Assembly: GCA_016860985.1 (NCBI GenBank) | Contig: BOKM01000001.1 | Location: forward strand, 399,462 to 463,461 | DNA from: Patescibacteria group bacterium | GTDB taxonomy: Bacteria > Patescibacteriota > Dojkabacteria > GCA-002793355 | DNA length: 64,000 bases | Direction of reading: 5' to 3' | In this document: in pieces, positions 1 through 64,000 of the stretch | How the letters are laid out: each line of letters opens with the position of its first letter | How positions within the stretch are numbered: the stretch's first letter is position 1 | Notes under the pieces: generated by a model | Told to the model about the DNA's origin: nothing | Database searches by the model: none | What the model saw: the letters and a program-made list of their open reading frames with translations, nothing else | Translations under genes and position numbers: made by a program

Positions 1-519
1 AAATATCACAGTTATTACATACTGCTGGCGCTTATTTTTACCTTTTGGTATCACCCAATGGAAATCACTCCGGGGCATCTTATTGGATTCTTCTATATGT
101 TTCTATTAATGCTTCAATCAACGCTCCTCTACACCAAACAGCACTTGTCACGTTATTGGATTTTTATTCTCGAAATAATGGTACTCTTTCACGGTACTAC
201 GGTGGCAATCGGTCAAGGAACAGCCACAAGAGACGTTTGGCCTTTATTTGCATTTGGTTTCGGCCTCATTGCGGTTTGTACTCAAATCTATCTTTTGGCT
301 CTTCCAAAATGGGCAAATATTTCACTGCAAATTATGTACGTGCTCTCTGTATTAGCAGTATATTCTGGTAATATTGGGGTTAAAAGGACTTATTCACAAC
401 TCTACGAGTTATCATTTATTCCAGTAACAGAATACGGGATTGTTCTAATTTTGGCAGGCATCGGAGCAATTGCTACCTACATAATTCGTAAGAGTGCTCG
501 AAAGCCTCTCGACGCATAG
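1..519 (+). CDS. Hypothetical polytopic membrane protein. Frame is open to the window start, so probably 5'-partial
   Basis: ORF 58..519 translates to several hydrophobic helix-length segments. The same frame is open back to position 1. No recognisable motif. Confidence 0.35.
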   Translation, partial: KYHSYYILLALIFTFWYHPMEITPGHLIGFFYMFLLMLQSTLLYTKQHLSRYWIFILEIMVLFHGTTVAIGQGTATRDVWPLFAFGFGLIAVCTQIYLLALPKWANISLQIMYVLSVLAVYSGNIGVKRTYSQLYELSFIPVTEYGIVLILAGIGAIATYIIRKSARKPLDA

Positions 520-1031
520 TACGACTCAGCACCGTTGTGATACACATAGACTTTGCCGTATCTTTTATCTGCAAACTCTGCACCACCGCGTGCCCTTACC
601 GCTTCAGGGGTTTGAATCCAACTAGACGTTTTTATATCAAAATCGCCATATTGCTGTAACTTACGATACCATGTCTCATCAAGCAATTGCACACCCATTT
701 CTTCGGCCATCTGAACTGCACTTCCCTTGGGTTTAGCTGTTTTGCGTGATTGCAGCGCGGCATCATCGTAACACAAATTTCTTCTGGCAACTGGCGATTC
801 AGGTGCAAAATCACAAAAGATGAGTTCCCCAGATTTGGAACTGAACTCAATTACATCAGGTTCTCCGCCTGAATCTTCCATTTTCTGTAAAGTCTCTAAT
901 CCTTTCGGAGATGCAAGCAGTAACTTTGCCATCACCTCACTCCATTGAATTCCCTTATGGCGATTAGGATGAGCGATGAAACGTGCTTCCAGAATATTGA
1001 GCAATTGTTCGTATTGTTTATTTTTCTGCAT
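477..1031 (-). CDS. DUF4256-family protein
   Basis: 184 aa. The pattern HKGIQW..GGEPDV..CYD..LQSRK..W..TPE..R..GGA.F.D.RY..VY.YHNGAESYYA.RGFR matches my recollection of DUF4256. Local GC is higher than its surroundings. Confidence 0.55.
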   Translation of the reverse strand: MQKNKQYEQLLNILEARFIAHPNRHKGIQWSEVMAKLLLASPKGLETLQKMEDSGGEPDVIEFSSKSGELIFCDFAPESPVARRNLCYDDAALQSRKTAKPKGSAVQMAEEMGVQLLDETWYRKLQQYGDFDIKTSSWIQTPEAVRARGGAEFADKRYGKVYVYHNGAESYYASRGFRALLRIM

Positions 1032-1118
1032 AACTATAGTAACACATAGAAGTATTCGCCCCCATTGTTGCTAAAAAATATGTAACTGCTGCCCACCAAG
1101 CTACTAGCGACATCATTC

Positions 1119-2507
1119 CTAGCTCTTCTCCTGAGAATTTTGTGCGTCTACCCACACGTAGAGATTCTTTACTGTTTTTAATATTCTGGCAACTCCGTAC
1201 AACCTTTCCCTTTCACTATTAATTTCGCTTCCCTCCACCCGCACAAGCTCTGGTTCCATCGCATTACCCGTCAGCACAGACATGTAATCGGCAGGGAGAA
1301 AGTCTACGGCTAAGGGGTTCCCCTCACGCTTTTGACCTCTAGGGACATACGCAGTAAGAGGTTTGTCAATACGACTAGCCCCGTTCCACCATTTGACACC
1401 AGGTCTATTCCATTCTTTAGCACTTCCGTCATCGTTAACGTGCCAGTGACCACCCCAAATGACAATATTTTCTTCAACAAACTGAGTCGCCCACTCTAGA
1501 CCTTCTCCTGTTACCTGTCGGTAATACTCAATGAGCTGCTTTTGCATTTTAATTGGATCGTGTGCATAAATAACCGTTTGCATCGACTCGCAGGTTGTAA
1601 TAACCCTACTCATAAGTTCTTGCTGGACGGCAGCTTCTCGCCTACGTAAAGCAACTATATCCTCAAGCAGCGCAGGTGCTGCTTTATCGAGTGCAACATC
1701 CTTTACAAGTGATTTTCTGAGCGTATCAGGAGACCCCGAATCATCAAGAAGTTCTGAATCCAAAAAGACGACTTGCTGATTTTTTTTAGTATCCACAATT
1801 GCGCCTATAGCTGAGCCATAATATTTTCGGAGCATATACCAGCGCAAACCAGGGGCAATAACATGACGCTTATAATCTTCTGGCGTTTCATCTAAACGCG
1901 CAAACAATTCTGACATACTGCCACCCTGTTCAATGTGAGATAGCATGTTTTGATACGTATCTAGCGACATATGAGGTAACCGAGCAGCAAATGTATTGTA
2001 ACGCAAAATTCTGTCCCACGATTTAAAATCAGTATCGTGGTTGCCATTCATAACGATGGTTCCTAAAAATCCTTCTTTCTGTGAATGAGCACTACTCCTA
2101 GATAAACGATTGTTAAAGTAGTTCTCATGAAAGGCCATATCACCTAGAATACCAAAAAGCGTCATTGAATCTGTTACGTCGCCACCATGAATCAAAAGAT
2201 CTGCCTTTTGCAACGCACCCGCTACAGTCTTACGCGCAGCATGTAGCGCAATTTGGTTCATTTGTGAGAGCTTACGATATTGATTTCTAAACCACTTAAA
2301 CCGAGCAAGTCCCAAAGGATCACCTTTCCCGTTTGAAATTGCTTCTTGCTTCATTACAGACCATTGATTCGTTTGATAGTGGGTATCTGTTATACCTGCA
2401 ATATCTGGTATATCGCGCTCGACAACCGGAGTTTCAGCAGTAAAGGGTGATTGAAGCCGTACGTTTTTTTGTGTATATTGTCGGGTTTCTGCCTGAGGCT
2501 CAGTCAT
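1119..2507 (-). CDS. Metallophosphoesterase (calcineurin-like) family protein
   Basis: Ordered MPE motifs are present: D-x-H (ITDTHY), GDxxD (HGGDVTD), GNHD (NGNHDTD) and GHxH (GGHWH). There is a roughly 80-aa C-terminal extension. No SbcC partner lies nearby. Confidence 0.65.
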   Translation of the reverse strand: MTEPQAETRQYTQKNVRLQSPFTAETPVVERDIPDIAGITDTHYQTNQWSVMKQEAISNGKGDPLGLARFKWFRNQYRKLSQMNQIALHAARKTVAGALQKADLLIHGGDVTDSMTLFGILGDMAFHENYFNNRLSRSSAHSQKEGFLGTIVMNGNHDTDFKSWDRILRYNTFAARLPHMSLDTYQNMLSHIEQGGSMSELFARLDETPEDYKRHVIAPGLRWYMLRKYYGSAIGAIVDTKKNQQVVFLDSELLDDSGSPDTLRKSLVKDVALDKAAPALLEDIVALRRREAAVQQELMSRVITTCESMQTVIYAHDPIKMQKQLIEYYRQVTGEGLEWATQFVEENIVIWGGHWHVNDDGSAKEWNRPGVKWWNGASRIDKPLTAYVPRGQKREGNPLAVDFLPADYMSVLTGNAMEPELVRVEGSEINSERERLYGVARILKTVKNLYVWVDAQNSQEKS

Positions 2508-2583
2508 ATCGAATTATACCATTTTGCCTAACATTTTACTCATGATTGCTTCTCATTTTCCTTTGTTTGCTGTACTATGAATA

Positions 2584-3234
2584 ATGCCTCAAGAAAATAT
2601 GAATGAGCAACTCTCGTTGCAAGATTTTATCTCTCGTTGCCGCGAAGCAGACGTTAACGATCTGATTATCCGAGACAACCTCCTACAAGTTGGCTGGAGA
2701 AAAGATATTATCGACAAAGCACTCGCAGGAAACATTCCTGTCCCAATCCCCCAAGAAAAAGAAAAAGGAAGTCGCTCAATGTGGGATGCCTTTGAACATA
2801 TTCTTCTCTTTATTTCACTCTATACTTTGGTAATCTCTATCGGGAATATTTTCTATCGATTAATAGACATCTATGTTCCAGAATTACTCAATTCATATTC
2901 GTATTATTCTGGCGCAGATTCCTTTTCTAGCCCACTAGCTGCAGCAATTGTTTCGTTCCCGTTATTCCTCTTTTTCTTTGTACGCATTGCAAAAAGGACT
3001 GCACAATTACCAGCAATACGGAACTTGCCCGTACGTAAGCAGCTAATTTACGGCACACTTATTCTCGCCTTCATAATTGCGCTTATCGATATAATTGCAC
3101 TTATTTACAACGTGTTATCAGGTGATTTAACCAGTAACTCTTTCATGAAAATGCTTGTGGTGCTTACCCTCGCGGGGGCAGTCGCAGGCTACTACTTAAT
3201 TCAAATTAGAGAAGATGCAGCTATTAGGGATTAA
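2584..3234 (+). CDS. Hypothetical membrane protein: soluble N-terminal region followed by about 4 TM helices
   Basis: Hydrophobicity pattern only. Confidence 0.4.
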   Translation: MPQENMNEQLSLQDFISRCREADVNDLIIRDNLLQVGWRKDIIDKALAGNIPVPIPQEKEKGSRSMWDAFEHILLFISLYTLVISIGNIFYRLIDIYVPELLNSYSYYSGADSFSSPLAAAIVSFPLFLFFFVRIAKRTAQLPAIRNLPVRKQLIYGTLILAFIIALIDIIALIYNVLSGDLTSNSFMKMLVVLTLAGAVAGYYLIQIREDAAIRD

Positions 3235-3721
3235 CAAGGCAGAAAAATTCTTTCTTACTTTTTTAGGAGTACTTGCACTTATTGCAATTATTGTTCCCTT
3301 CACTTCTTTCACAAACCCTAAAAAGCAACTGGGAATAAAACTTGATCAGCAACGAATTAGCCAGTTCAGCTCTTTGTACGGCTTTATACAGAGTTACTAC
3401 AAATCAAACGCGTCACTCCCTTCAGACCTCAGCTTTGTGACAACAGAAGCTATTGTACGAGACCCTGAAACACAAGCCCCTATCGATTACGAAATTGTCA
3501 GCCAAACGTCATTCAAATTATGTACGACGTTCAGCACCGATTCGACCGATGCTACCTACAAAAATTATCGTGACGTAATGCCAATCTACAACGAAGGCAC
3601 GACAAATTACAATCACAAAAAAGGTTACGATTGCATCGTATTTAGAGTCACGTTTGTTCCGACACCGACCGATTATCCAATCTACAACGAGGGTACGGAA
3701 GAAGAAGTGATGCCTCAATAA
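3215..3721 (+). CDS. Hypothetical protein with an N-terminal TM or signal anchor
   Basis: The N-terminus has a hydrophobic segment. A YNEGT motif is duplicated at the C-terminus. No pilin-type GFTLIE motif is present. Confidence 0.35.
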   Translation: MQLLGINKAEKFFLTFLGVLALIAIIVPFTSFTNPKKQLGIKLDQQRISQFSSLYGFIQSYYKSNASLPSDLSFVTTEAIVRDPETQAPIDYEIVSQTSFKLCTTFSTDSTDATYKNYRDVMPIYNEGTTNYNHKKGYDCIVFRVTFVPTPTDYPIYNEGTEEEVMPQ

Positions 3722-3748
3722 CGATTCTTAAATAAAAGTCTTTAGCGG

Positions 3749-4207
3749 TTATTTCATCCCCTTTTCAACCAATTCACCGATTTTTGACTCATCTTCGAGA
3801 AAATAATACTTGTAGGAATAATCTTCTTTTACAATATCGCTGTTAATACGTTGAAGTGTATCTGAAATCAGTCGATTATTTTGCTTTTTACCAAGTACAA
3901 CAAAAGATATTTTTGCTTGATTCTTAACTGAAAGAAATATTTTGTAAGATTTTTCCATTCCAAACAGAATAAACGATTCAAATATTTTGTTAACCTCTAT
4001 ATTAGAGAGATCCGTAATTGCGATATATTCACCTCTTATTGTGCTCGTCATCAAGCGTACCTGCTTCATGAGCGCTACCAAGCCGCCGATTGTAGGTACT
4101 CCAGAAATAGTAACGCGCAGCAATGGAATGGTCGAACGCCCTTTTTTATGTGAGTCAAACTCGTAATCCTGTAAACTAACAGATATTCCTTTTGGTAATT
4201 CCTCCAT
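3749..4207 (-). CDS. Hypothetical protein
   Basis: 152-aa ORF divergent from the NYN gene. No motif recognised. Confidence 0.3.
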   Translation of the reverse strand: MEELPKGISVSLQDYEFDSHKKGRSTIPLLRVTISGVPTIGGLVALMKQVRLMTSTIRGEYIAITDLSNIEVNKIFESFILFGMEKSYKIFLSVKNQAKISFVVLGKKQNNRLISDTLQRINSDIVKEDYSYKYYFLEDESKIGELVEKGMK

Positions 4208-4273
4208 TTCTTAGTGTATACAAAATTCCCAAACATGGCAAAACGATAGGGTGTGAAAGATGTATAATCGAAT

Positions 4274-4810
4274 ATGATATATAGAAATCAGCAACAAAGA
4301 GTCGCCGTTCTCGTCGACGTTCAAAATCTGTACTATTCGGCAAAGGGTGTGTATAAGGCACATGTTTCTTACAAGAACCTTCTTTCACTTTGTATTCAGA
4401 ATCGTGTGCTTACTCGGGCAATTGCCTACGTGATACGAACACCGCAACGGACAGAAGATACTTTCTTGGAAGCAATCAACTCTGCAGGGTTCGAGGTAAA
4501 AGAAAAGGATCTCCAAGTATTTGCCGACGGCGCAATGAAAGGAGATTGGGACTTAGGCATCGCCATGGATGCAATTCGGCTTGGTCATAAAGTTGACTCA
4601 ATTATCCTCTGCTCGGGTGATGGGGATTACGTTCCCGTTGTAAACTATCTTCAGCAGTCTCTTGGGTGCTTGGTAGAAGTTGTTGCCTTTGGAAAAACCG
4701 CAAACAAACAATTAAAAGAGATTGCAGACGATTTTATAAACCTAGACGAGCAAGCAAATTCAATTTTGTTTAGACCAAGAAGGAACAAGGTAAAAAGGAC
4801 CGCGCAATAA
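4274..4810 (+). CDS. NYN-domain (LabA-like, PIN-like) protein
   Basis: N-terminal VAVLVDVQNLYYS and the acidic cluster CSGDGDY..V are typical of the NYN/LabA fold. Confidence 0.65.
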   Translation: MIYRNQQQRVAVLVDVQNLYYSAKGVYKAHVSYKNLLSLCIQNRVLTRAIAYVIRTPQRTEDTFLEAINSAGFEVKEKDLQVFADGAMKGDWDLGIAMDAIRLGHKVDSIILCSGDGDYVPVVNYLQQSLGCLVEVVAFGKTANKQLKEIADDFINLDEQANSILFRPRRNKVKRTAQ

Positions 4811-4877
4811 CCCATAGTATTTTACTTTTCTTGTGTATTACTGTACAATTACGTGTAAAACCAACTTGACATGATCA

Positions 4878-5645
4878 GTGGTGCAACAAGAAAGCATCAG
4901 TATCCTCCCCGTTGCGAAGGACGACACTGACAAAATAAACGAGTGCGCAACACTCTTGGCAAACGAATTTGCGGATACTCTACGCGCAAAAGAGGAATAT
5001 CAAAAGAATGTAAAACTCTTTTCTTCTCCTACTTCCTACTGTTTTCAGGTTACAGCAAACAATCGATTTATCGGTATTATTGCGCTCAATTGTCACCCTT
5101 GGGAACAAATTAAAGAGCAGCTTTACCTCTCTCCTTCCACAAATAATGTAAAAGAAGAATTTAAGGAAGTTTCACTTGTTCCTTTTCGTACACTTATTGA
5201 ACACAAAAAATTAAAACCGCAAATGGTTGTTGATTACGCTTACACTTATATCTGCCCCTCTGAACGTGGCAAAGGATATGCAAGCAAGGCGTGGGAACTC
5301 CAAGAAGAATATGTATTAAGAAACTTTCCGAACTCTATTGGAATTATTATCGTCAGAAAAGCCAACTGCGCGCGAACAGATTGTCAAACTGTACTCCTTC
5401 ATATGCTCGCAAAAGAGCGACAGGCACAAGGCTTAGACCCTTCTGCATACGTGCAGGTAAAAGGAATCCCAATCTCCACAAAAGAAATAAAAAAAGCTGC
5501 ACAGATTTCGTACCCTATTTCTTTTTACAATGGTGTACAAGAAATGTCACATCTAGCAACTAAATATGGATTTACACCCTTTGCATTTACCAAAGCGTTT
5601 TGTCCTGTGTTTATCAAGAAAAATACTCCTACTCATGCAGAGTAA
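4878..5645 (+). CDS. Hypothetical protein, possibly GNAT-like
   Basis: The segment YICPSERGKGYASKAWE resembles the GNAT motif A (R/QxxGxG/A). Otherwise unassigned. Confidence 0.3.
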   Translation: MVQQESISILPVAKDDTDKINECATLLANEFADTLRAKEEYQKNVKLFSSPTSYCFQVTANNRFIGIIALNCHPWEQIKEQLYLSPSTNNVKEEFKEVSLVPFRTLIEHKKLKPQMVVDYAYTYICPSERGKGYASKAWELQEEYVLRNFPNSIGIIIVRKANCARTDCQTVLLHMLAKERQAQGLDPSAYVQVKGIPISTKEIKKAAQISYPISFYNGVQEMSHLATKYGFTPFAFTKAFCPVFIKKNTPTHAE

Positions 5646-8600
5646 GGTCGAGTGTTAACACGCGAACACGTTCTTTACCTTCAGGAAGGATCTCAATAAA
5701 CGGAACCCCTGAAGCAAACATTTTCGTAGTGTCCATAAGCTTTAGGTGATAGCGAGCATTTGGAACAACAAAGCTATATTCGCCTGACGTACTCGTAAAC
5801 GTACGGTAAAGCAAAGTATTGAACTCTGGATCAAACAACCCCAGCTCTAGCCCAGCAACTGCTACACCTTTGGTAGTTTTAACACTTCCGGTCGACTTTT
5901 TAGGAAGGAGCTGCACAATCTTAGCCAACAACAGCAACACATACACGCCAAGCACAATGAAGTTGTATTTGTGAGGATAGATATACGCAATATACCCTCC
6001 ATACGCAAAGCCGCCTAACAACAGTGCGTTGCTAAAGAACTCAATCACCTTTGTGAACATACTTTGAGCCTGTAAACGCTTTCGTTCTTGGTCGGAAAGC
6101 GTAACCGAATCGAGCGGAATCGAAAAGAGCATTCCTTCCGAAGCGTTTGTCAACTCAATCTCTTGACCTTTATAGATATTATTAAAACCACCATCATTAT
6201 CAGCAGTTATTACAGAAGAAGGGAAGGTGTATCCGGCAAGTGTCACTGAAATGGTAAAGACACCTTGTTTTGGACTGAGACGAAAACTTCCTGTTGCATC
6301 TGAAACTACGGTATCTGCAATCTCTTTGTTGATATGTATCAACCGTACAACGGCTCGAGGAAGTGGCTTCTTTGTACGAGAGTCGTACACTACCCCACAT
6401 TTCTGTCGTTTTTTTCTACTGATAAACCCAGCCAAAGAGAGCCAGATATTCCCAAAGATAGTTGGTTGCTGTAACGCAATGACTGCTTCAATCGCAAGCA
6501 TGCTTGACCCAACCACAATTGTGTTACGCCAAGGGAGTTCAGTTGCTACCATTACAGTTACTGTTTTTACGGCTGTGCAATAGCCATTGTCAGCCGTAAT
6601 ACTATACTCTTTTGTTATTTCTGGCTTAAAAGTTACTGAATCCACCGGAGTAAAATCCTCTTTAAAGCCCGCAATGCGAACGATTTCTGTATTTTTTGTT
6701 GTCCACGAAAGAGTAATTTCTCCTCCTTTTTTTATTAGTGTTTCAGAGGTAGTAAATGTATCAAAAGTTGGGCACGCCGGAGTCGTTCCTTTTACCACTG
6801 GAGGCAAGGTTACAGCTGCGATTACACGAGGAGTGGATACCGGGGTTGCGACAATAGTATTCGTTGGAGTCGTGGTTGGTGTAAGCGTGACGGTTGTTGT
6901 CGGAGTCGCAGTAACGGTTGTTGTTGGTGTGGCAGTTGGAGTTGTTGTGCCATAACTCATGGCACCAGTTCCATCTAACCCACTTACCTTCCAGTACTCT
7001 TTGCCATCAACAGTTACTACTTCAAGTTCTGCAGAGCTTTCCGTAAGTACATAGCCACCGGTACAAGTTGAGCTAATGTCCGCAACTGTTACTGCATTTG
7101 GGCAAACGCGAACCGAGGTTTGCCCCGGTAATTTGTAAATATAAATTGAGTGCGTACTTGAAATACCTGGTGCAGTTGTTGGATTAAGATTAACTACGAG
7201 CGACTTTGACGCATTGGGCAATGTGATTGCATTTACTTGACTCCAGTCTCGATCTTCTGACAAATCAATATTAAAATCTGATACAAGATATTCCCCGAAA
7301 GTAAGGAGCGCATTAAGGTTATCAATTCCTGGGCTAGCCGGATTGTAGTACCTGCTCACCAAACTTGTATTCTCAGACGTAGAAAACTGCTCTTCTCCCG
7401 TAATTTCTTCTGCCGTAGATATTACATCTGCACTTGAAATTAGATTGTATATTCGCGTACCTGAAGGCACGAGTTGCACACGGTGGTTCGCCAAGTCTGC
7501 AACGGTAATAACACCTGATACCGGATTACGCGCTAAGCCTCGTGGTTCGTAGTATTCTTCCGTTCCACTCCCTGTTACTGCTCCGTATTTACGAAGAAAT
7601 ACGCCAGAATCGTTGAATACTTGAATTTTAGTATGATAACTCTCTGATACATGAAGATTCCCCTCTTCGTCAAAGGCCATACCTCCAATATCAAAGAAAG
7701 CTCCGTCTGCGTCGCCAGCTTCACCACCAATTGTTCTCACATACGTTCCGTTTGTGTCAAAGACCTGAATCACCGATTTACTTACAATTTCATCATTGTA
7801 TTCTTCGGTTTTTGAAGAGACATAAATCTGATCGCTTGAGTCAATAATAATTGCTAGAATTTGCCCAAACTCTCCATTTGCTTCTCCAAAGGTTCCCCAC
7901 TGGGTAAGGTAATTGCCAGCGCTATCAAATTTCTGCACTCTGTGATTACGCGAATCTCCCACATAGATATTTCCGGTCGAATCGACTGCTATTCCGTAGC
8001 CACCTTGAAATTGCCCATCACCAGTTCCTGCTGCTTCGATGTGCAGTAGCTGTGAGCCATCAAGTGCGAATTTATGAAATCCACTATTATCAGAAACGTA
8101 AATTTGGTCATTTTTTATCGTCATAAAATAGGCTTCAGTGTCAAAAGTAGGTGGTTCAACTATCGTTTCCATATACGTTCCCGCATTTGTGAATTTCTGA
8201 ATTCTGCCTTCATATGCACCGTTATCGAGGACATATAAGTTACCCTCAGAATCGTATGCAACAGCACGAGGGAAACTGAATTTACCCGAAGTAAACCCAC
8301 TATTTCTCACACTCGACACAAATACTCTTGAGCTAGAAAATTTTTGAATCGCTTGATGGTCGTAATCTGCAATGTAATAGTTACCTGCTGAATCTGTAAC
8401 CACATCAACAGGAGTTAATATCTGCCACGCACTATGACCGTGTTCCCCCCACGACCTAATCCAATCACCATCACTTTCGAATTCAATAATTTTGTGACCA
8501 TCTGTTCCGTGTGCAGATGTTACCAATACATCTCCATTTGCTTTTACATGAATACCTCGAGGCACTGCAAGTTGTCCATCTCCATTTCCACAACTGCCGA

Positions 8601-9291
8601 AAGTTCTTATAAATGTCCCCGAAGGAGAAAAAACTTCAACTCTACAGTTGGGTTCAGAATCAACTACATATACATTTCCTGAAGCGTCGGTCGCAACGCC
8701 CTGTGGGTCCATAAACTGCCCATCACCCGAACCTTCTGAACCGAAAGAAGAAATAAATGTACCATTTACGGAGCGTTTAACAACTCTGTGATTATCACCA
8801 TCACTAACATAAAGGCTGTTACTCGCCGAATCGTAATGAATATATGTTGCATTGGAATAAGTTTCTCCTTCAGGTTGATCGAGCCCCCAGGAATCTATAT
8901 ATCCTCCATTACTATCTAGTTTGTAAGTCCAGTGCGCTGTTTGCACATAAAGGTTGTCTTGATTGTCTACAGTAAGTCCGGTAATTCCGATAGAAAACTC
9001 GCCCTCTCCATCGCCATACCTCCCAACAGTTCTTACTATTTCTCCATCTGCGTTCACTTTTACCAAGCGATAATTCAAATGATCGGTATACCAAACGCTT
9101 CCATCTGACATAACAACTAAGCTAACAGGTTTTCCAATATTTCGGTACGACTCAGGTAGATAGACCGCTTGCGACGATTCGGCCTTAACCTCTGGATTAT
9201 CGTTCTTAATGGCAAACGAATTAACACTCGTATACACAGCAACAAAGGAAAAAGCTATAAGGACCCCAAAAAGGTAAAGTTTTTTATTCAT
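5629..9291 (-). CDS. Giant surface protein: signal peptide, NHL-repeat beta-propeller region, Thr/Pro linker and the conserved C-terminal membrane module
   Basis: Signal peptide MNKKLYLFGVLIAFSFVAVYTSVNSFA. Many NHL-like blades (for example YVVDSEPNCRVEVFSPSGTFIRTFG). A TPT repeat linker. The C-terminus contains GVVYDSRTKKPLPRAVVRLI..DTVVSDATGSFRL (CarboxypepD_reg-like) flanked by TM helices. It is paralogous over the last ~430 aa to 41859..45038 and 45007..48837. Confidence 0.8.
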   Translation of the reverse strand: MNKKLYLFGVLIAFSFVAVYTSVNSFAIKNDNPEVKAESSQAVYLPESYRNIGKPVSLVVMSDGSVWYTDHLNYRLVKVNADGEIVRTVGRYGDGEGEFSIGITGLTVDNQDNLYVQTAHWTYKLDSNGGYIDSWGLDQPEGETYSNATYIHYDSASNSLYVSDGDNHRVVKRSVNGTFISSFGSEGSGDGQFMDPQGVATDASGNVYVVDSEPNCRVEVFSPSGTFIRTFGSCGNGDGQLAVPRGIHVKANGDVLVTSAHGTDGHKIIEFESDGDWIRSWGEHGHSAWQILTPVDVVTDSAGNYYIADYDHQAIQKFSSSRVFVSSVRNSGFTSGKFSFPRAVAYDSEGNLYVLDNGAYEGRIQKFTNAGTYMETIVEPPTFDTEAYFMTIKNDQIYVSDNSGFHKFALDGSQLLHIEAAGTGDGQFQGGYGIAVDSTGNIYVGDSRNHRVQKFDSAGNYLTQWGTFGEANGEFGQILAIIIDSSDQIYVSSKTEEYNDEIVSKSVIQVFDTNGTYVRTIGGEAGDADGAFFDIGGMAFDEEGNLHVSESYHTKIQVFNDSGVFLRKYGAVTGSGTEEYYEPRGLARNPVSGVITVADLANHRVQLVPSGTRIYNLISSADVISTAEEITGEEQFSTSENTSLVSRYYNPASPGIDNLNALLTFGEYLVSDFNIDLSEDRDWSQVNAITLPNASKSLVVNLNPTTAPGISSTHSIYIYKLPGQTSVRVCPNAVTVADISSTCTGGYVLTESSAELEVVTVDGKEYWKVSGLDGTGAMSYGTTTPTATPTTTVTATPTTTVTLTPTTTPTNTIVATPVSTPRVIAAVTLPPVVKGTTPACPTFDTFTTSETLIKKGGEITLSWTTKNTEIVRIAGFKEDFTPVDSVTFKPEITKEYSITADNGYCTAVKTVTVMVATELPWRNTIVVGSSMLAIEAVIALQQPTIFGNIWLSLAGFISRKKRQKCGVVYDSRTKKPLPRAVVRLIHINKEIADTVVSDATGSFRLSPKQGVFTISVTLAGYTFPSSVITADNDGGFNNIYKGQEIELTNASEGMLFSIPLDSVTLSDQERKRLQAQSMFTKVIEFFSNALLLGGFAYGGYIAYIYPHKYNFIVLGVYVLLLLAKIVQLLPKKSTGSVKTTKGVAVAGLELGLFDPEFNTLLYRTFTSTSGEYSFVVPNARYHLKLMDTTKMFASGVPFIEILPEGKERVRVLTLDLTLHE
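6835..6960. repeat. Tandem short repeats encoding the TPT(A/V)TPTTTVT linker in the NHL protein
   Basis: Repeated acggttgttgt(y)gg(w)gt units are visible in the DNA. The encoded Thr/Pro tract sits between the ectodomain and the C-terminal module. Confidence 0.5.
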
Positions 9292-9353
9292 ATAATACGT
9301 GATTGAATTTGATAATTAACTGTAACGATTATTTAAATAGCCGTCAAATATCG

Positions 9354-10325
9354 TTACTGCACAAAGAAGCCTTCCCGCTTCTTTATTGCATCGGTAAAAG
9401 CGTTGAGTTTGTTCGCAACAACGTAGCTAAGTAATTGTGTTGTTGGTTCGCCAATCTCTGCGGCAACTGTAGAAGCGTAGATGCTGTCTCCTGGAGCATA
9501 CTTACTAAAGAATTGAGTCAAAGTACAATTTCCACATTTCCAACCTGTACCGGCATAAGATGAGTGTTCTCCATTATTTATTGCTTTTATATATGCCTGA
9601 AGTGCACCATACCCAGCATTGTAGGTGGCAAAAACGAAGTAGCTTCCCCCTCGTTTGTCATACCTCACCCCACACGCTGCCGTTCCCCCGTATTTTATTA
9701 TCAGTTTATTTTTAAAATCAGTAGACATATTGGTTGAGGCATTGCGAATATTTCCTGGGTTATTGTTCTGGCATGCCCAGCCTAAAAAGCCATGTGTTTT
9801 GTTTGGTTCAAACCGGCAATAGGTACCACTCGTACAAGGGACACATTTCTGAGTGGTTTGAGGGCAGTTGGGAGCGACTGTCCAGGGTTTACTATAATCA
9901 ATTGTCGGAGTTGGAGTCGGTGTAGAGGTAGGAGAGGAGGTTGGCTTTGCAGTTGGAGTAGGAGCTGTCGTTTTGGTTGGGGTTGGAGTCGTTGTTTTTT
10001 TCGGCGTTGGTGTTGGCGATGTTGTTTTTGTCGGGACACTTGTTGGCGTTACAGTCAAGATTAGACTAGAAGGAGTTGGAACAATAGTTGTAACTTGCAA
10101 CACGGAAGCGGTGACCGTTGGCGTAATCTGTGCTACCTTTTCAACCGTATCCTCTGACGAAGCCCCGAAGAGTTGTTTTTTGTAGGGCAAAGCGTACCCA
10201 AACGATTCTGCCATTGAAACTCCCATAATTACTAGTGCTGCAAAAGCATAAAAAACCACGCGTGATACAGATGCATTTCTACTATTTTTTACAGTCATTT
10301 TCTTGTTGATACGATAACTATACAA
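9354..10325 (-). CDS. Secreted protein: signal peptide, Thr/Pro-rich linker and a Cys-containing C-terminal domain
   Basis: N-terminal hydrophobic anchor. A TPTPKKTTTPTPTKTTAPTPTAKPT tract. The C-terminal region carries multiple Cys and Gly/Trp/Tyr-rich segments. No named domain recognised. Confidence 0.5.
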   Translation of the reverse strand: MYSYRINKKMTVKNSRNASVSRVVFYAFAALVIMGVSMAESFGYALPYKKQLFGASSEDTVEKVAQITPTVTASVLQVTTIVPTPSSLILTVTPTSVPTKTTSPTPTPKKTTTPTPTKTTAPTPTAKPTSSPTSTPTPTPTIDYSKPWTVAPNCPQTTQKCVPCTSGTYCRFEPNKTHGFLGWACQNNNPGNIRNASTNMSTDFKNKLIIKYGGTAACGVRYDKRGGSYFVFATYNAGYGALQAYIKAINNGEHSSYAGTGWKCGNCTLTQFFSKYAPGDSIYASTVAAEIGEPTTQLLSYVVANKLNAFTDAIKKREGFFVQ

Positions 10326-10392
10326 GAAATAGCCCTGAACGTGTAGTTTTACCTAGAACGAAACCTGCCACGTTCCTGGGAATGTCAAAACA

Positions 10393-10791
10393 CTATATCG
10401 AATTTCTTTTTTGAGCAATCAATTTCTGAACATACGCAGCTACCTTGGGGGGTAATGTACTAATATCAAGTTCTGCTCTTATCACTTCGTTGGCCATTTG
10501 GCTCAATAACAACGAATCTTGTCCGCCAAGGAATCCAATTTCTACTGCTTCTTCAAGTGATTTGAGCGTAGCTGCTTGATACGTGCTGGGTCCAACTGCA
10601 TTTCGTTCTGCCACGTCCCTATTTGCAGCTTTAAGTCTTCTCCTCCCACGACTCGTCGGAGCTCCTGTTTCTTTTTCTTCTGCGCTTTGGTCTGCTGCTC
10701 GTAATCTAGCCAATAATTCAGGAGTTATTTCCAACTCGTCTATTGGATCGGTTGCTTGCTTTGCTTTTTTGGTCTCTGCCTTTTCCGTCAT
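10393..10791 (-). CDS. Hypothetical small charged protein
   Basis: 132 aa, Lys/Glu/Ala-rich. Starts 4 nt after the DUF2202 gene, suggesting co-transcription. Confidence 0.35.
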   Translation of the reverse strand: MTEKAETKKAKQATDPIDELEITPELLARLRAADQSAEEKETGAPTSRGRRRLKAANRDVAERNAVGPSTYQAATLKSLEEAVEIGFLGGQDSLLLSQMANEVIRAELDISTLPPKVAAYVQKLIAQKRNSI

Positions 10792-10794
10792 ACT

Positions 10795-11556
10795 TCATTG
10801 CATTCTACCACCTCGACGGGCACCTTTCCCCCGAGCTACATACTCTCCTGACATACTATTCGAAATAATCAATTGGAATTCATTATCCGAAATGTATTTG
10901 GGAACGTACTTTCCTCCATTATTTGTAATGAGTTTATTGAAAGAGCGAAGGTGATTTTCCGAACCTCTCTTCAGATTTTCATATACCCGAATAATATCTG
11001 GGTTACTAGTAGATTTCAGTAGATTGTTTAGATCAAAAATATCGAGGTCCTCAACTGTTGCACCAACGATCAACCCATTAACGAGCGATGTTTTACCTAA
11101 TGTAACTAGCTCAGTATAAAGCGCCTGCAGCTCCGAATCAGAAAATTTTCCAATTGAGTTTTGAGCGGGATCATCAATGCCGTATTGAGCAAGAAGGAAT
11201 TTTACCGCGTCAGTATGAGTCTGTTCACTGTTTGATATATTCATAAACACTCTTTGCGACCAATAATCACCGAGAGTCGTATATACATCATGTGCTAATT
11301 TCTCCTCCTCTCGCATTTTTAACAAACCTTCTTTTTCAGCATCAGAAATAGCTAGTTGTTCTCCTGATACCAGAGCGCTAGGAACAAGGTAGTTGTCACT
11401 CGTGATTGGATCACCCTCAAGTGTGGGAATTACTCCAACGGCGTTTAGAACTGAGTTCCGAATAGATGGGCTAACATAAAGGCTGTAACCTATGCCAAAA
11501 ACTAAGACTGCTATAAGCGAAGCAATCAGGAATATTTTTTTATTTTTATCTTTCAT
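10795..11556 (-). CDS. DUF2202 (ferritin-like) domain protein, membrane-anchored or secreted
   Basis: N-terminal TM segment. EEKLAHDVY..W..F.NISNSEQTHTDAVKFLLAQYGIDDP matches the DUF2202 ferritin-like signature. Confidence 0.6.
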   Translation of the reverse strand: MKDKNKKIFLIASLIAVLVFGIGYSLYVSPSIRNSVLNAVGVIPTLEGDPITSDNYLVPSALVSGEQLAISDAEKEGLLKMREEEKLAHDVYTTLGDYWSQRVFMNISNSEQTHTDAVKFLLAQYGIDDPAQNSIGKFSDSELQALYTELVTLGKTSLVNGLIVGATVEDLDIFDLNNLLKSTSNPDIIRVYENLKRGSENHLRSFNKLITNNGGKYVPKYISDNEFQLIISNSMSGEYVARGKGARRGGRMQ

Positions 11557-11593
11557 ACTCTTTATACGTATTAACTAAGTAAAATATTGCATA

Positions 11594-14500
11594 TTATTGC
11601 CCTGCTTGACACAGTGCATGGGTAGAAGTTCCACAAATAAGGTCGACTGTTTTCTCGGTTCCTAATAATGGCCGTAACGTATCAAGCAGCGATGCATCGT
11701 AAACAATCCATTCAGAGGGATACCTGCGATTATCAACTGGCGCGAGATTTCTCTTAAACAAAGGAACTGTATCGGAAGCATATACCCATCCGTGAATTTC
11801 TAGTCGGTCTGTACTTTTAGTCGTTGCGCCTCTTTCTCCTTTTGTGACACGGAGTTGTGCGCTTGAAGTAGCAATAATTGCTGCATCAAAACGGTCAACA
11901 ATAGGTGATCCTTTTCCATCTCCGGCAGGGGGGCGGGGTAAATCGCTTGGAACATCTTCAATTGTTAAAGAAGCGCCGTTAGCAAGTACAAAGACACAAC
12001 CATTACCTGCTCCAGCGGTTTTCTTTACTTGTCCTCGCATGATCAGATTACCCGTCACAAATATCACATTCGCTTTTGAACATGAAATATCGGATACCAC
12101 CGTTCCACCTGATGAGTACAGAATGTTCAGGTCTGCTTGCCCAATACTCGATAAACTCCCTGTTGTTTGGCACGTGCCAGAGCTTTCAGTGTTCATGCGT
12201 TCACAGTTTAGAATAGCAGTTGAGCGGAGCCGGTCATATTCATTGCCAGGTAAGAATGGTACATGTCCAAACAAGTCATATTCAGTTACACCATAGCGAT
12301 AATAATTATCGAATCCTAGCTGCATATTTTGCCCACCAACAAGATGTCCACCCGTCAATCCTGTTCCTTGAGCAGGTGACCCTGCAGTCATAAAATAACC
12401 GGTCAGTAGTGTAAAAGATTGTCTGGTAAAAGGTGCGTACACATTTCGAGTGTTGTCGTTTGTGGTGCCATCGTCCGTCGGGAGTGATTGAGCAAAAGGA
12501 ACAGCTCCACCCTTTGCACTGTAGACATCCCCATACGAGGTTTTTAACCACGGACCAAGAAATACATAAACCTCTTTATTTCTCCCACATCCCATGTTTC
12601 CAGCTCCATCGTAGACACACAATCCCGTTACGATTGAGTTGCCTGCACCGATTTCTTCACCAATTATTGTTATGGAATTCCCCGTTATGCTTTTCCTATC
12701 ATTTTTTCCATCATAAGGGATACCACCAATCTCTTTGAGTGCCCAAGCTCTATCACCAAGTGCTTCATCATCTAACTCCTCTTGCCGAATCATAAATCGA
12801 TTTGTCACTCCTTTGATGCCAGAACCACCTACGTTATCATTCATCGAAAAAGTAGCAGCAGCACCAGTTAATCCTTGCACCGCCCAAGAAACGTAGTTTA
12901 CTGTCGGAGGTATCGGATCATACAGCAACGTAACTTCACCTCCTGCTGGGCACATTGCGCCAAGACATAAATTGCGGGATTTATCAAACTTTAGCCATCC
13001 TTCATCACCTTTGCCAATTGCGTTCCCAAGTGGAGCGCTTACTTTATCAAGGGCACTCACAAATATTGAATATTCGCCCTCTGGCATCCCTTGCCCACCG
13101 TCTTTATCATTAAAATATACTCCAAAACGGAATGTTAAAGCTGTTGGATCTGATACAGAAGGAACTATCCCTTCTCTTTTAACACATGCCGCACACTGAG
13201 CAGGGCAAGTAGAAACAGGTACAGATACTGGGAGTACCGTGGGAACAGCGCTTTGTGATGAGTAGCAGATTAAGTGATTTGCATCCGCTGCAATTGCCCA
13301 ATCGTAGTTTTCAAGAAGTTGTGCGTTTGTTCCCGCGGTTATGGAAGCAACAGATGGCAAGTTGGAATTTGTGCAGCCAGAAGGGGTCTGTTGGCAGTCG
13401 GGAAAACCTTTCTCTTGCCAATCACGCTGACTTGCCCATTGCATCTTACCTTCTTTAATGTTGCCATTACTTCCAACTGTTTGTCCTAATTCATTAATAA
13501 GCGCAAGTGCAGAGAATTGCTGTTTAGCACTCCCCAATAAAGACGGATTAACACAAGTGCTACCTAAACAAGCAGTCGAAATTAAATTCCACGCGGCGCG
13601 CAGATTCACAATATGAGAGTTTTCTTTTTCAGAATACATTGCTTGAATACTATTTCTCATACCTGATTGCACCAAAGGCAATGCCACTACATCCCGGTTT
13701 AACGCTGTTCGCTGAAGCCAGATCCCTGCTTGCATGATATCATCGCTGCCATTTGCATCTCTAACTGTATACTCAACCAAGAGGGGGTTTCTCCGCTGAC
13801 TCATGCTCGTTTCGAATTTTTCTGCACCAATGGGGCATATTATTGGATCATCAATTGTTAATGACTCGCTACAGTAAGAAGCCCTTGCTTTAGTTTGACT
13901 CGAATAGGTTGTTCCCATAATTATTTGTGAACGACCATCAAGAAGATTTCCATTTCCTGTGGCACCCTTATCTTGCACCGCAGTCATTGAGTCAGCATCT
14001 GAAATAACAATAGAGGAAAGTTGAGGAGCTTGATTCTCTACTTGAATTGCAACCCTACAAGTCACTGGAGTAGAAGCGACATCAGGACCTGGCCCATCAG
14101 AATCTTGGTCAGCTATATCTATCTCAAGAAAACCACTACAAAGAGAACGTCCACTAATATTTTCAAAAAGCCCATGAGATTCTCGGGCGTCTACAAGAAA
14201 TTGTGTTGCTTGAGTAATCGCGGCAGGGTTGTCACTTCCATTCCGAACTGTTGCACCTATGAGCGATCCACCTCCAGCACTCTTAATAGTTGCACAAGAG
14301 TTCAAATTGCCAGAAGAGTTCTCAACTCTGACTGCCAACACATTGACCGTATCACCATAATCGTTATCTGAAACGGAGAGCGTAAATGACTTTGGCTGAT
14401 CTTCCCTAGTGAGTGAAATCGACGCAGTATTTATCGAACAAGAAGGTGTAGCATTTCTGTAAAGTGGATCACAATTGTAAGAAGAAGGTACGCAGTTATT

Positions 14501-15226
14501 ACACGACACACCCGTACCCTGGGGAACGGCTCGTGTTCTGAATTTTGTAGAAGACTCACCAGCAGGACAAGCAACAGGCGTACAATTACACGACTCCTCA
14601 AAGGTATACCACATCATATAGTCATTAAAATCGTAGTCACCGCCCCATTCGTCCCAATCGCCCCAACACTGCAAGGGACCAAGAGGATTACCATTGTCAC
14701 CGTTTTGAACCATGCTTCTAAAACTCGTACTGTCTGCAAAACCATAGTTCCCGTCTGGTTTTCCTCGACTTGGAGGGCATGGGCACCCTGTTCCGCAAGT
14801 ATTTGCATACGATCCTGTATTCTCAGTTTTCCATCCAACATTTGGATAGGTACAACTTCCATAACAATCGTATGTTCTTACAGTAATTCGATCAGAAGCA
14901 ACAACGTCCAAGGTCGCTGCTACTCCGGTAGTTGGATATGCATTTTGTATAACACTTCCATTCTTAGAAATTTCTAGCCGTTGCCCTCCACCCATCGTTG
15001 TCCAAATTCGGAGCTTTCCTTGGGTTGGAAACGAATTTATTGTGTGGCTGTTGCCCATGCTCCACAGGGCAGAATTGCATGACACGTTGGGGCCATTTGG
15101 GCAGGCGAATACAGGGTTTGTTGAAGCTATATAAACCGGCACAATAAGCAATACTATATAGGCAAGAATACTCCTTAATTTATTAAAGAGTTTATTTTCC
15201 ATAGAGATATACCCATAAAATACCAT
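11594..15226 (-). CDS. Very large (1210 aa) Cys-rich secreted protein of unknown function
   Basis: N-terminal signal or anchor. A long, uninterrupted ORF with many Cys plus Gly/Asn/Ser-rich segments. No recognisable catalytic motif. Confidence 0.6.
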   Translation of the reverse strand: MVFYGYISMENKLFNKLRSILAYIVLLIVPVYIASTNPVFACPNGPNVSCNSALWSMGNSHTINSFPTQGKLRIWTTMGGGQRLEISKNGSVIQNAYPTTGVAATLDVVASDRITVRTYDCYGSCTYPNVGWKTENTGSYANTCGTGCPCPPSRGKPDGNYGFADSTSFRSMVQNGDNGNPLGPLQCWGDWDEWGGDYDFNDYMMWYTFEESCNCTPVACPAGESSTKFRTRAVPQGTGVSCNNCVPSSYNCDPLYRNATPSCSINTASISLTREDQPKSFTLSVSDNDYGDTVNVLAVRVENSSGNLNSCATIKSAGGGSLIGATVRNGSDNPAAITQATQFLVDARESHGLFENISGRSLCSGFLEIDIADQDSDGPGPDVASTPVTCRVAIQVENQAPQLSSIVISDADSMTAVQDKGATGNGNLLDGRSQIIMGTTYSSQTKARASYCSESLTIDDPIICPIGAEKFETSMSQRRNPLLVEYTVRDANGSDDIMQAGIWLQRTALNRDVVALPLVQSGMRNSIQAMYSEKENSHIVNLRAAWNLISTACLGSTCVNPSLLGSAKQQFSALALINELGQTVGSNGNIKEGKMQWASQRDWQEKGFPDCQQTPSGCTNSNLPSVASITAGTNAQLLENYDWAIAADANHLICYSSQSAVPTVLPVSVPVSTCPAQCAACVKREGIVPSVSDPTALTFRFGVYFNDKDGGQGMPEGEYSIFVSALDKVSAPLGNAIGKGDEGWLKFDKSRNLCLGAMCPAGGEVTLLYDPIPPTVNYVSWAVQGLTGAAATFSMNDNVGGSGIKGVTNRFMIRQEELDDEALGDRAWALKEIGGIPYDGKNDRKSITGNSITIIGEEIGAGNSIVTGLCVYDGAGNMGCGRNKEVYVFLGPWLKTSYGDVYSAKGGAVPFAQSLPTDDGTTNDNTRNVYAPFTRQSFTLLTGYFMTAGSPAQGTGLTGGHLVGGQNMQLGFDNYYRYGVTEYDLFGHVPFLPGNEYDRLRSTAILNCERMNTESSGTCQTTGSLSSIGQADLNILYSSGGTVVSDISCSKANVIFVTGNLIMRGQVKKTAGAGNGCVFVLANGASLTIEDVPSDLPRPPAGDGKGSPIVDRFDAAIIATSSAQLRVTKGERGATTKSTDRLEIHGWVYASDTVPLFKRNLAPVDNRRYPSEWIVYDASLLDTLRPLLGTEKTVDLICGTSTHALCQAGQ

Positions 15227-16559
15227 CGAAGAGTGAACGTTTTATCTGCGTTACCTTTATTTGCTTTAGCATAACATTTGGATCTGAAGCAATTCCTCTG
15301 ACGACAACACCTCGCTTGATATCGTCTCCTTCAATAACGGGAGTACCTTTGTCTGCATTTGCAGAATATACAAAAAATTCATCGACAAACTGCATATACG
15401 ATTTTGAAATCGCATCAATTTGTTTTTGATCACGTTTTTGAATAGCGTGGTAACATGAGACATCAAGGTCTGTCATTTTTTCGTATTGCAAGAGTACGCC
15501 GTTTTTATCATATAAAGGGCTACTTGTTGGTGCAGTGAGTTCTGTTACCGAATCTTTTTGAGTAGGTAAATACTTCATGTACGCTAAAAATACCTTTACT
15601 GCAGGTGAGCTCCAATCTTTTGCTACTAACTCTTGTATTGGGCAGAGTGGGAATTTAGTTTGAGGAGCATTAAGGAGTCCTTGATCTTCAACCGATAAAT
15701 ACACACCATTTTCATTTTCTGCCATAACAGGTTTCTTAAAGGGTATCATTTGCTTTTCTAATTCTGGCAGTACTTGTTCAATAAAACCACTCTCTTCCCG
15801 TCCAATTAAGTATAAACCATACACAAGCCCTTCAGTAAAATGCGGAGATGAATCTTGGTCGCTAGCGTCCTTTATAAAAGGAAGTGCAAGTGCCTTTGCA
15901 AGCGCTAAATCTTTTTGCTTTACCATCTCCTTTCGTTCTTCTGCTGGCAAAATCGTGTTTATGTAATCTTTTGCCTTAACTATTTCAGGTTTTGCAATTT
16001 TTAATGCTTTAATTTGCATTGCAGTATCTTCTTTACCATTAGTTCGAACGGCGATTGCGTGCTTAATTTTTGCAATAATATTGTTCGATTGAATATCTTC
16101 GGCTTCGAGTAAGATTGTGATATTCCGAGGTTCGGTAGATTGGGTATATAACGTTTCTATCGATTTTTCGACACCGTTTTCTTCGTACTTTACACCGACT
16201 TTAGGGATGGACATGAAAAAATCGGGTTTAACCATCTCACTCCCCGTTAACCATGGAAATATCTGAAAATATCGTGAGGGAAAAAGTGAACAATATAACG
16301 AAACAGCACTCTCCGTAGTTTCAACCGAATATAACGTGCATGACGAAATAGTATAGCTACGCGAATTGTCCTTATTCGAAATAGCAACAGCACCCTTTGC
16401 TTCGGTTGAAAGCTTCAGAAATGATGTTGACCAAGAATCTTGATTATTCCACGCTTCTTCTACCCATTTGATAATTTGAAACACTCCAAGTAGGGCAAAT
16501 AGAACAAAAAGACTCCCGACAACAAACATTAACGCTTTCCTGTTGATAACGATCTGCAC
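15192..16559 (-). CDS. Hypothetical membrane-anchored protein
   Basis: N-terminal TM segment LMFVVGSLFVLFALLGVFQII. Overlaps the downstream giant gene by 35 nt. Confidence 0.45.
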   Translation of the reverse strand: MQIVINRKALMFVVGSLFVLFALLGVFQIIKWVEEAWNNQDSWSTSFLKLSTEAKGAVAISNKDNSRSYTISSCTLYSVETTESAVSLYCSLFPSRYFQIFPWLTGSEMVKPDFFMSIPKVGVKYEENGVEKSIETLYTQSTEPRNITILLEAEDIQSNNIIAKIKHAIAVRTNGKEDTAMQIKALKIAKPEIVKAKDYINTILPAEERKEMVKQKDLALAKALALPFIKDASDQDSSPHFTEGLVYGLYLIGREESGFIEQVLPELEKQMIPFKKPVMAENENGVYLSVEDQGLLNAPQTKFPLCPIQELVAKDWSSPAVKVFLAYMKYLPTQKDSVTELTAPTSSPLYDKNGVLLQYEKMTDLDVSCYHAIQKRDQKQIDAISKSYMQFVDEFFVYSANADKGTPVIEGDDIKRGVVVRGIASDPNVMLKQIKVTQIKRSLFDGILWVYLYGK

Positions 16560-16595
16560 AGTACAGTATACAACTTTTTACGGTAACCGCTAAAC

Positions 16596-18029
16596 TTAAT
16601 TCGCCGCTGCTCTGGTCAACCTCTCCATTATTGTTCTTCCTAAACCTTTTCGCGGAAAGGACTGTGCAAAAACAAGAGAATATCGTTTTGCATCGCACTC
16701 CAGCAGTGCCCCAAAAATTGACGCAGCAATTGACGACAAATCCCGTTCACTTCCAAGAATGATCCGATTTACTTTTTTAGGAATTAGTGTCGCGAATTCT
16801 TTTGAACAAAGGATGCAAACACTTTCATGTGGGTTTTCATTGATTACTTTCAATAAATGTGCCCTCCACTTCTTTTTTGAATTAAGCGGCAAAACCGTCA
16901 ACTTCCCATTCGGAGCATAATGTTTGTACTTTGTTCCAGGAGACGAGCGTAAGTTTGTATCGTCTTCACCGGCGATAAGCACCTCATGAGTCGGGAACGT
17001 TGTCTTCAACTCCTCCTTTGTAATTGCTCCTTGCCTCATAATCACTATTTGCTCTTCATTTTTTGGGAGTACAACCGTAGATTCAATACCAAAGGTCGTG
17101 GGGCCACCAAGTACCACATGAGGAACTTCACTACCAAAGGCGTTTATAACATGAGCATGGTGCGTTGCGCTGGGCTTTCCAGATTTATTTGCAGAAGGTG
17201 CTGCAATCGGAACTCTTGCCGCGGCAAGGAGCTCTAGTGCAAATAAATTTGCAGGAATCCTAACTCCAACCAAAGAAGAATGCGCGGTAACTACAGACGG
17301 TAAGTTGTCATTTTTTGGAAGGAGTACCGTTAAAGGGCCAGGACTAAAATGCATAAACAGTGAAGTTGCGAGCTTCGGTACAGTTTGAGCGACTTCGTGG
17401 AGCTGTTCTACAGACGAAACGTGAACAATGAGGGGATTATCTGCAGGGCGATTCTTTGCACGAAAGATTTTTTCGACCGCAAAGGAGTCAAATGCATGTG
17501 CTCCAAGTCCGTATACTGTCTCGGTGGGAAAAGCAACGAGTTCTCCTTCTCTAATTTTTGCTCCAAAACGCTCAAAATCCTGGGAGAGCCACATTAGTTC
17601 GGGGACATTTACGTTCGGTGGGAGAACATTACCATACAGTTGCTGAACCAAGAAGGCAAACACTCGGGAAAAGAGTGTGAGCATATGAACAGCAGCCGTC
17701 GGAAGATCTTCCCACTCAGCGGACTTCACCTTTTTCTTGTTTCCAATTGTAAGATTTACCGTATTCACTGAGCAGAAAAAATAACTAATCCGACTTTCCG
17801 GTATAAGTGGATGGGCACGTTCTGCGATACAGGAAACTATCTCAATATCCATTCCGATATCAGATTTCACTTCTCTTTTAAGCGCAACCTCTGGGAGCTC
17901 TCCGTCAAGAACTTTACCCCCAGGTAATACGGCAGGAACCCCTCTAAACGACGGACGAATTTCTTCGCGCAGATGCTCTACTATTAGTTTTCCTTTGTGA
18001 ATTATTACGGCAAGCGCGACACGTTGCAT
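16596..18029 (-). CDS. Fusion of an N-terminal Nudix-hydrolase domain with L-threonylcarbamoyladenylate synthase (Sua5/YrdC/TsaC) including the Sua5 C-terminal domain
   Basis: Nudix box GGKVLDGELPEVALKREVKSDIG, in which the catalytic EE is replaced by SD. YrdC motifs FPTETVYGLG and KNRPADNPLIVHV are present. The C-terminal ~120 aa resemble the Sua5 domain. Confidence 0.8.
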   Translation of the reverse strand: MQRVALAVIIHKGKLIVEHLREEIRPSFRGVPAVLPGGKVLDGELPEVALKREVKSDIGMDIEIVSCIAERAHPLIPESRISYFFCSVNTVNLTIGNKKKVKSAEWEDLPTAAVHMLTLFSRVFAFLVQQLYGNVLPPNVNVPELMWLSQDFERFGAKIREGELVAFPTETVYGLGAHAFDSFAVEKIFRAKNRPADNPLIVHVSSVEQLHEVAQTVPKLATSLFMHFSPGPLTVLLPKNDNLPSVVTAHSSLVGVRIPANLFALELLAAARVPIAAPSANKSGKPSATHHAHVINAFGSEVPHVVLGGPTTFGIESTVVLPKNEEQIVIMRQGAITKEELKTTFPTHEVLIAGEDDTNLRSSPGTKYKHYAPNGKLTVLPLNSKKKWRAHLLKVINENPHESVCILCSKEFATLIPKKVNRIILGSERDLSSIAASIFGALLECDAKRYSLVFAQSFPRKGLGRTIMERLTRAAAN

Positions 18030-18063
18030 ACCGAATTATACCAATTATCCAGACCTTCTGCGC

Positions 18064-20061
18064 CTATTTGGTATAAAAGACAAAATATTTTTTTACTTTG
18101 ATACCTGTTGCAATATCTTGGAATTCCATAATATACGCATACTTGCGTTTTGTAGGTAACAGATAATTAGTGCGAACACTAAGAGAGGTTGAAGATTTCC
18201 AAATTTTAGTGAATCCTTGATTACCCTTTTTCACATAATCATACAAGAAGAACTGGGTTACTTTAATCTTTTTGGGATCATAATTCTTCAAATAGACCAT
18301 ATCCCAAGATCGAAGCTGCGAGGTAGTAAAAGTTTTACCATACCGTAACCGCCCAAAAGTAAAATATACATTAGTCAATGTTGTTGGAAGATCTGCAGTA
18401 AACAATGTTTTTGTTGGACTCGTGCGATAAGACTCCGTTTCTGGCGAACCTGTTTGATCGTATGCACATTCAACACCAAACAAAATAATGTCGTTAGGTT
18501 GTACACTAGTGTGGACGGTGAAAGTAGCACTCAAAGGTACCGTTGCCCCTGCAGCAAACGCAACTGGTGAATCAAAGGTTACTGTTGAGTACAGTGTGTT
18601 TTCGCTTATTGATGTAATTTGAGTCGCCCCTTGCGAGATAAGTGAGATAGAAAATGCAGGTGCAGTTTGTGTTCTTGTTGTATTTTTGCTCGTAACCGTA
18701 CACGAGTTAATCTGTGCTGCGAATGTAGAATTATTTGTAATTTCAATATTCTGAGTGTAGGTAACCCCTTTTTTCACGGGATTAATTGGTGAAGGATAAG
18801 TAACCGCCGTTGCAGAATAAATTTGTGATAAATCTAAAACGCCATTTCCAAAAGTTGTGTCGTAACCTGCAGCTCCCAAATCTCTAATAGTCGTCGTATT
18901 AAGGAGTGATAAAATATACGCTCGTTTATCAGGACACACAGAAAGCCCTGGGTTTGCGGTACACTGCTCGTCAACCATACCTTTGACTATACCCGCTACT
19001 CCAGAATAATAAGCAGTCGATATACTTGTACCACTCACTGCCCCATATCCACCTCCTCTTAGTGTTGTAGAGATATCTACTCCTGGAGTCATCACATCAA
19101 GATTTGCGCCGTAATTGCTAAAACCTGCCTTTGCATCTGTATTGTCCGTCGAGCCAACACACACAACGTTTTCGTATCCTGCTGGATAAAGACACCCTTC
19201 TGTTCCGCCATTACCTGCAGCGGCGACCACAATAATACCTGCATCAGTTGCTGCCTGGACTGCTGATTGAATGAGTGCATTTGCACTACCCCCTAGACTC
19301 AAATTAATCACATCTACCCCTGCCAAAACGGCTGCGTCAATCCCCTCTGCAATCGAGACCGAATCACAATCACCACTAGAATTACAAACTTTAAATGGAA
19401 GAATTTTGGCGCTATATGCGATACCTTTGAATCCAATACTATTATCGACGCTCGCAATTGCCCCTGCCATAGCTGTGCCATGCCCTTGATCGTCTGTTGG
19501 ATCCGCGTCGTCATTTACAAAATCGTAACCTCCAGGCAAAAAAACATCTGCTAAATCAGGGTGAGTAAAATCGACTCCTGTATCTATTAATCCAATTACA
19601 ACATTTTCACCTGAATAATTTGCAGCATTTTCCCATGCTGCTTCTCCATTCATTTTTGTGATCCCCCAATCGACTGATTGTTGCGAAATTTTATAGGTAT
19701 CGTTGTTGTAGCCCGCTTCAACCAAAGGATGTTCCATTAGTTTTTGATACCTACTTTCGTCTTTTGGTGTAATAACATATTTATTCTTTCCTCGTTTACG
19801 TTTTTGAAATATAACACTGAATTCTGATTCTAGAGTGCTCATTTCTTCCGATGTTAGTTCCCGAACGAACTGAACCACACGAGTCTTTGTTTTATGTGAC
19901 ACTTGAACCACGGCACGAGACTCTTTTTTATTATTCTCAACAATTGGAAGCACAACCCCATTGGAACCCGAATCTGTTGCGAAAACTGCTTTAACTGCAA
20001 TAAATGGGTGTAAAAACAGTATTGTGACAAGTAAGAGTGCCTGAATCCTTAGCAATTTCAT
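18064..20061 (-). CDS. Subtilisin-like serine protease (peptidase S8) with an N-terminal I9 pro-domain and a C-terminal extension
   Basis: Asp/His/Ser catalytic triad motifs: GLIDTGVDFTHPDL, DDQGHGTAMAG and GTSISTAYYSGVAGIV. Likely start at MKLLRIQ with a signal peptide. Confidence 0.85.
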   Translation of the reverse strand: MKLLRIQALLLVTILFLHPFIAVKAVFATDSGSNGVVLPIVENNKKESRAVVQVSHKTKTRVVQFVRELTSEEMSTLESEFSVIFQKRKRGKNKYVITPKDESRYQKLMEHPLVEAGYNNDTYKISQQSVDWGITKMNGEAAWENAANYSGENVVIGLIDTGVDFTHPDLADVFLPGGYDFVNDDADPTDDQGHGTAMAGAIASVDNSIGFKGIAYSAKILPFKVCNSSGDCDSVSIAEGIDAAVLAGVDVINLSLGGSANALIQSAVQAATDAGIIVVAAAGNGGTEGCLYPAGYENVVCVGSTDNTDAKAGFSNYGANLDVMTPGVDISTTLRGGGYGAVSGTSISTAYYSGVAGIVKGMVDEQCTANPGLSVCPDKRAYILSLLNTTTIRDLGAAGYDTTFGNGVLDLSQIYSATAVTYPSPINPVKKGVTYTQNIEITNNSTFAAQINSCTVTSKNTTRTQTAPAFSISLISQGATQITSISENTLYSTVTFDSPVAFAAGATVPLSATFTVHTSVQPNDIILFGVECAYDQTGSPETESYRTSPTKTLFTADLPTTLTNVYFTFGRLRYGKTFTTSQLRSWDMVYLKNYDPKKIKVTQFFLYDYVKKGNQGFTKIWKSSTSLSVRTNYLLPTKRKYAYIMEFQDIATGIKVKKYFVFYTK

Positions 20062-20128
20062 TAAATCAGTATAACATAATGCGCACATTTCCCGCTTGCA
20101 ACAATACTAATCTGCTACAATAGATGAC

Positions 20129-21889
20129 ATGAGAAAGTCAGTGCTTAGCACAATTACAATTATCGCAACAACCGCAGTGTCTTTGGTTTTATTCCGCCCA
20201 ACCGAAGATTCAACGAATAGTACAAAAAAGGATATTCCTTCAGAAGTCAAAGGTATCGTAACCGCACTCGAGCCAAAAATTACTTCCTCCTCCACTATCG
20301 ACGTGACACCTTCTCCCTCTCCTTCCACACAACCATCAATCACGCCAACACCAACTATTATTTCAACTCAATCTACTCAGAAAGAACAATCCGGTTTGCA
20401 AGTACAACGAGTTTCCCCTGAGCCTGAGAAGAAAACGACTACCGAAGCAGGAGCAGTTACTACATTAAGCCTCAATAATCTGCAAAAAGGTACGCTTTAC
20501 GAGGTTAAGCTCCCATTAGATATCTCAGCAAGCAACCTCAGTATTTCTTGGCCAGCAAGTAGCAGCATACCTTTATGGACAACTACACTCCCGACAAGTA
20601 TTTCACAACTTGCACCTCTTCCGCACGACGACGACATGATAACGGTGGAACTGACGAATCACTCTGGTCTTCTCCCTTTTCCCGTAGGCAAAACCTTATA
20701 CCTTTATCCGACACAAACAATTGCGAAAGCGACAATATCTCTCATTGCACCAAATGCAGAAGTTAACTCTCACAAAATCTCTACCACCGGTGTATATAAT
20801 TCTAACTCTGGGGCAAGTTATACCTCCCTAAATATTAAGACTCGTGATGAATGGGGAGCAAACCCTGCAACCTGGGATTCGAATACAAGCGCAAACATAG
20901 ACGATCCCTCACGGCTTATTTGGTATCCGGTTTATTACAAGGCATCCAGAATTGTTGTTCACCACACAGCAACAGGTATAAATACAACAAACCCTGCAGC
21001 ATCAGTTCGTGCCATATATCTTTATCATGCATACACACGAAAATGGGGTGACATAGGTTACAACTTCCTTATTGATCACAACGGTACAATCTACGAAGGC
21101 AAAGCAGGTGGGGATGAAACGCAAGGATACCATGCCTTTGGCGCAGCAAATCGAATGAGTGTAGGGATTAGCGTAATTGGCGATTACTCCTACTCGGCAC
21201 CATCGTCTAAAGCTAGAAGTTCTCTTGTAAAACTCATGGCAGAAAAAGCAGCATTCTACGGTTTTCGACTCAAATATTCAGACGGAGGAACTGCAAAGTG
21301 GAGAGATATTTCATATACAGTATTTGGGCACAGAACCTCTTATCAGTGGGATTACGATACTAATTCTTGGAAAGTTAATCAAACCGCTTGTCCAGGAAAT
21401 GCATTCGCAGCTATTCTTCCATCTTTAACTCAAGAGGCAGAAAATTACAGGAGCGCTAACTACTCAAGCCTAAAAAAACTTGCTCAAGATGTTGATGCAG
21501 CTTTTGAAGAACCACATGATCAGGGTACAATTATTGTTCGGTATAACGTTCCCGAAGATACAACAGAAGAAGTAATGCGTACATTTGTTCCAGCATATAG
21601 CGGAATAAAAAGTTACACGATTAGCGGAAATACAATAACGTACAAAATTGAAAGTGGGATAGTGATTCACCCCTACTACGGAGATTCAGAGTACCTAGTT
21701 GTACCAGATAACTGGACAGGATATGACGGTGAATACGCCACATTCAGTATCCCTTACGAAATGAACGGAGTAAAAGACAGATCAAAAACACTGCTTAAAG
21801 TTTTCAAACTGGATAGCAGAGTTCAAGCAGCAGATTTAAAGCATTATCTTCAAGTTCAAGAAATTGAGCCGCTTCAAAATGAAGATTAG
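20129..21889 (+). CDS. N-acetylmuramoyl-L-alanine amidase (Amidase_2/PGRP family) with a signal peptide, Ser/Thr/Pro linker and C-terminal extension
   Basis: The segment VVHHTA..IGYNFLIDHNGTIYEGK..GYHAFGAANRMSVGISVIGDY carries the Amidase_2 zinc-site motifs. Confidence 0.8.
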   Translation: MRKSVLSTITIIATTAVSLVLFRPTEDSTNSTKKDIPSEVKGIVTALEPKITSSSTIDVTPSPSPSTQPSITPTPTIISTQSTQKEQSGLQVQRVSPEPEKKTTTEAGAVTTLSLNNLQKGTLYEVKLPLDISASNLSISWPASSSIPLWTTTLPTSISQLAPLPHDDDMITVELTNHSGLLPFPVGKTLYLYPTQTIAKATISLIAPNAEVNSHKISTTGVYNSNSGASYTSLNIKTRDEWGANPATWDSNTSANIDDPSRLIWYPVYYKASRIVVHHTATGINTTNPAASVRAIYLYHAYTRKWGDIGYNFLIDHNGTIYEGKAGGDETQGYHAFGAANRMSVGISVIGDYSYSAPSSKARSSLVKLMAEKAAFYGFRLKYSDGGTAKWRDISYTVFGHRTSYQWDYDTNSWKVNQTACPGNAFAAILPSLTQEAENYRSANYSSLKKLAQDVDAAFEEPHDQGTIIVRYNVPEDTTEEVMRTFVPAYSGIKSYTISGNTITYKIESGIVIHPYYGDSEYLVVPDNWTGYDGEYATFSIPYEMNGVKDRSKTLLKVFKLDSRVQAADLKHYLQVQEIEPLQNED

Positions 21890-21973
21890 ATGAAGATTTT
21901 TGTCGTGCTATAGAAAACATCGATTTGCCCGTGTTATTAAAACGAACTATTGCATTACAGTTTGACACTAACT

Positions 21974-21982
21974 TGTTATAAT
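21974..21982 (+). promoter_or_regulatory. Extended -10 element TGtTATAAT immediately upstream of the 21985/22012 start
   Basis: The sequence tgttataat ends 2 nt before the annotated ATG. This implies either a leaderless transcript or use of the downstream MKRN start at 22012. Confidence 0.3.
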
Positions 21983-21984
21983 GA

Positions 21985-23211
21985 ATGTATAAATTTGCCC
22001 TCAGTTCACTCATGAAAAGAAATATAATTGCGGTTGGAATAATTTCTGCCTTGTCCATAGGTACCCTTACGCTTGTGCTTTCAAATTCATCAATTCCAGG
22101 GGATTTACTCTACAGGGTTGATCGAGGTGCCGAAAATACATGGCTTGCAATTACTGCCAATACGAACAAACTCGTATTCGGTAAATATAACTTGCAACTT
22201 GCGAAAGAGAGAACCGGCGAAATCAAGACGCTCTCAAATTCGAACATGGTAAAGAGCGCTACTATTAGAGTATACGCAGCTTCAACAAACGCAGATCAGC
22301 AAGTTATTAACGGACTTCTTGAAGATATCAAATACAACCTTACCTCTGCCAAAGAAATTATTCCAGAACTCTCCGCAAGTAATCAGACTGAATTCTCAGT
22401 TGATGTTGCTCAAGGATTAACAGAAATTGCTCAAGAATTAACGACCATCACTGAATCACTCCCCGAAACTTCGCTCTCACAGCTTGACGATTTAGTTAAT
22501 ACAATTGAAGACCTTGATGACACCGCAGTCGACATGCTCGCAAAAGCAGAAGACGAAAGTGAGGACGAGTCAGATGATGACAATGAAGTTTCTTCAACTC
22601 TTACCGCAAAATTAGAGCGTAAACTTTTAAAGCTTAGAGAAGAACATAGAATTTATTCCGCGCTACTACAACAAAACACAGCAAAAATTACACCTGAAAA
22701 AGCTGCTACCGCAGAAACCCTCTTACAACAAGTGACTGCAAGTTTGCAAGACGCAGAGAGTAAATTAGCCACGGGCGAATTAAAACTTGTTGCGGATATT
22801 ATCGACCGAACTGACGATGATTTGGATAAAGTAAAGGATTTGGTAAAAGTCGAAGACAACGACGAATCAGAGGGCGAAAACAGTAACGACCAAGATGAAT
22901 CGAACGATGATGATTCAAATGACCAACAAGACGAAGACAGTAATGACGATTCAAAAGACGAAAACGAAGATGAATCAGAACAAGAAGATGAGGAGGATGA
23001 CGAAAAAACGACCGTTACTCCTACTCCATCCAAAGTAGCCACTACTTCGACTCCAAAACCTTCAAAGACCCCAGAACCAACCGAAGTTGAGGACGAGGAA
23101 GAAGATGAATCAGAAAATGAAGAAGAGGACAGTGAGGATGAAGATGTAGAAGGAGCAACGACAAGACTTATAGAGTTAAAGGACATACTTCGCAATCGGC
23201 TAAGAATCTAG
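21985..23211 (+). CDS. Membrane-anchored coiled-coil protein with a long Asp/Glu-rich acidic tail, possibly DUF5667-like
   Basis: N-terminal anchor. PGDLLYRVDRGAEN resembles the DUF5667 N-region. A DE-rich low-complexity tract spans 22850..23160. Confidence 0.45.
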   Translation: MYKFALSSLMKRNIIAVGIISALSIGTLTLVLSNSSIPGDLLYRVDRGAENTWLAITANTNKLVFGKYNLQLAKERTGEIKTLSNSNMVKSATIRVYAASTNADQQVINGLLEDIKYNLTSAKEIIPELSASNQTEFSVDVAQGLTEIAQELTTITESLPETSLSQLDDLVNTIEDLDDTAVDMLAKAEDESEDESDDDNEVSSTLTAKLERKLLKLREEHRIYSALLQQNTAKITPEKAATAETLLQQVTASLQDAESKLATGELKLVADIIDRTDDDLDKVKDLVKVEDNDESEGENSNDQDESNDDDSNDQQDEDSNDDSKDENEDESEQEDEEDDEKTTVTPTPSKVATTSTPKPSKTPEPTEVEDEEEDESENEEEDSEDEDVEGATTRLIELKDILRNRLRI

Positions 23212-23222
23212 TATAGTGGTTC

Positions 23223-24257
23223 ATGCAGCTTGACCAAGGAACAACCTCTAGCAAAAACCTTGGGATAGAATTACTTAGAGTACTTTCGGTGCTTTATATC
23301 GTAGGATTCTGGCACTTACTCAACTACACAGAAGCGATTCCTAACTACAATAATATTGCGACCTCAACCCTAACAGATATTATTCTAGCGACTTTCGTTT
23401 TTATTAGTGGATTCTTTGCAGCAACAAAATTCAAGGAAATTAACGTAGCAAGTGTACTCTCATTTTTTTCGAGAAAGATCCTACGCATCTATCCACTCTA
23501 CTTTTTAGCAATTGTGTCCTTTTTCCTTCTCGGACTGAACTCGGCGATGATATCCGCCAAGGCACTGGTTTTTCTTTCGATGCTTTTTAAACCTGCGCCG
23601 CAAACACTTTGGTTTATAACTATGATTATGCTTTTTATGTTTTTTACTCCCGTTTTTTCGCTTCTTGCGCAAAAGCTTAGTCTTAGGAATTATTGGAGGA
23701 TTGTTATCCTCGGCGTTCTTGGTGGAACATTATGGTACTACTTCTTTCGAACTATAGATCTTCGTTTACTACTCTACTTCCCGGCTTATATGACTAGCAT
23801 TCTTCTCGCACAAAACAGAATCCCCTTAGCGCCTAAACATCCAGGACTTCTGGTTATCGCGTTCGGAACTCTACTGCTTTCATTACCGGAACTAAACTCC
23901 GGTGGGATTACAATACTATTAAATCTTCCGCTCGTTACGCTTACCTCTTATTTGCTTTTTTCTTATTTTTACCGCCTAAAATTTTCTCGTATTAAGTATC
24001 TTTCGCTCCTCACTTTTGTTGGATATGCAAGTTATGCCCTTTACCTTTTCCACCGGCCACTTCTTGTAATGATGAAAACTGTATATTTTCCTGAAGACCT
24101 ACTCCAACAATTACTCATACTTGTATTCATTTATCTTCCCTTTACCATTATATTCGCGTTTGATATTCAGAAACTATATGATTTATTCCAAAACTATCTC
24201 TATGGATATTTCACAAGACAAAAAAACAAGGTGTCCTTGGTGTCTCGCGACACCTGA
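23223..24257 (+). CDS. Acyltransferase family 3 (OafA/YrhL-like) integral membrane protein
   Basis: About 10 TM helices. FISGFF, ILRIYPLYF and SYALYLFHRPLL are signatures of acyltransferase family 3. Confidence 0.55.
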   Translation: MQLDQGTTSSKNLGIELLRVLSVLYIVGFWHLLNYTEAIPNYNNIATSTLTDIILATFVFISGFFAATKFKEINVASVLSFFSRKILRIYPLYFLAIVSFFLLGLNSAMISAKALVFLSMLFKPAPQTLWFITMIMLFMFFTPVFSLLAQKLSLRNYWRIVILGVLGGTLWYYFFRTIDLRLLLYFPAYMTSILLAQNRIPLAPKHPGLLVIAFGTLLLSLPELNSGGITILLNLPLVTLTSYLLFSYFYRLKFSRIKYLSLLTFVGYASYALYLFHRPLLVMMKTVYFPEDLLQQLLILVFIYLPFTIIFAFDIQKLYDLFQNYLYGYFTRQKNKVSLVSRDT

Positions 24258-24819
24258 ATATATCGAATATCACGATACTGAATGGGGAGTGCCGACACAC
24301 GATGATGCACGCCATTTTGAATTTCTTATTCTAGAAGCTGCCCAAGCTGGATTAAGTTGGTTAACAATTTTACGTAAGCGCCAGGCGTATAAAATTGCCT
24401 TTGCAGACTTTGATGCAAATATTGTTGCCACGTATGGAGAAAAAGAGATTAACAAACTTCTATTAAATGAGGGGATTATTCGAAATCGTATGAAAATTAC
24501 GGCAGCAATAAACAATGCTCAACACTTCCTTCAGATTCAGAAAGATTGGGGTTCATTTGATTCATATTTATGGTCTTTTACTGAGAATAAAGTGATACAT
24601 AATAATTGGGAAAACATGCAACAGGTGCCTGCGCGTTCAGAACTTTCTGACAAGGTAAGTGCAGACTTAAAAAAGCGAGGATTTTCGTTTATCGGGACAA
24701 CAATAATGTACGCACATCTTCAAGCTGTTGGAGTCATAAACGATCATATAGTGTCTTGCTTTAGGCACGAGAATTTGCAGAGATTTACGCAAAATGCTAA
24801 TGTAATGGATGCCCCTTAG
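24199..24819 (+). CDS. tag: DNA-3-methyladenine glycosylase I
   Basis: RCPWC..P.Y..YHDTEWGVP..DD..LFE.L.LEAAQAGLSWLTIL.KR..Y..AF..FD...VA......I..LL.NEGIIRNRMKI.A.I.NAQ...IQK..GSF..YLWSF aligns along the whole length with E. coli Tag, including the zinc ligands. The start at MDISQ (24199) overlaps the upstream gene by 59 nt. Confidence 0.9.
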   Translation, partial: SMDISQDKKTRCPWCLATPEYIEYHDTEWGVPTHDDARHFEFLILEAAQAGLSWLTILRKRQAYKIAFADFDANIVATYGEKEINKLLLNEGIIRNRMKITAAINNAQHFLQIQKDWGSFDSYLWSFTENKVIHNNWENMQQVPARSELSDKVSADLKKRGFSFIGTTIMYAHLQAVGVINDHIVSCFRHENLQRFTQNANVMDAP

Positions 24820-25768
24820 TAAAGGATTGCTCATTGTTCTCACGATAATAATTTCGCTTGTTGGATTGTTTTTGGGCGGATATTTGTACCAAACACTAAG
24901 CAACCTGGACCTCGTTTCACCGAACAGAATAGAAAATAAACATTACTTCTCAGACGAAATTTTTATTAATGGACTCGGTCCGAACAACGAACCACTTTTC
25001 ATTCATCTTCTGTTAAACCGAAAACAGCGTGCCTCTGGCGACTACCTACATTATTACACCATGGAGATTGTTTCCCCCTCTCTGTCCAGAAAAATTATGC
25101 AGGAACAAGTATCAGCAGATGCAACTCTAATACCGCTACATGGCATTAAAAATATTACTCGCCAAACAGAGGAGGATCTATCTACGAGAGAGAGTTATGC
25201 CATAACCTTAGACTTTGGCAAAGAGATAGCGCTAAAGCTTTCACGATTCCAAGGAGATTTCCTACTCCATAACAAACTCGATCATACGAAGTACGCGAGT
25301 GCTGGTAAGGCCCTTATTACATTAGATGGCAAGGAATATGAACTAAACGCCCTCCTGACCAAGACCTTTGCACAAAACTATTCTACCTACGTATTTTTCG
25401 ACAATTTCGATCAACTCGATTCAACTACACACGTTGTTGTAGCTTGGGACCAAAACGACCAACTCTATTACCTCGACACTTCAGATACTCGCAGCAAGCA
25501 TACCGGTTATGGTTCCCATAAATGGGGATACTTTGGCAGCAAGCTTGGAGGGAAAAAACTCAGTAATATTACCATCACACACGCAACAACTGGAAAGAAC
25601 CCAACAGAATGGCAGGTCTCACTCCCCGAAATCGAAGATGGTGCACGATTAGAATTTAAGGTCAACTACCATGATTTATCACGTGCGGCTGGCTTACTGA
25701 AAGGAAAAGTAAAACTTGGAGAAACAGAAACTGAAATCTCAGGGTATGCAATTTATGCGGAGTATTAA
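24809..25768 (+). CDS. Membrane-anchored protein of unknown function, paralog A
   Basis: N-terminal TM. Shares NKHYF, FD.F.QL.ST.H..V.WD and ISGY motifs with the next gene. Confidence 0.45.
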   Translation: MPLSKGLLIVLTIIISLVGLFLGGYLYQTLSNLDLVSPNRIENKHYFSDEIFINGLGPNNEPLFIHLLLNRKQRASGDYLHYYTMEIVSPSLSRKIMQEQVSADATLIPLHGIKNITRQTEEDLSTRESYAITLDFGKEIALKLSRFQGDFLLHNKLDHTKYASAGKALITLDGKEYELNALLTKTFAQNYSTYVFFDNFDQLDSTTHVVVAWDQNDQLYYLDTSDTRSKHTGYGSHKWGYFGSKLGGKKLSNITITHATTGKNPTEWQVSLPEIEDGARLEFKVNYHDLSRAAGLLKGKVKLGETETEISGYAIYAEY

Positions 25769-25770
25769 TT

Positions 25771-26727
25771 ATGAATAAAAACGCACTCTTTATAACATTC
25801 CTTGTACTGTTTTTTGTTTCAATCGGAGGTGGCTTATTTCTATCAATAAAAATGCATGAGCTTGGTCTTGGTAACCGAATATCACGTCAGACCAACAAGC
25901 ATTACTTCAATGATAATTTCATTGTTTATGGCGTAGATAACAGAGGTACCCCTTTTCTGGCAGAAATATACTTGCAACGCAGTCAAAAAGATACAGGTGA
26001 GTTTGCTCATTTTTATAGAGTTGGCGTGTATTCTAACGGAAAGTTTTCTGAAAGCGAACAGCAAAAAACAATGCCCAAGCCAGAGATACAACCTTTCACC
26101 TTTCTCGACAGTTTTAAAACTTCATTTGGGGCAGATTTTTCTGCAAAACAAACATTTGTTATCGATTTTACCGTAGATTCAATTTCTTATTCATTGGCAA
26201 CTGATATTTTTAATGGTGATTTTATCGTAAGGAATGATCCTGATTATATGAAACATGTCAGTTTTGCTAATGGTACACTTGCAAGAGAAAAAGAGATTAT
26301 TCCTGTCAGTATTGCATATCTCGGAACTTATGCCGAAGATAGCAATAAGTACATATATTTTGATGGGTTTTATCAACTGCAGTCAACAGCACACCTTCTC
26401 GTACTTTGGGATGAAGCAAAAAATGTATACCTCATTGATAAATCACGGGTAAAAAGTACGCATCAGTTCTACAAATCACACACATGGGTGCTTAATAAAA
26501 GCGCCGACGGATATCTACAAAAAGCTTTTACGGCAGGTTTAAGCTACAATGAGTCCGAAGAATACCCCACTAAATGGATTATTACCCTTCCGACACTACA
26601 GAACGCAACACTTAGTCTTGAGACTGATTTCCTAAACGATACTGCATGGGGATATACGACAGGAACAATAAATGATAATGCCGGAATCCGTAAAATAAGC
26701 GGATATTCCCTCCTTACCTATTACTAA
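25771..26727 (+). CDS. Membrane-anchored protein of unknown function, paralog B
   Basis: Same length and the same conserved motifs as 24809..25768. Begins 2 nt after it. Confidence 0.45.
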   Translation: MNKNALFITFLVLFFVSIGGGLFLSIKMHELGLGNRISRQTNKHYFNDNFIVYGVDNRGTPFLAEIYLQRSQKDTGEFAHFYRVGVYSNGKFSESEQQKTMPKPEIQPFTFLDSFKTSFGADFSAKQTFVIDFTVDSISYSLATDIFNGDFIVRNDPDYMKHVSFANGTLAREKEIIPVSIAYLGTYAEDSNKYIYFDGFYQLQSTAHLLVLWDEAKNVYLIDKSRVKSTHQFYKSHTWVLNKSADGYLQKAFTAGLSYNESEEYPTKWIITLPTLQNATLSLETDFLNDTAWGYTTGTINDNAGIRKISGYSLLTYY

Positions 26728-27026
26728 CGTTTAAGGTAGTAAATAATACCAGTAATTGCTGCAATAATCGCAATAATTACCAACCACGTAACAAGGACTA
26801 ATAAAAAGAACTTTTTCTTAGAAGATTTATATTTATCAATATTGATAAATACAGAAATAAGGGTAACAGGTAAACTCGCTATCGCTAGAACAATGCCGAT
26901 TATCTGTGTTAAGCCCAAAATTACAGGAACAACAACGACAATAGCTTTTGCTGGATATACCATTGCAATCGTAAATAATAGGGTAAGAGTGTACAATATG
27001 CCAGCTACGAATTTCCAATATTTCAT
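26724..27026 (-). CDS. Small hydrophobic membrane protein
   Basis: 100 aa, about 3 TM helices, with a KR-rich C-terminal end. Confidence 0.35.
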   Translation of the reverse strand: MKYWKFVAGILYTLTLLFTIAMVYPAKAIVVVVPVILGLTQIIGIVLAIASLPVTLISVFINIDKYKSSKKKFFLLVLVTWLVIIAIIAAITGIIYYLKR

Positions 27027-27028
27027 AT

Positions 27029-28462
27029 ATGAATAATAGCACTACAACTCAAGATGCACTAAGTGAGCTTCAATCTCACATGCAGCCATTTTCACTATAC
27101 TATCAATCAGAAGCGGCAGCGCTTGTTGAGTTCCCTACTCCCTTTACCGCATCAGTAATTTCCAGACTTTTTTCGTTTGAAGGTTCTCAAGGTATTGCCT
27201 ATAAATCGCTTGGGTTGCCAATTACCAAATACAAAACAGACGACTATGTAAAATATCTATTTAGTCGAGTGTATCTTGATATTGGTTATGAAAACATCTT
27301 TTTTTATCAAAATCTTGGCTTAAGATACATGCCAGAAGAATCAGGATCAAATCCCGAACTGAAACCACTACAAAACATTGTTAGTCGATTAATTGGCGCA
27401 CTACGCAACGCGTTTGTACATGCCAGCATCCTTCAGCAAAAACAACAAATCATAAACAAGGCACAATCTTTGTTTGAGCGATTGTATCCACAGCGACCAT
27501 CGCAACAAACAAAAAGTGACTCAGTTGCCCAACTAGAGGTACTCGTCAAAGAGTTCACCGAAGATTATGCTGTTATATTTGAACTCTCGTATCTTGAAGG
27601 GTTAATCGCGCAAACTTTACCACAAGAAGAAATCGCCAGACTTTCCCCCGCCAGTAGTGATCTGTATGTAGAATCGAACGATATATTGGGCAGTAAAGAC
27701 ATATCAGTCACAGAGATTATTGAGAGATTTGGAACAAGGGGATTTAATGATTTTGAATTTGCTGCACCACGATGGCACGAAATTCCGGACGTTTTGCAAA
27801 AATTACGTTCTCCACAAACGCAACAAGCACCGATTGCAGCTACTACTACAAATCAAAGAACGATTGAACTTCAAGAAATCATTACGTTAAAAGACAATCT
27901 TCGGCTTGCAATTACCGTATACGTCGATTCCATTAGAAAAGCACTCTTTTCGATTGCAAATGCACATGAACTTACAAATGATTTAGTCTTTTATCTCACA
28001 CTTGATGATTTTGAAAGACTTAAACCAAACGAGTGGCTCAATGCCGCTCGTCGGCGCAAAAATGAATATGAAACTGGAAAGGCAGTATATCTTCCACGAT
28101 TTATCACAAGAGATACTGTCACGCAAGAAAATACGATTCAAATAAAAAATCAATACAAAGCAATTCCCGTCTCAAGTGGAAGCGTGACTGCCCCAATATT
28201 TAAGGTAAGTAATTCAGAAAAAGAAATACCACAAGGGATTATTCTTTTGTTACCTCACGCCGGACCTGAGTTTACCGTCTTTTATAAAAATGCAGTTGGA
28301 ATTATTTTTCAGAAAGGAGGAATACTGTCGCATGGTGCCATAATCGCCCGAGAAATGCGTATTCCCGCAGTTGTTTGCGCTGACTTTGATTCAAATGCAC
28401 AACTTGCAATTCTTGATGCCTCAAAAGGAGAAATAAGCTTAACTGAGGAATCTGCGGCATGA
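27029..28462 (+). CDS. PEP-utilizing enzyme mobile (phosphohistidine) domain protein with a large N-terminal domain of unknown function
   Basis: The C-terminal ~90 aa are GSVTAPIF..LLLPHAGPEFTVFYKNAVGIIFQKGGILSHGAIIAREMRIPAVV, a typical PEP-utilizers His-swivel domain with the GGxxSHxAIxARE motif. Confidence 0.65.
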   Translation: MNNSTTTQDALSELQSHMQPFSLYYQSEAAALVEFPTPFTASVISRLFSFEGSQGIAYKSLGLPITKYKTDDYVKYLFSRVYLDIGYENIFFYQNLGLRYMPEESGSNPELKPLQNIVSRLIGALRNAFVHASILQQKQQIINKAQSLFERLYPQRPSQQTKSDSVAQLEVLVKEFTEDYAVIFELSYLEGLIAQTLPQEEIARLSPASSDLYVESNDILGSKDISVTEIIERFGTRGFNDFEFAAPRWHEIPDVLQKLRSPQTQQAPIAATTTNQRTIELQEIITLKDNLRLAITVYVDSIRKALFSIANAHELTNDLVFYLTLDDFERLKPNEWLNAARRRKNEYETGKAVYLPRFITRDTVTQENTIQIKNQYKAIPVSSGSVTAPIFKVSNSEKEIPQGIILLLPHAGPEFTVFYKNAVGIIFQKGGILSHGAIIAREMRIPAVVCADFDSNAQLAILDASKGEISLTEESAA

Positions 28463-29253
28463 GTGTTATTCGACTCGACAAACATACCCCACCAGATATC
28501 TCGAGATTAGGAGGTAAGGGTGCAAACCTTGCAAAGTTACTTTCACTTGGCTGTCGCATCCCAGACTGTATTGCAATATCGCATGACCACCCAACCGCAC
28601 AAATTCTCACTGACGTGCTTCCTATTTGGGATGAATTGCATTTTCAATTAGCGGCAGTAAGAAGTAGCGCCACAGCCGAAGATTCGATAGACCAAAGCTT
28701 TGCAGGTATGTTTTCAACCTACCTTTACGTGAGCAAAGATAAACTTCTTGAAAAAATAACGCTTTGTCGACAATCTCTCTCCCTTCCAAGAGTAGCTGAT
28801 TACATTACGCGGATGTCCATTTCAAAAGAAAATGTTCACGTTAACGTTCTTGTGCAAAAGATGATAGAAGCAGACGCCTCCGGTGTTTGTTTTACAAAAA
28901 ATCCTTTAACTAATGATTCAAACGAGATTGTTATAGAAGCAATTCATGGGCAAGGCGAGTTGCTCGTTTCTGGACAAGTGACACCCGATTATTACCGTAT
29001 TGCCAAGCACAAGAATGTTCTGCTTGAGAAAAATATCTCAACCCAAGAAATTATTTTAGACAAAAAATCTCGTACCATTCGACCAAGGGAAATGGAGTTG
29101 CAACATGTACCCAAAATCTCTGAACCGATGCTTTACTTACTCAGAGAACAAGCAGAAAGTATTGAAAATATGTACCAGAAGCCGGTAGATATTGAATGGG
29201 CAGTCGAAAACGGAGTGCTTTATATATTGCAAGCACGTCCGATTACAACGTAG
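28459..29253 (+). CDS. Pyruvate phosphate dikinase-type PEP/pyruvate-binding (PPDK_N, ATP-grasp) domain protein
   Basis: LGGKGANLAKL, AVRSSATAEDS..SFAGMFSTYL and the C-terminal IEWAVENGVLYILQARPIT are PPDK_N hallmarks. Its start overlaps the previous stop (ATGA). Confidence 0.7.
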   Translation: MSVIRLDKHTPPDISRLGGKGANLAKLLSLGCRIPDCIAISHDHPTAQILTDVLPIWDELHFQLAAVRSSATAEDSIDQSFAGMFSTYLYVSKDKLLEKITLCRQSLSLPRVADYITRMSISKENVHVNVLVQKMIEADASGVCFTKNPLTNDSNEIVIEAIHGQGELLVSGQVTPDYYRIAKHKNVLLEKNISTQEIILDKKSRTIRPREMELQHVPKISEPMLYLLREQAESIENMYQKPVDIEWAVENGVLYILQARPITT

Positions 29254-30265
29254 CATCGAGCGCCAGCTCAATTGCATCTTGATAACTTTGTCGATTTTTA
29301 CTTCCCCTTATCTCTCCATGAGTACCAGTTACAGTACCAAGATGAAAGGATTCGCCTAGCTTTTGTGCAATTAATTGAGCTTCTCCTCTTACAGGTTCTG
29401 TTAGCTCACTTAAATCTTTTGCGGCCCAGTACATATGCACATGCTTTGCGTTTCCATAGTTATCTTTTTTTTCGAACAAGTCGCCTAACTGCTGTATCGT
29501 TCCATAGAGTGAGTTCAGAATGGAAGCAATATTTGGCGGCATATCAAATTTAATGAAGAAATCGTTTGTTGCAGGTACTTTATCGTACAATTTGAGCATT
29601 GCAGCTGCAGACCTTGGTCCAGAAACAGCAGCGTTTAACAATGCTGCAAGGATTCTATTTGTAGATCGTTGTAGCGTAGGAAAGCGTTCTTTCGCCCTTT
29701 CCCACCGCTTTACTGCCCCTTCTCTACTTTCTTGTGTAAATGTAACAGGTTCAAAAAGGAGCAAAGACTTAATCCTTTGATCTTCTGATGGTCTTTGCGC
29801 AACTGTATACGCTGCAATATCTGCTCCCATACTTATGCCTCCGATGACAACCTCGTAGGGCATAGTAGCACAAGACATATTAATATATTCATTTGCATCT
29901 TGAGCTAAAGTTTCTGGATTGATAATGGGCAATTGGTTTGTTTCTAACATTGGGGCAAATAGGACAACAATCTTGTCGACCTTTCCCCCTTCAAGTAAGG
30001 GTCTAATTAACTGATAATATTCGCCTGTAGGTGGATTTCGTGCACCCTGAAAGAGTATCACCATACGTGGAGGTCTATCTTCATGTGTCGTTTGTTTTTC
30101 AACAGGTAATTGATATGTGGATATTACATTCCCGTGGACAGTTTCTGTAACATCAATATCCAGTCCACCATAAAATTGAGGAAACTTTTCAAATACCGCA
30201 GAAAGATATTGCGACTCTTTGCCTACGTTTTGTCCTTCTATATCAACTACCTTGCCCAGCATCAT
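29243..30265 (-). CDS. Putative alpha/beta-hydrolase fold protein
   Basis: A GISMG nucleophile-elbow (GxSxG) sits in the middle of the protein. Otherwise unassigned. Confidence 0.4.
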   Translation of the reverse strand: MMLGKVVDIEGQNVGKESQYLSAVFEKFPQFYGGLDIDVTETVHGNVISTYQLPVEKQTTHEDRPPRMVILFQGARNPPTGEYYQLIRPLLEGGKVDKIVVLFAPMLETNQLPIINPETLAQDANEYINMSCATMPYEVVIGGISMGADIAAYTVAQRPSEDQRIKSLLLFEPVTFTQESREGAVKRWERAKERFPTLQRSTNRILAALLNAAVSGPRSAAAMLKLYDKVPATNDFFIKFDMPPNIASILNSLYGTIQQLGDLFEKKDNYGNAKHVHMYWAAKDLSELTEPVRGEAQLIAQKLGESFHLGTVTGTHGEIRGSKNRQSYQDAIELALDATL

Positions 30266-30271
30266 ACGGAA

Positions 30272-32116
30272 TTATACCGCATAACCGAGTTTTCTCGCCA
30301 ACTCCTCCGCAACTTTAAGCTCAGACTCAATTTCTGCAAGGCCCTTGTGCCAAAAAGTTTTGTCAGCAATATCGATACCAATATCTAGGAAGATATCTCG
30401 TGTAGATTTTGATTGACCAGCGGACAAAAACACTTTGACTTTTTCGACAAAAGATTTATCGCAAAGTACTTCATGTCGAAGCGCTTTTGAAATAAGCTGC
30501 CCACTTGCGTAAGAATACACGTAAAAGAACATGCGAATGTGTGACCAGTATACCCACCAATTTTCGGAACCTTTATCAAGTGAAACTCCATCGCCCATAT
30601 AACTTCCCATATGCTTAAGGAAAAGGTTTCCAATCTCTTTTTGAGAGATATTCATGTTTTTTCTGAATTGCTGGTGAAGCTCAGTTTCAAAATTGTAGAG
30701 TGCAATCTGACGATGAATAGCACTAATATGTGCATCTAGCTCAGAGATAAGAAAGGCCAACCTGCTCTCATCATCAAGTTGAGTGATAACTTCGTCGGTA
30801 ACAAATGATTCAAAGAAGGTACTTGCTACTTCTGCAAGACCCTTTCCTACATCGTGTTGCAGAGCATTTTGAGCTTTTCTTGAGTATTCATAATGCGTTG
30901 CATGACCGGCTTCGTGTGCGAGTGTCATTAAATCACGCAGTTTGCCGTGATAATTTTGATAAAAAAATGGTGGCACATGTGGCATTGCCGAATAGCAGGC
31001 AGCACCATCAAGCTTCCCTTTTTTGGGGTTCGCATCCAGCAAACCGCGCTCAAGGAATGACTGAAATATTTCACCGAATTCCGGATCCAGGCGAGTATAT
31101 ACCTGACTAACAATTTTTATTCCCTCTTCGATTTTGTATGTTTTATCAAAGGAACCAAAGGTAAGCATACGCTCGTGATATCGCAATTTTTTCTTATTAA
31201 ACAAGGCAGCCTTCAGTTTATATAAGCGCTGCGGTACATAAAAATTTTCTGTAACCGCAGAAACGAGCGCTCCTACAATATGCTCGTCAATATCATCCGC
31301 AATAAACCTCTCTGCATCTGGCCGTTCAAAATTTCGCAATTCGTCATCAATTTTTTTATTATAAAGAACTGTATTCAACTCACTGGTTGCCCACGGAGCG
31401 ATTTTTCGTTGTATAGCATGAATATGCGACGCAGCTTTATTTCGGACCAACTCAGATTCATTGTGTAAAGAAATCGACATAAGCTCATCAAATGACTTTT
31501 TGACCTTTTTGCCATCTTCAAGAACGATACTTCGCGATTCTTTTGCGAGTGCTTCTTCTATCATTTCTACCCAACGATCGTGCGAAACTGCTTGTTTTTT
31601 CAACAAGATTATTTCCTCTTTCTCGGAGAGTAGGTGCTTTGCCGCAGCAAAGAGTTGCTCCAAATGGTGCTTGTAGGGGATTAATTTTGGATAACGGAGA
31701 AATTCTTCATGTAATTCCTTTGGTATTTTACTCACTGCAATCGGAAAGAATGCCAACCCACTAGTCACCTTTGTTGCGAACTCAATTGCTTCTGTCTTTT
31801 TTGCCTTAACATTTTCGTTCGTTTGCTCCTGAACACTGCGAAGAATCCAGTACATGGCTACTTTTCCAATATTATCGTACTCATGAACAAGCGTATTGTA
31901 TTGATCAAGTGCATTTGCAAGCACCTCAGGATTGGTCGTATATTCGTTATTTTCTCTCCATGTATGTGAGAATTTTTCACAATCATTTTTAAACGTTTCT
32001 TGATAAACAGACATAGCTGGGTCATCATCACCGGAGAAAAGGTGCGCAAGATTCCATGTGTACAATTCAGTATTTGTTTTTTTCGACATGTGTGATTGTA
32101 ACATCATTACTTTCAT
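30272..32116 (-). CDS. pepF: M3-family oligoendopeptidase (PepF-like)
   Basis: HEAGHATH zinc-binding HExxH motif with a downstream Glu. Length and helical composition are typical of M3B. Confidence 0.8.
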   Translation of the reverse strand: MKVMMLQSHMSKKTNTELYTWNLAHLFSGDDDPAMSVYQETFKNDCEKFSHTWRENNEYTTNPEVLANALDQYNTLVHEYDNIGKVAMYWILRSVQEQTNENVKAKKTEAIEFATKVTSGLAFFPIAVSKIPKELHEEFLRYPKLIPYKHHLEQLFAAAKHLLSEKEEIILLKKQAVSHDRWVEMIEEALAKESRSIVLEDGKKVKKSFDELMSISLHNESELVRNKAASHIHAIQRKIAPWATSELNTVLYNKKIDDELRNFERPDAERFIADDIDEHIVGALVSAVTENFYVPQRLYKLKAALFNKKKLRYHERMLTFGSFDKTYKIEEGIKIVSQVYTRLDPEFGEIFQSFLERGLLDANPKKGKLDGAACYSAMPHVPPFFYQNYHGKLRDLMTLAHEAGHATHYEYSRKAQNALQHDVGKGLAEVASTFFESFVTDEVITQLDDESRLAFLISELDAHISAIHRQIALYNFETELHQQFRKNMNISQKEIGNLFLKHMGSYMGDGVSLDKGSENWWVYWSHIRMFFYVYSYASGQLISKALRHEVLCDKSFVEKVKVFLSAGQSKSTRDIFLDIGIDIADKTFWHKGLAEIESELKVAEELARKLGYAV

Positions 32117-32174
32117 CTGTTCTTCATGTACTTTGTTTTATACTTATTCTACAATCTAAGATAAATACATAAAT

Positions 32175-32774
32175 ATGAAAGAATTTTTTGAATCATTCCC
32201 CGTTCTTGTCATCTCAATTATTGCAACAATTACCGGAGGAACTGCTGTTAACAAGGTAGTACAGGAAATTAAATCCACGACTCCAAATAACGAGCAAAAA
32301 GTGGTTGAAGTAAAAAGGGTTGAAACTACCCCAAGTGCACTGCCAACTCTAGTAGTAACAGAACCTGCTGTAAACCCAACTGCTACCCCAGAGGTGGTAC
32401 AACCCACTACGCCAAAAAACGGCCAAAACGCGACTTTTACTGCTGCGACCCTTGCACTTCATAACAAGCCTGGAGATTGCTACGTTGCCTACAAAGGAAT
32501 TGTCTACAATGTTTCTTCACACCCTTCGTGGGCTTCCTGCCGACACCACGGCACAAGTGGAGGAAGGGATATTACATCAATTTTTCCTCATTCTACAAGC
32601 TACTTTCTTACTTTGAGCAAAGTTGGCACGATTTCAACTAGTAACGCCACTAGTCCAACAAAACCTTCAGATGATTCTCATGACGACGATTCCGAAGATA
32701 ATGAAGACGAAGAACACGAGGATGAGAGAGAGGATGAGGACGAAAACGAGGTTGAAATAGAAGATGAAGACTAA
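32175..32774 (+). CDS. Membrane-anchored cytochrome b5-like heme-binding domain protein with an acidic C-terminal tail
   Basis: TM anchor and Pro/Thr linker. YKGIVYNVSSHP...HHGTSGGRDITSIFPH resembles the b5 heme-binding fold (H..GG..D.T..F..H). An Asp/Glu-rich tail follows. Confidence 0.5.
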   Translation: MKEFFESFPVLVISIIATITGGTAVNKVVQEIKSTTPNNEQKVVEVKRVETTPSALPTLVVTEPAVNPTATPEVVQPTTPKNGQNATFTAATLALHNKPGDCYVAYKGIVYNVSSHPSWASCRHHGTSGGRDITSIFPHSTSYFLTLSKVGTISTSNATSPTKPSDDSHDDDSEDNEDEEHEDEREDEDENEVEIEDED

Positions 32775-33135
32775 CATCACAAAGCAAAAAGCAAAGATCT
32801 CGATGAGGATGCTCGCAATCATCCTCATCGGTTGTCTTATAGGAATATTGTATCTTTACAAATGGCAACCGCAAAAAGAAACTGTACTCCCAAATCAATT
32901 AGAGTCCTTCACTCTCACTGAACTAGCAAAATACAATGGTAGTAATCCGACGTTGCCAATATATATCGGATTAAATGGTTTAGTCTACGATGTCAGCAGT
33001 GGAAAGAAATTTTATGAACAAGGTGGCACATATAATTGGCTTGCAGGAAAGGATTCCAGCAACGATTTAAACCTAATTGGAGGGGATATTATTAAGCGTA
33101 AATATCCAGTTGTTGGTATACTAACTACGGAGTAA
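32764..33135 (+). CDS. Membrane-anchored MAPR/PGRMC-type cytochrome b5-like heme/steroid-binding domain protein
   Basis: FTLTELAKYNGSNPTLPIYIGLNGLVYDVSSGKKFYEQGGTYNWLAGKDSS matches the MAPR signature (F....L..YNG....PIY.A..G.VYDV..G..FY..GG.Y...AG.D.S). Confidence 0.6.
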   Translation: MKTNITKQKAKISMRMLAIILIGCLIGILYLYKWQPQKETVLPNQLESFTLTELAKYNGSNPTLPIYIGLNGLVYDVSSGKKFYEQGGTYNWLAGKDSSNDLNLIGGDIIKRKYPVVGILTTE

Positions 33136-33140
33136 CAAGT

Positions 33141-34439
33141 ATGAATCGGACCTCACTTCTCTTTTTGTCGAGTATCGCAATCACATTTGTTCTTTGGATA
33201 CTTTCCAAAGAACATTTTGTGCTTTTTGTTTCGACTGATACGCTGAAAGCAATAACGCAGATTTGTGCACTAATCGGCGCTGTTGGATATTTTTTCACCT
33301 ATATTCTTTCAAGTAAACTTCCATTTCTTGAAAAAATAACCTCTTTAGACCAACTCTATAAAACGCACCGGCTAGTAGGAACACTCGCAGGTGCGGGTAT
33401 ATTACTCCATGTAAGTTCATTGATAGCGCGACTTTTACCACTCCCTTCGGCGTTTACGCTCTACCTTATTCCTAGCACAAATCTCTCTTATAACGTTGGA
33501 ATACTCGCTTTTTACTTACTACTTGTACTCCTTATTACTACGTTATATGCAAATCTGCCGTATCATATCTGGAAGCTTATACACAAGCTCGCTTCTTTTG
33601 GTATTCTCTTTGCTTTTCTGCACCTTCTCATTATTCCTAGCGATATAAGCACGAATTTACCCTTGAGAATATGGATGATTGGCATTGCTACTCTAGGAAT
33701 GATTGCGTGGGTATACAAAGAGTTTTTGGAGCAGTTTATTCGCAAATCTTTTGAGTATCGAGTAACCAATATCGCAAAAGCTGATGACATTACGGTCATT
33801 ACGATGCAAGCTCAAAAAGATTCGATTCCAGCTACACCGGGGTCTTTTGCTTTCTTTACTTTCTATGCAGATAACAAAGTCGTTACTAAGGAATCGCACC
33901 CGTTTACCATTCTAGACACAAACGCGAACGAACTCGCGATTGCTGTTAAAAACCTTGGAGACTACACGACTCTAATATCGTATATCCCCGTTGGATCAAA
34001 AGTCGTAGTAACCGGCCCTCATGGCAAGTTTGGAAAAAGGATACTTGCAACAAAAGAACAGCAAGTCTGGATAGGTGCAGGCATAGGGATCACCCCCTTT
34101 TATAGTGTCGCTTCGTATCTTCAAAAAAGGGGCTTATCTCATCATTCAATAGATTTATTTTATTTCACCTCAACGCCTGACAAAATTTTCCACCCTACGC
34201 TGCTCGCATCTGCAAAAGAAACTGGAATCAAGTATACATATGCGTGCACATCAATTTCTGGTCGCCAATTACCGTCGAACCTGCTCAGTGAGGACACAGT
34301 TTCTAACAAAAAAGTGACTTATTTTTTGTGTGGTCCAGCAGGAATGATTAGCGCTTATTCTGAATATCTTTTATCTAAAGGCGTACCCCAAAAGAGAATT
34401 ATTACTGAAGCATTTGAGTTTAAATCGCTTGAAATATGA
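33141..34439 (+). CDS. NOX/ferric-reductase-like transmembrane flavocytochrome: bis-heme FRD domain plus FAD- and NAD-binding dehydrogenase domain
   Basis: Six TM helices carry two His pairs, spaced 13 (HRLVGTLAGAGILLH) and 12 (HKLASFGILFAFLH) residues apart. This is the bis-heme motif of the ferric reductase domain. The C-terminal FNR-like region has HPFTI (FAD) and GAGIGITPF plus CGP (NAD) motifs. Confidence 0.75.
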   Translation: MNRTSLLFLSSIAITFVLWILSKEHFVLFVSTDTLKAITQICALIGAVGYFFTYILSSKLPFLEKITSLDQLYKTHRLVGTLAGAGILLHVSSLIARLLPLPSAFTLYLIPSTNLSYNVGILAFYLLLVLLITTLYANLPYHIWKLIHKLASFGILFAFLHLLIIPSDISTNLPLRIWMIGIATLGMIAWVYKEFLEQFIRKSFEYRVTNIAKADDITVITMQAQKDSIPATPGSFAFFTFYADNKVVTKESHPFTILDTNANELAIAVKNLGDYTTLISYIPVGSKVVVTGPHGKFGKRILATKEQQVWIGAGIGITPFYSVASYLQKRGLSHHSIDLFYFTSTPDKIFHPTLLASAKETGIKYTYACTSISGRQLPSNLLSEDTVSNKKVTYFLCGPAGMISAYSEYLLSKGVPQKRIITEAFEFKSLEI

Positions 34440-34852
34440 ATCTTCGATCGATTCTCACTCCTGCTTTCTCTGCTTTTCTTATTACTGTTATGGCTAGTGT
34501 TACATTAAATATATTTAGTCCCCAACAAGCAGGGCGTGACGACACTTCGGTTGAAACTTCTGACATTCCGATGCCAACCCAAGCGACTGACCTAACGGTA
34601 ACACCTAGTGTTTCTACCAAACCGAGCACTACGCCCTCTGTAGCAAAACCAACTGCAACACCAAAGGCAACCGCACGCCCAACAGCAAAACCTTGCATTG
34701 TTACAGTCAACGGAAGCAGATATGATGTTACGTCACTACGAAAATCACATTCTGGGGGGAATATCTTTGTATGTGGCACAAACATGACCTCCACCTTTCA
34801 ATCTATGCACGGAAACGACTATAATATCATTAGAAAATATAAAATCTCGTAA
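34436..34852 (+). CDS. Secreted cytochrome b5-family heme-binding protein
   Basis: Signal peptide and Thr/Pro linker. YDVTSLRKSHSGGNIFVCGTNMTSTFQSMH parallels canonical b5 (YDVTKFLEEHPGGEEVL..GGDATENFEDVGH), including both axial His. Confidence 0.6.
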   Translation: MNLRSILTPAFSAFLITVMASVTLNIFSPQQAGRDDTSVETSDIPMPTQATDLTVTPSVSTKPSTTPSVAKPTATPKATARPTAKPCIVTVNGSRYDVTSLRKSHSGGNIFVCGTNMTSTFQSMHGNDYNIIRKYKIS

Positions 34853-34854
34853 CA

Positions 34855-35526
34855 ATGAAACTTTTACTAATCGAAGATGACACCGTTTTGGCAGAAAACA
34901 CGAAACTATACCTAGAACGACTTAAGTATAAGGTTGAGGTTGCGCACAATGGGAGTATTGGCCTTCTTAAAGCACAAAAGCACACCTATAGCGTCATTCT
35001 TTTGGACTGGATGATCCCGTATAAGGACGGTATAACCGTATTGAAAGAACTGAGAGAAGGCGGAAATACAACCCCCGTAATTATGACTACAGCAAAAGGC
35101 CAATTAGAACAAAAACTTGATGGGTTCTCTGCAGGTGCAGATGATTACCTCTCAAAACCATACACTCTCGCAGAACTCGCGGCAAGAATCGAAGCGGTAA
35201 TCCGAAGAGCACATACTTCTCAAAATACCTCTGTACTTAAAATTCGTGATTTGAATGTAAATATTCACACGACAAATGTAACACTAGGCAAAAATGAACT
35301 CCTTCTTACACCAACAGAATACTCAATCTTGGAGTATTTGTGCGTCAATAAAGGAAAGACCGTATCTCGAGCAGAATTACTGCATCATGTGTGGAATGAC
35401 GATGTGAATCAATTTACCAATCATGTAGATGTTCATGTTAAGAACTTGCGCAAAAAGCTAGCACAATACTCCGAGGAGCCTTACATACTTACAGTAAAGA
35501 ACAGAGGTTATCTCATAAATGAGTAA
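34855..35526 (+). CDS. OmpR-family response regulator
   Basis: Receiver domain with DD...D...K residues (LLIEDD, ILLDWMIP, SKPY). The C-terminal winged helix has LTPTEYSILEYL. Confidence 0.85.
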   Translation: MKLLLIEDDTVLAENTKLYLERLKYKVEVAHNGSIGLLKAQKHTYSVILLDWMIPYKDGITVLKELREGGNTTPVIMTTAKGQLEQKLDGFSAGADDYLSKPYTLAELAARIEAVIRRAHTSQNTSVLKIRDLNVNIHTTNVTLGKNELLLTPTEYSILEYLCVNKGKTVSRAELLHHVWNDDVNQFTNHVDVHVKNLRKKLAQYSEEPYILTVKNRGYLINE

Positions 35527-36919
35527 ATACAAGTTAACTGCACTCCAGCAAATTACAATAAACTTTGTTACCGGAGTGTTCTTAGTACTCGCCATCGTTT
35601 TTGCGACAATAACCGCTCTTTCCTCAACTCTTCTTGAAAACAAAATCAAAACCGACTTATTCCGAGAAGCCGAAGAAATTGTGACACAATACATGAGACT
35701 TGAGGATGATAGAATTACATACTTTACGGAAGACAATGGGCAAACTTTAGAGCAAGATCTTACAACTGATCAACTCTCTGCTATGGTCACAACTCAAGAA
35801 GGCGAGTCCATTGGAAAATTCGGATTCTTTGCTGCTCCAGAGTTTTCTGAAAATGAAAAACAAGCACTCTCACCAAACATCGAATCTGCCTGCAGTGGCA
35901 ACACATACTTTTACGCACGGCAATCACTACAAAAAGAAAATGCACTTCTACTTTATTATCCCATTCTAGCTGAAGGAAGATGCAGAGGAGTTGTTATCAT
36001 CGCCAGTAACACACAGCTCATAGATGATATGTCCCGCATCAACCTTATTGCTATATCCTTTGCGCTGGGAATTGCCCTAATACTCGCACTTTTCATTGCA
36101 AGGCTCACAGCTAAAAAAATTCTACACCCACTTACTTCACTTACCACAACTATAAAACAAATTGATCTTTCTCGAAGTCAGGCCGAAGTTGTTTCGCCAT
36201 ATGCGAAAGAGGATGAAATCACTTCACTGATTTCATCCTACAATGCGCTCGCAAAAAAAGTAGCCACAATCGTTGCTCAAGAAAAAGAATTTGCGTCAAA
36301 AGCATCACACGAACTTAAAACACCACTGGCAAGAGTTACAACAACGTTAGATATTCTATCTCTTGACCTAGAATCGATTACTGATTCATCCGTCAGAATA
36401 ATGCTTCAAGAGAAAATTTCTGCCGCCCAACAAGAGCTTAAAGGTATTGGTGATACGATATCACTCCTTTTACAAGCGACACGCGCAAAAAATCTCCCAC
36501 AAAATCATGAGCGCATAAAAATTTCACAATTAATAGCTCACGAAATTTAAAGTATTGCGAAAGAATACAAAAGCAAAGAAATAACCGTACATCATGACGT
36601 AGTACCCTACATCGTATTCGCAGACAAGCTCATTTTGACGCATATTTTTAGAAACTGTTTTAGCAACGCCTTCAAACATAACAAACTAAAAGGAAGTATA
36701 CAGATTTCATACGCAATCGAAGCCAACACAATCGAGATTTCCATACAAAACTCAATTCTTTCTACTGAGGGCACAGTAAAAGACAGCCATAAAATTGGGT
36801 CTTCTGTTATTGAAACCTTGTGTACTGCAGCAGGTTACACCACAAAAACAAGACGAGATTCTACTACCTACGAAATATCAATCGGAAATATCCCGCTCAA
36901 CGCTACTCAACCACAATAG
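35519..36919 (+). pseudogene. Sensor histidine kinase interrupted by a single in-frame TAA at 36548..36550 (listed as ORFs 35519..36550 and 36635..36919)
   Basis: H-box FASKASHELKTPLA lies in the first ORF. Translation continues in the same frame straight after the TAA (SIAKEYKSKEITVHHD...) into the N-box NAFKHN. The catalytic domain is therefore cut off from the HisKA domain. Confidence 0.6.
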
Positions 36920-37610
36920 CCGGTAGTTGGTCGTAGTGGTTAAATTCATAATCTGCAACAACTTCAGGATCGTGACCTTCTACATGGCCATCAACTTCTG
37001 GGTTAAAGATTGCTGCCTTAATTCCAACGAGCTGTGCTCCTTGGATATCATTTTTGTAATTGTTTCCAATCATTAAGGCTTCAGTATTCTTTACGTTTAG
37101 TTTTGAAAGTGCCAACGTAAAAATTGCAGAGAATGGTTTCTCGAAAATCGTTTCTTCTGAAGCAAATACTTGATCAATGTATGGAAGAAGCCCAACAGCT
37201 TCAATCTTCCTGATTCTTCCACGTAAATCACCGTCAGAAACGACTGCTGTTTTGACTCCTGCCTCATGAATTTTCTTTAAGGCATCAACGACACCAGGAT
37301 ACAAACTAACATTCTCATCAAAAAACTCCCAATAGATATCCTCTGCTGCGGGCAGATCTGATAATGAATATTGCGCACCAATTTCATCAAGCGCGTGCCT
37401 ATATACTAAAATTCGGCTGTGGCGGGTGTGCACTGTCGGAAAATTCTTTCTGATAAGTGTATCTTTTTTCTTTACAATCGGAAAGAATTCGTTAAGCGAA
37501 AGATTGTTTTTTGCTGCAAGATAATACGACGCAAATTCTAATGCGCGATCATAAACCTGGCTGCTTTTGATGAGCGTATCATCTAAATCCATCAATAGAG
37601 CTCGAAACAT
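36903..37610 (-). CDS. HAD-superfamily hydrolase (subfamily IA-like)
   Basis: N-terminal DxDxT motif (LLMDLDDTL). A C-terminal GDxxxD-type motif region (VVSDGD...IGNNYKND). Confidence 0.75.
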   Translation of the reverse strand: MFRALLMDLDDTLIKSSQVYDRALEFASYYLAAKNNLSLNEFFPIVKKKDTLIRKNFPTVHTRHSRILVYRHALDEIGAQYSLSDLPAAEDIYWEFFDENVSLYPGVVDALKKIHEAGVKTAVVSDGDLRGRIRKIEAVGLLPYIDQVFASEETIFEKPFSAIFTLALSKLNVKNTEALMIGNNYKNDIQGAQLVGIKAAIFNPEVDGHVEGHDPEVVADYEFNHYDQLPAIVVE

Positions 37611-37775
37611 ATAAAACTAACTATATTTTATGTTCTGCCCCTGTTTTACGAAGTTGAGCTATAAGTTTGCTCACTATGGTAAAACACCCACTTTTGTGAG
37701 ACGGTATTACCCGCGGGGAGAGAAAGTTCTTCACTTTCTAAACGAATTATACCATAAATTGACTGTTCGCAGATA

Positions 37776-39251
37776 CTACTGATTACTTGTAACTTGAGCT
37801 CCAGAGCGAAAAACATTGTCTAAATCGAGCAGATAATACCACCAATCATTTGCTTTTCCGTCGCTTCCTACACCTTTATATTTCGGAAAGTGTTTCATCC
37901 ACCAGCCAAAATACCCATATTCGGTGCAACCCCATTCTGTACATGTAACATTTTTCTTCACTTTGCCATATTTCGACAAATCTGGATAATCGTAAAAAGT
38001 GTCGCAGGTTGTTGCAACAACATTTGTTGTGTTGCCGTAATCATAATCACTGACAGCATTGGGAGGGTAATGCCCCGATCCACATCCACTATAAGAAAAA
38101 TCAGGTGACTGTGCCTTCACTAGCCCAAACTTATCCCAGCTATGGCTAATCCTATTTTCCGCCCAACTGCCATAAACCGTTCCCATAGTTGCTTCGAATC
38201 TGTGACTAAAATTGTGAATACTTGTCCCTATGTCTCGCTCGTATGACATTGGCATCATTACCGTCGTTCGCGAGTATGTATTGTCAATAATTGGTGGAGA
38301 ATTAATTCCAAACGCATGAGGTCCGATTGCCTGACTTTCCCACATTGACATCCATGGTGCACCGTAAATCCACACTTCATCAATTGTTCCGTTGTTTACT
38401 TTGCCTGGGAGCCCATACGTAGACATTAGTTTTTTCATATTTGTTTCGCCATTAAGACATTTTTCGTGGGTTGGGTCGTTAAGACAAGCAAAAAATTCAC
38501 TTTGCGTGTAGGTAAAGTTTGCAGTACATTGTGTTGGACGAGAACAATTGCCAGCTGCAGAACATTTACTCCAATACTCGTTCGAGAAGCATCCATTAGT
38601 CCATTCTGTAAAGCTATTATGCGTATACTCTTCTACAATATTAAAAGTAACATGACCACTCGTTGTAGTCTTAAAAAAACTCGCAACCTGTGGGGCAAGC
38701 TGTGCTGGGTCGTTCCAACCCGTGCACTGATGAAGCTTCATTTGAGCGCCGCCTTGTGATGGACACGAGATAGTCGGATTAACATGAATTAGTAAAACCT
38801 TGCGAATAAAATGCTTAGAGTTTAATACATTAGTACTTGTTGCTGTTGGTGTTTGAGTAGTCGTAGCAGTTGGCGTTGTACTATTTGTCACAATCGGCGT
38901 TGCGCTATTTGTTGGTGTTGGTGTACTAACAGAAGGCAAAGGCACTGCGGATACTGTTACTTGCGGAGGTAATAATGTAACGACTGGTAAAGAATTGCCT
39001 ACCCACGAATCTACATGGATACTAGGAACAAATAGGTGACCAATGGGAGTTGCAGCTGGAGTAGGGTCTCCCTTTATCCCTTGCACCCAATCACGGATAA
39101 TCCGTGTCTTTTCGGGAGTAACCACAAACAAAGATAAAGTGATACCTACCAATAAGCCAGCACTAATACCAATTAACCACATTGCTGTAGATATCTTTTT
39201 TTCTGGAAGCAATGGCGGTGCAAATTCAACCATATTAATTGTGAACCACAA
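37776..39251 (-). CDS. Secreted Cys-rich protein of unknown function with N-terminal anchor and Thr/Pro linker
   Basis: TM/signal segment. A TPTPTNSATPIVTNSTTPTATTTQTPTATST linker. The C-terminal region has about 20 Cys and many Trp/Tyr. Confidence 0.5.
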   Translation of the reverse strand: MWFTINMVEFAPPLLPEKKISTAMWLIGISAGLLVGITLSLFVVTPEKTRIIRDWVQGIKGDPTPAATPIGHLFVPSIHVDSWVGNSLPVVTLLPPQVTVSAVPLPSVSTPTPTNSATPIVTNSTTPTATTTQTPTATSTNVLNSKHFIRKVLLIHVNPTISCPSQGGAQMKLHQCTGWNDPAQLAPQVASFFKTTTSGHVTFNIVEEYTHNSFTEWTNGCFSNEYWSKCSAAGNCSRPTQCTANFTYTQSEFFACLNDPTHEKCLNGETNMKKLMSTYGLPGKVNNGTIDEVWIYGAPWMSMWESQAIGPHAFGINSPPIIDNTYSRTTVMMPMSYERDIGTSIHNFSHRFEATMGTVYGSWAENRISHSWDKFGLVKAQSPDFSYSGCGSGHYPPNAVSDYDYGNTTNVVATTCDTFYDYPDLSKYGKVKKNVTCTEWGCTEYGYFGWWMKHFPKYKGVGSDGKANDWWYYLLDLDNVFRSGAQVTSNQ

Positions 39252-40302
39252 TTAAGTCACCTACCTTGCTCCATTCAAACACTTTTTTAGCATCACTGAC
39301 CGTTAACCTTAGACATCCGGTACTTCTTGGCTTACCTATGTTTGTTTCTGGTTCAAAGATCTTCTTATCTCCAGTTTTTTGAAAACCTGGATACCAATAT
39401 ACTAAAGCATGTATACCGAGCATCGCTTTTTGTCGCGAATCATATGTAAAAGCCTGCCAGTAAGGCATCCATTTGTCGGCGGTTGAAGACCACGCGAGTG
39501 GCGATTTGTTAAGAATCTCATAAACACCAACAGGATTGTATTCCGGGAATGCACCTGAAATTCTGAATTTTTTGTAGCTTCCCTTTTCCCACATAAACAT
39601 CAATTGTCGAGAGCCATCAAACTCTAAATATTTTTGAGCAAACTGCCCATCTGTATTTGGCAAATCCTTACGCACAGGAACTTGTAACACCATTGGTTTA
39701 ATGGTCGTATACATTCCAGTTACTAATGAAAACTCACTATTACTGATATAGAGCTCTGCAACTTGTTGAGCCAAGCTCTCGTAGTCAACAACATTATCAT
39801 TGATTCTTGCCTGAACTGTTTTGTTCCCCTGCTTGTTTTTTAGTGTTTCTAGCGGTTGTGCAAAACGAATATTCTTTTCAAGTAGCTGCTGCAAACAGGG
39901 AATATCGATAGCAAGTTGGTAGCTTTTGCAAGAACCAATTTGAGGAACCTGCTGGGTGTATTGGCCGCACGAGAGTATTTCAGCCGCGCTCACAACGAGC
40001 TCTTCCGTGCCAAAATACAGGGCTACTTCTGGTCGAACATGCTTTAGGGACTTAGTGTAGTCGCTCGTACTTATACAACTTTCACTGCTCGTAGATTCGC
40101 CAAGTACAGCAGTTATGTTTTCTTGCTCCTTTAAAGCTAATTCGCTCACCCGCTGCGACATTGTATCTTCTACAACGACAGGAGATGGTTCTTGGTTCGA
40201 TGCGAAAATAAGTGGGTACTTAAGAACTCCAATGCCCCCAAATATTCCAAAGATACCAAAACAAAGAAGCCCCAAGAAGAATTTGTCGGAATTACTACTC
40301 AT
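39235..40302 (-). CDS. L,D-transpeptidase (YkuD-domain) protein
   Basis: C-terminal catalytic motif HALVY..G...KPRSTGCLRL...D...V..W...GDLIVV with the conserved His and Cys. Confidence 0.7.
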   Translation of the reverse strand: MSSNSDKFFLGLLCFGIFGIFGGIGVLKYPLIFASNQEPSPVVVEDTMSQRVSELALKEQENITAVLGESTSSESCISTSDYTKSLKHVRPEVALYFGTEELVVSAAEILSCGQYTQQVPQIGSCKSYQLAIDIPCLQQLLEKNIRFAQPLETLKNKQGNKTVQARINDNVVDYESLAQQVAELYISNSEFSLVTGMYTTIKPMVLQVPVRKDLPNTDGQFAQKYLEFDGSRQLMFMWEKGSYKKFRISGAFPEYNPVGVYEILNKSPLAWSSTADKWMPYWQAFTYDSRQKAMLGIHALVYWYPGFQKTGDKKIFEPETNIGKPRSTGCLRLTVSDAKKVFEWSKVGDLIVVHN

Positions 40303-41824
40303 CTTGTGAAGATTGATTCTTAAGTCGACTGATCAATTCGCTTAAGCGCTTTTCGCGCCTTAACATAATATCGTTGAGCTTATCCAAGGTTTCAATCCTT
40401 TCGTGAAGTTCTCGCTCAGCATTTTTTTGTGCCGTTACGTCTCGCACAATTTCGATAGCACCAACCTTGCGCCCGTAGTTATCGTAAAGGGGTTTTGCGA
40501 CACATAACACAACTTGGTTTTTTCCTTCTAAGTATACAGACAGCGTTTCTCCTTCTCTGTGAACATCTTGCCCTTTATAATACTTACTGGTTGTTAGGCC
40601 TTTAAGAACTAAATCTACGAGCATTGGTCGTTTCTTTCCATAAAATGGTACTGAATAGGCATAATCGCCCTTTCCGACCATTACTTCGGATTTAATTCCT
40701 GTCATTGTTTCCATCGCCTTATTCCAATTGATGACAATACCTTTTTCGTCTATTACAAAAACAGGGTCTGGAAGAAAGTTAATTATAGAAGAAAACAGAA
40801 ACTCTGATTTTTTTATTTTTTTTCTCTCGTTCTTTTGTTTGGTAATGTTGTGAAGGTAATAAATATATCCGACGGTACGTTTCTTTTCATCAAGCAATGA
40901 TGTTCTCATTACTTCTACCCACACATTTAGCTTCTTTATAAATACCTCAAAACCTTCGGCAGTATCGATAAACATTCCTCGACCCATAATTGTTGTACCT
41001 TTTTTCGAATCATCACCCATCATCTTTTTTGCAGCCTCGTTTGTCTCTATAACTTCCCCACGTGCATTTGTAATTACGATACCACTAGTAATACTATCCA
41101 ATACTTTTTCTCTTGCTGCGGGTAATAGCTCAAAATATTTATTACGGAAGAAACTATAACTAAGCACTAATCCTGTAGCTGCAAATGCAATAGGAGTTAA
41201 ATCGTACCCGTTCTCGAATGAAGGAATATAAATATATGCGATATTCGCAATCCAAGGGAAAATGATCGAGATTAACGTATTACGAACCAATCTCTTTGTT
41301 TCTGCTACTTGTTTGCTTGCATAGTACGCGAGCAAACCGACTCCAGATGCCAAACACAAATATTGGCCAATCATATGAACGAAAAAGAGCGGGCCATGTT
41401 CATAAACAACTGTTGCAAACCCTCCCTCTGAAACGGCTCTCGTACTCGTCCAGAGTAAATGATGATACTCATTCGTAAAAACGACCGTACACGCCAAAAC
41501 AACGAAGACTGTCAGCAAATATTTCACCCATCTAAAAGCATTTTTGTCGTACTGGGCAAATTCAATGGAAAACAATAGCCACATTGGACCAGCAAGTGTT
41601 ATTCCAAGGTAAGAGAGTTGGCTTAATAATACTTTATTTGCAGCTCCGTAGACGCTACCTTCAAGTGCCCCCATTAACGACCACCACGCTGCCGCAGCCA
41701 TAACGTAACCTAACAAGAGGGCCCCTTTGTAGTTTTTTCTGCGGATAAGAAAGAGTGATAACACAAGCAGGAAAATAAAATTCACAAAGAGAACTGTTGA
41801 GTAAGCAGTAATTTGGAGCAGCAT
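40295..41824 (-). CDS. Membrane sensor: N-terminal 7TM region followed by two PAS domains, with no kinase, GGDEF or other output domain
   Basis: About 7 hydrophobic helices over the first ~230 aa. PAS-like segments include ITSGIVITNARGEVIETNEAAKKMMG and PDPVFVIDEKGIVINWNKAMETMTG. The protein ends after a coiled-coil segment. Confidence 0.6.
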   Translation of the reverse strand: MLLQITAYSTVLFVNFIFLLVLSLFLIRRKNYKGALLLGYVMAAAAWWSLMGALEGSVYGAANKVLLSQLSYLGITLAGPMWLLFSIEFAQYDKNAFRWVKYLLTVFVVLACTVVFTNEYHHLLWTSTRAVSEGGFATVVYEHGPLFFVHMIGQYLCLASGVGLLAYYASKQVAETKRLVRNTLISIIFPWIANIAYIYIPSFENGYDLTPIAFAATGLVLSYSFFRNKYFELLPAAREKVLDSITSGIVITNARGEVIETNEAAKKMMGDDSKKGTTIMGRGMFIDTAEGFEVFIKKLNVWVEVMRTSLLDEKKRTVGYIYYLHNITKQKNERKKIKKSEFLFSSIINFLPDPVFVIDEKGIVINWNKAMETMTGIKSEVMVGKGDYAYSVPFYGKKRPMLVDLVLKGLTTSKYYKGQDVHREGETLSVYLEGKNQVVLCVAKPLYDNYGRKVGAIEIVRDVTAQKNAERELHERIETLDKLNDIMLRREKRLSELISRLKNQSSQDE

Positions 41825-41858
41825 AATGCACTATAATGAAAATTTCATTTTTTGTATA

Positions 41859-44800
41859 TTATTTATTCTCATCTAGAACAAGAGTCGTTGTAACTAATGT
41901 AAGGTTGTCGCGATTGTTCTTAGAGTCCACATATATCGCTTTTACTTTTTGTCCTGCCTCAATGATTGAATACCGGTTATCCATGACCTTAAGGTAGTAA
42001 GCACCACTCGCGACCGCGAAATTATAATTTCCTTCTTTATCAGTAAATGTTCTGTATAAAAGATTTTTAAACTCAGTATCAAATAACCCCAATTCTACCC
42101 CGCCAACTGCCTCACCCTTTTTTGTTCGTACAGTTCCAACTTTCTTGCTGTGTAAGAGAAGTAATAGTGCTTTTGCCCCAAGAATAACGAGATAAAGTGA
42201 TACAGCAAAATAATTGTATATGTGCGGGTAAACAAAACTTGCATACAGACTGTACACGAGCCCTACTAACAATAATCCTGTGCTCCCATATGCTGCAATG
42301 CGATCAATAACGGATACTATTTTCACCCTTTGTGCCTGTGCCTCACTAATGACAATTGGATCCATAGGAACTGAAAGCATAACAGTATCAGCAGCATTTT
42401 TCACTGCAAAAGACTTTCCAAGATACACATTTGCATAACCTCCATCAACAAGTTGATTAACCAAGGAAGAAGGAAACGAATACAATGGGTGGTCAACCGT
42501 TAGAATATATTCTCCTGCATGTGCAGACAATCTCATGACTCCGTTCGCATCTGTAACCACCGTATCTACGATTTTTCCGCCATTTTGAGTTTTCAAACGT
42601 ACAACTGCTCGAGCAATAGGCTTTTTCGTCACCGAATCATAAACAACCCCGTAGCTTCTTCTTCTTTTTCTATCTAGAAAACCGGCGAGCGCCAAGAATA
42701 TATTCCCTTGCACTGTATTTTGCATCGCGATGGCACCACCTTTTGCAGCCAGCGCATAGACTGAGGCAAACTGTATAACAGCCGCTTCTACCACCAGTGC
42801 ACCGGCGCCAATTGCTGTGGCATTGCTCCACGGAACAGTTTTTACTACAGCAATCTCTCGTTGTATTTTTGAATTACAATTTCCATTATCTGCCATAAGA
42901 TTTATTGTCATCGATGTTGGAGGAGTTATTACCTTTTCTCCCTGTGGAGGAAGGTGCGCATCATACCCACTCCACACTACTCTAGTCGCATTTGTCGCTT
43001 TCCAAGAGAAGGTTAGCGTTTCACCTTCTTCAATGACGGTACTTGATACTTTTAGGTAGTCAAACGTTGGACAACTCTGAGTTTCGATTTCATTTTGCTT
43101 TGGAGGTAAATCATTATCCCCTGTCACTGGTGGCAAGGTAGGAATCATTATGGAAGAGGAAGGCAAAACTGTAGTTATACCAGTAGTGCTACCTGTAACT
43201 GTTGTAGTCACAGAAGTTGTCACCGAGGATGTAACTGTTATCGTGGTTGTTACTGTTCCGGTTGGGGTTGTTGTTCCAGATGTTGTAGCAGTTGTGGTCG
43301 GTGTGGCAGTAGAAGACGAGGTTGGAGTACTTGTTGGCGTATCAGATGGTGAATCGGTGGGAGTATCAGTAGGAGTATCGGTTGGTGTTGGTGTTGCAGT
43401 TGGAGTACTCGTAGGAGCGACGTACTGAAAACTTGGATAGCCATCGTTGTAGCTTCCAGTAATTACCCAAAGACTCGAGAAATTCCACCCAGAAAAGGTT
43501 CCTTCTGTCTTCATTGCGGATGTGCTTTCCCCACTACCTCCCGCGCTATTTGATTCTCCGCTTGTATCTGTATCCCAATAACTTGATGTGATACTTCCAG
43601 TCCCTTGACTATATCCGGCAAAACCTCCGATGTCCCATTCATAATCTGGTTCTGTGTTTACCGTAAGTCCGCCTGCTGCATAACTGTTAGTGATAGTCGA
43701 TGTGCGAAATTCTCCCACAAACCCACCAATTGCCCACGCATAGTTACCATCTTGAGGGTTTGGTGAATTAACAGTAACCGATGCCCGTGTGTAGGAGTTC
43801 GAAATTGTGCCACTTCGATGTTCTCCAACAAAACCTCCAACACCAGAAACGTCTTCAAGAGCGGTAACCGTAACATTTCCAGTTGCAAACGATTCCTGAA
43901 TAGAGGGATTGGCTTGTCCATACCTATTTCTTGTTAATCCTGTGAACCCACCAATGTCATTTCCCCACGGACCTGTATTCGAAACACTTCCTGTTGAATA
44001 ACTTCTTAATACGGTTGCTCCGTCATATACTGTTCCAGCAAAACCACCAACATCATAGTTGTCTTCTCCATCGGCCGTAACATTTCCAGTTGAATAGCAA
44101 TCTTCTACTCTAGTTGTTCCGAGATACGTACCATATCCTCCCAGACCACCAACAAACCCCGCATTGTCGTAGTTATCACCATAGCCACTCGCTGCTCCAA
44201 CTCCCACATGCACATCACCAGTAGCATAGCTTCTGTAGACTTCAGAACTGCCGACTTGCCAACCAACAAATCCTCCGGTGAAATACGTATCGACCCCACT
44301 ACTAATATCCCCGGTTGCATAAGAATCTTCAATTACCGCAGTACCGCGAGTCATCCCCACAAAACCGCCTGTTCCTCCATAAACTCCATCGAGGAGACTA
44401 ATTTCTACATTTGCATGACTGGTCGTGATGTAGGCATCACCTTCTGCTATACCTACCAAACCACCGACAGTTTCAGTGTCGTAGTCCATTATGACTTGCG
44501 TAATAGTACCTGTTGCACTGCTATGGTGAAGTTCTCCTCCGTTCATCGTGCCAACGAGGGTACTTATCGTCCCCATAGAGCTTACCGATTTAACCACTTG
44601 GACGTTTGTAAGATTTACACCGGTAATTGTCGCCCCATTTGTATTTGCAAAAAGCCCAGTCGATGTCGCATTAACCACCAACGAGAGATTTTGTATTTCG
44701 TAACTGTCACCATCGTATCTACCTTCAAATCCCCCTCCCGACAATCCAATTGGCGTAAACGATACGGCAGTACAATCAATATCATTCATTTGAAGATAAT

Positions 44801-45038
44801 AGGCAGTAAGATCCGAATCAACTTCTTGCAATTGTGCGCAGGTTGTTACTTGATACGGATCACCAATCGTTCCTGTACCTGAACCAGAAAAAGCTGATGC
44901 CTGCTTACCTTTTACTAATGCGAGAATAGTTACAAAAACGAGCACTGATGCAACAGACAATATCAATGACCAGGATTGAAGTATCCATACAAAAAATGAA
45001 TGAGTGCTACGGCGCTGCATTGTTTGCGAGATTAACAA
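41859..45038 (-). CDS. Giant surface protein: N-terminal anchor, about nine GLUG-motif repeats, Thr/Pro/Ser linker and the conserved C-terminal membrane module
   Basis: Recurring GGLVG/GGFVG...Y.TG.V units (VGGLVGIAEGD, TGGFVGMTRG, IGGFVGEFRTS and others) match the GLUG motif. The C-terminal RRRSYGVVYDSVTKKPIARAVVRLK..DTVVTDANGVMRL and GVELGLFDTEFKNLLYRTFTDKEGNYNF are homologous to the tails of 5629..9291 and 45007..48837. Confidence 0.75.
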   Translation of the reverse strand: MLISQTMQRRSTHSFFVWILQSWSLILSVASVLVFVTILALVKGKQASAFSGSGTGTIGDPYQVTTCAQLQEVDSDLTAYYLQMNDIDCTAVSFTPIGLSGGGFEGRYDGDSYEIQNLSLVVNATSTGLFANTNGATITGVNLTNVQVVKSVSSMGTISTLVGTMNGGELHHSSATGTITQVIMDYDTETVGGLVGIAEGDAYITTSHANVEISLLDGVYGGTGGFVGMTRGTAVIEDSYATGDISSGVDTYFTGGFVGWQVGSSEVYRSYATGDVHVGVGAASGYGDNYDNAGFVGGLGGYGTYLGTTRVEDCYSTGNVTADGEDNYDVGGFAGTVYDGATVLRSYSTGSVSNTGPWGNDIGGFTGLTRNRYGQANPSIQESFATGNVTVTALEDVSGVGGFVGEHRSGTISNSYTRASVTVNSPNPQDGNYAWAIGGFVGEFRTSTITNSYAAGGLTVNTEPDYEWDIGGFAGYSQGTGSITSSYWDTDTSGESNSAGGSGESTSAMKTEGTFSGWNFSSLWVITGSYNDGYPSFQYVAPTSTPTATPTPTDTPTDTPTDSPSDTPTSTPTSSSTATPTTTATTSGTTTPTGTVTTTITVTSSVTTSVTTTVTGSTTGITTVLPSSSIMIPTLPPVTGDNDLPPKQNEIETQSCPTFDYLKVSSTVIEEGETLTFSWKATNATRVVWSGYDAHLPPQGEKVITPPTSMTINLMADNGNCNSKIQREIAVVKTVPWSNATAIGAGALVVEAAVIQFASVYALAAKGGAIAMQNTVQGNIFLALAGFLDRKRRRSYGVVYDSVTKKPIARAVVRLKTQNGGKIVDTVVTDANGVMRLSAHAGEYILTVDHPLYSFPSSLVNQLVDGGYANVYLGKSFAVKNAADTVMLSVPMDPIVISEAQAQRVKIVSVIDRIAAYGSTGLLLVGLVYSLYASFVYPHIYNYFAVSLYLVILGAKALLLLLHSKKVGTVRTKKGEAVGGVELGLFDTEFKNLLYRTFTDKEGNYNFAVASGAYYLKVMDNRYSIIEAGQKVKAIYVDSKNNRDNLTLVTTTLVLDENK
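43195..43430. repeat. Thr/Pro/Ser-rich repeat tract (coding) in the GLUG protein linker
   Basis: Encodes TPTATPTPTDTPTDTPTDSPSDTPTSTPTSSSTATPTTTATTSGTTTPTGT. The DNA shows short, imperfect tandem units. Confidence 0.5.
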
Positions 45039-48000
45039 CTAAATCATGTGCAATCAAACGAACTTCTGACGATGACTTCCTTTTCACTGCAGGAATTTCA
45101 ATGCCTTGCGTATTATTGCCAGAATATACTTTATACGTGTTATCCATAAGACGAAGAACGTATGCTTTATTGGGCACCGCAAAGTTATATTCACCTTTTT
45201 CGTTGGTAAACGTTCTATAAAGAAGTGTATTAAACTCTTTATCAAATATTCCAACTTCGACTCCTGCAAGAGGCTTTCCCGTCACTGTACTTACCCTACC
45301 AAAGGTTCGCGGCGACCATAAAGTAAGAAGGAGTTTTCCAATACATACTGAGCCATATAATACAGATGCAAAAATATTTATTGGTAAAGGAAAAAGTGTT
45401 GCGACATACAAACTGTAACCAAATCCCGCAAAGAGCGTAATGGTACTTGCAGTGCTTAAAGCTTCAAAACCAGCATCAAAAATCAATCGTGTTCTTCTTT
45501 TTGCTTGTGTTTCTTTTTCAGGGTCTAAAGGTATAGAGACCGTTACTTGTTGATCGGCAGCTCCTTGTGTAAGAACTCCCCCAAAATAAAGATGCGTATA
45601 TCCACCGTCAGTATCACCCTTTACATAAGTAGAAGGAAATTGATAACCAGCGCGAACAACCCGTATAAGATACCTTCCGGGTTGAGTTTTTAATTGGAAA
45701 ACACCCTGAGCATCTGACACGACTGTATCAACAACAGCTTCAGTGTCAACATTTAATAATCGAATAACAACTCGACCGAGCGGATTCTTCGTTTTCGAGT
45801 CATACACTATGCCCCAAGCTTGGCGTTTCTTTCTTCTATTGAAAATCGATAAAGCGACTCCCCACAAATTTGTTGACATTACCGCTCCCGAAGAGCCAAT
45901 AGTCGCCGTACCAAGTGAGACTGCTTGTTGCAAAAGAATTTCTGCTACCAAGGCACTTGCACCGACAGCAGTTGCAGTTTGCAATTGTTGTTGAGCAGGA
46001 TTCTCAAAGTTCACTACTTCAGAAGCAATACAAGCACCGTTATCTGCTATAAGCTTTGCTTTTCGATCTGCAGGGACAATAAATGGTGTAGAGCCAGACA
46101 CAGCTACAAGAGAACCATTTATTGTAACTTTTGTGGTATTTTTTGTTATCCAAGAGAGTTCAACCCGCTCGCCTTCTGCTGCAATAGTAGGCGAACTAGC
46201 AAAAGTTAAAATAACAGGACAAATGGGACTTTGTTGGGCTTCTCTTCTTGAGGATATTGTATTTTCTGGTGTGGCAGTGACACTTGAGGTAACAGGAGGA
46301 GTTGATGTGACAGTTCCGGTTCCTGTTAAAGTTGGTGTTACTGTTGCAGTTACACTCGTTGGTGTAGGTGTAACTGTAGCTGTGCTCGATGGTGTTGGTG
46401 TAGGAGTTGGTTGGACCGCAGTTGTAAATTGAACGACCTCCCCATACGCGGTGCCGAGTGAATTCGTTGCGTATGCTCTTACATAATATAGTGTATTCGA
46501 TTGCAACTCGGAAAGCAGCGTATACATTTCTCCAGTAGTGCCGGTTGTTGATTGCACAGTGTCACTAAGTGTTGGGGAAGATTCAGTTGTAGAATAGACG
46601 ACACCACGTTCGATAATAGCAAGGTATCCATCTGACTCGACATTTCCTCCAACCATAGCAGAGTTGTGAGTGAGCAGTGAAATTGAGCCTGTGGTTACTG
46701 TGGGTAATTCCCCACAGGGCACAAAGGAGGAGTCTCGTTTTACAATTATCGACGATTGACCTGCTCCTGTTTGCATTGCGAGTGCAAGATAATTCGCACC
46801 GTTACAAGCCGGGTCATGGTATAAATCAATATCATCTGCATGAAGACCTGTTTCAGTAAACTCACTCAGCACATTATTCCATGAACTCCCGTTAAATTCT
46901 TTGACGGAAAAAGTTGTATCTCCAGTAGGTACTGCGTACCACATGGCGTCTTCAGTTTGATTATATTCAAGACTAGCAGGAAAAGTGCTTGAATCATAAA
47001 CAGAAGGGAAATCGAAATCCGCACCCATTTGTGTTTTTGCAGAGCCACCTGGCGAGCTGTATACCTTAAACGTGTTTGTTACAACATTTTCGGTTGCGAA
47101 GATCCAAGAGGAGTTGCCTTGATCATAATCAAAATCTTGAACAGAAGTCGGAGAAGTAAACAAAGCAGACACAGGATTATTCCAAAGAGTTCCTGTAAAC
47201 TCACTCACGCTTCCATTTGAACATGCGTACCACGTAAAATTATTAACTGGATCTCCTATCAGTAAATTGGGATTAAGTATGGTTAATCCGTTTGTTGTAG
47301 TACAGGGAATTTCTTGAATCGTTACCCATCCACCGAGATCTGGGTTAAAGTTGTATCCATATACAAGATCATCTCCTACACCACTCGGGTCGGGAAAGAC
47401 GTATAAATATGGCAATTGAGCAATTGGTTGACAAAACATCCCAAGTCCGTACGCTGCATTATTTGAGCTTGCACCAGCGACACCTAACACGCCCCAAACT
47501 CCATTCTCATAACGGTATAATGTTGCTTTATCACTTTCAGAGGCGTCTGCAATAAGTGCAACCATACGCCCATCTTCGCAAGTGTCAAAACTGAACCTTC
47601 CTTGACCACTTGACGTTAAAGGGTTGGAAAACCTACTGTTTCCAACTAACTCCCAGTTCCCTGTGTTTTTATTGTATCTGCGCACAGTTACCTTATAATT
47701 ACTTTCACTTTGACTATACTCTGGGTAAGCAACTATTGGATCCTGATTTTGCTTGTCGGTACGTACGAAAACACTGCCCGTATACCCTCCAGGATTAATC
47801 GGAGATCCGACATTTTCCCACTCTGCAACGGGAAGAGTGGGGGTCGGCACGGGGGGTATATCAAATTGCATTTTGTATATTGAGCCCGGATCACACGTGG
47901 AACCGTTGTAAAGACATCCATTCGATGCATACATCAAATCGTTGTTAACATCTAGTGCAATATTGTAAGGGCCATTATATGTCCCTGAATCAGGAGAGGG

Positions 48001-48837
48001 CATCCAAGCATATTCCCACAAGAAAGAACCTGCGTTTGAGATTTTCACTACATTTCGAGAACCGTCCATCAGGTAAATATTGCCCTCTAAATCTACCTGA
48101 CTATCTAAAATCATACTTGCTTCTGCTATATCATTTTCATATTGCAATACGCCGGATGAGTTATACTTCCTCACCCTATTCAAATGATCACCACCAGACA
48201 CAAAAATATTATTGTCTTGATCTACAATAACAGTGGCAGAATTGGCAAGCATTGGGTCTGATTCAAACATAAACTCTGAAATAAAGCTTCCCTCCACGCT
48301 CCATTTTTGGAGATAGTCTTGCGTTGTAGCAACAACAATATTTCCAGCAGAATCACGAGACACGTCAGAAATTGGTCGAGCATTGGGGGTTACTCCATAC
48401 TCAATAATTTTTTCTACAAAAGTTCCGTCTAAGTTGAACTTGAGAACATAGTAATGATTTACGAGAAGCACATAATCACTTCCGATATCGATACTTATAA
48501 AATAAGGAGCTGTTGCTAAATCTTCGTATGGAGGAGCATTGAATGTGTTAATATGGGTGCCGCTTGGAGAATAAATCTCAATAACACTGGAATCCGACTG
48601 CCCGGTATAAACCGTTCCATCTGGAGCAACATCGAGGAATGCTATCTGATCTCCCCACTGAGAATCATCTACACCAGTTGTTGGCCACGGGTTGCCAGGT
48701 CGCCACTCCAGTACAAGCGATAGAGAGTCGTAGACTGCTTGACTTGTAGGACTCTTTACAAAAGCAAACAGCATGAACACAACCAACGTTGAGAGAATAG
48801 CAATAACTGCTTGAATCTTCCTGAGCATTACGAACAT
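45007..48837 (-). CDS. Giant surface protein: signal peptide, beta-propeller-like repeats, Fn3-like domain, Thr/Pro linker and the conserved C-terminal membrane module
   Basis: Repeated hhKh..xGxFhxxF blade-like units (SVIEIYSPSGTHINTF, YVLKFNLDGTFVEKI, RVRKYNSSGVLQYE). An Fn3-like ending YYVRAYATNSLGTAYGEVVQFTT. The C-terminal QAWGIVYDSKTKNPLGRVVIRLL..DTVVSDAQGVFQL and GVEVGIFDKEFNTLLYRTFTNEKGEYNF are homologous to the other two giants. Overlaps the downstream paralog by 32 nt. Confidence 0.75.
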   Translation of the reverse strand: MFVMLRKIQAVIAILSTLVVFMLFAFVKSPTSQAVYDSLSLVLEWRPGNPWPTTGVDDSQWGDQIAFLDVAPDGTVYTGQSDSSVIEIYSPSGTHINTFNAPPYEDLATAPYFISIDIGSDYVLLVNHYYVLKFNLDGTFVEKIIEYGVTPNARPISDVSRDSAGNIVVATTQDYLQKWSVEGSFISEFMFESDPMLANSATVIVDQDNNIFVSGGDHLNRVRKYNSSGVLQYENDIAEASMILDSQVDLEGNIYLMDGSRNVVKISNAGSFLWEYAWMPSPDSGTYNGPYNIALDVNNDLMYASNGCLYNGSTCDPGSIYKMQFDIPPVPTPTLPVAEWENVGSPINPGGYTGSVFVRTDKQNQDPIVAYPEYSQSESNYKVTVRRYNKNTGNWELVGNSRFSNPLTSSGQGRFSFDTCEDGRMVALIADASESDKATLYRYENGVWGVLGVAGASSNNAAYGLGMFCQPIAQLPYLYVFPDPSGVGDDLVYGYNFNPDLGGWVTIQEIPCTTTNGLTILNPNLLIGDPVNNFTWYACSNGSVSEFTGTLWNNPVSALFTSPTSVQDFDYDQGNSSWIFATENVVTNTFKVYSSPGGSAKTQMGADFDFPSVYDSSTFPASLEYNQTEDAMWYAVPTGDTTFSVKEFNGSSWNNVLSEFTETGLHADDIDLYHDPACNGANYLALAMQTGAGQSSIIVKRDSSFVPCGELPTVTTGSISLLTHNSAMVGGNVESDGYLAIIERGVVYSTTESSPTLSDTVQSTTGTTGEMYTLLSELQSNTLYYVRAYATNSLGTAYGEVVQFTTAVQPTPTPTPSSTATVTPTPTSVTATVTPTLTGTGTVTSTPPVTSSVTATPENTISSRREAQQSPICPVILTFASSPTIAAEGERVELSWITKNTTKVTINGSLVAVSGSTPFIVPADRKAKLIADNGACIASEVVNFENPAQQQLQTATAVGASALVAEILLQQAVSLGTATIGSSGAVMSTNLWGVALSIFNRRKKRQAWGIVYDSKTKNPLGRVVIRLLNVDTEAVVDTVVSDAQGVFQLKTQPGRYLIRVVRAGYQFPSTYVKGDTDGGYTHLYFGGVLTQGAADQQVTVSIPLDPEKETQAKRRTRLIFDAGFEALSTASTITLFAGFGYSLYVATLFPLPINIFASVLYGSVCIGKLLLTLWSPRTFGRVSTVTGKPLAGVEVGIFDKEFNTLLYRTFTNEKGEYNFAVPNKAYVLRLMDNTYKVYSGNNTQGIEIPAVKRKSSSEVRLIAHDLVVNLANNAAP

Positions 48838-48883
48838 AATAGCACAAAAGTGGCTCTTTGGCTCTATTTATTACTTCAGTTTT

Positions 48884-49684
48884 ATGGCAAAAAAAGCATC
48901 TATCGCGTATACTCATATTATGAAACTTAATGCAACATACATTTTTGTGATATTAGCAACAATTGCAACCATCACTATTAACGCACTCGCAAACATTCTT
49001 CCCTTTAACGGCGTAACCACGGCACAGGTCTCGGATCAATTGCGAAGTTATTTTGTTCCAGCCGGGTATGTTTTCAGTATTTGGGGAATCATATATCTAC
49101 TCCTTCTTGTTTTTTCTATTGGTTACGTAACGCTTTCAGAAAAACAAAAAGAAACCGCACAAAAAATTCTTCCCCTTTACTTCTTTTCGGCGTTCCTTAA
49201 TTCTATTTGGATAGTACTTTGGCACTACGGATTCTTTATGACTACAGTTGTGGTTATAGTCACTCTACTTTTGACACTCATTATGATTTATCAAGAATTA
49301 GGAAAGAACTCACCCACGACACTTAAAGAGAAAATAATCCTTCACATACCCTTTTCTGTATATCTCGCATGGGCATCAGTAGCAACAATTGCAAACATTT
49401 CAGGCGTACTCTGGCTTATAAATTGGAACGCCTTTGGAATTGCTGGGCAGATTTGGGCTGCAGCGCTTATGCTTGTTGCAGGAGCTTTGGCCGTTGCTAC
49501 CGCGATTATGCGAAAAGACATCGCTTTTTCTGCAGTTATCGTGTGGGCAGTTACTGGAATAATGGTTAAATTCCCGGACGAATTACCAATGCGCTATGCA
49601 GGACTGGTCACCGTTTCATCAATCATCATCGTGTGGGTGGTCTTCCTTCTTAAGTGGCTAAAAACAAGAAAAAAATCAAAGTAA
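48884..49684 (+). CDS. Polytopic membrane protein, possibly TspO/MBR-like
   Basis: About 5 to 6 TM helices. The Trp-rich segment SYFVPAGYVFSIWGIIYLL loosely resembles the TspO N-terminal motif. Weak call. Confidence 0.35.
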   Translation: MAKKASIAYTHIMKLNATYIFVILATIATITINALANILPFNGVTTAQVSDQLRSYFVPAGYVFSIWGIIYLLLLVFSIGYVTLSEKQKETAQKILPLYFFSAFLNSIWIVLWHYGFFMTTVVVIVTLLLTLIMIYQELGKNSPTTLKEKIILHIPFSVYLAWASVATIANISGVLWLINWNAFGIAGQIWAAALMLVAGALAVATAIMRKDIAFSAVIVWAVTGIMVKFPDELPMRYAGLVTVSSIIIVWVVFLLKWLKTRKKSK

Positions 49685-50241
49685 TACCTACTCTTATGCC
49701 AGAATTCAAAAACCAAGGAAACCTTTTTGGGGCAGCACCCGATCGACCATATCATCTGTCGGTTGGAGTTGTAGTGCTCAATGCCGACAATGATATTTTA
49801 GCGCTTTACTACCCAACTATCGACGAGATTACTGACATCTACGTACTTCCGAATAAAACAGTAAAGCCAAACGAAACCCCTGCTGACGCGGCAATCCGAG
49901 GGGCAAAACAAGAACTAGGATGTGATATACAAATTATAACTTTTCTTGGGAGCACTCAAACTCAAGATATTTGGTGGAAAGAGATTGAAACGCCAAAGCC
50001 AGTAGAAAAGACCGTTTTATACTTTTTGGCTCGCGCCACGAATCAAGATTCGGCTGCCGTAAAAGACGTAAACGAAACAGAGGGAAGAACAGTAGTCGCA
50101 AAAACCTTTGGATTCCTTATCGAGAACATGAGCAAAACACAGTTAAAGGATGGGATGAGGGATTTCAACCATGCAGCAATATTAGCAAGAGCACAAACGT
50201 GGATTTCAACTCACCCAGATTTACAATCGGAAACGCTTTAA
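49654..50241 (+). CDS. NUDIX hydrolase
   Basis: A Nudix-box-like segment NETPADAAIRGAKQELG follows a beta-rich N-region (VGVVVLNADNDILAL). Confidence 0.55.
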   Translation: MAKNKKKIKVIPTLMPEFKNQGNLFGAAPDRPYHLSVGVVVLNADNDILALYYPTIDEITDIYVLPNKTVKPNETPADAAIRGAKQELGCDIQIITFLGSTQTQDIWWKEIETPKPVEKTVLYFLARATNQDSAAVKDVNETEGRTVVAKTFGFLIENMSKTQLKDGMRDFNHAAILARAQTWISTHPDLQSETL

Positions 50242-50246
50242 TCTCA

Positions 50247-51308
50247 CTATTCTTTTGACTTGTAGTACCGCTGATAAACTTCAAAGGTAGTAGTCATCAT
50301 AACCATCACAAGTGGCCCGTAGATAAAGCCCCACACTCCAAACACTTGGATTCCCCCAATAAGACCTAGCAACATAAGTACCGGATGCAGTTCTGCTTCT
50401 TTTGGTACCAAATATGGCCTAAGAATATTATCTATCGTTGATGTAAACAGGAACTGTACAAGGAGAAGAAAAACCCCTTGCCAATAATTTCCTAACAGAA
50501 AAAGAATAAGTGCAGCAGGAACAGTAATAAAAGATGCTCCGAGTGGCAATATTGAGACCACAATCAGGGTTAGAAACCAAAAGAAGACATACGGAACGCC
50601 AGCAATCCAAAGCGAAATTGCAGCGATTGAGCCCTGAATAAGCGCAATAACAAAGGTTCCTTTCGCAATCCCTTTTACCATTGCGGTTACCCTATCGATA
50701 TAGAGTGTATCGAGACTTTCGGTTAGTGGACTGACTCGCTTTATAAAGCGCAGCATTCGATCGTATTCAGGAAAGCCGTACCAAATAAGGTACATAAATA
50801 CAATAATAAGGGGGAAACTGGTAGCAAACCAAATTCCCGCATCTACGGAAAAACCAAGGAGGTAATTAGCAACTGGGGTGATATTCTCTTGAATCAACAA
50901 CCTTACATTATCGATAGAAAGTCTAAAATCGAAATATGGAATTCGTGACAAAATGGCATTTACTTTATCAAACGATGCTACAACTACATCATAAACTGAG
51001 GTTCCTCCCTGCAAAAAGGCGTTGATATCTTTATAGAAGACTTGGAATTGCGACACAGACAGATTGATAAAGATCGAAATCGGAACTAAGACAGTAAACA
51101 ACACCGCCAAGACAGCAACAAAGGTTGCTAAAAACTTAGGGAATTTAAACTTCTCAATTACAAAGAGATAAATTGGTCGAAAGAGTGTGGTAATTACCCA
51201 AGCCAACAATATCAAATCGCGCATTGGCCACAACACAACAACGCCCAACCCTAGCACAACAAACAAAAAACCGTAAAAGAATATTCTGCTATGTATTTTT
51301 TCTGCCAT
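50247..51308 (-). CDS. AI-2E family transporter (UPF0118/PerM-like) membrane protein
   Basis: About 8 TM helices and the conserved C-terminal LGASFITVPAALILFL..STIDNILRPYLV segment characteristic of PF01594. Start chosen at MAEKIH to avoid overlapping the HIT gene. Confidence 0.7.
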   Translation of the reverse strand: MAEKIHSRIFFYGFLFVVLGLGVVVLWPMRDLILLAWVITTLFRPIYLFVIEKFKFPKFLATFVAVLAVLFTVLVPISIFINLSVSQFQVFYKDINAFLQGGTSVYDVVVASFDKVNAILSRIPYFDFRLSIDNVRLLIQENITPVANYLLGFSVDAGIWFATSFPLIIVFMYLIWYGFPEYDRMLRFIKRVSPLTESLDTLYIDRVTAMVKGIAKGTFVIALIQGSIAAISLWIAGVPYVFFWFLTLIVVSILPLGASFITVPAALILFLLGNYWQGVFLLLVQFLFTSTIDNILRPYLVPKEAELHPVLMLLGLIGGIQVFGVWGFIYGPLVMVMMTTTFEVYQRYYKSKE

Positions 51309-51354
51309 ACAGTATTGTATCAATTTTTTGATTCGACAGTAACGGCAGTTCGAA

Positions 51355-51717
51355 CTATGCGCTTGTTGGTTTTGGCATACCACTTAGAATATGCATGTGT
51401 TCGTGTTCTAAATGGTTGTAACCTGCACCATTATTTTGCAACACATATCCGGTGCGATCGTATCCTCCAGCAGATACTACTTCCCAAATGGCTTTCATAA
51501 AGGAATCCCAATACCCGTCAGGTGATGTTCGTGCCTCACTTTTTTCTAAATGAGCTTTTGGCAGAACAAGGATATCTATTGGGGCTTCGGGAAACTTATT
51601 TTCTATTGCAAGAAAATCTTCATTCTCCCAAATCTTTTTAGAGGGGGCTTTTCCTGCTGCAATAAGACAAAAGATACAATCGTCTGAATATTTTTTCTCC
51701 ATGTAAGATTGTAACAA
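51355..51717 (-). CDS. HIT-family (histidine triad) nucleotide hydrolase
   Basis: CIFC near the N-terminus and the C-terminal histidine triad NHLEHEHMHIL. Confidence 0.8.
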   Translation of the reverse strand: MLQSYMEKKYSDDCIFCLIAAGKAPSKKIWENEDFLAIENKFPEAPIDILVLPKAHLEKSEARTSPDGYWDSFMKAIWEVVSAGGYDRTGYVLQNNGAGYNHLEHEHMHILSGMPKPTSA

Positions 51718-51719
51718 AA

Positions 51720-52001
51720 TTAAAATGTTGGCGTTGGTGTTACGGAAGGAGTTACCTGAACAGAATCTGGATCTACCCCATCCTCAAACTGTTTTGGTGT
51801 TAACGCAAGATATTTCTCAGCTCTATCAGTAAATGCAGTTAAAGATTCTACATCAAGTGCTTCAGGCAATAGATTAATTGAATCGGCTGTTATTCCTGGA
51901 CCTTCCTTTTCTCCGCCAAAAAAGACAAAGAATACCTCGCCAACAGCAGCAACTGCAGCTAATACGAGCGCAATAACTATAAAACCTTTTGCGTTATTCA
52001 T
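51720..52001 (-). CDS. Small membrane protein of unknown function
   Basis: 93 aa with a single N-terminal TM. Overlaps the PilO-like gene by 8 nt. Confidence 0.3.
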   Translation of the reverse strand: MNNAKGFIVIALVLAAVAAVGEVFFVFFGGEKEGPGITADSINLLPEALDVESLTAFTDRAEKYLALTPKQFEDGVDPDSVQVTPSVTPTPTF

Positions 52002-52614
52002 TTGGTGCTGCTGCGCTACTCATTTTATACAACAATAGTGTAAGAGACATACCTGTTTTGGCAGGTTCTGTTTTGTTCGGTGTATAGCTAATACTTAACA
52101 CTTTAGGAAGAAACGGCGTACTCTCAATATAAGTCAAAAAGTCTGCGAGTTGAGTCGTATCACCTGTTACAGCGACCATAAAGGTTTGTGGCGTCATCTC
52201 CGCAAATTGCAAATCTGCAATCTTTTCAACTTGCCTAAAATAACTGGCAGAAAAACTAACGGAATCTAATGACAACTTGTAGCGCTTCGCTATTTGATTC
52301 AAGTTTGTAATAAACAGCGAATAATCACCATCGTTAGGGAAGTAATAATCTAGTGCTTGAAGTTTTTCTTTTTGCTCAAGCCTGTCTTTAAGTAATGACG
52401 TAAGATTTGTGTTTTGTTGAACAAGCTTTTCGACGGTTGCCTGTTTTTCTGTGTATTTTCTATTTGTTTGGATGATTGTAATCATAGTTGGTCTAAAAGA
52501 ACCCCACAACAAAGCTACCACAAGTGCAAACGTCAACAAACCCGTCGAAATTGCCTTTTGCTGACTTGTTTGTAATACTCCGGTGATATTCCTTGAACCT
52601 GCGAGCTGTGCCAT
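51994..52614 (-). CDS. PilO-like type IV pilus assembly protein (tentative)
   Basis: Single TM after a short N-terminus, then a coiled-coil and an alpha/beta domain. Position and size match PilO downstream of PilN. Confidence 0.35.
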   Translation of the reverse strand: MAQLAGSRNITGVLQTSQQKAISTGLLTFALVVALLWGSFRPTMITIIQTNRKYTEKQATVEKLVQQNTNLTSLLKDRLEQKEKLQALDYYFPNDGDYSLFITNLNQIAKRYKLSLDSVSFSASYFRQVEKIADLQFAEMTPQTFMVAVTGDTTQLADFLTYIESTPFLPKVLSISYTPNKTEPAKTGMSLTLLLYKMSSAAAPNE

Positions 52615-52616
52615 AA

Positions 52617-53165
52617 CTAGTTTTCTGTCAGCTTAAGTTTAAAAGTCACCGAAAAATTGATAACCCCACCGGCAGCTTGATTTGCAGACATCGACACATT
52701 GGTGAGGGAACCTGTTGCTTCTTTAAAGTTATTTTCTAACTGTAAAAGAGTATCGTAGGCTGCAACCTGACCCGATATCGAACAACCGCTGATATCGATA
52801 CTTATTGACTGTACCACTACACTGGGGGGAATAAGTGCTTGCACCTGTTCGTAAAAAGATGCGAGCGAGTACTTGCTGCTATCCATTTTTTGAATACTTT
52901 CCATACTCTGAAGGAGCTGCCTAACTTGAGATTCTTCTGTTGAGCGAGCATCCAGTAATTGTTTTTGCAACTCGATTTGTCGATCCATCGCTGCGATTCG
53001 CCCATCAATTACAAATCGAAATGCAATTGCACCAAGAACAACAATTTCTGTAACAATAATGATATATTTTGCCGTATTTGCCGTCCAAGCATATATACGA
53101 TCCCACTGACCTTGCGGGCGGATTTCTGCTATTAACAAATTGATTGAAGACTTTTGGGCAGGCAT
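52617..53165 (-). CDS. PilN-like type IV pilus assembly protein (tentative)
   Basis: N-terminal INLL motif (SINLLIAEIRPQ) followed by a TM and coiled-coil, as in PilN. Confidence 0.4.
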   Translation of the reverse strand: MPAQKSSINLLIAEIRPQGQWDRIYAWTANTAKYIIIVTEIVVLGAIAFRFVIDGRIAAMDRQIELQKQLLDARSTEESQVRQLLQSMESIQKMDSSKYSLASFYEQVQALIPPSVVVQSISIDISGCSISGQVAAYDTLLQLENNFKEATGSLTNVSMSANQAAGGVINFSVTFKLKLTEN

Positions 53166-53221
53166 AACAGTACAGTATATCAGAATCTTGCTTCAGGTGT
53201 TACGTGGGAGTACGATGATAT

Positions 53222-54310
53222 ATGCAGAAACCATTATTAACAAAATTACTTGTTCTTGTACTTATTATTGGGACAGGAGTCGGAGGTTACTATTTCGGCT
53301 CTCGAAATACTGCTGTTCCTACTGCGCTGTCACCCACACCAACTCCGACCATTGTAATTGCCACTCCGCCAGAATTACCTATCGAACTCCTTCCTACTGG
53401 CACTCCTACTACAACCACTTCGCCAGTTACATGGAAGAAATTCACATCAAAAAATTGGTCCTTTTATTATCCGAGCGACGCGAAAGTAACCGCCACAAGT
53501 CGATACCTTTCGGGAGAATGTTATGACGATAAAAACATCTATGTTGGATGTGGAACATTAGATATTGATTACAAAGAGCTGCACCTTGAAGACAGCCCCT
53601 GTTCAGAGTGCAGCCCCGGATACAACGGATATTACATGACACAAGGAAAAGCAGTACTTGTTTACGGAAACCAAGAAGAAGGAGTACTTCGAACTGTAAT
53701 TAACGAATCACCTACACCAGAAAAGAAACAAGTGACAATTGCTTATACTGGATTTAAACGGGGTACTGCCAGCCCGATTGGGGTGGTAACTATGCTTGCG
53801 CCAAAAGCAGATTTTGGTCAGTACTACGTTGTCGCGGACAAACTTGCAATTTCCATACTAACAGACGGCAAAGAAATTACTACGCTACCCGCGCCTTCTT
53901 ATTACCCTATCGCCTATTCTACTGCAGGAGAAGTCCAAATCATTGATAACATGGGAAGACTGATTCAAGAAATTCCAACATCATTAGCGAAGTTAAATGG
54001 AAACGGCAGATTTGCAGCACTTTCGCCAACTCAGTATTACGACTTAGTCAATAAAACATATATCGAAATCGAAGATTCTGCCCGCTATTTCCAAGACGAA
54101 ACAGATTACTACGATATGGAGCTTTCAGTTTGGACCTCTGATACAGAGTTTATGGTGCATAGCTGTCCAGGCGATGTGGAAGGCTGCTTGGAAGTTCTCG
54201 TTGATGTAGAAAAGAAGACAATGAAAATTCTTGGTGAGACCGAAGGTAACAAGCTATGGGAAGAAGCATACAAATTTACCTACGAAGTAGGTTACTTCCT
54301 TTCAGAATAA
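53222..54310 (+). CDS. Secreted protein of unknown function with Thr/Pro linker
   Basis: N-terminal TM/signal, TPTPTIVIATPPELPIELLPTGTPTTTTSP linker and a Cys-containing globular region. Confidence 0.45.
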   Translation: MQKPLLTKLLVLVLIIGTGVGGYYFGSRNTAVPTALSPTPTPTIVIATPPELPIELLPTGTPTTTTSPVTWKKFTSKNWSFYYPSDAKVTATSRYLSGECYDDKNIYVGCGTLDIDYKELHLEDSPCSECSPGYNGYYMTQGKAVLVYGNQEEGVLRTVINESPTPEKKQVTIAYTGFKRGTASPIGVVTMLAPKADFGQYYVVADKLAISILTDGKEITTLPAPSYYPIAYSTAGEVQIIDNMGRLIQEIPTSLAKLNGNGRFAALSPTQYYDLVNKTYIEIEDSARYFQDETDYYDMELSVWTSDTEFMVHSCPGDVEGCLEVLVDVEKKTMKILGETEGNKLWEEAYKFTYEVGYFLSE

Positions 54311-54326
54311 CGAAAGTACTAGGAAT

Positions 54327-55838
54327 TTAATGAATATAGGTTGATAACCTTCTTTCTTCTGCAATTTCTCGTAAACGATATAGTGCTTTTGCTTCTATTT
54401 GTCGAATTCGTTCTCTGGTTACTTTGAATTCTTTGCCGACTTCTTCGAGTGTTCTAACTACACCATCTACAAGACCAAATCGAAGTTCAAGAACTCGTCT
54501 CTCTCTTTCTGGCAGATCTTTAAGCAAATCAATAAGTTCTTTATGAAGAATCTCTCGTGCAGCTTCTTCTTCTGGACCTTCGATCTTAGTATCTGCTACG
54601 ATTTCGGCCAATTGCACGTCATCTTCGTCGTTGCTTGAGGAAGAACGTTCACCTGTAAGAGATGTAGGGTGCTGTGAAATCTGGTCAATGTACTCTAGCT
54701 TTTCACGATCCATCTCCATTGCTCGTGCGAGTTCTGAGATTGTTGGAGTCCTTCCGAGTTTAGAGGCTAATTGAGTTTTTACTTTTCGTAGCTTGTTAAT
54801 GGTTTCGTGCATGTGCACTGGGATTCGAATGGTTCGCCCTTGGTCTGCGATTGCACGGGTAATTGACTGACGAATCCACCATGTTGCATATGTTGAGAAC
54901 TTGAAACCCTTTCGGCGATCAAATTTATTGACTGCTTTCATTAATCCAATATTTCCTTCTTGGATAAGGTCAAGAAAATCAAGACCTTTTCGAGCATATC
55001 GCTTTGCTACGCTAACGACAAGACGAAGGTTCGCAAGTGTCAAAAGTGCCTTTGCTTTATCACCTTCAACTAGATATTTTCCAATTTCTCTCTCGGCAAC
55101 TGGGGTAATTTTTGGTACTTTTGCAAAAATCTCACCATTAAATCTACCGACTGCAACATTCCACTCCTTTTCTAAACGAGCCAAAGCGCCGGGGAATTCT
55201 TCAATTGGCTTATTTTTTGCACCCTCTTTAACAAAGGAAATAAACGATCCGATTCCTTTTTCTGCTAATTCCTTAGTAAATACATCAAGATAGTTCATCA
55301 TCCCTTCGTTGTTATACAAAGGAGAAAAGGACAAACCACCGGATGGCTTAGTAAGTGGCTGTTTTGAATCAATCTGCTTTAAAAGTTTTGCTACAGCTTC
55401 ATCCAATTTCGCACCTTTAAGTTTTGCAACTTCCAAAAACCATTCTCTGAAGAAAAGAAGAATCTGAAAAAACTCTAATACCACGCCATAATCCTTTCTT
55501 TCTGCGAGTACTTGCTCTTCGTCCTGGGTTAACAACGGAATTTTACCAATCTCTTGAAGATAAGAACGTAACGGATTTCCCGTAACCGATGCCTGAATGC
55601 TTTCTAAAATTTTGATCTTTTCTTCCAACGACATTTTCATGGGTTTGTCGGGCATATCGTCTGCATACAAGACCTCGACATTTTCCTTCTCTAACAAGGC
55701 AAGAAATGTTTCAAGAGATTCTAAGTCAACTTCTGGATTTGGAAATACCAACAAGATATCACTCTCTGTCAAAAAACCTTGATTTTGCCCCTTTGCAAGG
55801 AGCACTTGAACCTTTTTTCTAGAAAGAATATCTTTCAT
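54327..55838 (-). CDS. rpoD: RNA polymerase primary sigma factor (sigma-70)
   Basis: Region 2 [54 protein letters not shown] and region 4 helix-turn-helix (VLELRFGL...[24 protein letters not shown]). Confidence 0.92.
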
Positions 55839-55859
55839 TACCGTGTTATAATTGAAATT

Positions 55860-57352
<1,493 letters not shown>

Positions 57353-57452
57353 ATAGACTTTACACAAACGCCACTCGCCAAGTTTAACTTCGCGACACAA
57401 CACTTTTCATTCTTATTTTCGTTACGCAGCAAATTGGCATATAATCCACTAT

Positions 57453-58412
57453 ATGGCGCAAACACAACCTTCAACCACAAGCAGGAACGTACATATTCGA
57501 TATTATGCTGACGCCTGCGAAAGACTGAATATTCCATACGCCCTTAGCGTCAGAACTAGGCGACTTTCGCTTACCACAAAGTCTGGCAAAAAGGTGTACT
57601 GCTACAAAGCTTCTACCCCCCTAAATTTTCAAGCATCGGTTACCTTATCAAAAGACAAATTTGAACTTCACCAAGCACTAGAACCATCAGGCCTCCCGCT
57701 TCCTGACCAAAAACGGGTTAAAAACAGTGACGAATTACGTGACTTTTTCAGCAAGCATCAAAAGATTGTTGTAAAACCTGCAGACTCGCATGGTGGACGC
57801 GGCGTAACAGTACTTCCCTCGAAAGATGAGCTTGATAGCGCATGGGAACGGGCGAGAAAAGAATCGCGTATCGTTATCGCCGAACAGTACGTTGCAGGCA
57901 AAAATTATCGATTTCTCGTATTAAAAGACAACGTACTCGCAATCGCGTTTCGTCAACCGCCAGCAATTCGCGGAGATGGAATCACCGACCTAGAAACACT
58001 GTTTACTGATTTGAATGCTGAAAATAAGGCACAGGGTTTGCCAAAAATTCCTGATACACCATATACATGGAAAATTGTTGAAGACCAAGGATTTAGCCGT
58101 GATTCAATTCCTCCTGCGGGCTCTGAAATTTTGCTTCGACTAACTGCCAACTTATCCTTAGGTGGAACAGTGCAGGACGTAACGGATTTATGCCACCCGT
58201 CATACAAGCAGCTCGCTATAGAAGCTACTAAACAACTTGGGCTCACGTTCGCAGGAATCGACATTATCGCAGAAGATATTTGCATGCCGAACAAGCCAGC
58301 TTTTATCATTGAGGCAAATGCGGCACCCGGATTAAGAATTCATTACAAAAGCACAAACGGGAAGACGGCAGACGTTGCAATGCAGGTAATATCTGCAATC
58401 ATGGAGCTATGA
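57453..58412 (+). CDS. ATP-grasp enzyme resembling the N-terminal ligase domain of cyanophycin synthetase (CphA) or RimK-like ligases
   Basis: KIVVKPADSHGGRGVTVL (ATP-grasp B-loop). IRGDGITDLETLF...LTANLSLGGTVQDVTDLCHP...GLTFAGIDIIAEDI...FIIEANAAPGLRIH closely parallels the CphA N-domain. Confidence 0.65.
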   Translation: MAQTQPSTTSRNVHIRYYADACERLNIPYALSVRTRRLSLTTKSGKKVYCYKASTPLNFQASVTLSKDKFELHQALEPSGLPLPDQKRVKNSDELRDFFSKHQKIVVKPADSHGGRGVTVLPSKDELDSAWERARKESRIVIAEQYVAGKNYRFLVLKDNVLAIAFRQPPAIRGDGITDLETLFTDLNAENKAQGLPKIPDTPYTWKIVEDQGFSRDSIPPAGSEILLRLTANLSLGGTVQDVTDLCHPSYKQLAIEATKQLGLTFAGIDIIAEDICMPNKPAFIIEANAAPGLRIHYKSTNGKTADVAMQVISAIMEL

Positions 58413-59326
58413 TTCAGTTACCCCAAGACCAGATTAAAGAAGCACACGTTTTACAAAGTACTGTACGGTATGCCGACCTTTTACCTACGAAATCGAGGAG
58501 AAAAGACACTGCAGTAGTTTTCCTTGCAGGACAAAAGTCACCACTCGAGAGGTTCTTTCCGTTTTCGCAGTATTTTGCACAGTTTTACCACACATATGGG
58601 TACGAGATACCTGGAATGGGTGTACAAAAAAGAGCACCCAACTCTCCGGCAACAATAAAAACAATGAGCCAAGAGTTAGCAGTTTTTATTCAAGAGATTG
58701 TGCAAGAGCCGAATGTGATTGTTGTAGCTGGGTCTGTAGGTTTTTGGTTCACCACCGAGGCGTTATTATCTGAGCAAACACTTAGAAACAAAGTTAAAAA
58801 AATTGTGTCACTTGTCGGAGTACTTGGACAATCGACGTTCGGGTTTTCGACGATAAAACGAAAGCTAATCCTACGCTTTTGCAAGCTCATTACCACACCT
58901 CGTGCTCAAAAAATTGTACAGTCGCTTTTGGAACATGATCGCTTCTTAAATTTTTACGTGAAGTGGCTTATTCGCAGGCGCCACCTTTCTCATCTCAAAG
59001 AAACAGACCAACAAGAATTCGAAGAGTTTGAACGCTTTTTACTTAAGACCTCTGATTGGAAAATTCACTTTTCTACCGTGGCACAATACCTAACCACCGA
59101 TGTATCTTCTGAAGAAAAGCTCAACATCCCGCTACTTTCACTATATACCTCTCATGACGAATATTTTCCCTTTGAAAACCAGAAACGTAATTTCGAAAAG
59201 ACATACTCAGACATTACATGGATTCCAATCCCACTTACTCGCCACGCACCACTTGTTGTAAAAGATTTTCATGATTATCAAGAAATCATCCCAGAATCGA
59301 AAATATTTGAATTTCTTGACAAGTAA
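58409..59326 (+). CDS. Hypothetical protein, possible alpha/beta-hydrolase fold with a variant AGSVG nucleophile elbow
   Basis: Start overlaps the ATP-grasp stop (ATGA). VVVAGSVGFWF is a weak elbow-like motif. Confidence 0.35.
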   Translation: MIQLPQDQIKEAHVLQSTVRYADLLPTKSRRKDTAVVFLAGQKSPLERFFPFSQYFAQFYHTYGYEIPGMGVQKRAPNSPATIKTMSQELAVFIQEIVQEPNVIVVAGSVGFWFTTEALLSEQTLRNKVKKIVSLVGVLGQSTFGFSTIKRKLILRFCKLITTPRAQKIVQSLLEHDRFLNFYVKWLIRRRHLSHLKETDQQEFEEFERFLLKTSDWKIHFSTVAQYLTTDVSSEEKLNIPLLSLYTSHDEYFPFENQKRNFEKTYSDITWIPIPLTRHAPLVVKDFHDYQEIIPESKIFEFLDK

Positions 59327-59344
59327 CTGTCGCCTTTTTATAAT
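59316..59344 (+). promoter_or_regulatory. Consensus sigma-70 promoter of groEL: TTGACA, 17-nt spacer, TATAAT
   Basis: TTGACA at 59316..59321, a 17-nt spacer, and TATAAT at 59339..59344. All of it was read directly from the sequence. Confidence 0.6.
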
Positions 59345-59346
59345 CA

Positions 59347-59373
59347 TTAGCATTCTCTTGTGGTGACTGCTAA
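59347..59373. promoter_or_regulatory. CIRCE operator (HrcA-binding inverted repeat)
   Basis: TTAGCATTC, 9-nt spacer, GACTGCTAA. Consensus is TTAGCACTC-N9-GAGTGCTAA, so one mismatch per arm. It sits between the -10 box and the groEL start. Confidence 0.7.
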
Positions 59374-59387
59374 AATACTGTCACTGA

Positions 59388-61043
<1,656 letters not shown>

Positions 61044-61048
61044 CGAAT

Positions 61049-61062
61049 GGGGCGAAAGCCCC
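61049..61062 (+). terminator. GC stem-loop (ggggc-gaaa-gcccc) directly after the groEL stop. A weak intrinsic-terminator candidate
   Basis: Perfect 5-bp GC stem with a GNRA loop, but no following U-tract. Confidence 0.3.
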
Positions 61063-61098
61063 ACGCTCCGTTAATTCATTTGAGCGAACTCCGAGAAT

Positions 61099-61854
61099 CT
61101 ATACGAGTGAACTGCCGGTAGGTCTTTTCTCTCGCCAAATTGTTCGGATTCTTGTTTGGTATGTAGTTTTTGGATCCATGAGAGTCGATTCAATCCGACT
61201 TCCCGAAATTAATACCGCTAACCTATCGGCATCAACATCCTTAAAGTGATCGATTCTTCGAGTAATTGGATCTGACGACTTTAAGTTTAGCTCCATTGCC
61301 AGCTGCTTAAGCGATATTTCCGAAACAAAATTAGCACTTAATACTCGAGCCAGTTTGTCCGGATTATCCTCTTTATAAACTTCTGCCGGATCGTTCATTT
61401 GATATTCAACGATTCGTGCCGTGAGAGCTTGCTTTTCTTCTTGGCTGAGACCCCCGTGACTCTTATCTGGAATAAAGTGTAGCAAAGGAGTTCTTGTTTT
61501 CTTTGTGGCTTCGTCTTGTACCCGTAACTGTGCTGCAACAGCAAGAACAACAACATCTGACAAGGTTAGATTTAATTCATTTCCAAGACCAAGATGTTTA
61601 CGATATACAACATCAGCAATATGGCAAAGCACTTCGGCACGTTTTTCCGCAATAGCGGGGAGATTAAGCAAGTTGGTATATGGCACATCCTCGATTAGCT
61701 TTTCGGTGGCAGCTGCATAGGCTTCACTACGTTTTTTTATTTCTGTCCGCAAGCCACTTTCTGCACCCTGCTTAAGCCTACCTTCATTGATTGTGCGCAC
61801 TTCTTCCAGAAATGTTGCAAATCTGCTTTTTTCATATTCTATTGTCATATACAC
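61099..61854 (-). CDS. Hypothetical protein
   Basis: 251 aa, soluble and helical. No motif recognised. GC is higher than its surroundings. Confidence 0.35.
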   Translation of the reverse strand: MYMTIEYEKSRFATFLEEVRTINEGRLKQGAESGLRTEIKKRSEAYAAATEKLIEDVPYTNLLNLPAIAEKRAEVLCHIADVVYRKHLGLGNELNLTLSDVVVLAVAAQLRVQDEATKKTRTPLLHFIPDKSHGGLSQEEKQALTARIVEYQMNDPAEVYKEDNPDKLARVLSANFVSEISLKQLAMELNLKSSDPITRRIDHFKDVDADRLAVLISGSRIESTLMDPKTTYQTRIRTIWREKRPTGSSLV

Positions 61855-61894
61855 ACGATTATAACATCTTATAGGATACGTTATAATAATATCG

Positions 61895-62698
61895 ATGGAT
61901 ATCAGTGCATTTAAAAAAGTAGTGTGGGATTTTTTTGCTCACAACAAAAGATCTTTTCCGTGGAGAGATACCCGCAACCCTTACGAAATTTTCGTCTCTG
62001 AGTTTATGCTACAACAGACACAAACTGCGCGAGTTATACCAAAGTATCTAAGTTGGCTACAGCTATTCCCTACAGTTGCAACACTCGCGCAAGCTCCTCT
62101 GTCTACGGTGCTTACGGAATGGAGTGGGCTTGGATACAACCGTAGGGCAAAGTTCCTACACTCTGCAGCAAAAGTGATTGCAATAGACCTGAAGAATGTT
62201 TTTCCTTCGACGTACGCTGAACTCATACAACTTCCTGGTGTTGGACATTACACCGCGAATGCAGTGTTAGCATTTGCGTATAACCTACCAGTTCCAGTTG
62301 TAGAGACTAACATTAGAACCGTTTTTTTACATCATTTTTTCTCTAATAGCCAAAAGATTACTGAAAAAGAGTTTGAGTCATTAGCAACGGAAACCGTAGA
62401 TAACGATAATCCGAGAGAGTGGTACTACGCGTTAATGGACTACGGAAATTGGTTAAAGACAGAAGGTATCCACCACTTTGACCGACAGAAAAAGTATCGT
62501 AAACAAGCACCATTTAAGGGATCTAACCGCTTTGTTCGAGGATATCTACTTCGCGAAGTACTCAAATATAACAGCCTGAAGCTTTCGGACGTGATTATTC
62601 CCGGATATAGTGCAGCTACTGTAAAGAAAATTGCAGAAATTCTTCACCAAGAGGGACTTCTTATTAAGCAAGGTCTTTATATCAAAAAAGTCGTGTAG
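61895..62698 (+). CDS. HhH-GPD DNA glycosylase resembling the MutY/EndoIII catalytic domain, without a C-terminal Fe-S cluster motif
   Basis: FPWR..R.PYEIFVSEFMLQQTQ, W.GLGYNRRAKFLH and LPGVGHYTANAVLAFAY follow the MutY N-domain pattern. No Cys-x6-Cys-x2-Cys-x5-Cys loop is present. Confidence 0.65.
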   Translation: MDISAFKKVVWDFFAHNKRSFPWRDTRNPYEIFVSEFMLQQTQTARVIPKYLSWLQLFPTVATLAQAPLSTVLTEWSGLGYNRRAKFLHSAAKVIAIDLKNVFPSTYAELIQLPGVGHYTANAVLAFAYNLPVPVVETNIRTVFLHHFFSNSQKITEKEFESLATETVDNDNPREWYYALMDYGNWLKTEGIHHFDRQKKYRKQAPFKGSNRFVRGYLLREVLKYNSLKLSDVIIPGYSAATVKKIAEILHQEGLLIKQGLYIKKVV

Positions 62699-62707
62699 AA
62701 TATTCCT

Positions 62708-63376
62708 ATGGCTCATATTGTAATTCTCCCCGGATGGATGCAGACCTCTGCAGATTGGAAGTCAGTCCAAGAGAAACTCGGGTCCCACACAGTGGATATT
62801 ATTGACCTCCCTGGATTTGGAATTCAACCAATAATTGATAGCGCGTGGGGAGTTCCCGAATATGCCGATTATGTGGCTTCACACATTGCCTTACACAACT
62901 GGAATGATCTTATACTTATTGGTCATTCATTTGGGGGCCGTGTGGCTTCATACCTCGCTGCACAAAATCCCTTATGGCTTAAGGCACTCGTACTTTATGG
63001 CGCACCTTGCTTATACAGACCGACGCTTAAAGTGAGAATCATTTCACGTCTAGCTAAAATTGCAAAAAAATTTGGCATTTCGAAGAAACTATCACCCAAC
63101 AAAGAACTTCTTGCTGCAGACGAAATAGGGCTTGGAACAACTTACAGAAAAACTATACCTTTTGACCAAACTGATCTGGTAAAAAACATACGAGTTCCTA
63201 CACTATTGCTTTGGGGCTCAGAAGATACCGAAGCTCCAACTTATATTGCAGATGAGTTACAACAGCTTATTCCACGAAACCATTTACAATTCCTTGCTCA
63301 CCAAGGACATAACATACATTTAACTAACCCCTCACTTTTTTATGGCATTATTACACAATACATTAAAAATTTATAA
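62708..63376 (+). CDS. Alpha/beta-hydrolase fold protein
   Basis: Nucleophile elbow LIGHSFGGRVASYLA, plus a C-terminal His (HQGHNIHL). Confidence 0.65.
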   Translation: MAHIVILPGWMQTSADWKSVQEKLGSHTVDIIDLPGFGIQPIIDSAWGVPEYADYVASHIALHNWNDLILIGHSFGGRVASYLAAQNPLWLKALVLYGAPCLYRPTLKVRIISRLAKIAKKFGISKKLSPNKELLAADEIGLGTTYRKTIPFDQTDLVKNIRVPTLLLWGSEDTEAPTYIADELQQLIPRNHLQFLAHQGHNIHLTNPSLFYGIITQYIKNL

Positions 63377-64000
63377 TACATTCTTGCCGTTTTTCGACAC
63401 ACTCTATATATTACAGCTGGAGGAATATTCGAACAAAAGACTTCTACACTGGCTGCCACGTTTTTTCTTTAAAAGAAACATACAAAAGCGTGAAAGACTC
63501 ATTATAACTAAGAAGGTACTTATCCTTACGGTACTAAGCCACATTTTATTCATTTTTTCGGCACTGTTACTCTTGGACATTACTAGAGGCAACCTATACA
63601 CCTCGGCTGCACTAATTGTTGCACATATTTTAGCCGTCCCATTTTTTGTGTTTTGTGCAAATGCCATTTTTACCGTTGTTGAATTATTTCCTAAGAAGAA
63701 GCAATTGGCACGTGCTGCACAAAAAGTAAAAAGAGTGAACCCAAAAACTATTGTAATTGCCGGAAGTTTTGGAAAAACGAGTACAAAAAACTTCGTTTAC
63801 CAACTATCCAAATCCTCCTTTCGAACACAGATGATTCCGGGGAATATTAATACGCCAATGGGTATTGCCAATTGGGTACTCTCCTCTTTATTACCAACTA
63901 CCGAACTGTTAATTGCAGAGGTAGATGCATATGAAGTAGGTGAGATCAAAAGAAGTTGCCTTGTAATTCCTGCCGACGTTGCGTTACTTACAAATATTGG
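63342..64000 (+). CDS. Mur ligase family protein, MurF-like (3'-partial at window end). It has an unusual hydrophobic N-terminal segment
   Basis: Not in the ORF track because it runs off the window. My own translation from the ATG at 63342 gives ...TIVIAGSFGKTSTKNFVYQLS...QMIPGNINTPMGIANWVL...LLIAEVDAYEVGEI...PADVALLTNIG. This parallels MurF (GSSGKTS / AGNLNNDIGVP / AVIELGANHQGEI / ALVNNLAAAHLE). About 60 residues before the P-loop are strongly hydrophobic. The gene overlaps the upstream gene by 35 nt. Confidence 0.55.
   Translation, partial: MALLHNTLKIYNTFLPFFDTLYILQLEEYSNKRLLHWLPRFFFKRNIQKRERLIITKKVLILTVLSHILFIFSALLLLDITRGNLYTSAALIVAHILAVPFFVFCANAIFTVVELFPKKKQLARAAQKVKRVNPKTIVIAGSFGKTSTKNFVYQLSKSSFRTQMIPGNINTPMGIANWVLSSLLPTTELLIAEVDAYEVGEIKRSCLVIPADVALLTNI

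What the first reader, a model, noticed from the sequence alone, without database searches (positions are those of the whole stretch)
5629..9291. A third paralog with the same C-terminal module carries an NHL beta-propeller head and lies ~33 kb from the tandem pair
The 1220-aa NHL-repeat protein ends with the same module: Ig-like domain, TM, SRKKRQK, GVVYDSRTKKPLPRAVVRLI, TM hairpin, GLELGLFDPEFNTLLYRTFTSTSGEYSF. Three copies with three different heads (NHL, GLUG, propeller/Fn3) in one 64-kb window argue for an expanded, modular family of surface proteins. Such a family would fit host or partner-cell attachment in an epibiotic bacterium.
Basis: seen in the sequence. Interest (0 to 1): 0.7.

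Follow-up and report, generated by a model that had tools for sequence, protein, structure and literature searches.

The report
Shared membrane tail on swappable surface heads
Three large surface proteins of a tiny-genome (CPR/Patescibacteria) bacterium carry unrelated outward-facing heads on one shared, undescribed C-terminal membrane module that recurs in thousands of protein clusters, so it looks like a standard "socket" for mounting binding domains on the cell.

Summary
ORF 5629-9291 (-) encodes a 1220-aa protein: signal peptide, 12 NHL blades, a middle domain, a Thr/Pro linker, an Ig-like domain, then a ~300-aa tail. The tandem genes at 41859-45038 and 45007-48837 carry the same tail. Core tails are 38-42% identical. 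The heads are unrelated, apart from a weak A/C propeller match.

The family is not a local expansion. A profile of the tail finds 7,314 50%-identity clusters. In every full-length hit examined the tail sits at the extreme C-terminus, on proteins of about 280 to 4,586 aa. All informatively labelled genome loci are Patescibacteria. Each window paralog has orthologs elsewhere that keep its own head, so the fusions are old, with occasional head swaps.

AlphaFold models the tail confidently (pLDDT 89). It is an internal duplication of [TM helix, basic cluster, transthyretin-like beta-sandwich]. Charge bias predicts head outside and both sandwiches in the cytoplasm. Pfam and NCBIfam have no model for the whole module, no solved structure matches it, and I found no paper on it.

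In Paceibacteria-type loci, sensor-less histidine kinases and receiver proteins lie immediately downstream. This hints at signalling but is not shown for this window. Attachment function is untested.

The parts
9211..9291 (-). Protein A aa 1-27: N-terminal signal peptide or anchor (MNKKLYLFGVLIAFSFVAVYTSVNSFA)
   Evidence: Hydrophobic segment aa 5-23, KD 2.07; sequence. The cleavage site is inferred, not predicted by a tool.
7444..9132 (-). Protein A aa ~54-616: 12 NHL blades, probably two six-bladed beta-propellers (variable head)
   Evidence: Pfam NHL 113.4 bits against cut-off 20. AF2 gives 48 strands in 12 groups of four, mostly pLDDT 70-92. Foldseek top hits are TRIM71, Thin and Lin41 NHL propellers, E ~1e-22.
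6949..7443 (-). Protein A aa 617-781: middle domain with a Cys730/Cys743 pair; fold unresolved
   Evidence: No Pfam hit. AF2 pLDDT is mostly below 60 with a shallow alignment. It is 42-59% identical in five orthologs. Cys positions.
6787..6948 (-). Protein A aa 782-835: Thr/Pro-rich linker
   Evidence: The most T/P/S-rich 40-mer starts at aa 782. AF2 shows coil with pLDDT below 50.
6538..6786 (-). Protein A aa 836-918: Ig-like beta-sandwich with conserved Cys840/Cys905; an accessory spacer, not core to the module
   Evidence: AF2 tail model residues 7-81, pLDDT 91-98. C5 and C70 are invariant among the three tails. The same domain occurs alone in tandem arrays in other proteins.
6472..6534 (-). 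Protein A aa 920-940: Ala/Gly/Val-rich weakly hydrophobic segment with a conserved Glu ('TMa'); probably not a true membrane span
   Evidence: Family mean KD 1.25. AF2 pLDDT below 50. It has no counterpart in the duplicated unit.
6418..6471 (-). Protein A aa 941-958: TM1 (QQPTIFGNIWLSLAGFIS), predicted to run from outside to inside
   Evidence: It aligns with TM3 in the unit1/unit2 profile comparison and is followed by the basic cluster.
6400..6417 (-). Protein A aa 959-964: basic cluster RKKRQK (stop-transfer, cytoplasmic face)
   Evidence: Family mean is 4.05 K+R in ~9 residues at this position, against 0.2-0.3 in the opposite loops; regex result.
6106..6399 (-). Protein A aa 965-1062: transthyretin-like (CarboxypepD_reg) beta-sandwich 1 with the GVVYDSxTKKPL, FPS, DGG..Y.G and IPLD motifs
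5980..6093 (-). Protein A aa 1067-1104: one 38-residue helix, made of a basic juxtamembrane stretch plus TM2
   Evidence: AF2 helix 232-269 of the tail model, pLDDT above 90. The stretch before TM2 has net charge +1.6 across the family.
5908..5970 (-). Protein A aa 1108-1128: TM3, joined to TM2 by a 3-5 residue uncharged loop
   Evidence: AF2 helix 273-293. KD 2.52. Loop K+R is 0.21.
5632..5907 (-). Protein A aa 1129-1220: basic stretch (PKKSTGSVKTTKG) plus transthyretin-like beta-sandwich 2 (GLELGLFDPEFNTLLYRTFTSTSGEYSF)
   Evidence: AF2 pLDDT 84-97. Homologous to unit 1: hhalign probability 99.5%, E 2.4e-23. Pfam CarboxypepD_reg detects the matching domain in paralog C.
41862..43085 (-). Paralog B (gene 41859-45038, GLUG head): Ig-like domain plus the same tail, aa 652-1059
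45010..46239 (-). Paralog C (gene 45007-48837; weak NHL-like propeller match, otherwise no recognised head domain): Ig-like domain plus the same tail, aa 867-1276
   Evidence: Identical to a protein on a 1,051,512-bp NCBI contig.
40295..41824 (-). Gene 34 bp downstream of paralog B: HisKA_7TM + PAS membrane protein with no kinase core. Possible but unproven signalling partner.
   Evidence: Pfam. The adjacency is NOT conserved in the closest syntenic relative, L081.

Best explanation
Protein A is one of three paralogs in this window built on a conserved, previously undescribed C-terminal membrane module. All informatively labelled relatives come from Patescibacteria (CPR).

The variable N-terminal part consists of a signal peptide, a binding-type head (in A, 12 NHL blades), a Thr/Pro linker and an Ig-like spacer. 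It is exported and displayed outside the cell.

The module that holds it in the membrane is an internal duplication of [TM helix running out-to-in, Lys/Arg cluster, transthyretin-like beta-sandwich], with the two units joined by one returning helix. That gives three membrane spans and places both beta-sandwiches in the cytoplasm.

The module therefore works as a standard socket. Evolution mounts different extracellular heads on it: NHL, GLUG, DUF5122, FG-GAP, Fn3, cadherin-like, and giant heads of up to 4.2 kb of protein. The conserved cytoplasmic pair provides a constant interface to something inside the cell.

Shown here: the shared tail, the unrelated heads, the family size, the C-terminal position in every full-length hit examined, the fold, the internal duplication, and old head-tail fusions with occasional swaps.

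Inferred: the membrane topology, surface display, and ligand or partner-cell binding by the heads.

Speculative: what the cytoplasmic domains bind.
For: Tail shared, heads not.

Family size and position: 7,314 clusters at E<=1e-3 and 679 at E<=1e-30. The module ends at the C-terminus in every full-length hit, on proteins from ~280 to 4,586 aa, and in all 83 genomic copies examined.

Taxonomy: 79 loci, and every informative label is Patescibacteria. These include Dojkabacteria, Paceibacterota, Nomura-, Staskawicz-, Lloyd-, Campbell-, Vogel- and Doudnabacteria, and WWE3.

Head diversity.

Duplication: hhalign probability 99.5%, with TM1 aligned to TM3.

Topology: across 113 tails, K+R counts are 4.05, 3.67 and 2.2 on the three flanks assigned to the cytoplasm, against 0.28 and 0.21 in the two loops assigned to the outside. 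Paired cysteines occur only N-terminal to the membrane region. The extra hydrophobic segment is A/G-rich and modelled at pLDDT below 50.

Old fusions: orthologs keep both head and tail. The B/C tandem pair is conserved in a relative. The tail tree groups mostly by head type, with exceptions.
Against: No experiment or dedicated topology predictor was available, and I could not inspect the model coordinates. The topology rests on the positive-inside rule.

If the A/G-rich segment does span the membrane, the module would have four spans and both sandwiches would lie outside.

Binding by the heads is inferred from domain type only.

Nothing here shows that the protein is expressed. Promoter- and terminator-like sites near the gene are no more frequent than in shuffled sequence.
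Confidence: 0.6

Rival explanations
1. Outside-in signalling receptor (an extension of the best explanation rather than a strict alternative). The head senses a ligand or partner cell. The three-span tail and its cytoplasmic sandwiches pass the signal to membrane kinases that have no sensor domain of their own.
For: In 80 loci, histidine kinases and receiver-only response regulators occupy the +1 and +2 positions downstream of the tail gene, on the same strand, in 15/76 and 11/65 cases. They occupy none of ~400 genes at positions +/-3 to 7. Intergenic gaps are -47 to +84 bp, and several different synteny contexts are involved. The cluster representative carries HisKA + HATPase_c. Several of these kinases start with only short TM segments directly before HisKA, and some have no N-terminal TM at all. 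In the window, paralog B is followed after 34 bp by a HisKA_7TM + PAS protein.
Against: Protein A has no such neighbour; the downstream gene is convergent. The 7TM-PAS gene is absent from the syntenic locus of the closest relative. The association was seen only in Paceibacteria-type subfamilies, and shared ancestry inflates the counts. No interaction was tested.
Confidence: 0.3
2. Four-span pedestal with everything outside. The A/G-rich segment and TM1 form a hairpin, so both beta-sandwiches are extracellular. They would form a wall- or S-layer-embedded base beneath the head, perhaps tied to peptidoglycan.
For: The fold class is usually extracytoplasmic. Two hydrophobic stretches precede the basic cluster. 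A YkuD L,D-transpeptidase gene lies near paralog B both here and in the relative L081.
Against: This would place ~10 Lys/Arg on outside flanks and ~0.5 on inside loops, a strong violation of the positive-inside rule. The first segment is weakly hydrophobic, carries a conserved Glu and Gln, is modelled at pLDDT below 50, and has no counterpart in the duplicated unit. The tail domains have no paired cysteines.
Confidence: 0.2
3. Cleavable sorting signal. The TM plus basic cluster would act like an LPXTG, PEP-CTERM or PGF-CTERM signal recognised by a sortase-like enzyme, and the head would be released or attached to the wall.
For: A conserved PW motif, a hydrophobic stretch and then RKKR resemble a tripartite sorting signal.
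Against: No LPXTG, PEP or PGF motif is present. NCBIfam shows no sorting-domain hit. None of the window ORFs scanned against Pfam matched a sortase. The signal is followed by ~260 conserved, well-folded residues, which terminal sorting signals never have.
Confidence: 0.07
4. Recent whole-gene duplication within this genome, followed by divergence of the heads.
For: B and C are adjacent and overlap.
Against: The A/B and B/C heads share no detectable similarity while the tails are ~40% identical. Each paralog has orthologs with its own head in other organisms, and the tandem pair itself is conserved in a relative.
Confidence: 0.03

Closest known systems
C-terminally anchored or sorted surface proteins of monoderm bacteria and archaea (LPXTG/sortase substrates, PGF-CTERM, PEP-CTERM)
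   Same: Variable exported passenger, Thr/Pro-rich linker, then a conserved C-terminal element with a hydrophobic helix followed by a Lys/Arg cluster. One element is reused on many different heads.
   Different: No sorting motif is present, and the element is not terminal. It continues for ~260 more residues with two folded domains and two further membrane helices. Nothing indicates cleavage.
Fibrillar adhesins / MSCRAMM-type proteins (SdrD B, CnaB and SpaA prealbumin-like stalk domains)
   Different: In those proteins the beta-sandwiches are extracellular stalk repeats. Here they flank membrane helices, number exactly two, and are predicted to be cytoplasmic. Protein A has no repeated stalk.
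Transthyretin-like domain of carboxypeptidase D / Pfam CarboxypepD_reg (PF13620)
   Different: Domain 1 carries a conserved ~40-residue extension (FPS...DGG.Y..Y.G...IPLDP). The context, fused to TM helices at the C-terminus of surface proteins, is not described for this Pfam family.
Receptors with beta-propeller ectodomains (NHL-propeller sensor kinase PknD, recalled from memory; BT4663 hybrid two-component sensor; LRP6 tandem propellers)
   Same: Propeller head outside, membrane span, conserved cytoplasmic part. BT4663 and LRP6 tandem propellers appear among the fold hits.
   Different: Protein A has no kinase or other recognised signalling domain. Any signalling would need a separate partner.

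Membership tests
NHL-repeat beta-propeller proteins (PF01436) | Repeated NHL motif scoring above the Pfam gathering cut-off | tested here: met
   113.4 bits against cut-off 20, E 1.8e-33.
NHL-repeat beta-propeller proteins (PF01436) | Four-stranded blades forming six-bladed propellers | tested here: met
   AF2 gives 48 strands in 12 groups of four, pLDDT mostly 70-92. Top Foldseek hits are six-bladed NHL domains. I could not check without coordinates whether these form two propellers or one.
CarboxypepD_reg / transthyretin-like domain (PF13620) | Sequence match above the gathering cut-off, and a seven-strand beta-sandwich fold | tested here: met
The CPR C-terminal tail module (defined here; no database name found) | Position at the extreme C-terminus | tested here: met
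   A, B and C all end with it. So do all full-length database hits and all 83 genomic copies.
The CPR C-terminal tail module (defined here; no database name found) | Order: TM, Lys/Arg cluster, (W)G-V-Y-D-S-x-T-K-x-P sandwich, long helix + TM hairpin, basic stretch, second sandwich | tested here: met
   Alignments A1 and A2 with invariant Y134, G166, D198, Y205, P224 and G335; AF2 secondary structure.
Sortase (LPXTG) substrates | LPXTG-like motif immediately before a terminal TM helix and basic tail | tested here: not met
   No LP.[TSA]G or NP.TG motif in A, B or C. No NCBIfam anchor hit. The TM helix is not terminal.
PEP-CTERM / PGF-CTERM / T9SS C-terminal sorting domains | Matching NCBIfam/TIGRFAM sorting-domain model at the C-terminus | tested here: not met
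   The NCBIfam scan at E<=0.01 returns none. There are no PEP or PGF motifs.
Fibrillar adhesins | Stalk of tandemly repeated domains projecting an adhesive head | tested here: not met
   Protein A has a single Ig-like spacer and a Thr/Pro linker. Some relatives do carry many Ig-like repeats.
Fibrillar adhesins | Demonstrated or homology-supported adhesive domain | not testable with these tools
   NHL and GLUG are binding-type folds, but no ligand is known for these heads.
Sensor partner of a two-component system | Conserved operon with a histidine kinase or response regulator | tested here: inconclusive
   Met in ~16-20 of 80 loci of other subfamilies. Not met for protein A. For paralog B the neighbour is a 7TM-PAS protein that is not conserved in relative L081.
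Receptor kinases with NHL ectodomain (PknD-like) | Cytoplasmic kinase domain | tested here: not met
   No kinase family appears in the Pfam or NCBIfam scans.

The most novel reading that the evidence does not exclude
The tail is a signal-coupling module restricted to or strongly enriched in Patescibacteria. A three-span membrane unit with two cytoplasmic transthyretin-like domains would relay what the interchangeable extracellular heads bind (host or partner-cell surface) to sensor-less histidine kinases or other cytoplasmic machinery. That would make it a general contact-sensing receptor system of epibiotic CPR bacteria, with cytoplasmic use of a fold otherwise known from extracellular proteins.
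Probability: 0.25. Interest if true: 0.8.

Novelty: new variant of a known kind. Interest (0 to 1): 0.58.

Why it matters
CPR/Patescibacteria make up a large share of bacterial diversity and appear to live attached to other cells. Yet the literature I could read attributes host contact mainly to type IV pili plus unnamed adhesins.

A single conserved membrane module that carries hundreds of different binding heads gives a sequence handle for listing the surface repertoire of any CPR genome. With the profile built here it could be catalogued, and the variable heads could be used as candidate host-specificity determinants.

If the two beta-sandwiches really are cytoplasmic and talk to the adjacent sensor-less kinases, the module would be a new receptor architecture. 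It would also offer a testable route to how these minimal cells sense contact.

Tried and rejected
- Fourth copy in the window: tblastn with tail A and a six-frame search with a 113-sequence family HMM find only the three genes.
- Solved homologue by sequence: the PDB profile search gave nothing significant. The best hit was a NOMO2 prealbumin repeat at E 0.005.
- Sorting signals (LPXTG, PEP, PGF, T9SS): rejected.
- Recent duplication: rejected.
At ~40% amino-acid identity synonymous sites are saturated, and no closely related DNA pair with different heads was available.
- 7TM-PAS neighbour of paralog B as a conserved partner: rejected as a conserved feature, because it is absent in relative L081.
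- M50 site-2 protease adjacency (15 loci): it tracks the rpsL-rpsG-fusA synteny block, so I do not count it as functional evidence.
- RNA genes and composition: no tRNA or Rfam hits, and GC is uniform at ~41%, so there is no sign of a mobile island.
- Promoter and terminator scan: sites next to gene A are no more frequent than in shuffles.
- Literature: six full-text searches and two papers read gave no description of the module. The library is incomplete, so absence is not proof.
- Source genome copy number: the genome is not a GTDB representative, so further copies outside the window could not be counted.

Full report
**1. The observation**

The ORF listing gives an ATG-initiated ORF at 5629..9291 on the minus strand, 1220 aa, exactly as reported. 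Two further large minus-strand ORFs, 41859..45038 (1059 aa, "B") and 45007..48837 (1276 aa, "C"), overlap each other and lie 32.6 kb away.

- BLASTP between whole proteins aligns only the C-terminal 450-500 residues: A/B 38%, E 6e-92; A/C 37%, E 1e-74; B/C 34%, E 9e-74.
- For the core tail alone (membrane region to the end, ~300 aa) identities are 42, 38 and 39%.
- The heads give no hit for A/B and B/C. For A/C there is only 23% over 278 aa at 42 bits.
- A six-frame search with a family HMM finds exactly three copies in the 64 kb.

**2. Anatomy of protein A**

- N-terminal hydrophobic signal or anchor.
- Twelve NHL blades. Pfam NHL scores 113 bits. AF2 gives 48 strands in 12 groups of four at mostly pLDDT 70-92. 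Foldseek's best hits are six-bladed NHL propellers of TRIM71, Thin and Lin41, together with tandem-propeller ectodomains.
- A middle domain of unresolved fold with a Cys pair.
- A Thr/Pro-rich linker.
- An Ig-like sandwich with a conserved Cys pair.
- The tail.

An AF2 model of the Ig-like domain plus tail, built on a 52-sequence alignment, is confident (mean pLDDT 89.1, pTM 0.69). The one exception is residues 89-112, an Ala/Gly-rich hydrophobic stretch. The order of elements is:

1. Ig-like domain.
2. Weak hydrophobic helix.
3. Short helix, then RKKRQK.
4. Beta-sandwich 1.
5. One 38-residue helix.
6. Turn.
7. A 21-residue helix, then a basic stretch.
8. Beta-sandwich 2.

**3. Internal duplication and topology**

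A profile-profile comparison of the first half of the tail against the second gives probability 99.5% and E 2.4e-23 over 90 columns. It aligns the helix before RKKRQK with the last TM helix. The module is therefore a duplication of [TM, basic cluster, sandwich], and the two units are joined by one returning helix.

Across 113 family tails, the flanks after TM1, before TM2 and after TM3 carry 4.05, 3.67 and 2.2 Lys+Arg. The loop before TM1 and the TM2-TM3 loop carry 0.28 and 0.21. By the positive-inside rule (established knowledge), the sandwiches are cytoplasmic and the head is outside, with three spans.

Three further observations fit this topology:
- The extra A/G-rich segment is weakly hydrophobic (mean KD 1.25), carries a conserved Glu, is modelled at pLDDT below 50, and has no counterpart in unit 2. 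I therefore treat it as non-spanning.
- All paired cysteines lie N-terminal to the membrane region.
- The duplicated unit gives TM1 and TM3 the same orientation.

This topology is an inference. The rival is four spans with everything outside, and it cannot be excluded without coordinates or experiments.

**4. How big and how old is the family**

- A profile of the three tails, searched against 1.84 billion cluster representatives, gives 7,314 hits at E<=1e-3, 3,959 at 1e-10 and 679 at 1e-30.
- In every full-length hit the module ends at the C-terminus. Total protein lengths run from about 280 to 4,586 aa.
- Hits that match only profile positions 1-90 are giant proteins with up to 45 tandem copies of the Ig-like domain. 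That domain is therefore a general spacer and not part of the core.
- A scan of one genome per GTDB species returned 115 relatives in 79 loci. Every informative label is Patescibacteria: Dojkabacteria, Paceibacterota, several Parcubacteria lineages, WWE3 and Doudnabacteria. Two loci labelled Gammaproteobacteria come from automated bins. The patterns used were specific, so this shows breadth within CPR, not exclusivity.
- Protein C is identical to a protein on a 1,051,512-bp NCBI contig. Protein A also occurs on a Logan contig from run DRR258780. Together with the gene content, this indicates that the window is ordinary chromosome of a ~1-Mb CPR genome whose nearest labelled relatives are Dojkabacteria.

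**5. Modular or duplicated?**

- Among 36 long family members the heads include NHL (10), GLUG (7), SGL/SBBP propellers, DUF5122, Fn3, FG-GAP, PD40, cadherin-like and P-domain.
- Each window paralog has orthologs elsewhere with its own head:
  - A with P0018-21 and P0024: tail 39-48%, head 39-42% over ~750 aa.
  - B with P0015: tail 57%, head 58%.
  - C with P0014: tail 72%, head 53%.
- A per-domain comparison of A with six orthologs shows head and tail diverging at similar rates.
- P0014 and P0015 are adjacent on one contig in the same order as C and B.
- An NJ tree of tails groups them mostly by head type, with exceptions. P0016 has a B-like tail but a different head. One tail clade contains both GLUG (P0026) and DUF5122 (P0023, P0030) heads.

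The three genes are therefore ancient, separately inherited lineages of a modular family in which heads are occasionally exchanged. They are not a recent local expansion.

**6. Genomic context and a hint of function**

Clustering the ORFs of 80 loci shows histidine kinases and receiver-only response regulators at the +1 and +2 positions downstream of the tail gene, on the same strand:
- 15/76 at +1 and 11/65 at +2.
- None of about 400 genes at positions +/-3 to 7.
- Intergenic gaps of -47 to +84 bp, and several different synteny backgrounds.

The cluster representative carries HisKA + HATPase_c. Several of these kinases have only short N-terminal TM segments directly before HisKA, and some have none. 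That is the architecture of kinases that rely on an accessory membrane sensor (established knowledge for BceS/LiaS-type kinases). In those subfamilies this suggests that the tail-bearing protein supplies the sensing.

In the window the case is weak:
- Protein A has a convergent downstream gene.
- Paralog B is followed after 34 bp by a HisKA_7TM + PAS protein.
- That gene is missing in the syntenic relative, where YkuD follows directly.

I therefore keep signalling as a secondary hypothesis. An M50 protease is adjacent in 15 loci but travels with the rpsL-rpsG-fusA block, so I do not count it.

**7. Comparison with known systems**

The logic is that of C-terminally anchored surface proteins: variable passenger, Thr/Pro linker, conserved C-terminal element. 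Membership fails for the known classes:
- No LPXTG, PEP or PGF motif is present.
- No NCBIfam sorting domain is found.
- None of the window ORFs scanned against Pfam matched a sortase.
- The helix-plus-basic element is not terminal.

Protein A is a true NHL-repeat protein and contains a true CarboxypepD_reg domain. Neither Pfam nor NCBIfam models the module as a whole. Six literature searches and two relevant papers gave no description. A 2026 review of the phylum attributes attachment to type IV pili, and the 2023 genetic study of Saccharibacteria mentions only "multiple adhesins".

**8. Verdict**

- Observation: confirmed.
- Interpretation: partly supported. Modularity holds; local expansion does not; attachment is untested.
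  - The tail is a very large family with no database model or paper that I could find, and every informatively labelled genome copy is Patescibacteria.
  - It has a defined duplicated architecture.
  - Its transthyretin-like domains are probably cytoplasmic.
  - In some lineages it is operonic with sensor-less two-component systems.
- I rate it a new variant of a known kind, of moderate-to-good interest.

Noticed in passing
window 40295-41824 (-): A 509-aa protein with HisKA_7TM (7-TM sensor region) and PAS domains but no HisKA/HATPase kinase core. It lies 34 bp downstream of paralog B and overlaps the next gene (YkuD, 39235-40302). It is absent from the otherwise syntenic locus L081.
   Followed up: partly
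window 34855-36550 (+): An OmpR-type response regulator (34855-35526) overlaps a 343-aa protein in which Pfam finds only HisKA (aa 256-323) and no HATPase_c. The counterpart in L081 is 463 aa, with only faint HAMP and weak HisKA hits on record. It may be a kinase lacking a recognisable ATPase domain.
   Followed up: no
window 9354-16559 (-): Upstream of gene A on the same strand lie several membrane-anchored or secreted-looking proteins without Pfam hits. They are a 323-aa protein with a Thr/Pro linker and a Cys-rich C-terminal domain (9354-10325), a 1210-aa Cys-rich protein (11594-15226) and a 455-aa protein (15192-16559). A DUF2202 protein (10795-11556) sits among them. This may be a surface-protein neighbourhood.
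   Followed up: no
window 27029-29253 (+): Two overlapping ORFs carry pieces of a PEP-utilising enzyme in unusual order. The PEP-utilizers mobile domain is at the end of the first ORF (477 aa). PPDK_N (ATP-grasp part, profile positions 101-311) is in the second (264 aa). This may be a split or permuted gene.
   Followed up: no
window 32175-34439 (+); also L081 16043-18759: Cytochrome b5-like and ferric-reductase-like (FAD/NAD-binding) membrane proteins. This redox pair is conserved next to the two-component genes in the relative as well, which seems unexpected for a minimal CPR genome.
   Followed up: no
loci L007, L011, L012, L016, L034, L049, L057, L076 and others: In Paceibacteria-type genomes the tail-bearing gene is followed directly by a histidine kinase, in most cases with no evident extracellular sensor domain, and then by a receiver-only response regulator. 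Headless ~300-aa versions of the tail sit after an MreB/PBP2-containing gene block, usually with a receiver protein adjacent.
   Followed up: partly
loci L033, L036, L044, L050, L068, L073, L078, L079 and others: One or two copies of a ~320-aa protein with a signal peptide, beta-rich body and C-terminal TM anchor (no Pfam hit) lie immediately upstream of the tail gene in 18 loci. This may be a second conserved partner.
   Followed up: no
proteins P0022, P0054, P0066 (database hits): The Ig-like domain that precedes the tail in A, B and C occurs as 20-45 tandem repeats in giant proteins (3,293-5,406 aa) that show no match to the core tail in the profile search.
   Followed up: no
loci L043 and L065: Two tail-bearing contigs are labelled 'uncultured Gammaproteobacteria' in automated TPA bins, while all other labelled loci are Patescibacteria. 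This is either mislabelling or mis-binning, or a real occurrence outside CPR.
   Followed up: no
window 51994-54310: A weak, sub-threshold PilN-like hit (52617-53165) is flanked by two ORFs without Pfam hits (51994-52614 and 53222-54310). These may be type IV pilus assembly genes, the system usually credited with host attachment in this phylum.
   Followed up: no

Follow-up and report, generated by a model that had tools for sequence, protein, structure and literature searches.

The L-threonylcarbamoyl-AMP (TC-AMP) synthases of the TsaC/Sua5 family act in the synthesis of t6A37, which is among the few universal tRNA modifications, and the domain architectures of this first enzyme of the pathway have been surveyed repeatedly. 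Reviews of the family give only the SUA5, HypF, TobZ, and TsaN fusions (PMC10484737, PMC10321239), and the KxR/SxN catalytic tetrad serves as a criterion for Sua5 (PMC10321239). In HypF, TobZ, and the Pandoravirus TsaN (TsaD-TsaC-SUA5-TcdA), a TsaC-like adenylate-forming domain is extended by another domain (PMC10484737, PMC10321239). Non-catalytic Nudix homology domains are known from NrtR, DBC1, TRPM2 (NUDT9-H), NUDT21/CFIm25, and the C-terminal domain of MutY, and are thought to bind ligands or partners (PMC5389931).

The window analyzed here, a 64,000-nucleotide stretch of DNA from a member of the Dojkabacteria, codes for a Sua5 protein preceded by a Nudix-fold domain. This Nudix-Sua5 fusion is a form of Sua5 new to the literature, and it is found in a small group of uncultured Candidatus Dojkabacteria; a full-text literature search found no description of a Nudix fusion to either Sua5 or YrdC, and none appears in the TsaC/Sua5 surveys or in a clan-wide Nudix review. 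A preliminary description of this DNA, made from the letters alone, had proposed both the fusion and its non-canonical architecture, and both proposals are borne out, the first by matches to PF00293 and TIGR00057 above their cutoffs in one 477-aa open reading frame, and the second by the reviews, which list no fusions beyond those named above. Our main reading, to which we give a probability of about 0.6, is that the protein is a working TC-AMP synthase bearing a pseudo-enzyme Nudix domain, formerly of the MutT type, that binds rather than cuts and is kept by selection. The gene and its parts lie as follows:

16596..18029, minus strand: whole gene, a Nudix-like domain fused to Sua5, encoding a single 477-aa protein (open reading frame list, Pfam, NCBIfam, 17 full-length orthologous clusters)
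18035..18043, minus strand: TGGTATAAT, a perfect extended -10 element, with 5 nt between it and the ATG (upstream alignment)
18029..18027, minus strand: ATG start codon
17640..18029, minus strand: N-terminal Nudix-fold domain, residues 1-130, of MutT-like origin and with catalytic residues lost (Pfam, AlphaFold2 pLDDT of 89, Foldseek, dN/dS)
17850..17918, minus strand: degenerate Nudix box, residues 38-60, GKVLDGELPEVALKREVKSDIGM, with E56 replaced by S and E57 by D (sequence, alignments, column table)
17853..17876, minus strand: REVKSDIG, residues 52-59, within the box
17730..17732, minus strand: K100, a charge reversal in a loop aligned close to MutT E98 (alignment, column table)
17565..17639, minus strand: linker, residues 131-155
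17025..17564, minus strand: YrdC/TsaC-like catalytic domain, residues 156-335 (Pfam, identity to solved Sua5 structures, TM 0.85)
17448..17456, minus strand: K192-N-R194, the KxR half of the catalytic tetrad (invariant in the alignment, aligned to 2EQA)
17187..17195, minus strand: S279-A-N281, the SxN half of the catalytic tetrad (invariant in the alignment, aligned to 2EQA)
16596..17024, minus strand: SUA5 C-terminal domain, residues 336-477, with the stop codon (Pfam, Foldseek)
16596..16598, minus strand: stop codon

Residues 1-130 form a Nudix-fold domain. Pfam places NUDIX (PF00293) at residues 3-113 with 35.1 bits (cutoff 21.1, E = 1.5e-8), and the possibility allowed for at the outset, that the N-terminal 130 residues do not score as Nudix in profile searches, is not what we find. 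The assignment amounts to more than one weak profile match because three further lines agree: a profile of 14 orthologous N-domains matches only Nudix proteins in the PDB (the top match being 3gwy, E = 1.1e-5), AlphaFold2 models residues 1-146 with a pLDDT of 89.4, and all Foldseek matches of the model are Nudix enzymes, including MutT2, NudC, RppH, and MutT (E about 1e-9, TM 0.65-0.73). Pfam, the PDB profile, and Foldseek all point to the Nudix (beta-grasp, alpha/beta/alpha) fold. The N-domain falls below Pfam detection in several fused orthologs; its alignment nonetheless has 15 invariant positions, although pairs of sequences fall to about 31% identity. The linker of ~25 aa is modeled with low confidence (pLDDT about 60), yet is under constraint in sequence, YG..L and PEL.WL being conserved motifs.

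The remainder of the protein, residues 156-477, is like the Sua5/TsaC2 proteins of S. tokodaii (2EQA/3AJE), P. abyssi (6F87), and T. maritima (9D3H), sharing the YrdC and SUA5 domains, the KxR/SxN tetrad, and 38-39% identity; it is the about 155 extra N-terminal residues, Nudix fold plus linker, that are absent from any solved or described Sua5. Pfam identifies Sua5_yciO_yrdC (PF01300) at residues 159-334 (180.6 bits, cutoff 25.1) and Sua5_C (PF03481) at residues 336-476 (87.2 bits), and NCBIfam assigns TIGR00057, L-threonylcarbamoyladenylate synthase (179.8 against a cutoff of 123.2). None of K192, R194, S279, and N281 varies among 21 aligned sequences, and superposition of the full-length AlphaFold2 model on 9D3H, 6F87, and 2EQA gives target-normalised TM values of 0.84-0.86. 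With the YrdC/TsaC-like domain, the SUA5 domain, the tetrad, and the two-domain fold all present, we infer from sequence and model that the Sua5 part is a working TC-AMP synthase, catalyzing the first step towards t6A37 in tRNA. The fused protein has no Peptidase_M22/TsaD match in Pfam, so that the polypeptide lacks a Kae1/TsaD-like domain; whereas HypF, TobZ, and TsaN add the next enzyme of the pathway (Kae1/TsaD-like), the domain added here is no pathway enzyme and appears to be catalytically disabled. The pTM of 0.87 for the full-length model suggests a defined inter-domain arrangement. In the Sua5 domains, no residues are specific to fused forms at a strict threshold, and a relaxed threshold adds only N261 and F263; the lack of strictly fusion-specific residues thus gives no support for a co-evolved interface.

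The Nudix box is where the N-domain departs from its enzymatic relatives. The canonical box is GX5EX7REUXEEXGU, and the window protein instead reads G38x5E44x7R52-E53-V-K-S56-D57-I-G59 (GX5EX7REVKSDIGM), with the glutamate pair changed to S56 and D57, so that a canonical box with its metal-binding glutamates is lacking. The preliminary description had placed these substitutions for the catalytic EE in REVKSDIG, and the box register agrees; furthermore, the box is degenerate in every ortholog found, being intact in none of the 17 fused clusters, across which E44, R52, E53, E56, and E57 all vary. Position 52 is R, E, H, or Q in fused orthologs, position 53 is E, K, Q, or I, and position 56 is S, H, A, T, R, K, Q, or E, and in one fused protein, P0272, the greater part of the box helix is gone. 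More similar and more distant fused orthologs differ in which of the catalytic residues they have lost.

Comparison with free-standing MutT-like Nudix proteins (PF00293/PF14815, NUDIX_4), such as P0122, shows which features have changed. The fold and length are alike, and both groups have PGG, G59, I68, RxHP, Y83..C86, W106, and a C-terminal M-x-T-L...V helix; the free-standing proteins differ in their canonical REhxEEtGl box, their conserved acidic loop, and their overall acidic charge, and are encoded as separate genes amid DNA-repair genes, and it is the box and loop residues that are lost in fused copies. Twenty-six columns are conserved in at least 80% of the free-standing family, of which the fused family retains 13 and drops 13, the latter including all five charged box residues as well as D100. 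The losses thus fall on charged residues (E44, R52, E53, E56, E57, and D100), whereas scaffold residues are retained (G37, G38, G59, I68, R71, H73, P74, Y83, C86, W106, and V123, in the scaffold and pocket or core). Column 100, a D in 15 of the 18 free-standing relatives, is K in all 12 closer fused orthologs; an acidic (ENDDIEE-like) loop in the former corresponds to a conserved basic loop, N97-K-K-K100, in fused copies. Free-standing relatives have a net charge of about -4.5, whereas the domain in fused copies is at about +2, with a range from -4 to +13 among orthologs. The residues that fused copies share with the free-standing family may serve structure alone and need not form a ligand pocket.

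The free-standing proteins are also the source of the domain. An exhaustive profile search with the N-domain over 1.84 billion representative proteins returned four fused clusters, followed by free-standing Nudix proteins of 130-150 aa with canonical boxes (E from 1e-25 to 1e-17); the best free-standing match, P0122 (WKZ30343.1), is a NUDIX hydrolase of Candidatus Dojkabacteria with DNA-repair genes as neighbors. By these matches, the ancestor of the N-domain was a free-standing NTP pyrophosphohydrolase of the MutT type from within this bacterial lineage. Longer proteins among the matches carry tandem Nudix domains joined to TIR, HD-CE, HTH, or hydrolase domains, and we rejected them as independent Nudix-Sua5 fusions since the partner is never Sua5. 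A Nudix gene adjoining the fused gene at one related locus (L012) was likewise rejected as the source of the domain, as it belongs to another subfamily (43.9 bits, against about 160-175 for family members). At loci L001 and L002, no Nudix gene immediately precedes the unfused Sua5 gene, as would be expected of a pre-fusion state. A word-index profile search with the N-domain alignment gave one free-standing match and no fused protein, evidently a result of its limit on candidate selection, and was set aside.

We identified 17 clusters of fused proteins, a count of fusions of this one Nudix subfamily, such that independent fusions using an unrelated subfamily may exist; all those with a taxon named by the source are from Dojkabacteria or Patescibacteria. 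A scan of GTDB genomes using a single narrow degenerate pattern from the N-domain alignment, which informs taxonomy and is no census, gave two loci, both in Dojkabacteria. The preliminary description had also allowed for a fusion that is common and annotated with a known role; the fusion is rare, and source annotations of the fused proteins give TC-AMP synthase only. An assembly or gene-calling artefact is ruled out by the identical architecture and start in the 17 clusters, which come from independent NCBI, JGI, ENA, and Logan assemblies and include the complete genome CP129470.1.

The N-domain is under strong purifying selection and is not decaying. When the window protein is compared with an 88%-identical ortholog, the Nudix domain has a dN/dS of 0.065, YrdC 0.078, SUA5 0.13, and the linker 0.18, with dS of 0.5-0.8 in the three domains; conservation among orthologs is higher in the N-domain than in SUA5. 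At one locus (L002), the Amidase_2/Peptidase_S8/Sua5 synteny is shared, but Sua5 is a 327-aa protein without the N-domain, starting 44 nt after the peptidase gene. Because a syntenic ortholog lacks it, the domain is accessory to t6A chemistry and not part of it: the reactions are carried out, as in any ordinary Sua5, by the YrdC and SUA5 domains, and the N-domain is dispensable to them. Fused and unfused Sua5 proteins are interleaved in a neighbor-joining tree with weak backbone support, from which we claim no number of gains or losses.

Since the catalytic residues are lost yet the domain is strongly conserved, we consider it a pseudo-enzyme, predicted to be incapable of hydrolysis and probably acting by binding a ligand or partner. 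A free-standing MutT-type Nudix hydrolase of the same lineage would have become fused to the N-terminus of Sua5, after which the Mg2+-holding carboxylates would have been replaced (E56 to S, E57 to D, and D100 to K, with E53 to K/Q and R52 to E/H/Q additionally in orthologs), with no loss of the beta-grasp scaffold or of a group of residues in the pocket or core. The domain could then hold a nucleotide or phosphate-bearing ligand (ATP, AMP, or NTP) as a sensor or local reservoir, or alternatively dock a partner, and in either case would modulate or assist TC-AMP production or hand-off. The earlier interpretation holds in part: its proposal that the domain binds rather than hydrolyses agrees with the selective loss of carboxylates from a kept scaffold under strong purifying selection, although the domain could equally have a docking or structural role, and the ligands then suggested (TC-AMP, ATP, or a regulatory nucleotide) are conjectural. 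The domain has the general character of the non-catalytic Nudix homology domains, being a degenerate-box Nudix fold within a larger protein; however, it has no specific sequence relationship to them, its fusion partner, a tRNA-modification enzyme, is new, and binding is here putative. We speculate, tentatively, on a more specific version in which the disabled domain is a nucleotide sensor or holder that couples t6A synthesis to the nucleotide pool, binding ATP, AMP, or damaged NTPs without cleavage, or retains labile TC-AMP for TsaD; in closer orthologs, lysines (K100, K53, and K/R56) could replace Mg2+ ions in holding phosphates.

A docking, oligomerisation, or RNA-contact module, tethering Sua5 to TsaD/TsaB/TsaE, to tRNA, or to a second Sua5 protomer for TC-AMP hand-over, is an alternative that we think rather doubtful. 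The route of TC-AMP to TsaD is unsettled, and the TsaC fusions HypF and TobZ solve it by domain fusion (PMC10484737). The loss of acidic residues, the shift in net charge, and the basic loop described above would all suit such a module, as would the retention of the domain in P0272 even without its box helix, but the charge is only mildly positive and varies widely among orthologs. Non-catalytic Nudix domains can mediate protein contacts, and NUDT21/CFIm25, whose box is degenerate, binds RNA. Against this, the Sua5 part lacks interface residues specific to fused forms, and a partner gene is adjacent in none of the loci examined: genes for the t6A partners TsaD, TsaB, and TsaE adjoin the gene neither in the window nor at seven related loci, and a six-frame translation of the 64-kb window, a weak test, contains no TsaD, TsaE, or TsaB signature motifs.

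The preliminary description had also raised proofreading or pyrophosphatase activity with altered chemistry, which is now disfavored; we regard it as improbable that the domain still works as an enzyme with its chemistry weakened or changed, whether hydrolyzing NTPs or PPi slowly or proofreading by hydrolysis of TC-AMP, through E44, R52, E53, and D57 and perhaps one metal ion. Variant boxes can support other chemistries, as in GDP-mannose mannosyl hydrolase (RLx2AE) (PMC5389931). In the window protein, which like its close relatives P0001-P0004 keeps G38, E44, R52, and E53 and has the conservative change D57, weak or altered catalysis has some chance; D57 is invariant in all 12 closer orthologs, and the more distant fused proteins P0121 and P0271 keep the EE pair, with E53K as their sole departure from the consensus. 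Mutation of E53 or E57 in E. coli MutT, however, costs about 10^4-10^5 in kcat, and orthologs under the same purifying selection share no catalytic constellation, with positions 52, 53, and 56 variable, D100 replaced by K, and most of the box helix missing from P0272. It is far less probable still that the domain is a functionless remnant heading for deletion, or that it arose through an error in assembly or gene calling. The domain is missing from Sua5 in some lineages, and Pfam fails to detect it in several orthologs, but a dN/dS as low as that of the catalytic domain contradicts decay. The invariant positions, the confidently predicted fold, the recurrence of the architecture in independent assemblies and one closed genome, and the conservation of both the start codon and the upstream -10 element also speak against this view.

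A pseudo-enzyme domain of this kind would be a clean natural case of an enzyme domain losing its activity after fusion, with the free-standing progenitor family persisting in the same lineage with canonical boxes, and with the syntenic ortholog without the domain providing a natural control. Binding of a nucleotide or of a t6A partner, if it occurs, would make the domain relevant to how unstable TC-AMP is controlled or delivered, and the sensor or holder version would add a lineage-specific regulatory or channelling layer to a step of tRNA modification that is universal, in a CPR (Candidate Phyla Radiation) bacterium with a reduced genome; failing such binding, the fusion would stand as a neat instance of domain co-option, chiefly for specialists in the Nudix clan and CPR genomes.

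The ortholog alignment has no conserved internal methionine at the domain boundary, and the extended -10 element is kept just before the N-domain ATG; judged by these two features, the fusion is obligate. A two-hexamer promoter scan called nothing upstream of the gene, and TGGTATAAT has no -35 match. The element is invariant in three orthologous loci, and may serve as promoter for a leaderless transcript beginning at the ATG of the N-domain.

The window protein is encoded by a single ORF of 477 aa, which starts at an ATG and spans window 16596..18029 on the minus strand; the preliminary description placed and described the gene correctly, omitting only its strand. Three domains are recognized by Pfam:

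residues 3-113, NUDIX, 35.1 bits against a curated cutoff of 21.1
residues 159-334, Sua5_yciO_yrdC, 180.6 bits
residues 336-476, Sua5_C, 87.2 bits

The protein also scores 179.8 against TIGR00057, the NCBIfam equivalog for L-threonylcarbamoyladenylate synthase (cutoff 123.2), and the weak secondary NCBIfam matches at its N-terminus are exclusively to MutT-type Nudix families. In the register GX5EX7REUXEEXGU, the Nudix box reads G38-KVLDG-E44-LPEVALK-R52-E53-V-K-S56-D57-I-G59-M. The ORF, the domains and the box register thus agree in every particular with the fusion of a degenerate-box Nudix domain to Sua5 that had been described, including replacement of the EE pair by S and D (S56 and D57). 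No conserved internal Met is present at the domain junction among the aligned orthologs. A perfect extended -10 element, TGGTATAAT, lies at window 18035..18043 (minus strand) and is invariant in the window and in two related loci, L005 and L006; the adjoining intergenic bases differ. A two-hexamer promoter scan passed over it because it lacks a -35 match. With 5 nt between this invariant element and the ATG of the N-terminal domain (N-domain), the mRNA may be leaderless and begin at that codon.

That the N-terminal 130 aa have a Nudix fold, as supposed at the outset, is borne out by profile and structure searches. A profile of 14 orthologous N-domains finds Nudix proteins and nothing else in the PDB, with the putative CTP pyrophosphohydrolase 3gwy as its top match (E 1.1e-5). 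An AlphaFold2 model of residues 1-146 (mean pLDDT 89.4) has the expected strand-helix-strand pattern, with the Nudix box on helix 46-58, and Foldseek matches it in the PDB only to Nudix enzymes (NudC, MutT2, BdRppH, DR1025 and MutT; E about 1e-9, TM 0.65-0.73). The Sua5 part is intact. It retains the KxR/SxN tetrad (K192, R194, S279 and N281, invariant across the alignment) that marks functional members in surveys of the TsaC/Sua5 family (PMC10321239), and in a full-length AlphaFold2 model (pLDDT 88.6) it superimposes on Thermotoga maritima TsaC2, Pyrococcus abyssi Sua5 and Sulfolobus tokodaii Sua5, to which it is 38-39% identical, with a target-normalised TM of about 0.85. At 0.87, the pTM gives no more than a hint that the Nudix and Sua5 parts are fixed relative to each other, and a Foldseek search of the PDB with the full-length model found no solved structure spanning both.

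A search of 5.8 billion protein clusters recovered the same full-length architecture in 17 clusters (P0001-P0012, P0017, P0018, P0121, P0271 and P0272), from 98% down to about 40% identical to the window protein; those with a source name are called 'L-threonylcarbamoyladenylate synthase' and come from Patescibacteria or Candidatus Dojkabacteria. Searched exhaustively with the N-domain profile HMM, 1.84 billion representatives clustered at 50% identity yielded only four fused clusters, and the fusion was recovered in two species-representative genomes, both Dojkabacteria, one of them closed at 0.89 Mb. In full-text literature searches we found no paper describing a Nudix-Sua5 or Nudix-YrdC fusion; two recent papers name only SUA5, HypF, TobZ and TsaN as TsaC/Sua5 fusions (PMC10484737, PMC10321239), and 'Sua5' and 'threonylcarbamoyl' are absent from a clan-wide Nudix review (PMC5389931). 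By this census and these searches, the fusion occurs rarely and in a single lineage, and its annotation goes no further than the Sua5 name; a common fusion of known role would have refuted the preliminary description. Separate Sua5 fusions using other Nudix subfamilies may exist.

After the fused proteins, the next best matches to the N-domain profile are free-standing proteins of 130-150 aa that align end to end (E 1e-25 to 1e-17) and have textbook Nudix boxes. The closest, P0122 from Candidatus Dojkabacteria, carries the annotation NUDIX hydrolase, matches PF00293 and PF14815, and has the box GGKVEESETLEEAAIREAYEETGL; its neighbours are UDG, DNA-alkylation-repair and methyltransferase-type repair genes, a setting that plausibly suits a MutT-like enzyme cleaning the nucleotide pool. 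The free-standing and fused forms have in common the PGG, RxHP, Y..C and W.D motifs and a C-terminal MxTL...V helix. At L012, the locus of the distant fused protein P0121, a free-standing intact-box Nudix gene (8451..8894, minus strand) lies directly downstream and convergent; we rejected it as a donor because, with 43.9 bits against the family HMM, it falls in another subfamily. Nudix domains of the N-domain's own subfamily also occur as C-terminal tandem double modules (P0154, P0194, P0220, P0247, P0179, P0168 and P0147) behind TIR, HD-CE, HTH_3 or alpha/beta-hydrolase N-termini; none of these seven contains Sua5, and they look like defence or signalling proteins.

Conservation reaches 80% or more at 26 columns in the 18 free-standing relatives; the fused proteins retain 13 of these (P36, G37, G38, A49, G59, I68, R71, H73, P74, Y83, C86, W106 and V123) and lose 13, among them F35, D100 and the full set of five charged residues in the box (E44, R52, E53, E56 and E57). 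The D100 loop presumably aligns close to E98 of MutT, and an independent alignment from the PDB search pairs query residues 32-62 with 1mut residues 32-62. In all 12 closer orthologs E57 has become D and D100 has become K, with S, H, A, T, R, K or Q at position 56 and E, K or Q at position 53. Some distant fused members have the EE pair but K53 (P0121, RKVKEEAGL; P0271, RKVFEECGL; and P0017), and an intact Nudix box is found in none of the 17 fused clusters. Fused copies of the N-domain have a net charge of about +2, against about -4.5 for the free-standing relatives. In the 465-aa fused protein P0272 most of the box helix is gone (GGEVTLDTFLNNFHLNKERITKISERIHP), yet the rest of the domain, with RxHP, stays; judging from this sequence, the role of the N-domain, whatever its nature, is therefore independent of that helix.

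Between the window gene and its 88%-identical ortholog (dS 0.5-0.8, unsaturated), dN/dS is 0.065 for the Nudix domain, 0.18 for the linker, 0.078 for YrdC and 0.13 for SUA5. Over the full set of orthologs, conservation is higher in the N-domain than in SUA5, and 15 N-domain positions are invariant among copies as little as about 31% identical. The domain is maintained and not decaying; these values, together with the recurrence of the architecture, contradict a functionless relic or artefact, which we consider very improbable.

Dojkabacteria share the order Amidase_2 (divergent), Peptidase_S8, Sua5, with or without the Nudix domain (window 18064..21889, L002, L005, L006 and L014, the block being rearranged in L014), and Sua5 is fused in the window, L005 and L006. 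At L002, where the order is identical, Sua5 is 327 aa long and begins 44 nt beyond the peptidase gene; Sua5 at L001 is also unfused. Fused and unfused proteins are interleaved in a neighbour-joining tree built on the Sua5 part; P0012 (fused), for example, groups with P0023 and P0024 (both unfused) at 84% bootstrap. Backbone support is too poor for a count of gains and losses. Because of the interleaving and the syntenic L002 form, the N-domain is apparently dispensable for t6A chemistry. At a strict threshold no Sua5-part residues are specific to fused forms, and at a relaxed one N261 and F263 (nt about 17241..17249) alone stand out: most fused orthologs read R-I-P-A-N-x-F instead of the PxHPI found in unfused relatives and in solved Sua5 structures (N replaces H in 12 of 17 and F replaces I in 13 of 17), the sole hint of a Sua5-part change accompanying fusion.

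With their motifs and fold intact, YrdC and SUA5 would make TC-AMP like any Sua5. We propose that the N-domain is a pseudo-enzyme, retained by selection in a non-hydrolytic role, because it keeps the scaffold and the conserved RxHP/Y/C/W set, whereas its metal-binding carboxylates have been lost or vary. We favour a binding module and give a non-catalytic accessory role, taken as a whole, a probability of about 0.6; perhaps half of this falls to binding of a nucleotide or phosphate ligand, which is suggested by descent from an NTP pyrophosphohydrolase and by lysines at former metal-ligand positions. Non-catalytic Nudix domains typically occur in multidomain proteins, where they bind small molecules or other domains, and NUDT21, whose box is degenerate, provides a precedent (PMC5389931). 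The binding role at the core of the preliminary description, proposed from sequence, is a reasonable hypothesis. The main rival, a docking or RNA-contact role, seems rather unlikely to us, and residual or altered catalysis more doubtful still: the window's own subclade keeps E44, R52, E53 and D57, but no catalytic set, ancestral or alternative, is common to the fused members. A non-catalytic N-domain would be new in two respects: for Sua5 as an accessory domain, and for non-catalytic Nudix domains in the partner to which it is joined. Its evolutionary setting can be read with unusual clarity, with an extant active progenitor family, graded loss of catalytic residues among orthologs and a syntenic ortholog lacking the domain. 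Interest would rise if the N-domain binds a t6A partner or a nucleotide.

No tRNA, rRNA or Rfam families were detected within the 64-kb window. Its other genes include these housekeeping genes:

54327..55838, minus strand, primary-type sigma-70 factor
56255..57352, plus strand, tRNA-guanine transglycosylase (TGT), another tRNA-modification enzyme
59412..61043, plus strand, GroEL

A second Nudix ORF (49654..50241, plus strand, 195 aa; PF00293, 34.9 bits) adjoins an AI-2E transporter gene. Its box, PNKTVKPNETPADAAIRGAKQELGC, is degenerate, with no GG, RE changed to RG and EE to QE, so the lineage has two damaged-box Nudix domains; the syntenic ortholog in a complete Dojkabacteria genome (L014 1488..1997) has the intact box GTIEENEPLESTVKRELLEETGL. 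Four very large ORFs of 1059-1276 aa, all on the minus strand (5629..9291, 11594..15226, 41859..45038 and 45007..48837), carry NHL/beta-propeller, CarboxypepD_reg, GLUG and SpaA-like domains, except for 11594..15226, which has no Pfam match. They probably encode surface or secreted proteins, and large proteins of this kind are common in CPR genomes.

Follow-up and report, generated by a model that had tools for sequence, protein, structure and literature searches.

A probable two-component RPH-like dikinase with a short substrate-binding subunit beside conserved membrane proteins in a Patescibacterium

Two adjacent genes in the window (the whole 64,000-nucleotide stretch of Patescibacteria DNA analysed here) probably encode a two-component, RPH-like small-molecule dikinase of the type represented by PpsAB, CreHI and HpeHI. 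Gene 1 encodes the H subunit (27029..28462, + strand, 477 aa), in which an RPH-type helical substrate-binding domain is followed by a C-terminal phosphohistidine swivel, and gene 2 encodes the I subunit (28459..29253, + strand, 264 aa), a minimal PPDK_N ATP-grasp domain. The initial annotation had described the pair as a phosphotransferase of the PEP-synthase/PPDK superfamily split into two adjacent genes, and this description was confirmed by the presence of PF00391 and PF01326, by the 4-nt overlap between the genes and by all of the motifs it had quoted. It had also regarded the split, permuted order as unusual, which proved incorrect, since PpsAB, CreHI and HpeHI are biochemically characterised two-component dikinases with the same subunit composition (PMC12167813), the Azoarcus pps genes have the same order, and standalone subunits are numerous. 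The split layout is thus genuine, but phenol- and lignin-degrading bacteria already provide examples of it, and this His-first arrangement brings no new enzymology. What is new is the membership of gene 1 in a rare clade whose short H subunits always have as neighbours a divergently encoded membrane protein of ~100 aa and membrane-anchored, beta-rich proteins of ~320 aa.

Gene 1 carries an RPH-type substrate-binding domain and a phosphohistidine swivel

The C-terminal part of gene 1 (~aa 372-477; 28142..28459, + strand) is a swivel phosphohistidine domain, in which Pfam PEP-utilizers (PF00391) matched aa 400-467 (E 2.2e-14, above the gathering score). This domain is beta-rich in the structural model and matched the swivels of PPDK, PEPS and Enzyme I. 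The swivel motif at aa 430-449, GGILSHGAIIAREMRIPAVV, surrounds the catalytic His435 (codon at 28331..28333, + strand), the counterpart of RPH His825, which was invariant in 52/52 aligned sequences. As in PpsA and CreH, the residue at -1 is Ser and the regulatory Thr of PEPS/PPDK is absent, position -2 being occupied by Leu433 (the regulatory-Thr and Ser context around the catalytic His is given in PMC12167813).

The mostly helical region upstream (~aa 1-371; 27029..28141, + strand, with an approximate boundary to the swivel) had been reported to have no obvious homology over ~380 aa. We found instead that a six-sequence profile matched residues 561-865 of Listeria RPH (E 1e-42), and that gene 1 could be aligned over its full length with standalone relatives and with residues ~300-830 of fused ones. 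In an AF2 model of gene 1 (pLDDT 82, pTM 0.74), Foldseek returned RPH as the only full-length match (~550-580 columns, E 1e-12), and the other PDB matches covered the swivel domain only, which is the pattern of structure matches also obtained for HpeH (PMC12167813). These profile, alignment and model comparisons make it likely, as had been proposed, that the N-terminal ~370 aa form a substrate-binding domain homologous to that of RPH ("RIF-BD"), here shorter than its counterparts in RPH or PpsA. Pfam Rph_4th was not recorded for the close relatives P0001-P0004 of gene 1 and was recorded for more distant relatives.

Residue mapping and the clade alignment placed K288-D289-N-L-R292 (27890..27904, + strand) opposite the RPH phosphotransfer motif R666-E667...K670, in which the role of R666/E667 in phosphotransfer has been established (PMC4844700). 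In RPH, the R666A and E667A variants lose the second half-reaction only. The motif is conservatively retained, as K-D...R here versus R-E...K in RPH, and takes the form LK(D/N/G)N(L/V/M)R in the clade, so that D, N or G stands at the position of the essential E667. In addition, aligning gene 1 with RPH and 50 relatives showed that it lacks the RPH arm-2 segment around T523. Given these two changes, the second half-reaction may deviate in detail from that of RPH.

RPH from Listeria monocytogenes (PDB 5FBS, 5HV1; PMC4844700) contains the same three domain types as the window pair and is the only solved structure that matches gene 1 over most of its length. Together with the retained catalytic His and basic/acidic phosphotransfer motif, this would be compatible with an RPH-type resistance enzyme in split form, acting as a phosphotransferase on rifamycin or another antibiotic, but we consider this identity very unlikely. 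Gene 1 is only ~14-15% identical to RPH in the structural alignment, and the NCBIfam RPH equivalog NF041857 scored 49 bits with gene 1 and 144 bits with gene 2 against a cut-off of 999. The deleted arm-2 segment helps to form the rifampin cleft, RPH Q337 is replaced by Ala in gene 1, and there is no resistance or mobile-element context at the locus. RPH is moreover one ~865-aa chain with the ATP-grasp domain first, whereas the window enzyme is split and its ATP-grasp domain is encoded second. The antibiotic-modifying role raised in the initial annotation is pure conjecture.

The whole-length closest non-clade relatives of gene 1 among the matches listed are uncharacterised fused RPH-like proteins of Poribacteria, Planctomycetota and Verrucomicrobiota (~840-1000 aa) rather than RPH itself. 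In these proteins the ATP domain comes first and the identity to gene 1 is 21-27%; one of them, P0199, reached E 8e-130 against the gene 1 profile. A scan of species-representative genomes with this profile likewise listed almost only fused proteins of Poribacteria and Planctomycetota. The best NCBIfam matches were RPH/PRK06241-type "PEP synthases", PigC and RedH, all far below their cut-offs.

Gene 2 is a minimal ATP-grasp subunit with characterised two-component counterparts

Gene 2 matched Pfam PPDK_N (PF01326) with an E value of 2.9e-61 and contains the motifs LGGKGANLAKL, AVRSSATAEDS and LQARPIT. Like the PEP-utilizers match of gene 1, this match lies well outside what chance would produce. 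Its K20, R68, T87, E246, Q258 and R260 align with RPH K22, R117, T136, E297, Q309 and R311, indicating an intact ATP/Mg site, and the roles of the RPH counterparts of H435, K20, R68, T87 and E246 have been tested in RPH (PMC4844700). Conservation of the catalytic His and of the ATP-grasp residues, which the initial annotation had singled out as a check, was therefore borne out. Its description of gene 2 as a complete PPDK_N domain was right as to the family, but the domain is minimal, without the ~45-residue helical insert of RPH residues ~55-100.

In their subunits, the characterised two-component enzymes correspond to the window pair: HpeI, CreI and PpsB are standalone ATP-grasp proteins like gene 2, and HpeH, CreH and PpsA combine an RPH-like substrate domain with a C-terminal swivel His domain like gene 1. 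The genes for HpeHI (Rhodococcus), CreHI (Corynebacterium glutamicum) and PpsAB (the phenylphosphate synthase of Thauera/Azoarcus) are adjacent and co-oriented, as in the window. In the annotated record of the Azoarcus pps operon the His subunit precedes the ATP subunit, as it does here, with a 13-nt gap versus the 4-nt overlap of the window, whereas the Rhodococcus locus has a 4-nt overlap but places I before H. The window subunits are also shorter, at 477 aa versus ~610 aa in HpeH/CreH/PpsA for gene 1 and 264 aa versus ~375 aa in HpeI/CreI/PpsB for gene 2.

This common two-subunit architecture, the PpsA-PpsB gene order, the 39% identity of gene 2 to Azoarcus PpsB (over 208 aa) and the annotation of similar DPANN archaeal genes as phenylphosphate synthase (PMC8091004) could be taken to indicate an orthologue of phenylphosphate synthase, CreHI or HpeHI that starts phenolic catabolism. 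We judged this to be very unlikely as well, because the similarity of gene 1 to PpsA is limited to the swivel and the ~100 residues preceding it: BLASTP against Azoarcus PpsA covered aa 374-449 only (31% identity), hhalign spanned aa 274-477 only, and the HMM match was confined to the swivel domain. HpeH, CreH and PpsA are ~45% identical to one another (PMC12167813), a level that gene 1 does not reach across the whole substrate-binding subunit. As gene 1 matches PpsA only from ~residue 274 on, inferring a substrate from PpsAB, CreHI or HpeHI is unjustified.

The genomic setting differs as well. PpsAB, CreHI and HpeHI have carboxylases or oxygenases as neighbours, and the Azoarcus locus carries PpsC (CBS) and phenylphosphate carboxylase (ppcABCD/UbiD) genes, whereas the conserved neighbours of the window pair are membrane proteins. 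Within ~20 kb on either side of the pair we found no PpsC-like CBS protein, phenylphosphate carboxylase (ppcABCD)/UbiD, P450 or oxidoreductase cluster, so that the pair lacks both the aromatic-catabolism genes and the CBS-domain third subunit of the PpsAB type. Its host, furthermore, is a reduced-genome Patescibacterium (contig ~1.05 Mb).

The absence of a PEP/pyruvate barrel argues against a PEP synthase

PEP synthase and PPDK contain homologous ATP-grasp and swivel His domains and use the same dikinase chemistry (ATP to AMP plus Pi, or PPi). Both window proteins belong to this superfamily, gene 2 reached E 1e-50 against PEP-synthase NCBIfam models, and IMG carries a near-identical copy of gene 2 under the name "pyruvate,water dikinase". 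That the pair is a genuine central-metabolism PEP synthase or PPDK, merely divided between two genes, is nevertheless very unlikely. These enzymes have a C-terminal PEP/pyruvate TIM barrel, a central His domain and a regulatory Thr, and the window pair has none of the three: the barrel (PF02896) had no match in either protein at E <= 0.1, the region needed for pyruvate binding is replaced by the helical RPH-type domain, the His domain is C-terminal in gene 1, and Leu stands in for the Thr. Scores against NCBIfam models were far below the cut-offs (e.g., 172 versus 598, and 165 bits versus 740 for TIGR01418), and pyruvate is not phosphorylated by RPH, which is built from the same three kinds of domain (PMC4844700). 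Because the TIM-barrel domain is absent, the substrate is not expected to be pyruvate, in agreement with the earlier proposal of an uncharacterised small-molecule phosphotransferase distinct from PEP synthase.

The statement in the initial annotation that the His domain comes last in PpsA and PPDK was imprecise, as this domain is central in PEP synthase and PPDK. The order found here also has a precedent within one chain, since plant alpha-glucan water dikinase GWD1 runs from a central acceptor-binding domain through a His domain to a C-terminal ATP domain (PMC13553574), which is the order of gene 1 to gene 2, and uses the same swivelling-His dikinase chemistry. In GWD1, however, one chain of ~1400 aa also carries CBM45 starch-binding modules, and the substrate is a glucan polymer. 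Pfam GWD1_pHisD reached only E 0.012 on the gene 1 His domain (15.6 bits versus a cut-off of 27); for the GWD1 central domain there was no significant sequence match, and there was no CBM match in the window pair.

The distinction matters for annotation, since the labels "pyruvate,water dikinase" (IMG) and "phenylphosphate synthase" (DPANN, PMC8091004) can put false gluconeogenic or aromatic-degradation steps into reconstructions of ultra-small organisms.

The split gene pair recurs in independent assemblies

The ATG of gene 2 sits within ATGA at 28459..28462 (+ strand), which gives the 4-nt start/stop overlap with the end of gene 1, and this overlap suggests that the two genes are translationally coupled. 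GAGGA at 28445-28449 lies 9 nt 5' of the gene 2 ATG and is absent from the L001 counterpart. The His gene to ATP gene pair with its ATGA overlap was found, with the junction checked, in two independent assemblies, L095 (77% identity) and L001 (39% identity), and the pair with the 4-nt overlap is maintained across 93% to 39% identity in independent assemblies; in a further locus, L101, the overlap is 11 nt. Differences between the window and L095 concentrated at third codon positions in both genes (73/48/187 at positions one, two and three in gene 1; 17/9/78 in gene 2), indicating purifying selection on gene 1 and gene 2. Misassembly of a single gene in reverse order, a caveat of the initial annotation, was ruled out by this recurrence of pair and overlap and by the abundance of standalone subunits. 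Although neither protein reaches the length of its characterised homologues and the nearest non-clade relatives among the matches listed are fused with the ATP domain first, a functionless product of gene fission or assembly is very unlikely, given that both ORFs are intact with conserved catalytic residues, that the pair and its overlap persist at such divergence, that substitutions favour third codon positions and that standalone ATP-grasp subunits number in the thousands. Scans for promoters and terminators near the locus performed no better than on shuffled sequence.

Predicted reaction of the two subunits

By analogy with RPH, PpsAB and HpeHI, Mg-ATP would be bound by gene 2, and the C-terminal swivel of gene 1 would dock on gene 2 in a transient H:I complex, allowing His435 to attack the beta-phosphate of ATP and form a pyrophosphoryl-histidine. 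Hydrolysis of the gamma-phosphate would release AMP and Pi, after which the phospho-His domain would swing back to the helical substrate-binding domain of gene 1 itself, where K288, D289 and R292 (equivalent to RPH R666, E667 and K670) may help to phosphorylate a bound small molecule on a hydroxyl or amino group. The activity predicted from the conserved residues and from these analogies would thus be that of a dikinase (ATP + substrate to AMP + Pi + phospho-substrate, via phospho-His), and its substrate is probably neither rifampin nor phenol. At 477 + 264 aa, such a minimal RPH-type dikinase may be a compact scaffold for structural and engineering work on the swivelling mechanism.

Short H subunits lie beside a conserved set of membrane proteins

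On the opposite strand, a conserved protein-coding gene (26724..27026, - strand) occupies the 300-bp gap upstream of gene 1. It encodes a ~100-aa small membrane protein and diverges from gene 1, the two start codons being 2 bp apart. The N-terminus of this protein resembles a signal peptide and includes an AxA site, and a Lys-rich loop joins its two TM helices. It was identified by tblastn, codon positions and an eight-locus alignment: tblastn to L001 gave 54% identity (E 1e-29), and the differences from L095 by codon position were 8/9/25. A gene in the same position and orientation was found in L095, L098, L099, L101, L102 and L103, and the small protein likely belongs to the same module as gene 1 and gene 2. 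A riboswitch or other RNA element was also sought in this gap, and Rfam matched nothing in the window.

Further upstream lie two paralogous genes (24809..25768 and 25771..26727, + strand) for ~319-aa proteins, both of which combine a single N-terminal TM helix with an all-beta domain. These proteins matched no Pfam family, and a profile search of PDB sequences gave nothing significant. In L098, L101, L102 and L103, a family HMM detected homologues immediately upstream of the small protein and H gene (E 1e-58 to 1e-119), and BLASTP to the L098 protein gave E 7e-14. From their place beside the H subunit throughout the clade, the ~319-aa proteins would also be members of the module. A two-sequence model of low confidence (pLDDT 54) resembled kievitone hydratase and pericyclases, a fold match that serves as a lead only.

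The constancy of these neighbours in the short-H clade hints at a membrane-linked role, and the invariable adjacency of the small membrane protein and the membrane-anchored beta-rich proteins suggests a hydrophobic or membrane-associated substrate. In L098, L102 and L103 no ATP-grasp gene follows the H gene, which indicates that the H subunit may not always depend on an adjacent partner. A more elaborate scheme, which we regard as unlikely, would make the short H subunits the cytoplasmic arm of a membrane-associated four-part module that captures and then phosphorylates a hydrophobic compound. Such a module would consist of H, one or two membrane-anchored beta-barrel proteins, possibly hydrophobic-ligand binders like AttH or kievitone hydratase, the ~100-aa two-TM protein encoded back-to-back with H, and an ATP-grasp subunit sometimes encoded elsewhere. 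An episymbiotic Patescibacterium could take a lipid, isoprenoid alcohol, quinol or phenolic from its host or environment, and phosphorylation would trap or activate the captured compound inside the cell. If true, this scheme would amount to a new kind of scavenging system, "capture-and-phosphorylate", based on dikinase chemistry. To our knowledge, very few Patescibacteria-specific gene modules come with a mechanistic hypothesis, and the tiny membrane protein and the unannotated beta-rich neighbours offer a concrete, testable lead to function in Patescibacteria.

A function in anti-phage defence was rejected, as PADLOC gave no match for gene 1, gene 2, the small protein or the 319-aa neighbour. 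Functional inference from the wider synteny was likewise rejected: a block comprising DUF5667, acyltransferase-3 and Tag glycosylase genes is common to L001 and L095 and absent in L098, L102 and L103, indicating that it reflects genome collinearity. DNA scans with the clade motif returned none in viral contigs and, in metagenomes, two real loci together with one chance match (L100).

Layout and authenticity of the gene pair

Two plus-strand ORFs, gene 1 (27029..28462, 477 aa) and gene 2 (28459..29253, 264 aa), lie exactly where the initial annotation had placed them and share an ATGA (28459-28462, +) that contains both the gene 1 stop codon and the gene 2 ATG, with GAGGA 9 nt upstream of the latter. 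Gene 1 carries a PEP-utilizers mobile (swivel) domain (aa 400-467; Pfam, E 2.2e-14), gene 2 is matched by PPDK_N (Pfam, E 2.9e-61), and all motifs previously quoted were found in the two proteins. An assembly artefact, in which misassembly would have reversed the parts of one gene, was ruled out by the recurrence of the ordered, overlapping pair in independent assemblies: junction checks at two related loci revealed a His gene followed by an ATP gene with the same ATGA overlap, at 77% identity in L095 and 39% identity in L001. A further locus, L101, has an 11-nt overlap and a first subunit 32% identical to gene 1. Near-identical proteins are also known from MAGs labelled "Patescibacteria group bacterium", including one encoded on a contig of 1.05 Mb.

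Relative to L095, gene 1 of the window differs at 73/48/187 first/second/third codon positions and gene 2 at 17/9/78, a concentration at third positions that points to purifying selection on both genes, with the N-domain of gene 1 less constrained than its swivel domain. Gene 2 and a convergent gene (29243..30265, -; 340 aa) share 11 bp at their 3' ends (29243-29253). The convergent gene has only sub-threshold alpha/beta-hydrolase matches and is conserved in L095 and absent in L001.

Gene 1 contains an RPH-type substrate-binding domain

Single-sequence searches with gene 1 reach only its last ~140 residues, and its N-terminal region had been described as lacking obvious homology. That description did not survive profile comparison: a six-sequence profile (A1) matched residues 561-865 of Listeria rifampin phosphotransferase (RPH; 5FBS) at E 1e-42. 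When 1.8 billion representatives were searched exhaustively by profile, 4,147 proteins were recovered at E < 1e-30, with profile positions ~25-490 aligning to residues ~300-830 of fused 800-930-aa proteins and also to whole standalone 480-600-aa proteins, and more distant relatives of gene 1 carry the Pfam domain PF27448 "Rph_4th". The AlphaFold2 model of gene 1, built on 51 sequences, was confident (pLDDT 82, pTM 0.74), and in the structure search RPH was the only match over most of gene 1, all others being limited to the ~125-residue swivel domain, as reported for HpeH (PMC12167813). From the profile matches, PF27448 in relatives, the model and the structure matches, we conclude that gene 1 combines a substrate-binding domain of RPH type with a swivel His domain (H subunit) and that gene 2 is the ATP-grasp domain (I subunit).

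More specific identities were rejected. Gene 1 is not an orthologue of PpsA, CreH or HpeH, from the characterised two-component dikinases PpsAB, CreHI and HpeHI: it matches Azoarcus PpsA only from ~residue 274 on; no carboxylase, CBS protein or oxygenase genes were found near the pair in the window. Against the NCBIfam RPH equivalog the scores were 49 and 144 bits versus a cut-off of 999, while PEP synthase (PEPS) or PPDK is contradicted by the absence of a PF02896 TIM barrel and by NCBIfam scores far under the cut-offs. A known defence system was ruled out by a defence-system search at the locus. We place the gene pair among the known two-component RPH-like dikinases, as a minimal and uncharacterised member. 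The initial annotation's observations (ORFs, overlap, domains and motifs) stand, whereas its interpretation holds only in part: an uncharacterised split dikinase-family pair is retained, but neither an orphan N-region nor the novelty or rarity of the split order.

Conservation of catalytic residues

The RPH-Lm sequence was mostly rebuilt from the HMMER alignment, and the residues mutagenised in PMC4844700 were then mapped. The catalytic residues are kept: K20, R68, T87 and E246 of gene 2 correspond to RPH K22, R117, T136 and E297, and His435 of gene 1, equivalent to RPH His825, is invariant in 52 aligned sequences. Gene 2 also retains Q258 and R260 of the C-terminal QxRP motif and is short because the ~45-residue helical insert at RPH ~55-100 is missing. 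In gene 1, K288-D289...R292 stands as a conservative replacement for the RPH phosphotransfer motif R666-E667...K670, the arm-2 segment with T523 is deleted, and Q337 is replaced by Ala. Position -2 from the His is Leu, the regulatory Thr of PEPS and PPDK being absent, and the Ser at -1 is shared with PpsA and CreH.

From homology to RPH, PpsAB and HpeHI, gene 2 would bind Mg-ATP, His435 of the gene 1 swivel domain would attack the beta-phosphate, and the gamma-phosphate would be hydrolysed with release of AMP and Pi. The phospho-His domain would swing back to the gene 1 helical domain, where a bound small molecule would be phosphorylated with the assistance of K288, D289 and R292.

Split dikinases and their gene orders

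The split and its order had been presented as unusual, with the His domain canonically last, but both are already known and not rare. HpeHI of Rhodococcus has been characterised: the HpeI crystal structure is homologous to the RPH ATP-grasp domain, and HpeH is homologous to the rifampin-binding and swivel domains, with an inactive H581Q mutant (PMC12167813). Another such enzyme is PasAB from Desulfatiglans anilini. The annotated phenylphosphate synthase operon on an Azoarcus sp. KH32C plasmid has the same His-first order as the window (PEP-utilizing enzyme, 611 aa; PEP/pyruvate-binding protein, 375 aa; CBS protein; ppcBDAG). In a cre-like cluster of Rhodococcus ruber the two genes come in the reverse order and overlap by 4 nt. 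The His domain is central, not last, in PEPS and PPDK, and plant GWD1 carries a central acceptor domain, the His domain and the ATP domain on a single chain (PMC13553574). Given the Azoarcus, R. ruber and GWD1 orders, the His-first order is not an inversion of a universal rule.

Standalone subunits are numerous. The best 120 of >4,700 gene 2 matches were all standalone PPDK_N proteins (120/120; 181-328 aa), and of the 150 representative clusters that best matched the gene 1 profile, 100 were fused ATP-first, ~40 had no ATP-grasp and none was fused His-first. In small-genome lineages the H-then-I layout occurs at L001, L003-5 (Peregrinibacteria, where an HD-domain gene lies 5' of the pair) and L091, and I-then-H at L002. 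Three-gene splits comprise a 111-aa swivel protein, a 366-aa protein and a 314-aa ATP-grasp in L007 (426-2768) and L008 (154-3941), adjoining ribosomal protein L32, nusB and rnc genes, and a ~358-aa protein, a 111-aa swivel-only protein and a 245-aa ATP-grasp in L089/L090 (4563-6738), preceded by a His_Phos_1 phosphatase gene. H subunits without an adjacent ATP-grasp gene (L098 9768-11282; L102 1235-2716; L103 3634-5079) and apparently lone ATP-grasp genes on CPR contigs (L092 6001-6828; L093 1666-2526) indicate that the subunits can be unlinked or can use other partners.

Gene 2 falls among other short ATP-grasp subunits of CPR type (39-50% identity). The H subunits paired with these resemble gene 1 solely in the swivel domain, which suggests one conserved ATP module paired with varied substrate modules. 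Fission probably occurred independently of the PpsAB lineage, judging from sequence comparison. The closest relatives of gene 1 outside its own clade, among the matches listed, are fused Poribacteria and Planctomycetota proteins (21-27% identity).

Membrane-protein neighbours of short H subunits

Gene 1 falls in a rare clade of short H subunits (477-509 aa) with P0001, P0004, P0204, P0249, P0267, P0219 and the L098 protein, which are 28-39% identical to it. Two motifs are specific to the clade, LK(D/N/G)N(L/V/M)R and [FY]GxRxF[ND]D[FY]E[FL]; scanning 241 million metagenome records for the latter yielded only two real loci. In every clade locus with sufficient flanking DNA, a ~100-aa opposite-strand ORF precedes the H gene, the starts being 2-16 bp apart. 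It was identified in the window (26724-27026, -), L095 (7696-7998), L001 (~5699-5998), L098 (9464-9775), L101 (934-1185), L102 (~930-1230) and L103 (3319-3618), and partially in L099 (1077-1394); it is alignable across 8/8 loci and was missed by the source gene callers in L001 and L102. Directly downstream of H, an ATP-grasp gene is present in the window, L095, L001 and L101 and absent from that position in L098, L102 and L103.

The N-terminus of the small protein resembles a signal peptide and contains an AxA site, and a Lys-rich loop links its two TM helices. In the window the small gene lies back-to-back with the H gene, 2 bp separating the two start codons (CATATATG), and its exact sequence was not found in a 15-billion-protein collection. 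Directly past it, the loci encode one or two members of an unannotated protein family (~300-357 aa; family HMM E 1e-58 to 1e-119) that combine a single N-terminal TM helix with an all-beta domain and adjoin the small protein and H across the clade; the window holds tandem paralogues (24809-25768 and 25771-26727, +; 26% identical). Because the remaining flanks differ among lineages, this trio is more than mere genome collinearity.

The beta-rich protein could be modelled only at low confidence (pLDDT 54); the model best matched kievitone hydratase and fungal pericyclases (E 3e-6, TM 0.45-0.48), an AttH/CrtC-like double beta-barrel fold that binds hydrophobic ligands, and a weak Pfam match to AsqO_C (E 0.035, 1/7 family members) points the same way. 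As a lead from modelling, these proteins may be AttH/CrtC-like hydrophobic-ligand binders, which would fit the dikinase family's known preference for hydroxylated, hydrophobic substrates as well as the "phosphorylate to trap" idea of scavenging proposed for HpeHI (PMC12167813). The residual interest of the locus lies in this putative Patescibacteria-specific membrane-associated module, and also in the mislabelling of such fragments. IMG names a 264-aa ATP-grasp protein in the 90%-identity cluster of gene 2 "pyruvate,water dikinase", and comparable genes of DPANN archaea have been interpreted as phenylphosphate synthase (PMC8091004); such labels can put spurious steps into metabolic reconstructions of ultra-small organisms.

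Other features of the window

The window encodes large surface proteins, peptidases, cell-wall enzymes and a 477-aa protein (16596-18029, -) with an N-terminal NUDIX fused to Sua5/YrdC and Sua5_C (threonylcarbamoyl-AMP synthase); no tRNA or Rfam match was found in the window. A 408-aa protein (21985-23211, +) has an extremely acidic, low-complexity, D/E/S-rich C-terminal half, and its L001 and L095 homologues have faint or weak DUF5667 matches. At 32175-34439 (+), two small proteins with Cyt-b5-like domains (199 and 123 aa) precede a 432-aa ferric-reductase-like membrane flavoprotein (Ferric_reduct, FAD_binding_8 and NAD_binding_1), a redox module that is unexpected in a reduced-genome Patescibacterium and is kept in L095.

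Follow-up and report, generated by a model that had tools for sequence, protein, structure and literature searches.

An operon of cytb5MY, a PF01794 reductase named pFre, two b5-like proteins (A and B) and a two-component system has been reported in CPR bacteria, with no function assigned (Tamarit et al., bioRxiv 10.1101/2021.11.17.468889, section 3.5). The same preprint counts PF01794 genes in 1427 of 7645 CPR genomes, describes pFre-b5 colocalisation as restricted to CPR, and calls pFre a flavin or ferric reductase; it mentions neither SpNOX or NOX enzymes, nor an operator, nor an acidic protein. In vitro, SpNOX, the closest characterised relative of the reductase studied here, uses up O2 and yields superoxide (PMC5676040). 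Direct reduction of cytochrome c by SpNOX is faster than that of O2 (124.7 vs. 48 per min); its outer heme is exposed to solvent, and a canonical O2 site is missing (PMC11564096; PMC5676040). The authors left room for a physiological acceptor other than O2, and reduction of iron by SpNOX is very slow, at 3.6 per min (PMC11564096). In other clusters, the partners of "MsrQ-like" PF01794-NAD proteins are flavinylated carriers outside the cytosol (Meheust et al., 2021, PMC8238504).

The window, meaning the whole 64-kb stretch of DNA that was analysed, comes from a CPR/Patescibacteria bacterium with a tiny (1.05-Mb) genome. At 32175-36919 on its + strand lie six tightly packed ORFs, g1-g6 (Table 1), all where a first-pass annotation had placed them, and Pfam searches on each ORF agree with the b5, reductase and two-component domains outlined there. 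Since this set of genes agrees with the one in the preprint, as does every defining residue, the sequences identify the locus as an instance of the CPR cytb5MY/pFre/b5-like A and B/two-component operon. Shared features include a Tyr-type MAPR-like b5 without the MIHIR insert, a PF01794 reductase, an OmpR-type regulator with a kinase, one clade-1-like and one clade-2-like atypical b5, membrane anchors on every protein except the regulator, and a CPR host; the structure is the same, and only the kinase of this strain has a nonsense codon. The view that this was not a described operon is thus superseded by the 2021 report, and the frequency of PF01794 genes in CPR makes the cluster a less unexpected investment for a reduced genome than had been supposed.

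Table 1. Coordinates of the features discussed, as positions in the window.
Feature	Position	Strand	Description
Second operator-like direct repeat, reversed	21879-21894	-	Only other exact match in the window
Acidic-protein gene	21985-23211	+	TM-anchored helical protein, long acidic tail
Candidate response-regulator operator	32110-32127	+	7-bp direct repeats CTTTCAT / TCTTCAT, 4 bp apart, 11-bp phasing
-10-like hexamer TATACT	32139-32144	+	11 nt downstream of the proximal repeat
g1	32175-32774	+	TM anchor, Pro/Thr linker, cytb5M-type (CBLA-like) b5 domain, acidic tail
g2	32764-33135	+	TM-anchored cytb5MY: MAPR-like b5, tyrosine heme ligand, no MIHIR insert
g3	33141-34439	+	6-TM, di-heme, FAD/NAD(P)H flavocytochrome of SpNOX type; "pFre" of the preprint
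g4	34436-34852	+	Signal peptide or anchor, Pro/Thr linker, short classical-type (CBLB-like) b5 domain
g5	34855-35526	+	OmpR/PhoB-family response regulator; Response_reg and Trans_reg_C (Pfam E 1e-25)
g6	35519-36919	+	Sensor histidine kinase; 2 TM, outside domain of about 150 aa, HAMP, HisKA, degenerate ATPase domain

Three of the junctions are overlaps (11, 4, and 8 nt) and two are gaps (5 and 2 nt), a range of -11 to +5 nt, so the tight operon that runs into the two-component system is confirmed, but not the 3-nt limit first given for it. The g1-g6 order recurs in L081, L083, L084, L085, L089, and L003; it is kept in relatives at 46-79% identity and in a WS6 genome, and g2 adjoins g3 in 24 of the 29 informative metagenome cytb5MY loci. 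Repeated order and adjacency place the arrangement far from chance and, with the tight junctions, argue for genetic coupling. One syntenic relative, L082, retains g3 alone, without g1, g2, g4, the two-component system or the acidic-protein gene, so these partners are evidently dispensable for g3 function. By domain annotation, the cluster encodes no transporter and no terminal reductase. Among the loci examined, NOX-like and b5 gene pairs were also found in DPANN archaea and Gammaproteobacteria, which leaves the proposed restriction of pFre-b5 colocalisation to CPR unsupported.

The g3 product has Ferric_reduct, FAD_binding_8, and NAD_binding_1 domains, and the best fold match of its AF2 model (pLDDT 88) is SpNOX (8QT6, TM-score 0.76/0.81), with NOX5, DUOX1, and NOX2 next in rank. 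SpNOX is also its best sequence match (E 2e-23), although identity is only 23-26%. The two proteins (SpNOX structures 8QT6 and 8QQ7) are of about equal size and share the 6-TM, FAD, and NAD(P)H architecture, four heme histidines, the HPF and GIGITPF motifs (invariant among g3 homologues), a C-terminal Phe over the flavin (F425 in g3, aligned with SpNOX F397), and the lack of a His119-type O2 site. In NOX2, His119 belongs to the ROS-NOX signature (PMC3591440); the matching g3 position is an invariant Leu in the homologue alignment. The heme ligands H76/H90 and H148/H161, spaced by 14 and 13 residues, are invariant in 26 homologues. Their ferric-reductase/NOX-type spacing had been recognised previously, and in the model they lie, as anticipated, inside TM3 (helix 69-98) and TM5 (helix 141-164). 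The protein also passes the bacterial-NOX filters of Hajjar (2017), namely HPFTI, GIGITP, two His-x12/13-His pairs, and 6 TM. Sequence and model together identify g3 as a haem/flavin membrane enzyme of bacterial NOX type with predicted NAD(P)H-oxidising activity; unlike g3, the SpNOX gene does not lie beside b5 genes in the Streptococcus loci examined. MsrQ-like and MsrPQ systems likewise have a di-heme PF01794 protein in the membrane, to which an NAD-binding domain is often fused and which is proposed to hand cytosolic electrons to an extracytosolic carrier encoded by an adjoining gene, but the carrier there is an ApbE-flavinylated FMN_bind protein rather than a b5 hemoprotein, and g1-g6 includes no ApbE or FMN_bind gene. 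A Nitrincola locus (L035), in which a b5 and two FMN_bind domains directly follow the g3 homologue, is a hybrid of the two carrier types.

Of the three segments annotated as b5-like, two match the Pfam Cyt-b5 profile well (g1, E 9e-7, above the gathering score; g2, E 2e-7), while g4 narrowly misses it (E 1e-4; 22.7 bits vs. a gathering score of 23.7 bits); its fold supports the assignment, as the best 50 fold matches to its AF2 domain model (pLDDT 81-94) are all b5 domains. The best PDB matches of g1 are archaeal cytb5M structures (6VZ6, 6NZX); H124 and H139 of g1 fall at their axial H42/H61, and its His residues, Cys pair, and acidic tail (25 D/E among the last 46 residues) are kept in five orthologues. 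In g4, C87, C113, H105, and H125 are invariant across 8 homologues, and its HSGG and MHG take the places of HPGG and LHA in an alignment with flavocytochrome b2; acidic tails recur in distant g4-like proteins. Matches to g2 include Arabidopsis MSBP (1T0G, E 6e-15), PGRMC1 (4X8Y, 1e-6), and 6NZX (9e-7). It shares with the eukaryotic MAPR proteins an N-terminal TM anchor, the b5-like fold signature, and the heme-contact set Y107/Y113/K163/Y164 of PGRMC1 (invariant Y84, Y90, K113, and Y114 in g2), but it lacks the MIHIR insert, is predicted to face outward, and belongs to a bacterial redox operon. Tyr-ligated heme is generally a poor electron carrier, and for g2 a role as a partner that binds or handles heme is likelier than one as a simple carrier.

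The proposal that the b5 domains face outward holds: positively charged N-termini followed by one hydrophobic helix in g2 (four K/R ahead of the TM helix) and g4, Pro/Thr linkers in the same two proteins, and conserved Cys pairs in g1 and g4 all point that way. Charge bias leaves g1 unsettled, and we infer its outward orientation from L003, where g4-type and g1-type domains are fused in one protein. Double b5 domains also occur in L012 and L033.

The candidate operator, a direct repeat upstream of g1, is present in L081, L083, L084, L085, and L089, and a TCTTAAT variant occurs in L003 and other loci. Operator-like boxes number 17 in 244 kb of cytb5MY loci, compared to 0.5 expected from shuffles, and exact TTCATN6TTCAY has only two matches in the window. 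Every aligned locus has a TAnnnT hexamer 10-11 nt past the box, and this fixed spacing to a -10 element suggests that the operon is regulated. Pho box and pmra-box class II promoters have the same design, with two 6-7-bp direct repeats at 11-bp phasing overlapping the -35 region about 10-11 nt before the -10 (cf. the pmra-box and PhoB site, PMC10570014), and the TCTTAAT variant corresponds to the XTTAAY-N5-XTTAAY of the pmra-box (PMC10570014). The g6 sensor domain resembles neither PhoR nor PmrB. The other exact match, reversed, keeps a constant distance (-131 to -133) to the acidic-protein start in the window and in L081, L083, and L085, and lies about 110 nt upstream of that gene's -10. The real start of this gene is probably M10 (22012); its L081 orthologue has a weak DUF5667 match, and in L085, L083, and L089 a homologue immediately precedes the cluster. 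The gene is thereby a candidate member of the same regulon.

From the observed domains, cofactor motifs, folds, synteny, fusions, and conserved box, we infer that the operon probably encodes a regulated transmembrane electron-export chain to surface b5 proteins, and the electron conduit first proposed remains the best-supported model. In this scheme g3 would oxidise cytoplasmic NAD(P)H and send single electrons across the membrane via FAD and two stacked b hemes (H76 and H148 inner, H90 and H161 outer) to the membrane-tethered bis-His proteins g4 and g1. These would reduce an external acceptor, with Fe(III) or another metal on the acidic tails as the leading guess; g2 would more likely bind or handle heme; and g5 is predicted to activate the operon via the 18-bp direct repeat, which would replace a -35 element. 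Export is favoured by the preference of SpNOX for cytochrome c over O2, the Leu at the His119 position, the b5 fusions (L003, L012, L033, and L035), and the analogy with MsrQ-like clusters (PMC8238504). Against it stand the lack of a transporter or terminal reductase in the cluster, the solitary g3 of L082, the charge bias of g1, which does not settle its orientation, the Tyr ligand of g2, and the kinase, truncated here and with a degenerate ATP-binding domain throughout the clade. CPR bacteria also generally lack heme synthesis, so the five hemes must be scavenged, which counts against export as well.

A sub-case of export, possible though unlikely, is assimilatory metal reduction, in which the same conduit would reduce Fe(III) or Cu(II), caught by the acidic tails of g1 and of the acidic membrane protein, for uptake. 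Metal reductases of the FRE and STEAP types belong to the FRD superfamily (PMC3591440), some MsrQ-like clusters contain the ferrous transporter VIT1 (PMC8238504), and acidic tails recur in g1 orthologues, distant g4-like proteins, and the candidate co-regulated protein, although such tails are non-specific evidence of metal binding. The box resembles a pmra-box and the solved regulators closest to g5 are DrrD and BasR/PmrA, but the DNA-binding domain of g5 alone is nearer DrrD, CovR, and ArlR than PmrA. No iron transporter lies in or beside the cluster, and SpNOX reduces iron very slowly.

The linkage to a two-component system stands, but the system is damaged in this strain. An in-frame TAA at 36548-36550 splits the kinase gene (HAMP, HisKA, weak HATPase_c) into the pieces 35519-36550 and 36635-36919, which share a frame. 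In L087 and L088 (99.7-99.9% nucleotide identity) the codon is CAA and the 466-aa kinase is intact, whereas L086 (100% identical) also has TAA, so this CAA>TAA nonsense mutation is present in two assemblies. The G1 and F boxes are absent across the clade; with a degenerate ATP-binding domain clade-wide and truncation here, regulation may be atypical or lost. We doubt that the module is decaying or deregulated in this strain through a kinase pseudogene, as every other gene is intact and differs little or not at all from strain to strain, and signalling may not rely on an ATPase domain that is conserved in degenerate form. Such decay would bear on regulation, not on the identity of the module.

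Heme capture by a heme auxotroph, with surface b5 and MAPR-like proteins binding scavenged heme and g3 reducing it for transfer or release, is rather improbable. Heme proteins with a Tyr ligand typically serve in heme transfer, and MAPR proteins are reported to act as chaperones for heme, which suits the PGRMC1-type ligands of g2, and the need for about five b hemes suits an organism type that usually cannot make them; but g1 and g4 retain both axial His, like electron-carrier b5 proteins, the cluster has no heme transporter gene, and in most CPR/DPANN loci the partner of the g3 homologue is an ordinary HPGG b5, and g2 is missing. A true NADPH oxidase whose outer heme would make superoxide/H2O2 to signal or attack, with b5 modulators, is very unlikely: SpNOX does make superoxide in vitro (PMC5676040) and the g3 fold extends to NOX5, DUOX1, and NOX2, but the invariant Leu weakens this earlier alternative by the ROS-NOX criterion (PMC3591440), SpNOX lacks a canonical O2-reducing centre and its authors doubt O2 as the physiological acceptor (PMC11564096), and three co-encoded heme proteins are unneeded to reduce O2.

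To the published description of the CPR operon, the present analysis adds that the pFre protein here is structurally close to SpNOX without the eukaryotic O2-site histidine, that a Pho-box/pmra-box-like repeat precedes the operon and is conserved across lineages, and that a reversed copy precedes the gene of an acidic membrane protein co-lost with the b5 genes and two-component system. It also adds the CAA>TAA change in the kinase of this strain, and the occurrence of NOX-like and b5 pairs beyond CPR.

The cluster comprises six plus-strand open reading frames, g1 to g6, whose coordinates are collected with those of the other features in the table. Pfam places g1 (199 aa, a b5 protein with an acidic tail) and g2 (123 aa, MAPR-like) in Cyt-b5 above the gathering score, and assigns Ferric_reduct (PF01794, E 1e-8), FAD_binding_8 and NAD_binding_1 to the flavocytochrome g3 (432 aa). 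The b5-like segments proposed in the first-pass annotation thus hold up in profile searches for g1 and g2, whereas g4 (138 aa, a classical-type b5) scores 22.7 bits for Cyt-b5, slightly below the 23.7-bit cut-off. With g5 matching OmpR-type response regulators and g6 a HAMP-HisKA kinase, the redox genes do run into a two-component system as first described; the junctions, put there at 3 nt or less, actually vary between overlaps of up to 11 nt and gaps of up to 5 nt (g2 to g3). A hydropathy scan gave one N-terminal helix each for g1, g2, and g4, six helices for g3, and, for g6, two on either side of an outside domain of ~150 aa. No NCBIfam model covers g1, g2, or g4, an Rfam scan of the whole window returned no match, and no transporter gene occurs in g1–g6 or the flanking genes scanned. 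Judged from sequence and structural models, the module pairs a predicted di-heme, FAD/NAD(P)H-binding membrane protein of SpNOX fold with three heme-binding-type domains whose ligands are conserved, and shows tight conserved gene linkage, domain fusions, and a conserved regulator-type box.

Features of the redox cluster and its surroundings in window coordinates
Feature	Position	Strand	Remark
Acidic-protein gene	21985-23211	+	TM-anchored, helical, long acidic tail
Reversed box copy	21879-21894	-	only other exact match within the window
Four genes without counterpart in L081	24809-29253		
M3 oligoendopeptidase ORF	30272-32116	-	divergent from cluster
Box: direct repeats, 7 bp, 4-bp spacer	32110-32116 and 32121-32127	+	upstream-region comparison
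-10-like TATACT	32139-32144	+	11 nt past second repeat
Six ORFs, g1 to g6	32175-36919	+	
Histidine kinase gene g6	35519-36919	+	
Outside sensor domain of g6	35519-36040	+	residues ~25-175
In-frame TAA of g6	36548-36550	+	
Downstream ATPase fragment of g6	36635-36919	+	same frame as g6

The first-pass annotation did not know this gene combination as a described operon, but the same arrangement had already been found in 36 CPR genomes (Tamarit 2021; bioRxiv 10.1101/2021.11.17.468889). The neighbours of cytb5MY recorded in that preprint are a "putative ferric reductase" (29 genomes), other b5-domain genes (28), and two-component systems (22); a five-part ancestral operon encoding a membrane complex is proposed there. 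The present locus is a further instance of the operon type reported in 2021, not a new kind of system: it has a cytb5MY gene (g2), an adjoining PF01794 gene (g3), a two-component pair (g5–g6), and a CPR/Patescibacteria host, while g1 is clade-1-like (CBLA) and g4 clade-2-like (CBLB), labels assigned from the preprint text and not from its sequences. It departs from that description in its kinase gene, which is interrupted by a TAA. The preprint text mentions neither NOX/SpNOX nor a promoter element. A second comparison is with MsrQ-like flavinylated systems, in which FMN_bind domains are extracytosolic electron carriers and paired PF01794-NAD proteins are proposed to export NAD(P)H electrons (PMC8238504); unlike these, g1–g6 and the scanned flanking genes encode no ApbE or FMN_bind domain.

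The expectation that synteny would be conserved in relatives was borne out. All six genes are present, with an intact 464-aa kinase, where the g3 relative is 79% identical, and all are likewise retained at 46–49% identity. Among named genomes, the nearest one to have the cluster belongs to candidate division WS6 and encodes g1 (as a fusion), g2, g3, the regulator, and the kinase. Searching metagenomes independently with the g2 family yielded 39 loci, 29 of them informative; g3 adjoins g2 in 24/29 and a further b5-like gene occurs in 20/29, and a two-component system is found in 10 of the 14 loci with sufficient downstream sequence. One relative (L082; Logan SRR27197505, 1628-10129; 53%) has g3 alone between the same neighbours, an M3 peptidase and a HAD hydrolase; g1, g2, g4, the regulator, the kinase, and the acidic-protein gene are all missing, a pattern that looks like coordinated loss. 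Since this locus keeps g3 alone, the partner genes are accessory. Four genes of the window (a PPDK_N ATP-binding-domain protein, a PEP-utilizers mobile-domain protein, and two of no assigned family) have no counterpart in the otherwise syntenic L081, reflecting an insertion or deletion between relatives; as PPDK_N and PEP-utilizers pieces plus two others, they were considered and set aside as unrelated to the redox module.

A NOX-like gene followed directly by a TM-anchored b5 gene is also found beyond CPR, in Pacearchaeota and Woesearchaeota contigs and in a Pseudomonadales MAG. The archaeal examples (L004 and L010, Pacearchaeota; L027, Woesearchaeota) have an HPGG b5 gene a few nt after the NOX-like gene, with Pfam E values of 1e-19 to 3e-22. 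The complete genome of Nitrincola sp. MINF-07-Sa-05 (NZ_CP176580; L035 5881-8369) encodes a LysR regulator, a NOX-like protein, and a Cyt-b5 protein with two FMN_bind domains, with a 4-nt overlap; the pairing is therefore not CPR-specific, and this gammaproteobacterium is a possible experimental model. In seven proteobacterial loci (L032, L036, L040, L057, L061, L067, L080) a g3 homologue lies beside a divergent OmpR-type regulator and kinase. Two-component control of NOX-like genes may recur outside CPR bacteria.

Among the b5-type proteins, g2 matches Arabidopsis MSBP (1T0G, E 6e-15), PGRMC1, and archaeal cytb5M. Its residues Y84, Y90, K113, and Y114 correspond to the PGRMC1 heme contacts Y107, Y113, K163, and Y164 and are invariant in seven orthologues. 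Unlike eukaryotic MAPR proteins, it lacks MIHIR: alignments to PGRMC1 and 1T0G end before the insert, only ~10 residues occupy the site, and the KYPVVG strand comes directly. Because the PGRMC1-type heme contacts are present and MIHIR is absent, the g2 sequence fits the "cytb5MY" definition of Tamarit 2021 exactly.

The other two b5 proteins have bis-His ligands. For g1 the best structure matches are archaeal cytb5M (6VZ6, 6NZX), whose axial H42 and H61 align with H124 and H139; these histidines persist in orthologues including the WS6 genome, together with the acidic tail and two cysteines (C102 and C122). For g4, flavocytochrome b2 and classical b5 are nearest by sequence and fold alike, HSGG and MHG standing for HPGG and LHA of the flavocytochrome b2 b5 domain. 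The word-indexed homologue search for g4 gave eight proteins, in which H105, H125, C87, and C113 are invariant; they sufficed for judging conservation, but the alignment behind its AF2 model is accordingly thin; the modelled domain has pLDDT 81–94 and its fold matches are all b5 domains, classical ones foremost. Three distant g4-type proteins (P0124, P0126, P0128) have a Pro/Thr linker and, beyond the b5 domain, an acidic tail; such tails are thus mobile among the b5 proteins of these systems.

That the b5 domains face outward, as first suggested, is supported for g2 and g4 by positively charged N-termini, with Pro/Thr linkers and a conserved Cys pair in each of g1 and g4 pointing the same way. 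For g1 charge alone is indecisive, and its outward orientation is argued by analogy, because the WS6 protein (L003) has g4-type and g1-type domains on one chain behind a single anchor.

One rival to an electron conduit is that the cluster captures heme, for which the Tyr-heme protein g2 and the heme demand of the module can be cited; against this reading, the g1 and g4 partners are bis-His proteins, and many pairs of a g3 homologue and a b5 gene occur without g2.

A second rival, strain-level decay of regulation, concerns the interrupted kinase. The TAA in g6 results from a C>T change: strains L087 and L088 (99.7–99.9% identity) have CAA (Gln) and a 466-aa kinase, and an assembly that is 100% identical (L086) shares the TAA. 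A sequencing error or recoded stop was rejected because nearby genes end in TAA, a second assembly has the TAA, and sister strains have CAA; the change is a genuine strain-level nonsense polymorphism. Decay confined to the strain has to be set beside the state of the ATP-binding domain, which in the window and in L081, L084, and L085 keeps the N box and has no G1 (DxGxG) or F boxes. Its G2 box is degenerate. These features are clade-wide, in contrast to the canonical boxes of the WS6 orthologue, and in this clade g6 may be a pseudokinase or may act as a sensor with phosphatase activity only. The outside sensor domain of g6 gave no Pfam match; it has a conserved EAEEI motif and two Cys residues, with conservation that spans the close clade and does not reach WS6. 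Sensing of redox or metal by this domain is speculative.

The box upstream of g1, a direct repeat, and its -10 recur in the same layout ahead of the cluster's first gene in all orthologous loci and in numerous metagenome loci, with TCTTAAT replacing TCTTCAT in more distant lineages. We counted 17 copies in 244 kb of cytb5MY loci, against 0.5 expected, and five in 805 kb of loci with only a g3 homologue, against 1.2 expected. Its layout is that of an OmpR/PhoB-family class II promoter, with repeats at 11-bp phasing that overlap the -35 and end ~10 nt before the -10; the pmra-box consists of two XTTAAY hexamers, 5 nt apart, also overlapping the -35 (PMC10570014). On this Pho box/pmra-box geometry and its conservation, we propose the box as the putative operator of g5. 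The CTTAAT-N5-CTTAAT-like box and matches to BasR raised the candidate identity PmrAB, which senses Fe3+; it was dropped because the DNA-binding domain, taken by itself, is nearer to DrrD, CovR, and ArlR and the sensor domain matches nothing in Pfam. A generic scan for sigma-70 promoters and terminators returned fewer promoter-like sites than in shuffles and missed the real-looking promoter; the box emerged instead when upstream regions were compared.

The distal repeat shares bases with the earliest possible ATG of the divergent M3 oligoendopeptidase ORF. Orthologues are 607–610 aa long, so the true start is probably 3–4 codons further in, and the peptidase gene and the operon may share a control region. 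Retention of the box merely through this overlap was rejected, as it is kept where another gene lies upstream. In four genomes the reversed copy keeps a constant offset of -131 to -133 relative to the start of the acidic-protein gene, with a conserved extended -10 (TGyTATAAT) following ~110 nt downstream of the copy. In L085, L083, and L089 this gene immediately precedes the cluster. Pfam found nothing significant in the window's acidic protein; the L081 orthologue has a weak precomputed match to DUF5667.

The flavocytochrome g3 (the "pFre") has six TM helices and carries the His pairs H76-x13-H90 and H148-x12-H161 on separate helices. These are the spacings of 13 and 12 first read from the sequence and equal those of NOX2 H101/H115 and H209/H222 (PMC3591440), and the AlphaFold model (pLDDT 88, pTM 0.81) places the pairs in helices 69-98 (TM3) and 141-164 (TM5), as had been predicted. 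Across an alignment of 26 homologues, the four histidines, HPF (253-255, within HPFTI, 253-257), and GxGITPF (in g3 GIGITPF, with GIGITP at 314-319) are invariant, as are two CGP-motif residues (C397, P399), with F425 close to invariant. G120 is also invariant and, by a hand alignment to NOX2, may match G179 of the Thr178-Gly179 pair (TM4), but a hydrophobic residue stands before it where NOX2 has Thr. Foldseek ranks the three full-length structures of SpNOX first (8QT6, 8QTA, 8QQ7; TM-score 0.75–0.81, E down to 2e-23), followed by human NOX5, DUOX1, and NOX2. SpNOX is also the closest solved relative by sequence (E 2e-23), its F397 aligning with F425. Like SpNOX in architecture, g3 passes all sequence filters for bacterial NOX, which include two His-x12/14-His pairs on separate TM helices and 3–7 TM helices in total (Hajjar 2017; PMC5676040). 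By sequence and model, "pFre" is predicted to be an SpNOX-type enzyme, which adds to the preprint description.

The reading of g3 as a ROS-producing oxidase is weakened, since the ROS-NOX signature His at NOX2 His119, four residues past the outer TM3 heme ligand (Zhang 2013; PMC3591440), has no equivalent in g3, where residue 94 is a Leu invariant in 26 homologues, unlike in ROS-generating eukaryotic NOX, and since SpNOX itself is faster in the direct reduction of cytochrome c (124.7 per min) than in that of O2 (48 per min) or iron (3.6 per min) (PMC11564096). [quoted passage not shown] Periplasmic protein partners for bacterial NOX have been suggested (Hajjar 2017; PMC5676040), and the operon's b5 proteins are obvious candidates for such partners.

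In the electron-conduit reading, electrons would pass from NAD(P)H through FAD to the inner and then the outer heme of g3, on to g4 and g1 with their bis-His b5 domains, and from there to an acceptor outside the cell. Going by the heme potentials of b5 and NOX proteins, the proposed steps as far as the b5 domains would be thermodynamically downhill. With its Tyr ligand, g2 would more likely be a heme-handling or specialised terminal component, and g5 would switch the operon on from the box. The transmembrane conduit of the first-pass annotation is thus supported in its fold, ligands, and linkage, while the direction of electron flow and the partners are what we infer. Our leading guess for the outside acceptor, by analogy with the family's history and from the acidic tails, is a metal. 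The full proposal, in which surface b5 hemoproteins are the physiological acceptors of a NOX homologue in stimulus-controlled, NAD(P)H-driven electron export, with a MAPR-type Tyr-heme component and a Pho-box-like regulon that includes an acidic surface protein, we consider a serious possibility, if somewhat short of probable.

To our knowledge, no function has been assigned to MAPR/PGRMC-type heme proteins in prokaryotes; in this operon, the bacterial proteins most closely related to them stand in a well-defined redox setting under regulatory control. Candidate NOX partner proteins share the operon, so the NOX acceptor question becomes directly testable with purified parts, and the conserved operator and co-lost acidic protein offer handles on the signal and on the rest of the regulon. 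If the proposal is true, it would answer what SpNOX-like enzymes are for and give prokaryotic MAPR relatives their first function. A regulated outward electron path would be rare membrane redox chemistry in CPR, which are thought to be fermentative, and would let such a respiration-less cell dump reducing equivalents on a metal, a host surface, or an oxidant.
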